Of a stretch of DNA of 33,672 nt, positions 1 to 33,672 are shown in pieces. Origin of the DNA: an uncultured Candidatus Saccharibacteria bacterium (GTDB taxonomy: Bacteria > Patescibacteriota > UBA1384 > XYA2-FULL-43-10 > CAINNR01); the NCBI GenBank assembly GCA_964355425.1, contig CAYHDN010000001.1, positions 1 to 33,672 on the forward strand. The letters run 5' to 3'. The translations under genes and the position numbers were made by a program. The notes beneath the pieces were generated by a model. It was not told where the DNA came from. It searched no databases and was given only the letters and a program-made list of their open reading frames with translations. Positions within the stretch are counted from its first letter, which is position 1; the number at the start of each line of letters is the position of its first letter.

Positions 1-4
1 AATT

Positions 5-1978
5 GTGGCGAATAAAAAAACTAAAGCCGTGCCTGCCGGTGGGCAGGATGTACCTGCTCTGGAGCAGGAAGAGAAATCTAAGGTTGTAATTAGCAAGCGC
101 GAAAAAGCCAAACAACTGCTTGCCAAATTGAAGCTTTGGAAACGAATTAAATGGCCGGTAATCGTAATCGGTGGTTTTTTGGTTCTGTTTTTGATTGGCT
201 TGGGCATTTATTCAGTCAGTTATGCCAAAAAATCTTATCGGAATATTTATATTGGTGATGTTAATTTTGGCGGCAAAAGCAAAAGTGACATACCCGGCAT
301 ATTAAAACCGAAAACGGAGGAATTTTTAAATGCCGATATTTTGCTCAAATATAAATCCGCCTTGGCGGACGAGGAAAAAGAGTATAAACTGAAAAACGCA
401 GACATCGGTCTGGTTTATGATATCGAAAAAACGACCGACCAAGTCTATGCCGTTGGCCGAAGCGGCAGTAGCGTCAGGAGTTTTTATCAACAACTAAAAA
501 CAATGCTTTTCACTTATCGGGTGGATGCGCATTATGTTGTCAATGAAGACGCACTAAACAAGAAAATTGCCGAAATTGCTTTGGAAGTTGACCAACCAGA
601 AAAGGATTATTCATTAAAATATCTTGGCAATGGTCAATTTGAGCTCACTACCGAGAAGCAGGAAGGGAAGAGAATCGATCAGGATCAAATAATCTTAAAA
701 CTAAAATCTAATATCTCAAATCTTAAAATCACACCTATTTCATTTAAGTCGGAGATTTTCAAGCCGCAAATTACCGAGGAGAATGCAAAAAAAACTCTGG
801 CCGATGCTAATAAAATTTTGATTGCCGGAGAGTTAAATCTGATATTCGCCGAAAAAAATTTTACTCTTGACGCCGATACTATTGCTGGATTAATCGGTTC
901 GCGACCGAAGAAGAAGGAGCTGGAAATTTTTATCGTTGCTGATCGAACAGCTAAACAAGTTGATGGCATTGCACAGGACATTGATCGGCCGGCCGGGGAC
1001 GCAATTTTGGCAGTTTCTGATGGCCGAGTCATTGTCTCCTCCGAGTCTCAAGACGGAAGGCATCTAGACAAAGATCAGACAAAAATTGATATTGAAAATG
1101 CAATACTTTCAAGGATCAATCCAGAGTCAACGAAAGTCAATCCATTATTAGTCGCCCTTGAAGTAACATTGATTAAACCGGAGATCGATTCAAAAAAACT
1201 GCAGGTATATGGTTTGAGGGAACTAGTGGCGACTGGAACTACAAATTTTGTTAAATCGCCGCAAAATCGGATACACAACATCAACGTTGGCGCTAAAGCG
1301 ATAAGTGGCGCGTTGATAAAGCCAGGCGATGAGTTTTCAACTCTTGGAAGGCTGGGGAAAATCAATGCATCAACCGGATATTTACCGGAGCTGGTGATCA
1401 AGAACAACAAAACCGTACCGGATTATGGCGGCGGTCTCTGCCAGGTTTCAACGACGCTTTTTCGGACAGCACTAGCAGCCGGGATGAAAATTACCGCCCG
1501 CCAAAATCATTCATACCGTGTTTCCTATTACGAGCCGCCGATTGGCATGGATGCGACGATTTTTGATCCGGCACCGGATTTCAAATTTGTTAACAATTAT
1601 CAGAATTATATTTTCGTTCAATATAGAATTGCTGGGACAAAACTGACATTTGAATTTTACGGCACCAAGGATTCACGAAAAATTGAGATCGGAGAAGCGA
1701 CTGGTTATGACTATGTTGAGCCGCCAGCCCCGATTGAAACTCCGGACGATTCTTTGCCGGCCGGTGAGCGAAAGCAGATGCAAAAGGCTCACCAGGGGGC
1801 ATCAGCTAAGTTTCATTATAAAGTCGCTCGTGACGGAGCGGTCTTGCAGGAAACAGATTTCTTATCAAAATATATTGCATTGCCAGAGATCTGGCTGGTC
1901 GGACCAGTAGCGCCGATAGATCCGAATGCGGTTCCGGCTCCGACTGATCCGGCCGCCACGCCGGCACCGACTGGATAA
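5..1978 (+). CDS. VanW family protein, N-terminally membrane-anchored
   Basis: 657-aa ORF with one TM helix (IKWPVIVIGGFLVLFLIGLGIYSV), then a VanW-type core PDYGGGLCQVSTTLFRTALAAGMKITARQNHSYRVSYYEPPIGMDATIF and a Pro/Ala/Thr-rich C-terminal tail. The GTG start is 4 nt from the window edge, so the true 5' end may lie outside the window. Confidence 0.8.
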   Translation: MANKKTKAVPAGGQDVPALEQEEKSKVVISKREKAKQLLAKLKLWKRIKWPVIVIGGFLVLFLIGLGIYSVSYAKKSYRNIYIGDVNFGGKSKSDIPGILKPKTEEFLNADILLKYKSALADEEKEYKLKNADIGLVYDIEKTTDQVYAVGRSGSSVRSFYQQLKTMLFTYRVDAHYVVNEDALNKKIAEIALEVDQPEKDYSLKYLGNGQFELTTEKQEGKRIDQDQIILKLKSNISNLKITPISFKSEIFKPQITEENAKKTLADANKILIAGELNLIFAEKNFTLDADTIAGLIGSRPKKKELEIFIVADRTAKQVDGIAQDIDRPAGDAILAVSDGRVIVSSESQDGRHLDKDQTKIDIENAILSRINPESTKVNPLLVALEVTLIKPEIDSKKLQVYGLRELVATGTTNFVKSPQNRIHNINVGAKAISGALIKPGDEFSTLGRLGKINASTGYLPELVIKNNKTVPDYGGGLCQVSTTLFRTALAAGMKITARQNHSYRVSYYEPPIGMDATIFDPAPDFKFVNNYQNYIFVQYRIAGTKLTFEFYGTKDSRKIEIGEATGYDYVEPPAPIETPDDSLPAGERKQMQKAHQGASAKFHYKVARDGAVLQETDFLSKYIALPEIWLVGPVAPIDPNAVPAPTDPAATPAPTG

Positions 1979-1991
1979 ATTTTGTTCTATT

Positions 1992-2024
1992 AAAAAAGAA
2001 AGTCCCGACTCAAGGCGAGTTGGG
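1992..2024 (-). terminator. intrinsic terminator of the candidate sRNA (its hairpin may also stop VanW readthrough)
   Basis: CCCGACTC(2004-2011)/GAGTTGGG(2017-2024) stem, followed on the minus strand by ACTTTCTTTTTT. Confidence 0.5.
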
Positions 2025-2139
2025 CGTGCAGACAACTTTGGTTGTGGGGATTCTCCCCGCTACTGACCGCTCCCTGTCATGAGCGTCATTGGTGTCTGAT
2101 GTCGGCTCAGTAGGCCGCAAAGACGCTCATTTGTCACGT
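1995..2139 (-). ncRNA. candidate structured small RNA (about 145 nt), family unknown
   Basis: Minus-strand promoter TTGACA(2173-2168)-16 nt-TATATA(2151-2146) with no SD-preceded ORF downstream. Four hairpins follow, including a perfect 9-bp stem ATGAGCGTC(2079-2087)/GACGCTCAT(2122-2130), GGGGA/TCCCC (2046-2058) and ACAAC/GTTGT (2032-2045), then terminator hairpin 2004-2024 plus a T-tract. I recognise no tRNA, SRP or tmRNA signature. Confidence 0.3.
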
Positions 2140-2145
2140 GATTAA

Positions 2146-2173
2146 TATATATAAACTGTTTTTTTCTTGTCAA
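2146..2173 (-). promoter_or_regulatory. sigma70-like promoter of the candidate sRNA
   Basis: TTGACA-16 nt-TATATA read on the minus strand. Confidence 0.5.
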
Positions 2174-2180
2174 GTTTTCT

Positions 2181-2210
2181 AAAAAAAGGCGGGTGCTAAT
2201 TGTACCCGCC
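2181..2210 (-). terminator. intrinsic terminator after the two micropeptide ORFs
   Basis: GGCGGGT(2188-2194)/ACCCGCC(2204-2210) stem, followed on the minus strand by T7 (2181-2187). Confidence 0.6.
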
Positions 2211-2219
2211 AGCGGATGA

Positions 2220-2357
2220 TTACAGCGATTTGTTGAGGCAGTAGGCCAGCACAAGCAGGCCAACGACCAGAACAAATCTGATGATATTGAACAACAGCCT
2301 TCGGCACTCTTTGCGGTAAGTTCTTTTCCGTCCGTCAACAACACAGAGGTTCAGCAT
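2220..2357 (-). CDS. hypothetical small membrane peptide (45 aa: basic N-terminus plus one TM)
   Basis: ATG at 2357 preceded by GGAG 6 nt upstream. Product is MLNLCVVDGRKRTYRKECRRLLFNIIRFVLVVGLLVLAYCLNKSL. It sits directly downstream of the 29-aa ORF and is followed by terminator 2181-2210. Confidence 0.35.
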   Translation of the reverse strand: MLNLCVVDGRKRTYRKECRRLLFNIIRFVLVVGLLVLAYCLNKSL

Positions 2358-2385
2358 GGCCGTCTCCAGTCGGCTGCCGGAAATG

Positions 2386-2475
2386 TTATTGATGGTAGTA
2401 GATTGTGATGGCAATCACAGCGGCAATAATGATCAGAACAACAATGGCTAAGGCTTTGATCAATGGAATGCGCAT
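2386..2475 (-). CDS. hypothetical hydrophobic micropeptide (29 aa)
   Basis: Translated by hand: ATG at 2475 preceded by AGGTGA 6 nt upstream, product MRIPLIKALAIVVLIIIAAVIAITIYYHQ, TAA at 2386-2388. A promoter-like TTGACT-17-TATTTT lies upstream. The ORF is too short for the supplied ORF track. Confidence 0.35.
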   Translation of the reverse strand: MRIPLIKALAIVVLIIIAAVIAITIYYHQ

Positions 2476-2513
2476 TTGTCATCACCTGATATTTGGAATG
2501 TTCGCGTAGATAA

Positions 2514-2542
2514 AAAATAGCATAAGTTTGTAAAAAAGTCAA
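2514..2542 (-). promoter_or_regulatory. sigma70-like promoter of the micropeptide pair
   Basis: TTGACT-17 nt-TATTTT on the minus strand, about 32 nt upstream of ATG 2475. Confidence 0.45.
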
Positions 2543-2564
2543 TTCTGTGCTAGGCTTTTCGCAA

Positions 2565-3218
2565 ATGAAATTTTTTTTTCGCCGCATAAATAATCTAAAA
2601 ATCCTCGGCTGTCTGCTTCAGATGGCGCCGTTTGTTCGGGCAGTGATTTTGACCGGTTCAATGACGACCGGATCGGCGAAAAAATCATCGGACATCGATT
2701 TATTGATAATCTCTCAATCCGGCCGGCTCTACATTGCGCGATTGTTTGCCACATTTCTGGCCTCGCTAACCGACATACGCCGCAAACCGAATGATAAAGT
2801 CGCCGCCGGCAAATTCTGCTTAAATTTCTATCTGTCGGCCAACAATCTAGACATATTACCGCACACCGCTCGTTGTGCTAACTTCCATCGCTATGCTGTC
2901 AATATCTGGGACTCCGGTGAAATTTACGAGAGGATGATGCGGCAAAACTTCTGGCTACGGCGGTTTCCGGTTGCGATCAAAAATCAAAATGCTGTCAGGC
3001 GGATAAAAGATAATTTTCCAATAATAAGATCACTGATTTTGACAGCAGTTCAAAAAATCGGGGAGCTGATTCTTGGCGGTCGGTTTGGAGATTTTGTTGA
3101 AAATAAACAATTTGCTTGGCAGAAAAAGCTGATTGAGGGTCGTAAAATGTTCAAAATGGATAAATATCGCTTTGTTATTGCCAAAAATGAACTACGTTTG
3201 CACCCTCGTAAAAGTTAG
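2565..3218 (+). CDS. nucleotidyltransferase-domain protein (Pol-beta/MNT-like fold)
   Basis: Motif ILTGSMTTGSAKKSSDIDLLIIS matches the G-S...D-x-D nucleotidyltransferase signature. Composition is backbone-like and Lys-rich. ATG 2565 is preferred over the in-frame GTG 2547 listed in the ORF track. Confidence 0.6.
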   Translation: MKFFFRRINNLKILGCLLQMAPFVRAVILTGSMTTGSAKKSSDIDLLIISQSGRLYIARLFATFLASLTDIRRKPNDKVAAGKFCLNFYLSANNLDILPHTARCANFHRYAVNIWDSGEIYERMMRQNFWLRRFPVAIKNQNAVRRIKDNFPIIRSLILTAVQKIGELILGGRFGDFVENKQFAWQKKLIEGRKMFKMDKYRFVIAKNELRLHPRKS

Positions 3219-3269
3219 TGGGTAAAAGGTCAAGAAGCTGGTTAGGGCAAAGAAGTAAGAAGTCTGAAA

Positions 3270-3297
3270 AAGAAAAACCCGACTTTGTGGGTCGGGG
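3270..3297 (-). terminator. intrinsic terminator of the H-X9-DG pseudopilin gene
   Basis: CCCGAC(3278-3283)/GTCGGG(3291-3296) stem, followed on the minus strand by TTTTTCT. Confidence 0.6.
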
Positions 3298-3312
3298 GGA
3301 GTCGTTGTATTG

Positions 3313-4041
3313 CTAGCGGGGCGGGAGGCTGAAGACCTCTTTGGTCTCGGGGTCAATGTAGGTGCCATCCGGTTGGGGGATCAACTTGCGAACGGTCGGC
3401 TTTTCCACTGGTTGCCCGGAAAGCGAAATGTGGTAGTCGCCCTCTTTCAGCTCGGTAACGAAAGTTGCTCCGATACGCCACTTGACGTGGCCATCAAGGA
3501 AGAGGATGTTCAACCCGTCGTTGTGGCGGTCAGCCATGTTGACATAGATACCCTGGTTCTTGATGTCGATCGTTGCCACCAACCAGATGCCGTCATTACC
3601 GGAATACTCGATAACCGCGGGGAAGTTGCCGTTACCGCTTTGTAGGAGTAACTGACCGAATGCTTCGTCCCGGATAGCATAGGAAGTTGCTTTGGCTGTG
3701 TTCGGACCGACGCAACCCTGTTTCGAATTCCATCTTCGGTCGCTGGGGCAGGCAAACGAGATCGAGTTGGGAACATCGCCTCGCTCGCAGAGCATTGTCC
3801 AGACAGCCGGTGTCCGAGTACCCTCTTGTCCTGGGGTGACAATTGGCAGTAGTGGCATCGCACCGTCGAAGTCGGCGGCGTAACTGGCCAGCCCACGCCC
3901 GATTAGGTTGAGATTCGAGTGGCACTGGGATTGCCTCGCCTTCTCGCGCGCCTTGGCGAAAACCGGGAAGAGAATTGCTGCCAGGATGGCGATAATCGCT
4001 ACCACCACCAGCAGCTCTATAAGCGTAAAACCACGTCTCAT
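3313..4041 (-). CDS. prepilin-type N-terminal cleavage/methylation domain protein with C-terminal H-X9-DG motif (DUF1559-like pseudopilin)
   Basis: The N-terminus [37 protein letters not shown] is a classic type IV prepilin leader plus hydrophobic helix. The C-terminal [13 protein letters not shown] fits H-X9-DG exactly. ATG 4041 has GAGGAGG 8 nt upstream; the longer ORF-track start at 4089 lacks an SD. The gene is GC-rich. Confidence 0.85.
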
Positions 4042-4087
4042 GGTAGACGCCTCCTCGGGGATTGCAGAAGTTGTTTTGCTCGATCTC

Positions 4088-4115
4088 AATATAGCAGTGT
4101 TTTGGGAAAAGTCAA
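4088..4115 (-). promoter_or_regulatory. sigma70-like promoter of the pseudopilin gene
   Basis: TTGACT(4115-4110)-16 nt-TATATT(4093-4088). Confidence 0.5.
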
Positions 4116-4330
4116 TACCTGTTTGGAAATTTTTGCTCTTGACCCGCGCACCAGTCCACCAAGGCGTACGGTGCGGGGTTGACTTTTTTTGGCGATTTTA
4201 ATAAGATGAAGATGGCAGCACGGTTCCCCCTTCCGGGCTGCCACTTGTTTACAAATTTGGGGACGGAGGGCGAGAGCCCTTTTTGTGTTTAGGAATGGAT
4301 GACCTGCCTGCCGGCAGGCAGGCGAATTCT

Positions 4331-4433
4331 GTAGACCAGACTTTAGTCTGAAATTCCCACACTAAAGTGTGGACTACTGTTGAGTTAATGTAGACCACGA
4401 TTCATCGTGCTAACAAGCTAAAGCTTGAACTAC
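4331..4433 (+). repeat. multi-hairpin interspersed repeat R1, copy A (about 103 bp)
   Basis: Four short hairpins: CAGACTTTAGTCTG, CCACACTAAAGTGTGG, CACGATTCATCGTG, AAGCTAAAGCTT. About 85% identical by eye to 13311-13412, in the same orientation. Confidence 0.8.
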
Positions 4434-4453
4434 AAAATCTGATAAAGCTGAGC

Positions 4454-4482
4454 TTGACATTGTGTAAAGTTTCCTTTACAAT
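4454..4482 (+). promoter_or_regulatory. near-consensus sigma70 promoter of the Cys-rich ORF
   Basis: TTGACA(4454-4459)-17 nt-TACAAT(4477-4482). Confidence 0.6.
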
Positions 4483-4546
4483 GATTTTGCTCTTTAATAA
4501 ATGAATATTTGTAAAAATCTCGAAACGTTTCTCAAAGGAGACTGTC

Positions 4547-4804
4547 ATGGCGACGAAGCCCAAGATGGTAAGAGTAGAGATTGACCTGCCTGGACAAGGA
4601 GAGGAGGCTCATGAATTCGGCTACTGCCCGATGTCGCATCATGGCACGCATCTTCCAGACGGCGGCGGATGGTCCTGTCCGATCAGGGGCGGGGCGTGCC
4701 GATTCGGGCTCACGGAGACCGAGCCGCCTCAGGCTTGTCCGATGAGATCGGGATCGGGCACAATGGTGGTCACGATGAAGTTCAGCCTTGTGCCCAAAAA
4801 GTAA
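4547..4804 (+). CDS. hypothetical Cys-rich small protein (85 aa)
   Basis: It has its own TTGACA-17-TACAAT promoter, AAGGAG 6 nt before the ATG, and terminator 4813-4842. Four Cys residues, three in CP dipeptides (YCPM, SCPI, ACPM). GC-rich; no family recognised. Confidence 0.5.
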   Translation: MATKPKMVRVEIDLPGQGEEAHEFGYCPMSHHGTHLPDGGGWSCPIRGGACRFGLTETEPPQACPMRSGSGTMVVTMKFSLVPKK

Positions 4805-4812
4805 AGGCTATC

Positions 4813-4842
4813 CGGGGGAGGAAATCCACCTCCCCGATTTTT
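4813..4842 (+). terminator. intrinsic terminator of the Cys-rich ORF
   Basis: CGGGGGAGG/CCTCCCCG hairpin followed by ATTTTT. Confidence 0.65.
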
Positions 4843-4894
4843 ACAAGTATTTATTGATATGAATGTTATCAGTTATAATTTTTTGGAGGTAAAA

Positions 4895-5170
4895 ATGTTT
4901 AAACCACTGGGAGATAGAGTCCTGATCAAGCCGCTGGAGGCACAGGAAGTGACAAAATCGGGAATTATTATTCCTGACAGCGCCAAAGAAGAGAGAAGCG
5001 AAGGCAAAGTTATTGCTACAGGTTCCGGCATTGTCAAAGGCAAGAAGTACGAATTTTCAGTCAAAGTCGGGGACAAAGTTTTGTATGGGAAATACTCCGG
5101 CGAAGAAGTTAAAATTGATGGCAAGGAATTTAAAATCGTTAAAGAGGAAGATATTTTGGGGGTGTTATAA
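4895..5170 (+). CDS. groS: co-chaperonin GroES
   Basis: MFKPLGDRVLIKPLEAQEVTKSGIIIPDSAKE... is canonical Cpn10. GGAGG lies 5 nt upstream of ATG 4895; the ORF-track start at 4859 is an upstream extension. The gene is immediately upstream of groEL. Confidence 0.95.
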   Translation: MFKPLGDRVLIKPLEAQEVTKSGIIIPDSAKEERSEGKVIATGSGIVKGKKYEFSVKVGDKVLYGKYSGEEVKIDGKEFKIVKEEDILGVL

Positions 5171-5272
5171 GGAAGTAAAAACTTCCACAGATATATCATC
5201 ACAGATTTACACAGATTCGATTTATTAGTGCTTATCAGTGAAATATTATCCGTGAGAGTCTATGTTCATTAA

Positions 5273-6907
<1,635 letters not shown>

Positions 6908-6975
6908 TTTGCGAAGCAAATTACTAGTTTGTAAAGTACAAAGTTCATCAAGTTCATCAAGTGTATCGAATCAAA

Positions 6976-7011
6976 AAATCCCCAAAGAAGAAATTCAGAG
7001 GGGATTTTTTT
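6976..7011 (+). terminator. intrinsic terminator of groES-groEL
   Basis: AAATCCCC...GGGGATTT hairpin followed by a T-run extending to 7011. Confidence 0.65.
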
Positions 7012-7014
7012 GAT

Positions 7015-7042
7015 AAAAAAGCCCGAAACGCTTGGTTTCGGG
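7015..7042 (-). terminator. intrinsic terminator of the 266-aa zinc-ribbon ORF
   Basis: CCCGAAAC(7022-7029)/GTTTCGGG(7035-7042) stem, followed on the minus strand by T6. Confidence 0.65.
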
Positions 7043-7056
7043 TAAGTTCTCGAGCG

Positions 7057-7857
7057 TTAACCGCCGCAATACGGGCAGTTCTCCTCGTCGTAAATTCTGG
7101 CACAACGATCACAGAGCTTCTCGCCTGGCTTTATCCATGCCAGAACATGAAGGCCTTCGCTGCTTCGTCGGATTGTACCGACTCGGCGGTCAGGAGCGAA
7201 CTGGTCGGCAACGATGCAGTGCTGTGATTCGACACCCTCGACACCATCCATCCGCCGATAGAGGATTTCGGTATCATGGATCAGATCCCAGCGAACTTTC
7301 TCCAGCTCGATTAGATACTGCTGGCGCTCATTGATCAGATTTCCCAGACGAGCGATGAAGTCGTGCGCCAGCGCCATGCTGTCGAGATAGTCTTGGACAA
7401 AATCCTCGACCCTTACGTCGTCGATCCGGATTTCAGTTGGCAGCTGGATGCCGGCACAGTCTATACTCTTTGCGGTGACGACGACCCAGCGCTTTTTCGC
7501 TGTTAGCCCGACCATCTGATAACTGGTCGGTGGCGCTGATTCCTGATTCCAGCCAAACTCCGGCTGGAAGATGCCGAAGAGTTGAAGCGCCCGCGGGTCG
7601 AGTCCCTGTTCGCCATTCACAGTCACTGTGAACTCCCACAGCGGGTCAGATTCCATCGCCTCTTTAATCGTCATCCCAGCCCACTTTCCTTGATTTTCAC
7701 GGAAGACCCGTTGGCCGAGGCACTTGACGTCATGAATCAGATTGTCGAGTTTCACTCTCTCAAACAGGTGTCCGATCCGTTGTGGCCACTCGTTGAACCA
7801 GCCGATCATTTCTCCGCGCGACACCGGCTGATACGTCGTTGCATTTGGCGAGGGCAT
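7057..7857 (-). CDS. hypothetical protein with C-terminal zinc-ribbon-like CxxC...CxxC (266 aa)
   Basis: ATG 7857 is preceded by AGGAGGTGGAGGGA. The C-terminus is KLCDRCARIYDEENCPYCGG. GC-rich and Arg-rich, flanked by terminator 7015-7042. No family recognised. Confidence 0.55.
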   Translation of the reverse strand: MPSPNATTYQPVSRGEMIGWFNEWPQRIGHLFERVKLDNLIHDVKCLGQRVFRENQGKWAGMTIKEAMESDPLWEFTVTVNGEQGLDPRALQLFGIFQPEFGWNQESAPPTSYQMVGLTAKKRWVVVTAKSIDCAGIQLPTEIRIDDVRVEDFVQDYLDSMALAHDFIARLGNLINERQQYLIELEKVRWDLIHDTEILYRRMDGVEGVESQHCIVADQFAPDRRVGTIRRSSEGLHVLAWIKPGEKLCDRCARIYDEENCPYCGG

Positions 7858-7944
7858 TCCCTCCACCTCCTAAAGGTTTCTTTAGGGCATTCCCCTTGGT
7901 GGCAAAACAATAGCAAAAATCCCCAAATAGTTCAAGGGATTTTT

Positions 7945-7973
7945 TTGCTGATTTTATTTTTTTGTGCTATATA
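7945..7973 (+). promoter_or_regulatory. sigma70-like promoter (extended -10) of the 93-aa ORF
   Basis: TTGCTG-17 nt-TATATA preceded by TGc. Confidence 0.45.
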
Positions 7974-8004
7974 TTATTTAGCACTGTATCCAGGGAGGCA
8001 GAGC

Positions 8005-8286
8005 ATGCCCAGGAAAAGGGAATACGAGTTGTATCACCATGGGGGCTACAAGATCAGGCTGGTGGCCGGGTCTGATGTGAGGGTGAGCGTCGTCGAGGTC
8101 AAGAAGGGCGTTATCGAGGTCGCACAGGGTCGGGCTTTCATTCAGAAGGGCGACCCGCCGAGGGGGCTGACCGGATATGTCAGCATCCCAGGCCAACCGG
8201 AGCAATCATTTGGTCTGCTACGCGGGCAGTTCGAGTCGGTCTCCGACCTCGGTGGCAACATTCTCTGGCCGAAGCCAGAGCAGTAG
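8005..8286 (+). CDS. hypothetical protein (93 aa)
   Basis: ATG 8005 has GGGAGG 6 nt upstream, a TTGCTG-17-TATATA promoter (TGc extended -10) and terminator 8312-8347. The longer ORF-track version (from 7582) runs antisense through the neighbouring gene and is rejected. Confidence 0.45.
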   Translation: MPRKREYELYHHGGYKIRLVAGSDVRVSVVEVKKGVIEVAQGRAFIQKGDPPRGLTGYVSIPGQPEQSFGLLRGQFESVSDLGGNILWPKPEQ

Positions 8287-8311
8287 GGAACAAAATGAGG
8301 AGGGGCGAGTA

Positions 8312-8347
8312 CGGCGGAAGTCCAGAGGATTTCCGCCGCTTTTATTT
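8312..8347 (+). terminator. intrinsic terminator of the 93-aa ORF
   Basis: CGGCGGAA/TTCCGCCG 8-bp stem followed by CTTTTATTT. Confidence 0.7.
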
Positions 8348-8405
8348 AAAAAATTCATAGTACTTTATGAACTTTAAAAACTTTATAGACTTTAAGAACT
8401 ATTTT

Positions 8406-8924
8406 TTAAGCCAATTTGGCATGGGCTCCAGCCGGGATTGGCTCCGGTTTGACCATCTCGAAATTATCCTTAACGGTTATTTTATGCTGTTCGATTTTTA
8501 CGATTGCCGAAGTGTGGATTATCCGCTGGTCGAATAATTTTTTAATGTAGATCCTGATTATCGAAAGTGAAGAGTTTTCGATGACATAATCGGAAACCAC
8601 CCCCAAATATTCGCCCTTTTTTGTAAAAACTTTCTCGCCAAAAATCTTCGCCCGTTTTTTGTATTTTTTCTGCAATCGAATCATTTCAGACGGTGCTACC
8701 AAACTTTCCTCACTTTGAATGATTAAGGCAGTTTTTGACAGTTCAACAATTTCTTTAGTTGAGATAAACTTAAGGTGATGAAAAACCCCTTTTGCTTTGG
8801 CAATCACCGCTTCGATCTTGCCTTCATCTTCATCAACAAAAAAATCAGCAAGTTCGGCGACATGCGTTTGATTTTCAATCTCAAAGATTGGAAGTCCTGA
8901 TAGCTTCGACCGTTCAATCAACAT
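8406..8924 (-). CDS. PRC-barrel domain-like protein (two repeats), hypothetical
   Basis: 172 aa with a repeated pattern resembling PRC-barrel/YlmC-type domains (LSGLPIFEIENQTHVAELADFFVDEDEGKIEAV...; FTKKGEYLGVVSDYVIENSSLSIIRIYI). Backbone-like composition. The family assignment is from memory only. Confidence 0.5.
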   Translation of the reverse strand: MLIERSKLSGLPIFEIENQTHVAELADFFVDEDEGKIEAVIAKAKGVFHHLKFISTKEIVELSKTALIIQSEESLVAPSEMIRLQKKYKKRAKIFGEKVFTKKGEYLGVVSDYVIENSSLSIIRIYIKKLFDQRIIHTSAIVKIEQHKITVKDNFEMVKPEPIPAGAHAKLA

Positions 8925-9050
8925 AGATCCATTATAACAAAAATTTTCAATTTAAAATTTTCAATTTTCAATAAATTTTCAAATGATTCAATGATTTAAA
9001 CATTAAAACATTTTAAATTCATTTTAAATTTTAAATTTAGAATTTTAAAT
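8925..9050. repeat. AT-only word spacer (AATTTTCAA / TTTAAATT family)
   Basis: Tandem and interspersed AATTTTCAA, TTTTAAATT and TTTAGAATTTTAAATTT words. This block is related to the spacer at 25210-25278. Confidence 0.7.
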
Positions 9051-9611
9051 TTAGTTGGCTCTTTCTAGATATTCACCGGTTCTGGTGTCGAGGACGATAT
9101 CGTCGCCTTCTTTGATAAACATCGGGACAGCGATCTGTTTGCCGGTGTTGATTGTTACCATTTTTGTCACCGCGCCGGCGCTATTTCCTTTGACACCCGG
9201 AGGAGCTGAAACAACTTTAAAAGTCATTTTGATCGGAAGTTCAATATCTAGTGGTTTGTTCTGGAAACTTAAAATTTCAACTGGAGAATTTTCGGTTAGA
9301 TATTCTAAACTGCTGTCGAGGTGAGAGTTTTCTATTTCGAACTGCTCATAAGAAACATTATCCATGAAATGAGAACTTTGATCGTCATGATAAAGAAAGG
9401 TCGCCGTTTTTTTTTCCAGTTCCGCTGGTTCAAATTTTTCCGAACCCTGGAAAGTTCGGGAAGTTATCGCACCGGAAATCAAATTTTTAAGCTTTGTCCG
9501 CATAATTGCCCCGCCGCGACCCTGTTTTGAGTGTTGCGAAAAAGTAACGGCGTGGGGACTGCCGTCAATAATAATTTTGCTCCCAACTTTTAGATCGGTA
9601 ATAGAATACAT
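9051..9611 (-). CDS. efp: translation elongation factor P
   Basis: MYSITDLKVGSKIIIDGSPHAVTFSQHSKQGRGGAIMRTKLKNLISG... and a full-length 186-aa three-domain EF-P pattern. Confidence 0.95.
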   Translation of the reverse strand: MYSITDLKVGSKIIIDGSPHAVTFSQHSKQGRGGAIMRTKLKNLISGAITSRTFQGSEKFEPAELEKKTATFLYHDDQSSHFMDNVSYEQFEIENSHLDSSLEYLTENSPVEILSFQNKPLDIELPIKMTFKVVSAPPGVKGNSAGAVTKMVTINTGKQIAVPMFIKEGDDIVLDTRTGEYLERAN

Positions 9612-9723
9612 AGTTGAAAGTTTATAAAGTCCATCAAGTCTATAAAGTTCTAAGAGCTGGAATCTATTATAGTTATTCCTTGTACTTTACGGACTTTAGA
9701 CTTTTTACTTTACGAACTAGTTA
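9612..9723. repeat. AAGT(C/T)NATAAAGT / ACTTTA word spacer
   Basis: Contains TTTATAAAGTCCATCAAGTCTATAAAGTTC ... GTACTTTACGGACTTTAGACTTTTTACTTTACGAAC. The same word family occurs at 6941-6963, 8351-8405, 10550-10602 and 22455-22492. Confidence 0.7.
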
Positions 9724-9945
9724 TTACCGAGTTACATACGGCAATAACGCCAACTGCCTTGCCCGTTTGATGGCGGTTCCAAGCTGACGTTGATGCTTTG
9801 AACAGACTCCGGTGCGCGAGGCTGGATCGATTTTTGACCAACGATTCAAATATCTCGAGAGAGTCGAGACATCTTTATAATCAACTTCAGCAATTTTAGT
9901 TTTGCAGAAATAACATTTTTTTCTTGAATACATTCCTTCTTGCAT
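9724..9945 (-). CDS. rpsR: 30S ribosomal protein S18
   Basis: CYFCKTKIAEVDYKDVSTLSRYLNRWSKIDPASRTGVCSKHQRQLGTAIKRARQLALLPYV. AGGA SD lies upstream. Last gene of the rpsF-ssb-rpsR arrangement. Confidence 0.9.
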   Translation of the reverse strand: MQEGMYSRKKCYFCKTKIAEVDYKDVSTLSRYLNRWSKIDPASRTGVCSKHQRQLGTAIKRARQLALLPYVTR

Positions 9946-9963
9946 ATGAATCCTTTCATCAGA

Positions 9964-10050
9964 AGCTAAACAATAGCTAGAAAGCTAGACTGACCCTTCG
10001 GGTCGCTAGACAATTGCCTAGCACTCTAGCAATGTCTAGCTATTTCTAGC
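9964..10050 (-). repeat. CTAG-rich leader repeat R2, copy 1 (between ssb stop and rpsR start)
   Basis: Shares an exact 36-nt core GCTAGAAAGCTAGACTGACCCTTCGGGTCGCTAGAC (9976-10011) with 11361-11396. Contains the hairpin GACCC-TTC-GGGTC and many CTAG words. Confidence 0.8.
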
Positions 10051-10060
10051 ATTTTATTAA

Positions 10061-10543
10061 TTAGAATGGAATTTCGTCGATGTCTATCTCTTCGGTTTCT
10101 TCCTTGCTATTTTTTTTATCATCTTTATCTTTTTTATCGTCTTTATCATCTATTTTTGTGATTTCTTCGACTGGATTTCCATCAGACATTGCTTCCTTTG
10201 GAGCTCCGCCGCGACTGCCGAGAGCAATGATATTGCTGGCAATAATTTCAGTTCGTTGTCTTTTGGCGCCGTCTTGACCCTCCCATTGATGAGTTTGCAA
10301 CCGCCCTTCGACATAAACCGGTGAGCCTTTTTTAACGAACTGGCTGATATTTTCTGCCAACTTGCCCCAGGCTACGATATCATGAAATTCAACTTGTTCT
10401 TGCATTTCTCCGGAGGTTTTATCAGCCCAGCGACGATTGGTGGCGACGCCGAAAGAGGTAACTGCTTGACCATTCGGAGTATAGCGCATCTCCGGGTCTC
10501 TGGTGGCATTGCCGATGATTGTTGCTCGATTCAGTGAAAACAT
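10061..10543 (-). CDS. ssb: single-stranded DNA-binding protein
   Basis: OB-fold N-terminus NRATIIGNATRDPEMRYTPNGQAVTSFGVATNRRW and an acidic C-terminal tip DIDEIPF. GGAG SD. Located between rpsF and rpsR. Confidence 0.92.
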   Translation of the reverse strand: MFSLNRATIIGNATRDPEMRYTPNGQAVTSFGVATNRRWADKTSGEMQEQVEFHDIVAWGKLAENISQFVKKGSPVYVEGRLQTHQWEGQDGAKRQRTEIIASNIIALGSRGGAPKEAMSDGNPVEEITKIDDKDDKKDKDDKKNSKEETEEIDIDEIPF

Positions 10544-10602
10544 AGTGTCTCCTTTCAGTCCGCTTTACGGACTTGATGGACTTTATAAACTTTATGGACT
10601 AT

Positions 10603-11331
10603 CTATAAATCATCCTTCAACAGTTCGTCTAACTTTTCGTCAAGCTTCTTGATTCTATCTGCCTCGTCTTCCTTGCCGTCCGTAGCTTTAGCGGAGGATG
10701 GTTCGGGCTCTTTTTTGGCCTCAACTGGTTCTTTCTCGATAACTTCTTCTTTTTCGGCTTTTTTGCTGATTTTCTTTTTCGGCTTGTCCTCTGTAGTTTC
10801 AGCTAAAGAGGGCTTTTTGATAACTGGTTCTTTCTCTATTTTTTTATCATCTTTAACTTCTTTTTCGTCTTTATCCTCTCCGATTTTTCCCATGTCTCCT
10901 GTCTGTGTGGTTAAGCGTTTGGCCATCAAGTCATAACTTTCGTCTTTCTTCCCCTCAACAACTTCAAAACTTTTCTCTCCGAGGACTTTTTCAACGTCCT
11001 CGGCGCCGACGACATCTTCCTTAGTGACAACAAGTTCTTCACTTTTAGTGATTTTGACGACGATTAAATGGCGAATAATTTGCGGATTGACCCGAAGTTC
11101 GTGTTCAATGTCGACAATTTTTTCTTTTGGCAGTTCAAACCAAACGGTAATATAAGTAGCAAAATTTTGTTTTGCAATAGGGTACGCAAGTTTGCGTCGG
11201 CCCCAAGATTCATCTTTGGTAATTTTTCCGCCGTCACCAGAAATAAAACTGGCGACTTTATCGGTAATTTTTTTTAAATCTGCTTCTGGAACTTCATCAG
11301 AAACTAAGTAGGTAAGTTCGTACTCTCTCAT
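10603..11331 (-). CDS. rpsF: 30S ribosomal protein S6 with a long Lys/Glu-rich C-terminal extension
   Basis: The N-terminal ~95 aa MREYELTYLVSDEV...WGRRKLAYPIAKQNFATYITVWFE...RHLIV are S6-like. The remaining ~140 aa are low-complexity K/E/D. Operon position is upstream of ssb-rpsR. Confidence 0.85.
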   Translation of the reverse strand: MREYELTYLVSDEVPEADLKKITDKVASFISGDGGKITKDESWGRRKLAYPIAKQNFATYITVWFELPKEKIVDIEHELRVNPQIIRHLIVVKITKSEELVVTKEDVVGAEDVEKVLGEKSFEVVEGKKDESYDLMAKRLTTQTGDMGKIGEDKDEKEVKDDKKIEKEPVIKKPSLAETTEDKPKKKISKKAEKEEVIEKEPVEAKKEPEPSSAKATDGKEDEADRIKKLDEKLDELLKDDL

Positions 11332-11351
11332 TGATTACAATCCTTTACAAC

Positions 11352-11435
11352 AGCTAAACTGCTAGAAAGCTAGACTGACCCTTCGGGTCGCTAGACGATT
11401 GCCTAGCCTTCTAGCTATGCCTAGCTATTTCTAGC
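11352..11435 (-). repeat. CTAG-rich leader repeat R2, copy 2 (upstream of rpsF)
   Basis: The same 36-nt core at 11361-11396, with flanking CTAGC/CTAGA words colinear with copy 1. Confidence 0.8.
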
Positions 11436-11595
11436 GGCATTAATATAATTTTATGATTATGACCTTCGTTGATCCCAATTAGTGTGGGCGAAGCCCCCGC
11501 GTGGGGGAATATTTGTAAATTGTGCATTTACTTTATCAAAGCTCTTTGCAAAAGTCAATAAATTTGATAGGATTTCTTGCGAGGTGGTGATCAAC

Positions 11596-12039
11596 ATGCC
11601 CAGAAAGAAGAGAATTGATGTTTTCAGAGTAACTGCATGGCATCCGGTTGCCGGAAATCTCGAGACCAACGCTGTTGAGTGGCTGAAGGGTGACGAGCGC
11701 TACTATCTTTACCCGATTTATGTCTGTGGCCGCGGACGGCTGAATATGACTCGGTATTTTCTTGACATTCGGCCGGGGATCCGCGACGTTGATCGAGTAA
11801 TCATTTACCACCGTCCTGGTAACGCTTGGTTGATACGATTGTCACTCAACTTGCCTGACACCGTGGAGAATTTCGCCGAGGGTGTTAAGATGGCGTCAAC
11901 CACCTTGTTGGGGAAGTTACAGCTGGCAACAATCAACTGCTTTAACGACAATGTTGTCTACATCGTTGCCAGCCGCCTGCCTGAACCGCCAATGGGTTCC
12001 CGGGTGTTTCGGGCCAGCGCCTTGCCGGTGCCAGCCTAG
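11596..12039 (+). CDS. hypothetical protein (147 aa)
   Basis: ATG 11596 has GAGGTGGTGA upstream, and terminator 12045-12070 follows. GC/Arg-rich. The ORF-track start at 11482 is an upstream extension without an SD. No family recognised. Confidence 0.5.
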   Translation: MPRKKRIDVFRVTAWHPVAGNLETNAVEWLKGDERYYLYPIYVCGRGRLNMTRYFLDIRPGIRDVDRVIIYHRPGNAWLIRLSLNLPDTVENFAEGVKMASTTLLGKLQLATINCFNDNVVYIVASRLPEPPMGSRVFRASALPVPA

Positions 12040-12044
12040 GTTTT

Positions 12045-12070
12045 GCGCTCCGATTTTGGGGCGCTTTTTT
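12045..12070 (+). terminator. intrinsic terminator of the 147-aa ORF
   Basis: GCGCTCC/GGGGCGC stem (one G-U pair) followed by T6. Confidence 0.7.
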
Positions 12071-12078
12071 AATTTAAT

Positions 12079-12117
12079 AAAAAAATCCGCCTCGCCCCCG
12101 GAGGAGCAAAGGCGGCG
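12079..12117 (-). terminator. intrinsic terminator of plsX-like gene
   Basis: On the minus strand CCGCCTTTGCTCCTCCGGGGGCGAGGCGG forms a hairpin, followed by ATTTTTTT. Confidence 0.65.
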
Positions 12118-12131
12118 GTTGCGAAATTGTA

Positions 12132-13199
12132 CTATTGGTTGAAATGCTCACGGATTTTACCGACCAGATCCAGCTCAATGTAGCGTAGTGTGGCCTCGAT
12201 TCCGTTGGCGATGGCATAGCGGTCGGAGCTGCCGTGGCCGATCATCACAAGGCCATTGGTGCCGAGAAGGGGCATTGCGCCGAACTGTCGGGGATCAAGC
12301 TCGAGCTTTACTGCTTTGAGTGCCGGCTTGATCATCCATAGTCCGATTTTGGTCCGCCAGCTCTTCAGTCCGTTGCGGAGAAGTGACTCCAAGGTGAGCT
12401 TTACGCCGCCCTCAACCCCTTTGAAGAACGCATTACCTACGAAGCCGTCGGACGCGTCAACATCCACAGCCTTATAGTCCGGATTGCCGAGCAATTCCCT
12501 GACCCTCTCTTGCGCGATCTCTGCTGCGACCAGGTCGCTAGACTGGACGTTGCCGACGAAGTTCGGAAAGCGCTCTTCCTCGAGTAGGCGGAAAGCCTCC
12601 TTACTGGCCTTGTTGCCCTTACTATCCTCCTCACCATTGGAGTGCAAACCAACGAGGGGATCTTCGATGTCGAGAGCCAGCTGACCAAAGATCCGCCCAA
12701 GATGAGCGAATTGCACGATCATCTCGGCGCTGCAGTCCGTGCTGGTGCCGCCGTCGAGAAGAATGCCACGACGGCCGCCATACTTGGGCATAGTCAGCGC
12801 TAACGGCGGACGCAAGATGCCTGGGATAAGTCCCAGTCCACCTTTTTCAGTATCACGAGCAGCCCAGACCGTCGCGGACCTGGTGTCTCCACAGAGTAAA
12901 GCAGCGTCGGCTTCACCTGCTGCTACCAGCCTAACCGATTGAGCAACAGAGGAATTGGTGGCCCGCAAGACGGTCTTTAGGTCGTCGCTGGCCCAAAGAG
13001 TTTCGTCACAGGGGAAACGGGCATCAACTGACACCAGCCCAAATTGGTTCACAAGCGAGTTAATTAGGCTCTGATGACCAACAACGGCTACGCGATAAGG
13101 GTTGTCTTTTCTCATTCGTCTGATTGCGATCCTGACCCCTTCTGCCACTTCCTCGGGCCCTTTATCGGTTCCCAAGAGATCAACGGCCACGGTTGGCAT
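12132..13199 (-). CDS. plsX: PlsX-like phosphate acyltransferase (fatty acid/phospholipid synthesis protein PlsX family)
   Basis: Colinear by eye with PlsX: VAVDLLGTDKGPEEV (cf. DVMGGD), RPPLALTMPKYGGRRGILLDGGTSTDCSAEMIVQFAHLG, SDGFVGNAFFKGVEG, LLGTNGLVMIGHGSSD. It has its own TTGACG-17-TATTAT promoter, a GAGGAGG SD and terminator 12079-12117. GC-rich. Confidence 0.8.
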   Translation of the reverse strand: MPTVAVDLLGTDKGPEEVAEGVRIAIRRMRKDNPYRVAVVGHQSLINSLVNQFGLVSVDARFPCDETLWASDDLKTVLRATNSSVAQSVRLVAAGEADAALLCGDTRSATVWAARDTEKGGLGLIPGILRPPLALTMPKYGGRRGILLDGGTSTDCSAEMIVQFAHLGRIFGQLALDIEDPLVGLHSNGEEDSKGNKASKEAFRLLEEERFPNFVGNVQSSDLVAAEIAQERVRELLGNPDYKAVDVDASDGFVGNAFFKGVEGGVKLTLESLLRNGLKSWRTKIGLWMIKPALKAVKLELDPRQFGAMPLLGTNGLVMIGHGSSDRYAIANGIEATLRYIELDLVGKIREHFNQ

Positions 13200-13244
13200 A
13201 CCAGACCTCCTCGATTGATGTTGAAGCGTTTGCGACTCGGCAAG

Positions 13245-13273
13245 ATAATACCAAAAAGATCCCTGATCGTCAA
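13245..13273 (-). promoter_or_regulatory. sigma70-like promoter of plsX-like gene
   Basis: TTGACG(13273-13268)-17 nt-TATTAT(13250-13245). Confidence 0.55.
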
Positions 13274-13310
13274 TGTGAGATGAACGAGCTCAAAAACTCC
13301 ATCGATTATC

Positions 13311-13412
13311 GTAGATCAGACTTTAGTCTGAAATATCCACACTGAAGTGTGGCTACAAATGAATTGATGTAGACCACGATTTATCGTGATAACAAACTAA
13401 AGCTTGTACTGC
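13311..13412 (+). repeat. multi-hairpin interspersed repeat R1, copy B
   Basis: GTAGATCAGACTTTAGTCTGAAATATCCACACTGAAGTGTGG...GTAGACCACGATTTATCGTG...AAGCTTGTAC, lying immediately 3' of the ychF stop codon. Confidence 0.8.
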
Positions 13413-13415
13413 TGA

Positions 13416-14474
13416 CTATACATTGAAGCGGAATAATGCCACATCGCCGTCTTTGAAAATATAATTTTTACCCTCTGTCCGGACCATTCCGTGTGAGCGG
13501 GCGCCAGACCAACCGCCCTGGGCGAAAAGGTCTTGCCAGGGAATTACTTCAGCGGCGATAAATCCGCGTTCGAAATCGCTGTGAATTACGGCAGCGGCTT
13601 CCGGCGCCATTGTGCCGTTTCGAACTGTCCAAGCCCGAGTTTCCGGCTCGCCGGAGGTAAAATAGGTGATTAAATTCAGTGCCCTGTAGGCCTCTTTTAT
13701 CAAACGATTGATGCCGGTATCGCTAATACCAAGAGACTCGAGGTATTCATGTCGGTCAGCATCCGACAAGTCATTTAGCTCTGATTCTATCTTAGCGGAA
13801 ATTGGAATATATTTATCATCTTCGAAACTCCGCAGTTGTTCCTCGGAACAATTAGCGACATATAAGACTGGTTTCATCGTCATCAGCGCCAGTGATTTAA
13901 CCAGTTTTAATTCATCATCAGACAAATCGGCTTCGCGGGCATTTTTGCCATCACAAAGTTTTTTTATAATTTTGTCCAGTGCTTCTTTTTCTAATTTTGC
14001 ATCCTTTGATCCGCTTTTGATGTCACGGTCTAAATTATATTGGCGTTTTTCGACTGTGGTAATATCGGCAAGCTGAAGTTCGGTTTCAATAGTAGCGATA
14101 TCATCTTTCGGATCCAGTTTTCCGGCAACATGAGTTACATTTTCATCTTGAAAAAAACGGACGACCATAGCAATCGCATCACATTCGCGGATGTGCGAAA
14201 GAAATTGGTTGCCTAAGCCTTCGCCTTTTGATGCACCGCGGACTAGGCCGGCAATATCAACAAACTCAACGACGGTGGGTACAATCTTTTTAGAATGAGA
14301 GATTTCGCCGAGCGGAGCGAGGCGTTCATCCGGCACCTCAACAATTCCAACATTGGGCTCAATGGTGCAAAATGGGTAGTTGGCCGCTTCCGCTTTTGAG
14401 CCCTTAACTAAGGCATTAAAAAGTGTACTCTTTCCAACATTCGGTAAACCTACGATGCCGATTTTGAGCGACAT
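13416..14474 (-). CDS. ychF: ribosome-binding ATPase YchF (Obg-like GTPase family)
   Basis: MSLKIGIVGLPNVGKSTLFNAL...NYPFCTIEPNVGIVEVPD...C-terminal TGS-like GKNYIFKDGDVALFRFNV. Start set at ATG 14474, because the 60 codons upstream in the ORF track cross a terminator and a palindromic repeat. Confidence 0.93.
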   Translation of the reverse strand: MSLKIGIVGLPNVGKSTLFNALVKGSKAEAANYPFCTIEPNVGIVEVPDERLAPLGEISHSKKIVPTVVEFVDIAGLVRGASKGEGLGNQFLSHIRECDAIAMVVRFFQDENVTHVAGKLDPKDDIATIETELQLADITTVEKRQYNLDRDIKSGSKDAKLEKEALDKIIKKLCDGKNAREADLSDDELKLVKSLALMTMKPVLYVANCSEEQLRSFEDDKYIPISAKIESELNDLSDADRHEYLESLGISDTGINRLIKEAYRALNLITYFTSGEPETRAWTVRNGTMAPEAAAVIHSDFERGFIAAEVIPWQDLFAQGGWSGARSHGMVRTEGKNYIFKDGDVALFRFNV

Positions 14475-14540
14475 AAATCCTTTCAAAAAGTGCTCATCCT
14501 CCGTAGCTTTAGCGAAGGATGGGTTAAGTCCCATAGCTAG

Positions 14541-14569
14541 AACATACGCTATTTGAGCTTGTAAGTAAA
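14541..14569 (-). promoter_or_regulatory. possible promoter of ychF (backbone gene)
   Basis: TTTACT-17 nt-TATGTT on the minus strand, directly abutting the T-tract of the upstream cassette terminator. Confidence 0.35.
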
Positions 14570-14594
14570 GAAAAAACTCTCGTGTACACGAGAG
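14569..14594 (-). terminator. intrinsic terminator of the 87-aa membrane ORF
   Basis: Perfect palindrome CTCTCGTGTACACGAGAG (14577-14594), followed on the minus strand by TTTTTTC. Confidence 0.65.
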
Positions 14595-14613
14595 CCGGGC
14601 AGGGTAGCGATTG

Positions 14614-14877
14614 CTACTCCGTGATGATGCCGAGGCGCCGGCCACCGGCGTCAATGCCGCCGATGAGCAGCAAGATCAGCGGCCAGCAGAGGGCAACGGC
14701 CGGGAAGCAGGTGAAATACAGCCACAGGTCTCGGGCGTTTGGCTGTTCGCCGACCGCACCGAACGAGCCATTAGCCCAGCTGAGCTCGCCCGCGAGCACC
14801 ATCCAGACGACGATCGCAATGACCAGATACACGCCCAGTCCTTCTGCCACTTTCAGCAGGGTCAGCAGTGTTCTCAT
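14614..14877 (-). CDS. hypothetical small membrane protein (87 aa, 2 predicted TM)
   Basis: ATG 14877 is preceded by GAAGGG. Product is MRTLLTLLKVAEGLGVYLVIAIVVWMVLAG...FTCFPAVALCWPLILLLIGGI. Terminator 14569-14594 follows. GC-rich. Confidence 0.45.
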   Translation of the reverse strand: MRTLLTLLKVAEGLGVYLVIAIVVWMVLAGELSWANGSFGAVGEQPNARDLWLYFTCFPAVALCWPLILLLIGGIDAGGRRLGIITE

Positions 14878-14928
14878 TTGGCACCCTTCTGTGCTACCTG
14901 ATTTTGTTTGATGATATATCATTTCAAT

Positions 14929-14956
14929 TTGAAAGTAAAGAGATTTTTGTTATATT
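14929..14956 (+). promoter_or_regulatory. sigma70-like promoter of the basic-peptide ORF
   Basis: TTGAAA-16 nt-TATATT. It lies in a palindromic divergent region; TTTCAATTTGAAA is self-complementary. Confidence 0.45.
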
Positions 14957-14985
14957 ATATCCGACCATGTCCGGAGGTGTTCGCG

Positions 14986-15138
14986 GTGCCAAGGCACAGC
15001 GGTAGTAGTAATGATAAGGCACAGAGGAAGCGCCGAACGAAAAGGGGTAGACTAGAGCGTGCAAACTTCAGCAGAGGAAAGCTGGCCAGGCGCAACATAG
15101 AGAATGCTTATCGCCGAGAGTCGTCCCATGGTAGCTGA
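14986..15138 (+). CDS. hypothetical highly basic peptide (50 aa)
   Basis: GTG 14986 directly follows the leader GGAGGTGTTCGCG. Product is VPRHSGSSNDKAQRKRRTKRGRLERANFSRGKLARRNIENAYRRESSHGS. A TTGAAA-16-TATATT promoter lies upstream, and the stop codon sits in the loop of terminator 15125-15156. Coding status is uncertain. Confidence 0.3.
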   Translation: MPRHSGSSNDKAQRKRRTKRGRLERANFSRGKLARRNIENAYRRESSHGS

Positions 15139-15156
15139 ACCATGGGAATTTTTTTA
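15125..15156 (+). terminator. intrinsic terminator after the basic 50-aa ORF
   Basis: CCCATGG/CCATGGG stem followed by AATTTTTTT. The stop codon TGA 15136-15138 lies in the loop. Confidence 0.65.
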
Positions 15157-15205
15157 TTGCAAAAAAGTGTATAATAAAAACAGCAATCATTTAAGGGGTG
15201 AGCTT

Positions 15206-15481
15206 GTGAGTAGTTCTGATTTGACGGTTGTTGACATGTTTGTTCCAGCTGAACGAACGAGGCTCGCCGTTCTTTCATTTCGACTTTACCGGGCTCTACG
15301 GGCTCTGCGCTATTATAAACGGGCAGCCCAAGAGTTCGAACACTTTTTGCACCTGAAGTCAACTAGCGGCCCTGGGCGTTGTTTCGTCCTAGTTGATCAA
15401 AATGGACAACGGAGATACACCAATCTGGTGCCGATTGAACGCGCGGACATACCCGCAGTCCTTGCCGCCGTACCCAAGTAG
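15206..15481 (+). CDS. hypothetical protein (91 aa)
   Basis: GTG 15206 has AAGGGGTGA upstream (alternative ATG at 15236), and TATAAT lies at 15170-15175. The stop codon sits in the loop of strong terminator 15465-15500. GC/Arg-rich. Confidence 0.4.
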   Translation: MSSSDLTVVDMFVPAERTRLAVLSFRLYRALRALRYYKRAAQEFEHFLHLKSTSGPGRCFVLVDQNGQRRYTNLVPIERADIPAVLAAVPK

Positions 15482-15500
15482 CACGGCGGATTTTTTTTTT
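15465..15500 (+). terminator. intrinsic terminator after the 91-aa ORF
   Basis: CCGCCGT/ACGGCGG stem followed by T10 (15491-15500). Confidence 0.75.
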
Positions 15501-15502
15501 GC

Positions 15503-15517
15503 TACAATAAAAGTATG
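15503..15517 (+). promoter_or_regulatory. -10-like TACAAT placed 6 nt before the dedA ATG (possible leaderless transcript)
   Basis: TACAAT 15503-15508, then AAAAGT, then ATG 15515, with no SD. The same geometry (TATTAT plus 6 nt plus ATG) occurs at 21495-21509 before the polA exonuclease ORF. Confidence 0.4.
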
Positions 15518-16207
15518 AACAAAATCGTTAAGGCTCTAACTATTCCATTGATACTTTTGGCGACGTTGGTAATATTTTTAGTCATCGCTTCGATATTTTT
15601 TCCGACCCCGGACATGCTTCTCGAGGTACTAAAAAAATATTTTGCGCTTTATGGCTATCCGGTCTTGGTTATTTCGGCAATAATTGAGTCAATCCCCGTT
15701 ATCAATATTTACTTTCCCGGATCATCAATAATTCTTCTCGCGGCAGCTTTCTCGCGCCAAGGATCGCTCAATATCTACGCAGTCATCTTTCTCACCGCTC
15801 TATCATTTTGCATTACATATGTATTTAACTACTGGATTGGCTACAAAGGTTGGCACAAGTTATTTGATAAGTTCGGCATGCACGACGCACTGGAAAAAAC
15901 TAAAAATCAGGTAGAAAAACATGGCTCTTGGTGGATTTGGATTTCTTACACTCACCCGAATCTCGGAGCCTTAACCTCAACCGCTTTCGGAATTTTGAAG
16001 CTGCCATTTCCGTCTTTTCTAATTCAATCAATTTTTGCCAATTTCGTTTGGACCTTTTTTTGGGGATTTCTAATGTACTTTGCTTCCGACCGATTGATAA
16101 CAATTCTCACTGCTCGCTGGCTAGTGATCGCTGCCCTGATTTTATTCGTCGGAATTAAAATAATTGTCGAATTAAAAAAGAGCAAAAAAGATGAAAAAAG
16201 TTCTTAG
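15515..16207 (+). CDS. DedA/VTT-domain family membrane protein
   Basis: LKKYFALYGYPVLVISAIIESIPVINIYFPGSSIILLAAAF plus multiple TM helices is typical of DedA. No SD: TACAAT (15503-15508) lies 6 nt before the ATG. The 3' end overlaps the next gene by 17 nt. Confidence 0.85.
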   Translation: MNKIVKALTIPLILLATLVIFLVIASIFFPTPDMLLEVLKKYFALYGYPVLVISAIIESIPVINIYFPGSSIILLAAAFSRQGSLNIYAVIFLTALSFCITYVFNYWIGYKGWHKLFDKFGMHDALEKTKNQVEKHGSWWIWISYTHPNLGALTSTAFGILKLPFPSFLIQSIFANFVWTFFWGFLMYFASDRLITILTARWLVIAALILFVGIKIIVELKKSKKDEKSS

Positions 16208-17921
16208 TGTTGTAATTATTCTTATAATTGTGGGACTCTTCGGGTATTTTCTTTTTCAAGATCATCAGAGGGCCACTACTTACACCCCAACCCAGCCGAT
16301 TTCCGGGGATAATATTACCTCGATAATTGTTCCGCATTTCAATACCTTTGCCGACAAGCGTCTTGAATTGCTTTCGAATATTTGGACCCAGTATTCGGCC
16401 GAAAATATTATTCTGGTTTCGGTTGACCATTTCAATTCCGGTAGCACGAATATTACGACGACCGACAAAGATTGGACGACTTCCGAGGGAAAATTGACTG
16501 CCAACAAAGATTTAGTACGAAAATTAGCAGATTCGGGTATTGCAACCTCCGATGAATCGGCCTTCGCCAAAGAACATGGCATCTCGAACATTGTCCCCGA
16601 TATTTTGAAATCAAAAATTGGCGGTTCGGTAACGCCGATCATTATTAAAGATACAACTCCGCGTGCCGATGTTGATAAATTGGCCGATTGGATTTCTGCC
16701 AATGCTCATGGCGCCTATTTAATCGCTTCGGTTGATTTTTCTCACTATCAGCCAAATGCCTTGGCTAAAGTCCACGACCAATTTTCAATTCAGGCTTTGG
16801 AAAATAATGACCCTGACAAAATTTGGGCAGCGGAATCCGATTCGCCACAGACTTTGTATTTGGCCCAGAAAGTTGCAGCAAAAAATTCGGCCACGAACTT
16901 TAATCTCTTCTATAATAGTAACTCCGGAGAGTTGAATAAAAATGATGATGCAGAAACCACCAGTGTAGTTTTGGGCTATTACTCTAACAAGGGGTTGGAG
17001 AATCCGCCAGCCGGCGGAGAGCCGTCAACTTCGTTTGTTATAGCCGGCGATGCAATGTTCGACCGCAATGTTTGGCAAACTTTTAAGTCGAGCGGTCTTG
17101 AACATATATTTGATAATTTTGGTACGCGGGTTTTCCGCGGCACTGACTTGGCAATGATAAATTTGGAGGGTCCGGTTTCAGAAAAAACTATCCCCGGAAT
17201 TCAAACTGGGGGGATGAGTTTTAATTTTCAGCCGGAAGTGCCAGGGGTTCTAAAATATCTCAACATTAACTCGGTATCACTGGCCAATAACCATACCAAC
17301 AATGCCGGCACGAGTGGCTTTGCATCAACAAAAAAAATGCTCGATAAATCATCTATCAAATATTTTGGCCAGCCCAGCGGTTTTTCGGAAGCGTCAGTTC
17401 TGCGGGTCGAAGGTGGGATACCAGTATCAATTATTGGGATTATGGCGCTTGATGATTTTGACGAATCAGCGATAGAGACAAAAATAAAATCGGAAAAATC
17501 AGCCGGCCGCGCGGTTATTATCTTTCCTCATTGGGGAACCGAGTATGCGCCAAAGCATTCAACATCGCAAAAAAATATGGCAAAAAGTTGGATAGCCGCC
17601 GGTGCAGACTTAATAATCGGTTCTCATCCGCATGTAACAGAGGATTTTGAAATAGTTGATGGTAAACCGGTAGTTTATTCGCTCGGCAATTTTGTTTTTG
17701 ATCAGTTTTTCTCGGAAGAAACCCAACAGGGGCTAATACTTGCCGGCACCGTCACAAAAGAAAAAATTACCTTAACATTTTTGCCAACGAAAGAAATTAA
17801 GGTCAAACCGCAACTAATGCGCGGTTCGGAGAAAATTAATAAGATAAAAACAATATTAGATATAAATTCAGAACAAGGTTTCAAAAAGATCTCAAGCGAC
17901 ACAATAGAAATCAGCCGATAA
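16191..17921 (+). CDS. fusion protein: N-terminal Memo-like (AmmeMemoRadiSam B-type) domain plus C-terminal CapA/PgsA-type metallophosphatase domain
   Basis: N-terminal TM; IIVPHFNTF...VSVDHFN...LIASVDFSHYQP resembles Memo-family motifs. The C-terminal half FVIAGDAMFDRNV...NLEGPV...LANNHTNNAG...FPHWGTEYAPKH...GSHPHVTEDFE...YSLGNFVFDQ is CapA-like. Confidence 0.8.
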   Translation: MKKVLSVVIILIIVGLFGYFLFQDHQRATTYTPTQPISGDNITSIIVPHFNTFADKRLELLSNIWTQYSAENIILVSVDHFNSGSTNITTTDKDWTTSEGKLTANKDLVRKLADSGIATSDESAFAKEHGISNIVPDILKSKIGGSVTPIIIKDTTPRADVDKLADWISANAHGAYLIASVDFSHYQPNALAKVHDQFSIQALENNDPDKIWAAESDSPQTLYLAQKVAAKNSATNFNLFYNSNSGELNKNDDAETTSVVLGYYSNKGLENPPAGGEPSTSFVIAGDAMFDRNVWQTFKSSGLEHIFDNFGTRVFRGTDLAMINLEGPVSEKTIPGIQTGGMSFNFQPEVPGVLKYLNINSVSLANNHTNNAGTSGFASTKKMLDKSSIKYFGQPSGFSEASVLRVEGGIPVSIIGIMALDDFDESAIETKIKSEKSAGRAVIIFPHWGTEYAPKHSTSQKNMAKSWIAAGADLIIGSHPHVTEDFEIVDGKPVVYSLGNFVFDQFFSEETQQGLILAGTVTKEKITLTFLPTKEIKVKPQLMRGSEKINKIKTILDINSEQGFKKISSDTIEISR

Positions 17922-17925
17922 GGCT

Positions 17926-17953
17926 TTACATTTGAACTCTTTTTTGCTATAAT
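17926..17953 (+). promoter_or_regulatory. sigma70-like promoter (extended -10) of the 172-aa membrane ORF
   Basis: TTTACA-16 nt-TATAAT preceded by TGc. Confidence 0.5.
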
Positions 17954-17996
17954 TTTATGCATCTGTTAGTTGTTCACATTCAGGAGGTGTTCGCGC

Positions 17997-18515
17997 ATGC
18001 GGACCTTAGTTGCCGTGGCTCTGATTTGTCTGTGTCTTACGCCGGCGTTCTGCCAAGACAAACCGGCGCCGCCGGTCTGTCCCCCGGAGCAGACCGCGAC
18101 GGCCAGCCAGTACGATGTCAATGTCGGCGTCAGCGACCAGACCTTCCAAGCGATGACCAAGTCGGTCGACGCCATGGCAGGCCTGATCAGCAGGTATGTC
18201 TCGGGCCCGCTGGCGGTCTATTACGCCAGTATGGTGAAGCGCCAAGCTGCTCTTGGCTGGACAGGCGTCGGTTTCTGTGGAGTGTCGCTGATCTTTCTCT
18301 GCGTCTGCATCGGCCTAATCCGGCTGACTTGCGGCGCTGATGGAAACACGGAGCCCGGCGTATTGGGCGTCTTCTGGATCATCATGGGGGTCGTCAGTCT
18401 GATCTGTTTCCTGATCGCTCTCGGCTACCTGCCGGTGTCAATTTCGCGCATTGCTGCGCCGGAGTCCTTCGCCATCCAGGACATCATCAAGTCGTTGGGG
18501 GCGATGAAACCGTAG
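17997..18515 (+). CDS. hypothetical secreted/membrane protein (172 aa; signal-peptide-like N-terminus, 2 C-terminal TM)
   Basis: ATG 17997 follows the leader GGAGGTGTTCGCG. Product starts MRTLVAVALICLCLTPAFCQD. Promoter is TTTACA-16-TGcTATAAT, and terminator 18550-18580 follows. GC-rich. Confidence 0.5.
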   Translation: MRTLVAVALICLCLTPAFCQDKPAPPVCPPEQTATASQYDVNVGVSDQTFQAMTKSVDAMAGLISRYVSGPLAVYYASMVKRQAALGWTGVGFCGVSLIFLCVCIGLIRLTCGADGNTEPGVLGVFWIIMGVVSLICFLIALGYLPVSISRIAAPESFAIQDIIKSLGAMKP

Positions 18516-18549
18516 CTGCCCAGCTAGGCTCCATCGCCAGGCTGCATAG

Positions 18550-18580
18550 CCCGGACCACTATTGGCCCGGGACTTTTTTT
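18550..18580 (+). terminator. intrinsic terminator of the 172-aa membrane ORF
   Basis: CCCGGACC/GGCCCGGG imperfect stem followed by ACTTTTTTT. Confidence 0.6.
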
Positions 18581-18705
18581 GTCCCCAAAAAAGGTTTATG
18601 ATTAGAATAAATAAATGTCGTCTCCAGTTTAATTGGGGATTTGCAACGCTAATAGTAGATTCCCGACTTCTCGGGAATGACAAAAAGAATTAACAGGAGG
18701 GAATT

Positions 18706-20433
18706 ATGGTTGAGGAAGAAAAAGCTGAAGAAAATAAGCCGGCGGAAGAACATATCGTTCTGCCGACCAGGAAGAAAAAGAATTTGACCTGGCTTTGGAT
18801 TGTAATTACGGCAGTCGTAGTTGGCGGTGGTGTTACCGTTTTTGCTTATCGCGGAGCTATTAAAGACAAAATTTGGCCGAAAAAAACCGACACGGCGTCG
18901 TCAACTACTGACAGCGCAACAACTACAGCGCCAACTTCGTCAAGTATTAAAATTGTTGATGAAGGCATAACTTGGATTACGCCACGGGAAAAGCTAGCCG
19001 ATTTAGGATTGTTCAAAAAAGTAGCTGGCGCAGAGGATATTGGAGCTGGCTATACCGGCACTGACTATTATAAAGTTGCCACGACTTCGGACGGCGGTGA
19101 AATAATTTTAGCCATCGCTAAAGTTGAGGGCATGGGTACTTGGGATGATTTTCATCATTTTCTGAAAAAAGCTGGGGTATATTATTGGCTTTCAGAAAAC
19201 TCCGATCCGGTTGGCGGCGGTGAAGGTGTGACTGCTTATGCGCGAACAAATTCTGACACTAACGGCACTCTAGTAATCAAATCACTGCAGTTGGATAAAA
19301 CGTTAACAAAAGGTACGACTAAATCGACTCAAGATCCCAGTTCGTCCAGAAGTGATGCTTTTGTCCAAGCTGCTGCTTCGGGCACAAAAATTGAAGAAAC
19401 AAAATGGGGAGATCTATATATACAAAAAGGTACTGACATTGACAAATCAAACGGCGATGTCAAAGTGGCTCAATATTATATTTTGCGCAACGACGGAATT
19501 CGGATGATTTATCACCCCGAGGCGACATTTCGCAATGACGACGGAACGCTAAAGCTTACTTGGAGCAATGCCGTGGGTCAGGCCCAGAAGTTTTCACAAA
19601 TTAAGACTGCAGGCTGCGGTGGTGCCGGTGGATCGTTCCCACTTATAACCGACACAGAGTCGCTAAAAACCAAAACAGAGGTTGGGGCCAGTGGAGCAGC
19701 GAAGGTTTATACGGTTGCAACAACCTCGACTTTGGCCGAATTTGCTTATCAGGTTTATTTGATGGATGAAATGGGTTCTAAAGCTACAAAAGATGTGATG
19801 ATGAACGACTTGGGGTTGTTGGTTCTGCAAGATGGTTACGGAAACTGGGTTGCCTATACCAATGATAAGTATGCCCCGCAAGTTGAGTGCGGCAAACCGG
19901 TAATTTACCTTTATCCAACCAAAAATACAGAAGTTTCTGTTAAAGTTGGCGCCGATATTACAAAATCCGAGCCAACTTACGGTAAGGGTTGGAAAGTTTT
20001 GGCCACGCCTGCCGGTGCACTGAAAACAGCAGAAGGAATCAAAAGCTATCTTTACTGGGAAGGAAGGGGTTGGGGAAGCTATCCGGTGATAACAACCGGA
20101 ACCATTGTTGACAGGCCAGATGTTGCCGCAACTATTTCATCGCAGTTGGCATCTATGAATTTGAGCGCTCAGGAGATTGCTGATTTCAATGAATTCTGGC
20201 TACCGAAGATGCCACAAACTCCATACACCCGGCTAACTTGGCTAACGACTGACCAAATGAACACTTTAGCGCCATTGGCGGTCTCACCGAAGCCAGATAC
20301 AATGATTCGTGTTTTCCTGGATTTTGAGGGTTTACAATCAAAAATTTCTATCACGCCACAAATTTTGCCGAAATATGAACGTAAGGGCTTTACACTGGTT
20401 GAGTGGGGAGGACTGCTAACTACACAGAAATAA
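18706..20433 (+). CDS. hypothetical membrane-anchored extracellular protein (575 aa)
   Basis: AGGAGG SD and N-terminal TM (LTWLWIVITAVVVGGGVTVFAY), followed by a Ser/Thr-rich linker and a large soluble region. Backbone-like composition. No family recognised. Confidence 0.7.
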   Translation: MVEEEKAEENKPAEEHIVLPTRKKKNLTWLWIVITAVVVGGGVTVFAYRGAIKDKIWPKKTDTASSTTDSATTTAPTSSSIKIVDEGITWITPREKLADLGLFKKVAGAEDIGAGYTGTDYYKVATTSDGGEIILAIAKVEGMGTWDDFHHFLKKAGVYYWLSENSDPVGGGEGVTAYARTNSDTNGTLVIKSLQLDKTLTKGTTKSTQDPSSSRSDAFVQAAASGTKIEETKWGDLYIQKGTDIDKSNGDVKVAQYYILRNDGIRMIYHPEATFRNDDGTLKLTWSNAVGQAQKFSQIKTAGCGGAGGSFPLITDTESLKTKTEVGASGAAKVYTVATTSTLAEFAYQVYLMDEMGSKATKDVMMNDLGLLVLQDGYGNWVAYTNDKYAPQVECGKPVIYLYPTKNTEVSVKVGADITKSEPTYGKGWKVLATPAGALKTAEGIKSYLYWEGRGWGSYPVITTGTIVDRPDVAATISSQLASMNLSAQEIADFNEFWLPKMPQTPYTRLTWLTTDQMNTLAPLAVSPKPDTMIRVFLDFEGLQSKISITPQILPKYERKGFTLVEWGGLLTTQK

Positions 20434-20506
20434 ACACTGAATAAACACAGAAAAATCCATAATATAGAAAATCAGTCCTGGAGCAGTCCGGGGTTGATTT
20501 TTTTTG

Positions 20507-20534
20507 TTGCAAATTATTGTTTTTATGATATTCT
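20507..20534 (+). promoter_or_regulatory. sigma70-like promoter of the 67-aa ORF
   Basis: TTGCAA-16 nt-TATTCT preceded by TGa. Confidence 0.4.
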
Positions 20535-20557
20535 AGTAACCAAGAGAGGTGATACCA

Positions 20558-20761
20558 GTGACAGACGTCAGTCAGATAAAGCGACGCGCACTTGAGCTTG
20601 CACGCGAGGGTGTTCACGAGGTGCTTGCTGGTGGCAGGAGGAAAAGCGGTCAGCCAAGCGTCGGTGTCCGGAGGCTGATGGCTCCGTGTGCCGGCTTTGC
20701 CCCGAACATCTCACCTTCGGTCTATCGAAGCCGTCCTAAATCCAGTCAGCACAACGGCTGA
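20558..20761 (+). CDS. hypothetical small protein (67 aa)
   Basis: GTG 20558 has GAGAGGTGA upstream (ORF-track start 20549 sits inside the SD). Promoter is TTGCAA-16-TGaTATTCT, and a weak hairpin plus T8 terminator lies at 20775-20798. GC/Arg-rich. Confidence 0.35.
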   Translation: MTDVSQIKRRALELAREGVHEVLAGGRRKSGQPSVGVRRLMAPCAGFAPNISPSVYRSRPKSSQHNG

Positions 20762-20800
20762 CTCCGAGCCGTACCCGCTGTCACTGGCGGTTTTTTTTGT

Positions 20801-20829
20801 AAAAAAATGACGGTTCAGGTCGAACCGTC
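20801..20829 (-). terminator. intrinsic terminator of the 190-aa ORF
   Basis: GACGGTTC/GAACCGTC 8-bp stem, followed on the minus strand by ATTTTTTT. It lies back-to-back with the weaker plus-strand hairpin plus T8 at 20775-20798. Confidence 0.7.
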
Positions 20830-21401
20830 TAAGTGATGTCGACGGAGACAAAGAAATGGAATGTGATCAAACAGTTACCTCCCAGATTGTTACGCTGGCC
20901 GATGATCATTTGCATGTGATACCAGCGACCGTTGCTACTGACCTCTGCCAGACCTGAGTGGCGCGACCACTCCTTGCCACACCATTCTGCTCGGTGCTTG
21001 GTTTTGGCGCAGGCGACCACATCATGGATGGTTCTTAGCACTTCGTGCCCGTTGGCAGCTTGGAGTTCCTCTTGTGTCCAGCCTATTTCTCGTTGTTTAT
21101 AGACTGGCCAAAGAACGGATCCTAAGCCCCGGGGGTCTATTCTGTGCTGGATCGCTTCTATGTCTCGGCCGCTAGGTCGGACAATCGCTTCAATGGTGCA
21201 TGGGGTATCAACAGCACCAAGCAACGACTCGAAGGCTAACCGCCCGATTGGGCTCACGGGGCCGAATCTCTGAGTTGCCTCTTGCTTACGTGACCGCAGG
21301 TGTCCGTCTAGCGACTCTATTGGCCGGAACTTCGGCAAGTCAGGCTGCGCTGTTATGCGCGCCCAAATTGCTTTGAGGAAACATCCCGCGCGCTTAAACA
21401 T
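20829..21401 (-). CDS. hypothetical protein (190 aa)
   Basis: ATG 21401 has AAGGGGG upstream, and terminator 20801-20829 follows. GC/Arg-rich. No family recognised. Confidence 0.5.
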   Translation of the reverse strand: MFKRAGCFLKAIWARITAQPDLPKFRPIESLDGHLRSRKQEATQRFGPVSPIGRLAFESLLGAVDTPCTIEAIVRPSGRDIEAIQHRIDPRGLGSVLWPVYKQREIGWTQEELQAANGHEVLRTIHDVVACAKTKHRAEWCGKEWSRHSGLAEVSSNGRWYHMQMIIGQRNNLGGNCLITFHFFVSVDIT

Positions 21402-21506
21402 CGGCCTGACCCCCTTTGCTTTTGGGTTCGACTTATGTTATCACAATAATAAAATTGGAACAATAAAATAGCAGTAGTGGTCTTAAAAAGGTGTTATTAT
21501 AAGCCT

Positions 21507-22442
21507 ATGGAAAAACTAGTACTTATTGATGGCAATGCGATAATTCATCGGGCTTATCATGCTTTACCGAAGACGATGACGACAAGAGCTGGTGAGCCGA
21601 CTAATGCGGTTTATGGTTTTACGACGACACTAATTAAAGTTCTTGAAGATTTAAAGCCGGATTATCTGGCGACGTCTTTTGATTTAGCCGGCCCGACTTT
21701 TCGCCACGAGCATTACAAAGAATATAAAGCAACGCGAGTTAAGGCCGACCAGGAACTTTATGATCAAATCCCCAAAGTAAAACAAATTGTCGAAACAATG
21801 AATATTCCGATTTACGAGAAGGAAGGTTTCGAAGCCGATGACTGCATTGGTACAGTTGTCGAAAGACTCAAAAACTCTGACGTTGAAATATATATCGTTT
21901 CCGGCGACAAAGACATTTTCCAACTCATCAACGGCAAGGTTTTTGTTTATTCTCTGAGAAAAGGCTTATCGCAAATGCAAACGATTGGCCACGATAACAT
22001 TAAACTTGAATACAATCTTGATCCGGATGATTTTATTGATCTAAAAGCTCTGGCCGGCGATTCATCTGACAACATTCCAGGTGTTCCTGGAATCGGGGCG
22101 AAAACAGCCACAGATTTAATCCAAAAATTTGATACTTTGGAAAATCTATACGAAAATCTTGATTCGACCGAAATTAAGCCAAGAATAAAACAACTTCTGG
22201 AAACTCATAAGGACCAAGCTTTTATGTCGCAGAAGCTGGCGACGATTCACCGCGATGTCCCCATTAAATTCTCCCTTGAAGACTGCAGATGGGGCGAGTA
22301 TGATAAGGGCAAGTTGGCGGATTTGTTCGCCGAACTCGGTTTTAAATCGCTTCTGTATCGTTTTGGAATTATGGAAGTGCAGACAGGGAGAAAACCAACT
22401 GAGACGCAAGCAAAAAAAGATAAGCAATTAAAATTACTATGA
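21507..22442 (+). CDS. polA: 5'-3' exonuclease (FEN-like N-terminal domain of DNA polymerase I) as a separate ORF
   Basis: LVLIDGNAIIHRAYHALP...EADDCIGT...VSGDKDIFQL...LAGDSSDNIPGVPGIGAKTA (H3TH). ATG 21507 is preferred; TATTAT lies 6 nt upstream and there is no SD. The ORF ends with TGA at 22442. Confidence 0.9.
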   Translation: MEKLVLIDGNAIIHRAYHALPKTMTTRAGEPTNAVYGFTTTLIKVLEDLKPDYLATSFDLAGPTFRHEHYKEYKATRVKADQELYDQIPKVKQIVETMNIPIYEKEGFEADDCIGTVVERLKNSDVEIYIVSGDKDIFQLINGKVFVYSLRKGLSQMQTIGHDNIKLEYNLDPDDFIDLKALAGDSSDNIPGVPGIGAKTATDLIQKFDTLENLYENLDSTEIKPRIKQLLETHKDQAFMSQKLATIHRDVPIKFSLEDCRWGEYDKGKLADLFAELGFKSLLYRFGIMEVQTGRKPTETQAKKDKQLKLL

Positions 22443-22454
22443 AAGAAATTATTT

Positions 22455-22492
22455 GGTTAATAAAGTCGAAAGTCCATAAAGTCCATAAAGTT
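22455..22492. repeat. AAAGTCCATAAAGT word spacer separating the two polA ORFs
   Basis: TAAAGTCGAAAGTCCATAAAGTCCATAAAGTT, with tandem 10-11-nt units. Confidence 0.7.
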
Positions 22493-22494
22493 AA

Positions 22495-23775
22495 ATGAAA
22501 AATATTTTAGCCAAAGCGGAAAGATTAGGATGCATTATCCCACACAAAAAGTGGAGTGATATTGATCGTCAGCTCAAGCCGGTTTTACGGAAGATGGAAA
22601 AAACCGGCATTAAATTAGACGTCGCTAGTTTAGGTAAGCTATCCAAAAGGTTAACAACAAAGGCCAATAAACTAGAATCTGAAATTCAAAAATTGGCTGG
22701 CAAAAAGTTTAATGTTTCATCACCATCGCAACTAGCGGATATTTTGTTCAAGAAATTAAAATTACCTGTAGATGATATTAAACGTAATAAATCCGGAATT
22801 TCAACCGGAGCTTCGGAACTTTTAAAACTGCGTAAAGAACACAAAATAGTTGATAAAATTCTTGAATACCGCGAACTTTCAAAACTGCTTTCGACCTATC
22901 TGGCGCCACTGCCGAAATTGGTTGACAAAAACTCGCGCCTGCACACTCATTTTGGCGAAGATACGCGGACGGGACGGCTTAATTCATCAAACCCTAATCT
23001 GCAAAATATTCCGATTCGCGGAGAATTTGGGCCAGAAATTCGCAAAGCTTTTATCGCCGAGAAAGGCAATAAATTGATCTCTGCCGATTATTCTCAAATT
23101 GAGCTTCGTGTTGTTGCTTGCCTGGCGCAGGATAAAGTGATGTTGAAAGCCTTTCACGACGGCATTGATATCCATGCCAAAACCGCTTCGGAAATTTTTG
23201 ACACTCCGGTCGGAAAAATTACTCACGATCAGCGGCGGGTGGCAAAAACAGTCAATTTTGGTGTTTTGTATGGCATTAGCCCCTACGGCCTGTCGCAAAC
23301 ACTCGGAATAAAACAGGAAGAAGCGGCAAAATATATTATGCAGTATTTCAAAATCCACTACGGCATTAAGAAATATTGTGAAGATCAAATTGCGCTAGCA
23401 AAAAAACACGGCTATGTTGAAACCTTATTTGGCTTTCGGCGGGAACTGCCAGATATTAAGTCGGAAAACCGTAATATTTATGAAGCAGCCCAGCGGATGG
23501 CAATTAATACTCCTGTTCAGGGAACTGCGGCAGAGGTTTTGAAACTGGCGATGATTGAATTACATAAAAAGTTATCAAAGAAATCGGCCAACTTAATTCT
23601 GACGGTCCACGATGAATTGGTTGTAGAGGTTCCGGAGAAAGAGGCGATTGCCACAGCTAAACTTATGAGAGATATTATGGAGGGGGAAGTAAAGTTGTCG
23701 GTTCCTGTTGAAGTTGAGGTTGGTATCGGCAATAATTGGGACGAAGCAAAACATAATATTGTCAAAAAAAAGTGA
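22495..23775 (+). CDS. polA: DNA polymerase I polymerase (family A palm/fingers/thumb) domain as a separate ORF; no 3'-5' exonuclease domain
   Basis: Family A motifs LISADYSQIELRVVA, RRVAKTVNFGVLYGISPYGL and LTVHDELVVEV. The ORF begins at the start of the polymerase domain (VLRKMEKTGIKLD). Confidence 0.9.
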   Translation: MKNILAKAERLGCIIPHKKWSDIDRQLKPVLRKMEKTGIKLDVASLGKLSKRLTTKANKLESEIQKLAGKKFNVSSPSQLADILFKKLKLPVDDIKRNKSGISTGASELLKLRKEHKIVDKILEYRELSKLLSTYLAPLPKLVDKNSRLHTHFGEDTRTGRLNSSNPNLQNIPIRGEFGPEIRKAFIAEKGNKLISADYSQIELRVVACLAQDKVMLKAFHDGIDIHAKTASEIFDTPVGKITHDQRRVAKTVNFGVLYGISPYGLSQTLGIKQEEAAKYIMQYFKIHYGIKKYCEDQIALAKKHGYVETLFGFRRELPDIKSENRNIYEAAQRMAINTPVQGTAAEVLKLAMIELHKKLSKKSANLILTVHDELVVEVPEKEAIATAKLMRDIMEGEVKLSVPVEVEVGIGNNWDEAKHNIVKKK

Positions 23776-23789
23776 CCCCCTGGGGGGTC
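23764..23789 (-). terminator. intrinsic terminator of the 124-aa ORF, overlapping the polA stop codon
   Basis: GACCCC/GGGGTC stem. Its minus-strand T8 tract is the complement of the AAAAAAAA that encodes the last Lys codons of polA. Confidence 0.65.
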
Positions 23790-23823
23790 GTCGGTCGTGA
23801 GGTTCGTGAGCCGCGAGTGGCGG

Positions 23824-24198
23824 CTAGAAGTCGTCGAGGTCAGACAATGGCCGGCACAGCCGCTGGATGTCGCGCATCGGGTCGGAACCGTAGCGCTGGC
23901 GGGAGATCGCAAGTCCGACAGTCATCACGTCAGCTTCGCTGATCGCCCTGAGGGCGAAGTCGAGGTTCTGTTCGTGGGTCCGGCGATGGTGATCAAGCCA
24001 CGCCGTCAGCACGCCGATGGACAGGATACCATCAATGACTCGTGGATCGCCGAGAAACTCGTTGGGGACCCGGACAAACAGCAGTGGGTTGTGTGTGATG
24101 AGCGGGTGGCTCATCAAGCTCTCTCGGACAGAGGGATCAGGAATCGGTCCGTGGAGCATTGACCGGACAACCTGTTCAGCTGGAACTATCTGTATCAT
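23824..24198 (-). CDS. hypothetical protein (124 aa)
   Basis: ATG 24198 has GGAGG 6 nt upstream, with promoter TTGAAT-17-TAAATT and terminator 23764-23789. GC/Arg-rich. The ORF-track start at 24255 is an unsupported extension. Confidence 0.5.
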   Translation of the reverse strand: MIQIVPAEQVVRSMLHGPIPDPSVRESLMSHPLITHNPLLFVRVPNEFLGDPRVIDGILSIGVLTAWLDHHRRTHEQNLDFALRAISEADVMTVGLAISRQRYGSDPMRDIQRLCRPLSDLDDF

Positions 24199-24226
24199 GT
24201 GATGCCTCCAGATGTGGTTGATAAAT

Positions 24227-24255
24227 AATTTATCAGATAACCAACAAATATTCAA
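24227..24255 (-). promoter_or_regulatory. sigma70-like promoter of the 124-aa ORF
   Basis: TTGAAT(24255-24250)-17 nt-TAAATT(24232-24227). The -35 box abuts the holA ATG at 24256. Confidence 0.4.
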
Positions 24256-25209
24256 ATGATTAAACTATACTGTGGCGAAGACACCTATTCCTTAAACCAC
24301 TCCTTGAAAAAACTTGAGGCGGATTTTTCTATTGTCAATTTTGGCGATATGAATATTCAAAAGCTCGACGGCGCGGGTTTGACATACGACAGCCTAATCC
24401 GCAGTGCAACCGCTGTGCCGTTTCTAGCCGATAAACGGCTGATTATCATCAGCAATTTCTTGCGTGATGGCGATCAGAATTTGCGCCAATATCTAACCGA
24501 CAACAGCAATAAAATACCCGATTCATCGGAAATTGTTTTAGTCGAAGAGGGCGAAGTCAATAAAAATCTCGGACTTTACAAAAAACTGCTAAAAATGAAG
24601 GCCGTCCAGCATTTTCCGTTGCGCAAAGGCTATGAATTGGAGAAATGGCTGCAGGAATATGTCAAAGAAGAGGGAATCGCCATCAGTTTTCCGGTGATTA
24701 AAAAATTAATTGCCACTGCCGGCAACAATACTTGGCGGCTGACAAATGAGCTTGCTAAGCTCGATCAATATCGAAAAGCCCGGGTGAAATCAGAGATCGA
24801 AGAAATTGACATTGATGAAATGGTCCAGTCGGAGCATGACCAAAATATCTTTGATTTTATTGACGCTCTCGGTGCCAGAAATGCCGCCTTAGCGCTGAAA
24901 TATCTTCATAACTTGCTTGCCGGCGGCAAAAATGAAAACTATATTCTGACGATGATTGTTTATCAATTTCGAAATATGCTTCTGATTCAGGATTTAATTG
25001 TTCGCGGCGTCAAACGCAATCAAATTCCGGCCGAGTCCGAACTCCATCCATTTGTCGTTGGAAAAACAATTCGTGTCCTCAATAATTACGACTTGCCGCT
25101 ATTGAAGCGGATCTATTATCGCTTGATGCAAACCGATATTGACATTAAAACCGGCCGGACTGATTCGCGACTAGCGCTGGAGAAGCTTCTCGCCGACCTG
25201 ACAATATAG
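24256..25209 (+). CDS. holA: DNA polymerase III delta subunit
   Basis: The 317-aa product has a HolA-like N-terminus (IKLYCGEDTYSLNHSLKKL...) and a length and helical C-terminal pattern typical of delta. Backbone composition. The family call is made by eye. Confidence 0.75.
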   Translation: MIKLYCGEDTYSLNHSLKKLEADFSIVNFGDMNIQKLDGAGLTYDSLIRSATAVPFLADKRLIIISNFLRDGDQNLRQYLTDNSNKIPDSSEIVLVEEGEVNKNLGLYKKLLKMKAVQHFPLRKGYELEKWLQEYVKEEGIAISFPVIKKLIATAGNNTWRLTNELAKLDQYRKARVKSEIEEIDIDEMVQSEHDQNIFDFIDALGARNAALALKYLHNLLAGGKNENYILTMIVYQFRNMLLIQDLIVRGVKRNQIPAESELHPFVVGKTIRVLNNYDLPLLKRIYYRLMQTDIDIKTGRTDSRLALEKLLADLTI

Positions 25210-25278
25210 TATAATATAAGTAATTTAGAATTTAAAATTTAAAAAATTGTTTTTAAATTGAAAATATTAAATTGAAAA
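25210..25278. repeat. AT-only word spacer (same family as 8925-9050)
   Basis: AATTTAGAATTTAAAATTTAAAAAATTGTTTTTAAATTGAAAATATTAAATTGAAAATTG. Confidence 0.7.
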
Positions 25279-25305
25279 TTGTCCGCCTATGGCGGACGGA
25301 GGGGA

Positions 25306-26796
25306 ATGCAGCCGAAGAAAGTTAAGACAACACCAATAGTTGATATTTATTGGCGAAAGCTAGTGTTTTTCGCTTTGTTCTTTCTTGTAATTTTTGCAGT
25401 TTGGCAATTTATTAGTTCTAGCAAATTTTTCGCCGATCAGCCAGAAGATCAGATGACAGTCAGCTACGTTACAACATCTAACGTTGATTTGGAAGTTAAA
25501 CCAGACGGCAGCGTTTATAAAGACAACAAGAAGATTAAATCGAAAATTTCACCGCAAAAAGATTTTGATGAACTTCGCCTGGTTGTCTTTGATAAAAACG
25601 ACTATTCCTTGGACAATCTGACTGTTAATTTAAAACTGCCGGCGGATGTTGCCAGTGACACCAAATCGGAAATTTTGGCGATTCATGGAGTCGAGGCGTC
25701 GAATACTTCGGTGGTTAATAGCTCAACAATCGCTTATAATGCGACGTCTGTTGGGGAGCAGGCGACTGTAACAATTGTCGCAAAGCTACCAAAGGGAGTG
25801 ATCAATTTGCCATTTTATGATCAGCTGGTGTTTTTACTCTCATCTTTCGGCCGGAACATTTGGCTCTCATTCGCAATTATCATTCCGCTTTTGACTTTTA
25901 TTTATCTCATTCTTCTAATATCCTTGCAAAAACGGGCGCAGAAGGTCATGTTGCCGGATAGGCCAATTTCTGCACCGCCAATGGCTTTGCCGCCGGCAGT
26001 TGTCGGGGTTTTAATGAATCAACGGGTCGGACCGAGAGAAATTGCTGCTACTTTGATCGATTTATCGCTTCGCAAGTACATTTATATCATTGACCGCGAT
26101 CGTGGATTTGCTTTCGGGAAGAGAAGCCTTGCCGGTCAGCTTTTATCTTTTGAAAGAATTTTACTTTCCAAAATTTTCCGTGACAGCATTAAGATTTCCG
26201 ATGAAGAAATCTCCGAAAGATTTATGAACCACCTTTATAGCCACAAAATGTCATTGTTTACAAATGACATATATGCTTTGGCTACCAGATTGGGCTATTT
26301 TAAGGTTAACCCGGTCAGTATGCATCGCCGCTACCAATTTTTTGGCACGATGCTCTTCTTCTTTGCTCTGACTTGCTTCTTTCTGACCTTTAAATATTTT
26401 CCATCCTTGCCTTATGCCGTCTTTTTATGGGTTGGAATGATGGTGGCGTCATTAATTGTTGTTGTTGTGGGCAGTAATATGCCGATTCGCACTGCTCTTG
26501 GCCGCCAAGCGCTTTCAAATTGGCTGGCTTTCAAAAAGTATCTCTCGGATCCGCAGCCCCTGCCGTATGATCAAGCAAATTATCAAAAATTTGCCGAATA
26601 TTTGCCGTATGCCGTCATATTTCATGCTGAAGCAATGTGGGCCAGGCGTTTTATTGACCAGGAGTTTGTTGTGCCGGATTGGTTTATTTCAGACAAACAG
26701 GGGCTTGGTTTAAATGATTTTTGTTTAGCGCTTTTTCCGATCATCGGCTATGTCGGTCAAAATTTGGCTTCAATCAGAGAGCCAGGGTTTAAATAA
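25306..26796 (+). CDS. DUF2207-like membrane protein
   Basis: N-terminal TM, an extracellular domain, then TM helices around PPMALPPAVVGVLMNQRVGPREIAATLIDLSLRKYI, which resembles the DUF2207 signature. The start is ambiguous: ATG 25306 has GGAGG only about 3 nt upstream, and TTG 25279 is the alternative. Confidence 0.7.
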   Translation: MQPKKVKTTPIVDIYWRKLVFFALFFLVIFAVWQFISSSKFFADQPEDQMTVSYVTTSNVDLEVKPDGSVYKDNKKIKSKISPQKDFDELRLVVFDKNDYSLDNLTVNLKLPADVASDTKSEILAIHGVEASNTSVVNSSTIAYNATSVGEQATVTIVAKLPKGVINLPFYDQLVFLLSSFGRNIWLSFAIIIPLLTFIYLILLISLQKRAQKVMLPDRPISAPPMALPPAVVGVLMNQRVGPREIAATLIDLSLRKYIYIIDRDRGFAFGKRSLAGQLLSFERILLSKIFRDSIKISDEEISERFMNHLYSHKMSLFTNDIYALATRLGYFKVNPVSMHRRYQFFGTMLFFFALTCFFLTFKYFPSLPYAVFLWVGMMVASLIVVVVGSNMPIRTALGRQALSNWLAFKKYLSDPQPLPYDQANYQKFAEYLPYAVIFHAEAMWARRFIDQEFVVPDWFISDKQGLGLNDFCLALFPIIGYVGQNLASIREPGFK

Positions 26797-26811
26797 ATTT
26801 TAACAGGAAGA

Positions 26812-26902
26812 AACAACACAGATAGTTACACAGACATAGCACAGAATCGTTTTTTCTGTGTCCGTTCTGTGTAAAGGTCAGTGTGGTTTCTACAATATTA
26901 TG
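26812..26902 (+). repeat. CACAGA-word module X, copy 1, ending in the lepB start codon
   Basis: CACAGA/TCTGTG words and hairpin (26840-26860), then GTGTGGTTTCTACAATATTATG (26881-26902). This 22-nt block is identical to the reverse complement of 27877-27898. Confidence 0.8.
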
Positions 26903-27466
26903 GCTTTTAACCGTGAAACTTTTATCGGCAGAGTGGTTTTTGGCGGCGGGTTTGTTTTTGATTTTGCTAAATGGCTGCTAATCATTGGTTTGACTCTAAT
27001 CCTTCTCCATTACTTTGTTGTCTCAATTTATATTGTTGACGGCGTTTCAATGGATCCATTTTTAAAAACCGGCGAAGTGGCGGTATTGAATAAAATCGTT
27101 TATTCAGTCGAAAATCCCAAGCGCGGTGATGTTGTAGTGGTTAAATATCCTGGCGATCCGGAACATAAACGCTATGTAAAACGGGTCATCGGTCTGCCGA
27201 ATGAAAAGATAACTGTTGCTGATGGAGTGGTAAAAATTAATGGGAAAAGATTAATTGAGAATTATTTACCGCAGGATACGCCAACGACCAAAGATGGCAA
27301 TCGGCAGCTGGGCGGTGATGAGTATTTTCTGATGGGCGATAACCGGCCAAACTCAAATGATTCCCGCTACTTCGGACCGGCGGAGAAGCGCTTTATTGTC
27401 GGCAAAACCGTCTGGATTATATTTCCGCGGTTTGAAAGCATAATCACGCCAACGTATATACAATAA
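26900..27466 (+). CDS. lepB: signal peptidase I
   Basis: The catalytic Ser box is GVSMDPFL. It is followed by GDVVVVKYP, RYVKRVIGLPNEKI and GDNRPNSNDSRYFG. ATG 26900 is preferred over ORF-track 26858, because the upstream codons belong to a repeated DNA module. Confidence 0.9.
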   Translation: MAFNRETFIGRVVFGGGFVFDFAKWLLIIGLTLILLHYFVVSIYIVDGVSMDPFLKTGEVAVLNKIVYSVENPKRGDVVVVKYPGDPEHKRYVKRVIGLPNEKITVADGVVKINGKRLIENYLPQDTPTTKDGNRQLGGDEYFLMGDNRPNSNDSRYFGPAEKRFIVGKTVWIIFPRFESIITPTYIQ

Positions 27467-27497
27467 AAATCAAAAATCAAAAGTCAAAAGTCACAAC
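27467..27497. repeat. TCAAAA(G/A) word spacer
   Basis: Contains TCAAAAATCAAAAGTCAAAA (27468-27487), which is identical to 28709-28728. Confidence 0.75.
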
Positions 27498-27504
27498 TAT
27501 TGAA

Positions 27505-27546
27505 ATAAAAAATTGCCCTAAGCGAAGTCGAAGGACAATTTTTTTA
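27505..27546. terminator. bidirectional terminator between convergent lepB and rpsT
   Basis: AATTGCCCT...AGGACAATT hairpin flanked by an A-run on the left and T7 on the right, so it presents a U-tract on both strands. Confidence 0.7.
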
Positions 27547-27549
27547 TAG

Positions 27550-27879
27550 CTATTTTTTCTTGGCCACGGGTTTTTTTGTAAGGGTCTTTTTGACTGGTTT
27601 TGCTGGAGTTTCAGTTTTGGTATTTGATTTTGACAGTTTTTTCGCCAGGCGAGCTTTCAGTCTTGATGCTTTGTTTTTGTGAATAACATTTTTCTTGGCG
27701 GCAATGTCGAGTTGGCGAAAAGCGGCGTCAATTTTTGCTTTGACGTCGCTGTCGCCGGCGGCAACAGCCAAACGAGCGGCTTTTAGAGCCGATTTGACTT
27801 TGTTGCGGGTTTGGTCGTTGATTTCTTTTCTAGCTCGATCAATCCGCAATGATTTTTTAGCTGACTTTAGTAGGGGCAT
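27550..27879 (-). CDS. rpsT: 30S ribosomal protein S20
   Basis: MPLLKSAKKSLRIDRARKEINDQTRNKVKSALKAA... is typical S20. ATG 27879 is preferred over 27909 for the same reason as lepB. Confidence 0.9.
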   Translation of the reverse strand: MPLLKSAKKSLRIDRARKEINDQTRNKVKSALKAARLAVAAGDSDVKAKIDAAFRQLDIAAKKNVIHKNKASRLKARLAKKLSKSNTKTETPAKPVKKTLTKKPVAKKK

Positions 27880-27965
27880 AATATTGTAGAAACCACACAG
27901 ATTCTTCACACAGATTCGGCACAGATTGTTTTATCTGTGTTTTATCTGCGAATAAGATCAGTGTA
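27877..27965 (-). repeat. CACAGA-word module X, copy 2, ending in the rpsT start codon
   Basis: The reverse complement reads ...CACAGATAAAACAATCTGTG...TCTGTGTGGTTTCTACAATATTATG. Confidence 0.8.
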
Positions 27966-28089
27966 TGTACTTCCGTTTAATGATTTTACTATAAGAGTGT
28001 AGCAGAAGTTTTTAGATTTGTGAAGTGCTTGTACGGAATCCCGCACCTCCAGCTCTTTTCTGGGAAAGGGCTGGATGGTGCGTGGATAA

Positions 28090-28113
28090 AGAAAAACCTC
28101 CCGGATGGGGAGG
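28090..28113 (-). terminator. intrinsic terminator of the 152-aa membrane ORF
   Basis: CCTCCC/GGGAGG stem, followed on the minus strand by TTTTTC. Confidence 0.6.
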
Positions 28114-28135
28114 AATGATCAGTTGTTTTTGGCGA

Positions 28136-28594
28136 TCAGCCGTGTCTACCGCCGCCGAATTTGTCAATTAGACGTGGATTGCTCGCACGTGCAGCATCCT
28201 CGTCCGGGCAACCCAGTGACATGTCAGCCTTCGGACAATCGCTTGGGACTTGGTTTTCCGCTGGCCAGATGAGGGAACCGGCAATCATACCGATGAACAT
28301 AGCGATGGAAATGGCGTAAAGGTGAAACATCGACGGGACTAGGCTGACCACGAAACCGATTAGCCAAAGAATCCCGTTGCACAGAACATCGGTGAAACTG
28401 CTGAAGGTCAAGGGATCTTCGACGGTTTTCCTCTGGCCCAGTAGCCACTTGCCGAGGAAATACGCTCCAAGTCCGAACGACAGCGAACACACATAAAAGA
28501 CTCGGCCGATGTCGCTGTGGAGAATCAGACCGGTGACCGAACCGATCAGGCCGGCCACCAAAGCGGAAAAAACCAAAACTCGCAGGAATCTCAT
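28136..28594 (-). CDS. hypothetical integral membrane protein (152 aa, about 4 TM)
   Basis: ATG 28594 has GAGG upstream, with promoter TTGACT-17-TTAAAT and terminator 28090-28113. GC-rich. No family recognised. Confidence 0.5.
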   Translation of the reverse strand: MRFLRVLVFSALVAGLIGSVTGLILHSDIGRVFYVCSLSFGLGAYFLGKWLLGQRKTVEDPLTFSSFTDVLCNGILWLIGFVVSLVPSMFHLYAISIAMFIGMIAGSLIWPAENQVPSDCPKADMSLGCPDEDAARASNPRLIDKFGGGRHG

Positions 28595-28630
28595 CGCGCG
28601 CCTCGCAACAGAATTCGTTCTGATGCTGAT

Positions 28631-28690
28631 ATTTAAGCAAGAAAATGCAAATAAGTCAAGATTGACAAAAATTATTCCATTGGCTATATT
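28631..28690. promoter_or_regulatory. back-to-back divergent promoters (membrane ORF leftward, nrnA-like gene rightward)
   Basis: Minus strand: TTGACT(28659-28654)-17-TTAAAT(28636-28631). Plus strand: TTGACA(28662-28667)-17-TATATT(28685-28690). Confidence 0.45.
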
Positions 28691-28699
28691 GGGTTGTTA

Positions 28700-28800
28700 A
28701 CTCAAAAGTCAAAAATCAAAAGTCAAAACTAGGAATTTTTTGGAAGTTGAAATGTTTTAAGTTTTAGTTTTGATCTTTGAATTTTAATCTTTAAGTTTTT
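28700..28800. repeat. TCAAAA(G/A) word spacer followed by its imperfect inverted copy
   Basis: TCAAAAGTCAAAAATCAAAAGTCAAAAC is followed about 30 nt later by GTTTTAGTTTTGATCTTTGAATTTTAATC, giving a potential long AT hairpin in the nrnA-like leader. Confidence 0.65.
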
Positions 28801-28803
28801 TTG

Positions 28804-29958
28804 ATGGAACTTTCACCCAAACAACAAATTGTCGAGGCGATCAAAACATCAGAGAACATTTTGCTTTTAACTCACAAAAATCCCGATGGTGATGCAGTTG
28901 GATCTCTGGTCGCTTTTTCGCTGGCGCTATCTAAACTCGGCAAGAATTCGACACTGGTTTGTCCTGACGACATTTCATCGGTTTTCTCCTATTTGCCGAC
29001 GGAAAAAGTCTCTAAAGAACTCAAAGGCAAGCGTGATTTTGTCATATCACTTGATGTCAATCAAGTTAAAGCCGAGAAATTTCTCTACAAAGTTGAAGAT
29101 GGCCGGATAAACTTCATTGTCACACCGAAATCGGGCGAATTTTTGCCCGATATGGTCAATTTTCCCGGTGGAAAATATAAGGCTGATTTAATTATCGTTC
29201 TCGATTCACCTGATCTAGAGCGGCTGGGGAGACCCTATGAAGAAAATTCCGATCTATTTTATGAAACTCCGATAGTAAATATTGACCACCATGCCGGAAA
29301 TGATCACTTTGGAAAAATTAATCTGGTTGATCTGACCGCAACCTCAACTTGTGAAATTCTGGTTTCAGTTTTTGAGGCGCTATCGGGTGACACTTCGCTT
29401 TTGACCCCCGAAGTGGCAACGGCACTACTGACCGGCATTATCACCGACACAAATTCGTTTCAAAATGCCAACACGACGCCAAAATCGCTGACAGTAGCGG
29501 CCCAGCTTGTAGCGGCCAACGCTGATCGAGAGGAGATAATCCGCCGGATTTATAAAACCAGAACTCTGCCAACGCTACGTCTTTGGGGCAAAGTTTTGAC
29601 TAATATCCATGATGAGTCAAACTATCGTTTTGTTTGGTCGCAAATTAAAAGGGAAGATTTTTTGTCAGTTGGCGCGGCAGTGGAGGACGCCGACGGCGTC
29701 ATTGATGAACTACTAAAGACTGCAACTGGGGTTGACTTTGTGTTACTCCTGACGGAAAAGAATAACGGTCATCATGGGTCTCTCCGCTCGGTTGCAAAAG
29801 GTGTTGATGTCGCAGAAATTGCCAAACTTTTTGCTGGTGGCGGTCACACACTGGCAGCCGGTTTTGTTGTCGATGCTTCCGATCCAGCAATGAACGTGGA
29901 GAAAGTTATCGCTAAAATCCGCGACCACCAGACGTCGCTGAATGGCAAAAATCTCTAG
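28804..29958 (+). CDS. DHH/DHHA1 family phosphoesterase (NrnA-like oligoribonuclease/pAp phosphatase)
   Basis: LLLTHKNPDGDAVGS, NIDHHAGNDHFG, ITDTNSFQN and the C-terminal GGGHTLAAGF are the DHH and DHHA1 motifs. Confidence 0.85.
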   Translation: MELSPKQQIVEAIKTSENILLLTHKNPDGDAVGSLVAFSLALSKLGKNSTLVCPDDISSVFSYLPTEKVSKELKGKRDFVISLDVNQVKAEKFLYKVEDGRINFIVTPKSGEFLPDMVNFPGGKYKADLIIVLDSPDLERLGRPYEENSDLFYETPIVNIDHHAGNDHFGKINLVDLTATSTCEILVSVFEALSGDTSLLTPEVATALLTGIITDTNSFQNANTTPKSLTVAAQLVAANADREEIIRRIYKTRTLPTLRLWGKVLTNIHDESNYRFVWSQIKREDFLSVGAAVEDADGVIDELLKTATGVDFVLLLTEKNNGHHGSLRSVAKGVDVAEIAKLFAGGGHTLAAGFVVDASDPAMNVEKVIAKIRDHQTSLNGKNL

Positions 29959-30040
29959 AATATTCTAATGTACTTATATTGTGCTTGTATTTTGCGAGTT
30001 TTTTTTGTAATATGCGTTTGACGTTCTAATCCGAGGAGGT

Positions 30041-30949
30041 GTGACTGCCTTGATCGCACTGTCCAGTGGTTATCAGTTTGACTATATGATTCCCAGCGGC
30101 GGGCTAGCTTACGATGGCCTTGGATGGCGATGGGAGAGGCCGTTAGTCCGAGTTGGGATCATCGATCCGTCACTCTTTACCGTTGTTATCAAGACGCTGT
30201 CATACCGTCCGATAATCGGCAATCAGCGATGGTACAATCCTTTTCGGGCTGTCAGGCCGCTCTTTGACAACCAGTTGTTGCTCAACGGTGTCGCTAATGC
30301 GGTCAGCCTGTCCAATCCCGGGTATCTGCGGTGGCGTGAGGAAGTGGCACCAAACGTCGATTTCTCGTGGCAACGACTTGTTGCCTCAGTCTCGCCGGAA
30401 GGTTCGACCTGTGAGGAGTTTGCTGAGATGGTTTCGGACTTGGGGCAGCTGGGGTTCGTTGCTGTTGAGATCAACACTTCCTGCCCCAACGTTGCACCCC
30501 AGAGAGCCGATGAGGTCATCAGGTGTGTCGGAATTGCCAGAGAGGCGACGAAGAAGCCACTGATACTGAAAGTTTCAGCGGCCCAAGATGTCAGCCGAAT
30601 CATTCCGGCAGTCGAAGGCAAGATAGACGCTGTCTCGATCAACGCGGTACCATGGGATCTGGTATTTCCGGAGCGCAGAAGTCCGCTTGCGCATTTGGGC
30701 GGCGGCGCGGTGTCTGGCAAGCTGGCGCAACAAAGGAATTGGAACCTGCTGCGCTGGATCAAGACAATCTCCGATCTTCCGGTCATTGGGCCGGATGTCT
30801 GGGATTTCTCCGACATCGCCAGACTCGGTGAACTAGGGGCTGATGCATGGAGCTTTGGCGCGCTTCAACTCTGCTTTCCCTGGAAACCGACGATGTATGT
30901 CAAAAAGGCCCAATCAATCACACGGGGGAATTCGTTGCGTCTGCTTTAG
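30041..30949 (+). CDS. dihydroorotate dehydrogenase-like TIM-barrel protein (PyrD/DHODH class 1-like)
   Basis: VAVEINTSCPNV (cf. ELNLSCPN), KPLILKVS, INAV, GGGAVSGKLAQQRNWNLL, PVIGPD...GADAWSFGA. The start is uncertain: GTG 30041 abuts the GAGGAGG SD, and TTG 30050 or ATG 30086 are possible. GC-rich. Confidence 0.6.
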   Translation: MTALIALSSGYQFDYMIPSGGLAYDGLGWRWERPLVRVGIIDPSLFTVVIKTLSYRPIIGNQRWYNPFRAVRPLFDNQLLLNGVANAVSLSNPGYLRWREEVAPNVDFSWQRLVASVSPEGSTCEEFAEMVSDLGQLGFVAVEINTSCPNVAPQRADEVIRCVGIAREATKKPLILKVSAAQDVSRIIPAVEGKIDAVSINAVPWDLVFPERRSPLAHLGGGAVSGKLAQQRNWNLLRWIKTISDLPVIGPDVWDFSDIARLGELGADAWSFGALQLCFPWKPTMYVKKAQSITRGNSLRLL

Positions 30950-31013
30950 GCGGGCGCATTTCTTATTACGCTTGATTTTTTTTCAGGAGTTTGTTACAAT
31001 CAGGTAGTAAAAA

Positions 31014-31090
31014 CATTAAATTGTAGAAACCACTCAGACCGTTACACAGAAATGACACAGAAAATGCAATTCTGTGCGGTGTCTGTGTCA
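31014..31090 (-). repeat. CACAGA-word module X, copy 3 (orphan, points away from rpsO)
   Basis: The reverse complement reads ...CACAGAATTGCATTTTCTGTG...GAGTGGTTTCTACAATTTAATG. Only a 16-codon ORF follows (30966-31016). Confidence 0.7.
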
Positions 31091-31141
31091 ATATCTGACC
31101 CAAAGGGTCCCCTTCGGGGTGTAGTTTCTTCCAAATAACTT

Positions 31142-31525
31142 ATGGCAGAAAAAATAGCAAAAATTAAACCAGAAAAAGTTCCGACGCCCCGACAAAATGT
31201 CGAGGGTACGGAATCTCGGCCTAAAAGCGTCGGGATCGCAAAGAAACTGGCAACTGGGAAAAAAACGCCCGCAGAAAAAGGTGATCTTTTGGCGAAGTAT
31301 CAAACACATAAAACCGATACTGGTTCAACCGAAGTTCAGATTGTTGTTTTGACCAAAAAAATTGCCGAGCTGACTAAGCACTTGAAAGGTCACAAACACG
31401 ATTTTGATTCCCGTGCCGGACTTTTGAAGATGGTTGGAAAACGCCGAAGACTCTTGAATTATCTGAAGAAAAGCAACGAAAAAATTTATACTGATTTAAT
31501 TGTTGATTTAAAACTTAGAAAGTAA
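31142..31525 (+). CDS. rpsO: 30S ribosomal protein S15 with an N-terminal extension of about 38 aa
   Basis: DTGSTEVQIVVLTKKIAELTKHLKGHKHDFDSRAGLLKMVGKRRRLLNYLKK is canonical S15. It is preceded by a Lys/Pro-rich extension and lies immediately upstream of pnp. Confidence 0.9.
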   Translation: MAEKIAKIKPEKVPTPRQNVEGTESRPKSVGIAKKLATGKKTPAEKGDLLAKYQTHKTDTGSTEVQIVVLTKKIAELTKHLKGHKHDFDSRAGLLKMVGKRRRLLNYLKKSNEKIYTDLIVDLKLRK

Positions 31526-31529
31526 TTAA

Positions 31530-31646
31530 GACGCTAGATTGCGGAAAGTAGATGATAGATTTTGAAGATGGAAATTGGGAATTGGGTCAAAACTTCCAGC
31601 TTCTATCATCAAAGTTCTATCGTTGATCCTCTGAATCCAGCGTCTA
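31530..31646 (+). promoter_or_regulatory. long imperfect stem-loop in the rpsO-pnp spacer (candidate pnp leader/processing structure)
   Basis: Outer stem AGACGCTAGAT(31530-31540)/ATCCAGCGTCT(31636-31646) has one mismatch. Inner stem GATGATAGA(31552-31560)/TCTATCATC(31603-31611) is perfect. Confidence 0.45.
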
Positions 31647-31663
31647 AAAACGAAGGGATTCTT

Positions 31664-33672
31664 ATGGTAGAGAAATTGGGACTTTCGGAAAAGACCTACA
31701 AGGTCGATTTTGCTGGCCGTGAACTTACATTAGAAACCGGGAAACTGGCGCTTCTAGCACAGGGTTCGATTAAAGCGACTTGTGGCGGCACAGTTGTTTT
31801 GGCAACTGCGGTTGTTGCAGATGAGCTCCGTGAGGGCGTCGATTTTTTTCCGCTTTTGGTTGATTATGAAGAGCGTTTTTATGCTGCTGGAAAAATTTCC
31901 GGCTCCCGTTTTATCAAGCGCGAGGGTCGACCTTCTGACGCAGCAGTTTTGGCTTGCCGAATGATCGATCGGCCGCTTCGGCCGCTATTTCCAAAGAATT
32001 ATCGAAACGATGTTCAAGTCATTATCACCGTACTTTCTTATGATGGTGAAAATGACCCTGATATGATTGGTATGATCGCCGCTTCGGCTGCTTTAATGCA
32101 GACCAAGGCGCCGTTTGCCGGCCCGATAGGCGTGGTCAAAATTGGTCTTGTTGACAATGAGCTAGTAGCTAATCCAACAGTTAATCAGATTGAAGAGTCT
32201 GATTTAAATCTAACTATCGCTGCGACTCGGGATAAAGTCATGATGATCGAAGCCGAAGCCAGTGAAATTCCCGAAGAAAAGATTGTGAAAGCAATTGAAT
32301 TGGCCAAAAAATCAATGCTTCCCCTGATTGAAGTTCAGGAAAAGATCAAGCAGGAACATCGGGAAGAGGAATCGCAGGTCGAGTTAATTGATGATCAAAC
32401 AATCCACGGCGAAGTTTCTAAACTTGTCGGCAGCAAATTGAAGGAAGCTGTTCGCGAATTGGACAAAATGAAGCGCGAGGAGAATATCAAAGGCTTCGAG
32501 GAAGAAGTTCTAAAAACTCTTGAGGGAAATTATAAACAAGTCGAGCTGAAAAATGCCTTTACAAAGCTGGTTGAAAAAGAAATTCGAGGGGCAATTTTAG
32601 ATGATGACATTCGCCCCGATGGTCGAGGCATTGAAGAAATTCGGCCGATTGATGTTGAAGTTGGAGTCTTGCCGCGCGTTCATGGTTCGGGGCTTTTCAC
32701 TCGTGGTCAAACTCAAGCGCTAACAGTTGCTACACTGGCGTCACCGGGTATGGAGCAATTTATTGACACAATGGAAGCTGATACCACCAAGCGTTTTATG
32801 CATCATTACAACTTTCCGCCTTTTTCAACTGGCGAAGTCGCGCCGATGCGCGGCGTCAGCCGGCGAGCAGTCGGCCATGGATATTTAGCGGAAAAGGCTC
32901 TTGTCCGGATGATTCCTGATACCGAAGAGTTTCCCTATACTATTAGACTGGTAACGGAAATTTTGGCTTCCAACGGCTCCTCTTCAATGGCGGCAACCTG
33001 CGGCGCAACTCTGGCTTTAATGGATGCCGGCGTTCCGATTAAAAAGCCGGTGGCCGGGATTGCTATGGGATTGGTCGCTGATATAAACGATGAGTCGCAT
33101 TTTAAAGTTTTGACTGATTTGCAGGGGCTGGAAGATTTTGCCGGCGACATGGACTTCAAAATTGCCGGCACGCGCGATGGGATCACAGCGATTCAAATGG
33201 ATACGAAAATTGCCGGTTTAACTGACACAATCATTATTCAAACATTTAGGCAAGCAAAAACCGGCCGGATGGAGATCCTTGATGCCATGGCGGAAGTGAT
33301 CTCCGAACCAAATGAGCTTTCGCCGTTGGCGCCGATTATTAAAGCGATCAAAATCAATCCGGAAAAAATCGGTGAAATTATTGGGCCGGGCGGCAAAAAT
33401 ATCCGCAAAATTATTGAAGACTGCGGCGGCAAAGAGGTGACATCAATCGATATTGAAGATGACGGTACAGTGATGATCGGCTCGACTGATTCTGAGATGG
33501 GTAAAAAAGCGATTGCTATTGTCGAATCGCTGACCCGCGAGATCGAAATTGGCGAAATTATCGAAGGCAAAGTTTTAGAGATTAAGCGCGATCGAATGAC
33601 CGGAAAACAGGTTGGCGCCATTGTCGAGATTACTCCGCGCCAAGACGGCATGATTCACATTTCGCAAATTGC
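31664..33672 (+). CDS. pnp: polyribonucleotide nucleotidyltransferase (PNPase), 3' end outside the window
   Basis: Hand translation from ATG 31664: MVEKLGLSEKTYKVDFAGRELTLETGKLALLAQGSIKATCGGTVVLATAV...DFFPLLVDYEERFYAAGKISGSRFIKREGRPSD...RMIDRPLRPLFP. Later come the KH region (IGPGGKNIRKI) and the start of S1 (GKVLEIKRD...DGMIHISQIA). The frame is open to the window edge, which explains its absence from the ORF track. Confidence 0.92.
   Translation, partial: MVEKLGLSEKTYKVDFAGRELTLETGKLALLAQGSIKATCGGTVVLATAVVADELREGVDFFPLLVDYEERFYAAGKISGSRFIKREGRPSDAAVLACRMIDRPLRPLFPKNYRNDVQVIITVLSYDGENDPDMIGMIAASAALMQTKAPFAGPIGVVKIGLVDNELVANPTVNQIEESDLNLTIAATRDKVMMIEAEASEIPEEKIVKAIELAKKSMLPLIEVQEKIKQEHREEESQVELIDDQTIHGEVSKLVGSKLKEAVRELDKMKREENIKGFEEEVLKTLEGNYKQVELKNAFTKLVEKEIRGAILDDDIRPDGRGIEEIRPIDVEVGVLPRVHGSGLFTRGQTQALTVATLASPGMEQFIDTMEADTTKRFMHHYNFPPFSTGEVAPMRGVSRRAVGHGYLAEKALVRMIPDTEEFPYTIRLVTEILASNGSSSMAATCGATLALMDAGVPIKKPVAGIAMGLVADINDESHFKVLTDLQGLEDFAGDMDFKIAGTRDGITAIQMDTKIAGLTDTIIIQTFRQAKTGRMEILDAMAEVISEPNELSPLAPIIKAIKINPEKIGEIIGPGGKNIRKIIEDCGGKEVTSIDIEDDGTVMIGSTDSEMGKKAIAIVESLTREIEIGEIIEGKVLEIKRDRMTGKQVGAIVEITPRQDGMIHISQI

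Follow-up and report, generated by a model that had tools for sequence, protein, structure and literature searches.

The only well-known class of mobile DNA that targets terminator stem-loops is that of the group IIC introns, which insert after intrinsic terminators (PMC1702495). A different precedent for gene gain is one-sided homologous recombination combined with illegitimate joining on the other side, an established route of integration in competent bacteria (PMC3240628). Both were used as points of reference for the locus described here, which lies between groEL and a PRC-barrel gene. A sequence-only reading of the window (the whole stretch of 33,672 nt analyzed here) had described two terminator-like elements bracketing the gene for a 266-aa protein, ORF266, and had suggested that the pair was left by a terminator-directed integration of cassettes. 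The two elements are present, within 2-3 nt of the positions claimed. The features of the locus are as follows; both promoters are predictions made from the sequence.

5285-6907, plus strand: groEL (Cpn60), which anchors the hot spot on the left (match to Pfam Cpn60_TCP1 at E = 3e-75 if the in-frame TAG codon at 6110-6112 is read through)
6904-6966, plus strand: groEL 3'UTR, with a small hairpin at 6904-6924 followed by short AT-rich repeats, AAAGTTCATCAAGT
6973-7012, plus strand: copy 1 (H), putative bidirectional intrinsic terminator hairpin, AAAAAATCCCCAAAGAAGAAATTCAGAGGGGATTTTTTTG (folding; alignment with H of relatives)
7022-7042, minus strand: predicted terminator of ORF266 itself, CCCGAAACCAAGCGTTTCGGG followed by T6 (terminator scan; fold of -11.9 kcal/mol)
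7057-7857, minus strand: ORF266, gene for a 266-aa orphan protein (translation; 55% GC)
7858-7906, minus strand: conserved 5'UTR of ORF266, with two hairpins
7907-7935, minus strand: predicted ORF266 promoter (read from the sequence; conserved hexamers and spacing)
7915-7947, plus strand: copy 2, weaker putative bidirectional hairpin between the back-to-back promoters of ORF266 and ORF93, AAAAATCCCCAAATAGTTCAAGGGATTTTTTTG (folding; alignment)
7945-7973, plus strand: predicted ORF93 promoter (block conserved upstream of ORF93 homologues at five other loci)
8005-8286, plus strand: ORF93, gene for a GC-rich orphan protein, divergent from ORF266 (translation)
8312-8338, plus strand: predicted ORF93 terminator (terminator scan and folding; minus-strand termination predicted to be poor)
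8406-8924, minus strand: PRC-barrel gene, which anchors the hot spot on the right (Pfam PRC, E = 6e-12)
9051-9611, beyond the PRC-barrel gene: efp (EF-P domains, Pfam)

Two similar hairpins on either side of ORF266

Copy 1 lies 66 nt past the groEL stop codon and folds at -17.1 and -16.9 kcal/mol on the two strands (z about -3.7). Copy 2 is weaker, at -11.7 and -13.4 kcal/mol (z of -2.9 and -3.6). An A-run and a T-run flank each of them, giving a hairpin and then a U-run on either strand. Judged by these features, a GC stem-loop with a U-run on both strands, both would qualify as bidirectional intrinsic terminators. As claimed, they share two exact blocks, one of 13 nt, AAAAATCCCCAAA, at 6974-6986 and 7915-7927, and one of 12 nt, GGGATTTTTTTG, at 7001-7012 and 7936-7947. 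It should be noted that the two blocks are mutually reverse-complementary and so are not independent evidence; since the arms of each hairpin are complements of one another, the information shared amounts to approximately one word of 10-13 nt. There is no gene ahead of copy 2 on either strand, in agreement with the earlier remark that it follows no plus-strand gene, and only read-through transcripts would meet it. The locus also occurs in an independent ENA assembly, L071, with 99.96% identity over 4665-9412 and no difference at all in the hairpins, which rules out an assembly artefact. An apparent duplicate of the hairpin at the ends of contigs C5 and C31 was merely the 55-nt overlap of the assembler.

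The minus-strand promoter predicted for ORF266 has the form TTGAAC-17-TATTGT, with the -35 hexamer at 7930-7935, inside the copy 2 loop, and the -10 hexamer at 7907-7912; its 17-nt spacer is the left arm of copy 2. The predicted element therefore overlaps the second hairpin, as had been proposed for the promoter of the leftward gene, and its hexamers and spacing are conserved in G005, L066, L063 and L064. It agrees with the consensus at only 8 of 12 positions and for this reason is absent from the list of the promoter scanner. On the other strand, the -35 hexamer predicted for ORF93, TTGCTG, is fused to the T-run of copy 2 and is followed after 17 nt by the -10 hexamer TATATA, with TGTG upstream.

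The N-terminal domain of the ORF266 protein is weakly NTF2-like, its C-terminal part is a CxxC...CxxC zinc ribbon, and the protein also contains a long helix. Searches for its function gave no match in Pfam, PHROG or PADLOC and no deep homologues; its homologues make up only 4 clusters among 1.84 billion representatives, and a structure model (pLDDT 75) had no significant fold match in the PDB. An exact-match look-up of the PRC-barrel protein returned no record. The ORF266 5'UTR is near-invariant across five lineages, though the proteins are only 33% identical. It contains the hairpins GGGG-AAUR-CCCC and GAGGG-AAUG-CCCUC, the second of which runs past 7858 into the first codons and has the start codon in its loop; no covariation was found in these hairpins among the five lineages. 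The AT-rich tract of the groEL 3'UTR has an inverted counterpart at 8350-8404, past the PRC stop codon (inverted repeat I1, 26 nt, 81%), and similar tracts are found in the 3'UTRs of relatives and at dispersed sites in the order.

The groEL-PRC spacer in related genomes

Synteny of groEL and PRC is kept across the order. The content of the spacer varies in almost every genome: it is empty or holds ORF93, ORF266, an amidohydrolase-like gene, a zinc-finger gene or other ORFs. The groEL / PRC-efp spacer is a hot spot of accessory-gene turnover in Candidatus Berkelbacteria. Relatives that lack the gene do not already carry both hairpins, an outcome that would have spoken against an insertion; empty spacers of about 90-150 nt have one hairpin only (G001, L028, L034, L040 and L042-44). 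Copy 1 aligns with the H hairpin of at least ten relatives (G002, G003, G005, G006, G007, G010, G011, L028, L033 and L034), with which it has in common the stem and a GAGAAATC-type loop; family f1 conserves this groEL terminator, and copy 1 is its orthologue here.

ORF266 is present in a single copy in this genome, with none elsewhere. Its five known homologues, some as little as 33% identical, all lie between PRC and groEL in the same orientation; thus confined, the gene does not behave as a freely integrating cassette. In G005, ORF266 stands between two hairpins, H1 and H3, that are identical at 24 of 30 positions, including a 10-nt loop tract, and that are two of only three hairpins of the H stem type in this 900-kb genome.

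The distribution of ORF266 could be read with the opposite polarity. The occupied state would then be ancestral, with separate terminators on the groEL and PRC sides, and the empty spacers would be deletions between similar hairpins, so that the pair would be a substrate of deletion rather than the trace of an insertion. Deletion classically acts on direct repeats of 30-40 nt, the junction between copy 1 (H1 in G005) and the ORF266 terminator is common to our genome and G005, and ORF266 occupies the same locus in f1 and in family-f2-like lineages, with a divergence roughly in step with that between the hosts (63% identity within f1 vs 33-34% between families). Nevertheless, this order of events is unlikely: it requires at least 5-6 independent losses within f1 and leaves the initial likeness of two separate terminators unexplained. 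In addition, ORF266 is GC-rich (52-55% across f1 and f2-like lineages) in AT-rich genomes, which would be odd after long vertical residence, and at the f2-like locus L064 the hairpins on either side of the gene are unrelated.

Homologues of ORF93 occupy the same spacer in G007 (47%), G010, G011, L035 and L037, and in all five the ORF93 promoter is directly adjoined by a terminator whose position matches that of copy 2 in the alignment; for L035 this terminator is the groEL hairpin itself. On the other side, the spacer and -35 hexamer of the ORF266 promoter in G005 and L066 are the positional homologues of the copy 2 left arm and loop. The A-run, -35 and T-run are present in these orthologous regions and there is no GC stem, so the copy 2 stem could be a gain specific to our genome and not an inherited copy of H. 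The f2 homologues of ORF266 have different sequences at this position. For a 10-nt patch that differs from G005, conversion of the promoter spacer by copy 1 was considered; the patch lies in an unconstrained spacer and ordinary divergence explains it equally well.

Rarity of the match and origin of the second hairpin

With up to one mismatch, the 13-mer occurs 3 times in the window (2 exact) and the 12-mer 4 times (2 exact), where window shuffles give 0.26 and 0.75, respectively. Neither the 13-mer nor the hairpin pattern A4+TCCC...GGGAT4+ has any further occurrence in the complete 744-kb assembly beyond copies 1 and 2. Each relative has 1-4 sites with the same stem, mostly at orthologous or unrelated loci, and H is multiplied in none of the genomes compared. 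This rules out a common dispersed repeat, the other outcome that would have undone the insertion proposal. In a full-length comparison of 407 hairpins, each copy has the other as its best match, by a margin of only 0.5-1 score unit: copy 1 scores 19 against copy 2, and unrelated terminators of the same pattern (C5:27512 and C36:290) score 18-18.5. When the A and T runs are stripped, the pair scores 9, a value reached by 27 neighboring hairpin pairs vs 18 expected; similarity outside the runs is at background level.

Duplicated terminators also occur at a second hot spot. In contig C36, 95% identical hairpins at 290-330 and 745-781 flank a 74-aa zinc-ribbon unit, and in G003 (contig C10) a VapBC-like pair lies between direct repeats of about 86 nt. 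The loops of these hairpins are alike within each genome and unlike between the genomes, and duplication of the local terminator arose independently at this hot spot. Including the pair at groEL, the direct repeats measure about 33-40 nt, 43 nt (C36) and about 86 nt (G003), so that their length is not fixed. In the window, at least 7 other GC-rich cassettes have no duplicated flanking hairpins, which rules out such duplication as a general signature of these cassettes there. The search for further cassettes with duplicated terminators that had been recommended gave the second hot spot, and no other case among these cassettes of the window. A genome-wide scan of neighboring hairpins singled out only C36 and a palindrome pair in C5. 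No cassette boundary motif, whether a terminator tail or a promoter block, is shared genome-wide; similarities are local to each hot spot.

Copy 2 may have arisen by convergence, that is, it may have evolved in situ as an insulating terminator in the AT-rich region between the back-to-back promoters, with no duplication. It would then resemble copy 1 because both follow a common terminator pattern, A6-TC-C3-4, a loop often with a GAAA tetraloop, and G3-4-GA-T6. Several of the observations above speak for convergence: the score of the stripped pair, the closeness of other terminators of this pattern, and the stemless scaffold in G005 and L066, which the f2 homologues do not share. Moreover, the complementary arms reduce the specific shared information to about TCCCC plus AAA, and the ORF93 -35 accounts for the T-run plus TTG in 6/6 loci. 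On the other hand, the only two such stems in 744 kb are 940 nt apart, where the chance of a same-type neighboring terminator is about 0.01; 15 of 16 positions in the 5' half of copy 2 agree with the H consensus of the family; and gain of a C4/G3 stem goes against the AT-rich composition. The H pair of G005 and the near-identical duplications at the second hot spot indicate that duplication demonstrably occurs in these genomes. We consider convergence a substantial possibility, second to the reading given below.

Approximately 11% of this 744-kb CPR genome consists of patches of 52-60% GC in a backbone of roughly 40% GC. In the window, the patches examined each consist of one gene together with a promoter and a terminator of its own, and for most of them comparison with three relatives revealed no syntenic homologue. 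The genome encodes ComEC and RecA, as well as six Y1_Tnp (RAYT-like) proteins that score above the cut-off and have open frames of 184-266 aa. The hairpins that flank the RAYT genes (GGGGACGGTTCTC, CCACCTACGAGGTGG and GTAG-type REP arrays) are of families other than H, and each of these genes has hairpin families of its own. The REP arrays of the six RAYT-like genes lie near cassette borders.

Could a dedicated mechanism have placed ORF266 where it is? A mobile cassette would in that case integrate into or beside intrinsic terminators and duplicate the target hairpin; a staggered-cut transposase, integron-like hairpin recombination and an HUH/Y1 enzyme acting on single-stranded hairpins are candidates. 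Such a mechanism would fit the duplicated hairpins around units at two hot spots in at least 3 genomes, the one hairpin of the empty sites, and the six Y1_Tnp proteins, as enzymes of this kind recognize DNA hairpins. It would also fit the finding that all insertions in the groEL-PRC spacer start directly after the T-run of H. However, the gap between the hairpin and the PRC stop codon measures only about 16 nt in empty sites, and selection acting in this neutral gap suffices to account for the common insertion point. Searches of the ORF266 unit with Pfam and other profiles found no recombinase or transposase domain, and the unit has no terminal inverted repeats and no attC-type core; no recombinase gene lies near it. 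The window contains no Rfam family at gathering score and no ribozyme. A single-copy empty site exists, as expected for target-site duplication, but the repeats are 33-40 nt with unlike loops. Unlike a transposable element, the unit has no defined ends with a transposase and does not occupy more than one genomic site. Together with the single locus of the ORF266 homologues, the variable repeat length, the other window cassettes that lack duplicates, the different hairpin families of the RAYT genes and the failure of H to multiply in any genome, these results make a dedicated mechanism improbable and leave the terminator-directed integration suggested for the cassettes unsupported. Still less probable is a more specific version, in which bidirectional terminators at a few Berkelbacteria hot spots serve as attachment sites for hairpin-guided, single-strand-based capture of cassettes, possibly catalyzed in trans by the Y1 proteins, which are unusually numerous in this genome, with the hairpin duplicated each time. 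If true, a CPR genome of 0.7 Mb would contain an integron-like system directed by terminators.

The explanation that we prefer, with a probability of about 0.45, is that the hairpins are paralogous insulating terminators produced by ordinary recombination at a hot spot for accessory genes. Copy 1 would be the resident bidirectional terminator, which in the empty relatives would end both groEL and PRC. Copy 2 would act between the back-to-back promoters as a two-way insulator against read-through arriving from either flank, groEL or PRC, while its loop would supply the -35 of ORF266 and its T-run plus TTG the -35 of ORF93. The two copies are, we infer, most likely paralogues: copy 2 would date from the splitting of the shared terminator by accessory DNA. 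This DNA, taken up from relatives, may have been joined homologously on one side and illegitimately on the other ("allele stacking"), a route in keeping with the presence of ComEC and RecA; unequal crossing-over, or slippage at the palindrome, would be alternative ordinary routes. None of this calls for a dedicated terminator-seeking integrase or transposase. We propose that copy 2 was retained because each side needs its own terminator. The direct repeats would favor later deletion, which fits the patchy distribution of ORF266. Of the earlier proposal of an insertion or recombination footprint with duplication of the target, this keeps the part that the empty single-hairpin sites, the G005 pair and the second hot spot support; the stemless orthologues in G005 and L066, the unrelated hairpins around the gene at L064, the background-level score of the stripped pair and the near-equal scores of C5:27512 and C36:290 tell against it.

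If the preferred reading holds, the finding is a modest one: a compact genome insulates its transcription units by duplicating a resident bidirectional terminator when accessory genes land between convergent core genes. The Berkelbacteria offer a tractable case of gene gain and loss in ultra-small symbiotic bacteria without classical mobile elements, because GC-rich single-gene patches, a variable groEL-PRC spacer and six RAYT-like genes with REP arrays occur together.

Comparison with known systems

The hairpins have the GC stem, the A- and T-run flanks and the folding on both strands of the bidirectional rho-independent terminators of convergent genes, and in the empty relatives one hairpin likewise lies between convergent groEL and PRC. 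The difference here is the presence of two copies, the second of which follows no gene and lies insulator-like between divergent promoters. As in integration hot spots ("islets"), conserved core genes flank a variable spacer and the cargo has a deviant GC content. Here, however, the units are tiny, each a single gene that brings a promoter and a terminator of its own; neither an integrase nor a tRNA lies close by, and the resident terminator is sometimes duplicated.

Integron cassettes are likewise bounded by imperfect palindromes (attC), and repeated hairpins with different cargo are seen in C36 and G003. In contrast to integrons, there is no adjacent IntI, the only tyrosine recombinase of the genome (Phage_integrase family) being on contig C39; the hairpins have the form of ordinary terminators with no R''/L''-L'/R' core; and the units carry promoters and terminators and occur in both orientations, whereas integron cassettes are promoterless and in one orientation. 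The group IIC introns differ in that they leave the terminator unduplicated; the locus has no ribozyme or reverse transcriptase, and ORF266 lacks an RT domain. Six Y1_Tnp genes and REP-like arrays recall the REP/RAYT and IS200/IS605 (HUH Y1) systems, and two similar hairpins around a unit resemble a non-autonomous element of this kind. However, the Y1-flanking hairpins are of other families, H is unmultiplied and has no GTAG-type head, and such elements produce no target duplication.

Homology-facilitated illegitimate recombination has, to our knowledge, never been demonstrated in CPR bacteria, and at the locus of copies 1 and 2 no recombination junction could be pinpointed and no junction microhomology assigned. 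Its likeness to what is seen here is that a homologous anchor at one end and an illegitimate join at the other can place the donor and recipient versions of a spacer side by side, and in doing so duplicate the elements that those versions share.

The groEL-PRC interval and its two hairpins

The G000 assembly comprises 744 kb in 60 contigs at 42% GC, the window being contig C1. Two similar hairpins, copy 1 and copy 2, flank ORF266, which encodes an orphan zinc-ribbon protein of 266 aa; ORF93 is a divergent orphan gene.

Features of the locus (window positions)
ends 5170, plus strand, groES
5285-6907, plus strand, groEL, with an in-frame TAG at 6110-6112
6973-7012, hairpin copy 1
7022-7042, minus strand, terminator
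7057-7857, minus strand, ORF266
7915-7947, hairpin copy 2
8005-8286, plus strand, ORF93
8312-8338, plus strand, ORF93 terminator
8406-8924, minus strand, PRC-barrel gene (PRC)
9051-9611, minus strand, efp

GC content is 51-59% over 7000-8350 versus 36-45% in the flanks. An independent ENA assembly of the locus (L071) is 99.96% identical to window 4665-9412, with the hairpins unchanged. The groEL TAG falls at the conserved Lys of AVKAPGFGD and is no one-off assembly error, since L071 reproduces it, its groEL likewise being called as two ORFs (275 and 250 aa). Short tandem or phased AT-rich repeats (for example AAAGTTCATnAAGT and CACAGATnn) fill the stretches from stop codon to terminator (6925-6966, 8345-8404, 5180-5270, 8940-9050 and the groEL 3'UTRs of relatives); the unit varies by genome and the position is constant. 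Throughout the order, tracts of the AAAGTTCAT type have matches at numerous scattered sites.

The exact blocks of 13 and 12 nt that the sequence-only reading saw shared between the copies are present, exceed shuffle expectation, and are reverse complements of each other. Both copies fold on both strands, copy 2 more weakly, and the 13-mer and hairpin pattern occur genome-wide at these two places only. A and T runs are a generic trait of terminators. A genome scan of G000 yielded 407 terminator-like hairpins; with A/T runs stripped, the pair scores 9, a value reached by 27 neighbouring pairs versus 18 expected. Compared at full length, the copies are reciprocal best matches by a margin of just 0.5-1 score unit, the near-equal matches being unrelated terminators (C5:27512, C36:290, C2:23156) with the common pattern A6-TC-C3-4...G3-4-GA-T6. 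On stem identity alone, the chance of a neighbouring terminator of the same type is about 0.01. Judged within G000 only, these sequences are suggestive of homology and not compelling.

The left arm of copy 2 forms the 17-nt spacer of the conserved predicted ORF266 promoter (TTGAAC-17-TATTGT), whose -35 lies in the loop, and the T-run together with TTG supplies the -35 for the predicted ORF93 promoter. At five other loci the ORF93 promoter also abuts the T7-G of a terminator, in L035 that of the groEL hairpin itself; copy 2 thus occupies a position that invariably has a terminator. As a predicted terminator it can block transcripts running in from either side, an important property here, the ORF93 terminator being a poor one on the minus strand. 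Convergence, by which copy 2 would have come to resemble copy 1 without duplication, is a tenable if doubtful explanation. In the relative G005 no GC stem is present at the site orthologous to copy 2. The stem of copy 2 may derive from a duplicated copy 1, with later decay through AT pressure in G005 and in L066, or it may have been gained in place.

Genomes L037 and G007 (L015/L039) have an identical ORF93 promoter and 5'UTR (TTATCCGAG...GGAGGCAGA), preceded by different hairpins and followed by proteins that share just 37% identity across an aligned segment of 60 residues; this contrast suggests that modules were shuffled or that the coding part evolves very fast.

Spacer contents and the ORF266 family

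The groEL-to-PRC order is kept across the order, and the spacer between is hypervariable. Single-copy, cassette-free spacers, which the sequence-only reading had proposed to look for, exist in relatives (G001, L028, L034, L040, L042-44), about 90-150 nt long with one bidirectional hairpin. Elsewhere the spacer carries ORF93 alone (L035), amidohydrolase-like genes (G010, L033, G004), or zinc-finger or other small ORFs (G011, G002, G003, G006, G007, L041). In at least 10 relatives the hairpin next to groEL can be aligned with copy 1 (same stem, GAGAAATC-type loop), which identifies copy 1 as the resident terminator. Cargo always begins directly after the T-run of this hairpin; since only about 16 nt separate hairpin and PRC stop in empty sites, selection alone would place cargo there. 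In the opposite scenario the cargo-bearing spacer would be ancestral and repeat-mediated deletion would have produced the empty sites; this seems very improbable.

Among 1.84 billion representative proteins the ORF266 family makes up only four clusters, and its one named homologue is from Candidatus Berkelbacteria. All contexts found (G000, G005, L063, L064/L065, L071) lie between PRC and groEL in one orientation; the 987-nt contig L066, which reaches neither flanking gene, is outside this tally. The PRC tree places L063 and L064 with family f2, outside the f1 clade containing G000 and G005; identity of their proteins to ORF266 is 33-34%. At every homologue locus the gene is GC-rich (52-55%). 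In L064 its flanking hairpins are unrelated to each other. Given the single locus and orientation and these unrelated hairpins, ORF266 does not behave as a cassette integrating at terminators in general.

The ORF266 5'UTR (7858-7906, minus strand; L003, L063, L064, L066) is near-invariant in five lineages with protein identity of only 33%. Two hairpins of similar appearance make it up, GGGG-AAUR-CCCC and GAGGG-AAUG-CCCUC, and the loop of the second contains the start codon. No covariation was found in these hairpins across the five lineages; the element may be a translational operator.

Duplicated terminators, GC-rich patches and mobility genes

In G005, ORF266 lies between hairpins H1 and H3, identical at 24 of 30 positions including a 10-nt loop tract; they are two of the three hairpins of that stem type in 900 kb. 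On G000 contig C36 a 43-nt hairpin occurs twice (290-330 and 745-781, 95% identity) around a 74-aa zinc-ribbon unit, which is bordered by genes for a small membrane protein and a ferredoxin. At this same hot spot in G003, direct repeats of about 86 nt, one of them spanning a scaffold gap, contain the C36-type hairpin and flank a VapBC-like pair. Because the loops are alike within each genome and differ between the two, these duplications are independent. G005, C36 and G003 are thus evidence that terminators do undergo duplication. Against a general or dedicated mechanism, seven or more further GC-rich units of the window have neither duplicated flanking hairpins nor a syntenic homologue in G005, G001 or G006.

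On contig C5, near-identical palindromes of 34-44 nt (CGAGTGATTTGTAACGATCGTTACAAATCACTCG; 8965-9008 and 9598-9631) flank a 180-aa minus-strand ORF adjoining a GC-rich cassette, and could represent either paired operators or a mobile unit.

About 135 patches of at least 52% GC make up 11% of G000, scattered in a backbone of about 40% GC. Those in the window are mostly single orphan genes, each with its own predicted promoter and terminator; most lack a syntenic homologue in relatives with a collinear backbone.

GC-rich patches in the window
3244-4313 (outside the relatives' stretches compared)
4545-4830 (outside the relatives' stretches compared)
11647-13196
14527-15113
17954-18595
20550-21409
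23715-24187
28057-28595 (exception: 28136-28594 has a 38% homologue in G005)
30060-30938

G000 encodes one tyrosine and one clear serine recombinase, both away from the locus. Its RAYT-like Y1_Tnp (HUH) genes number six and fall into three groups; every one has inverted hairpins of its own on either side (GGGGACGGTTCTC, CCACCTACGAGGTGG or GTAG-type REP arrays), unlike copy 1.

RAYT-like genes (contig:positions)
C60:485-1150
C2:8214-8885
C53:1720-2274
C12:14101-14790
C35:1233-1925
C9:6911-7711

R1, a REP array of four hairpins, is present at 10 places, including window 4321-4440 and 13301-13420; two of the 10 flank the C53 gene. Six of the 10 have a GC-rich island less than 150 nt away, versus a mean of 1.8 under random placement drawing on all DNA, not intergenic DNA only (P = 0.003).

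Origin of the hairpin pair

The sequence-only reading had suggested a terminator-directed integration mechanism. A dedicated system of this kind appears very unlikely: ORF266 is tied to one locus, no recombinase or RNA element was found in its unit, and no boundary motifs shared among cassettes were found genome-wide in G000. The known terminator-seeking elements are group IIC introns (PMC1702495), and nothing of that kind is in the window. The best explanation, to which we give a probability of roughly 0.45, is that the hairpins are paralogous insulating terminators made by ordinary recombination at a hot spot. In favour of this route we count the ComEC and RecA encoded by G000; one-sided homologous plus illegitimate integration is documented for competent bacteria (PMC3240628).
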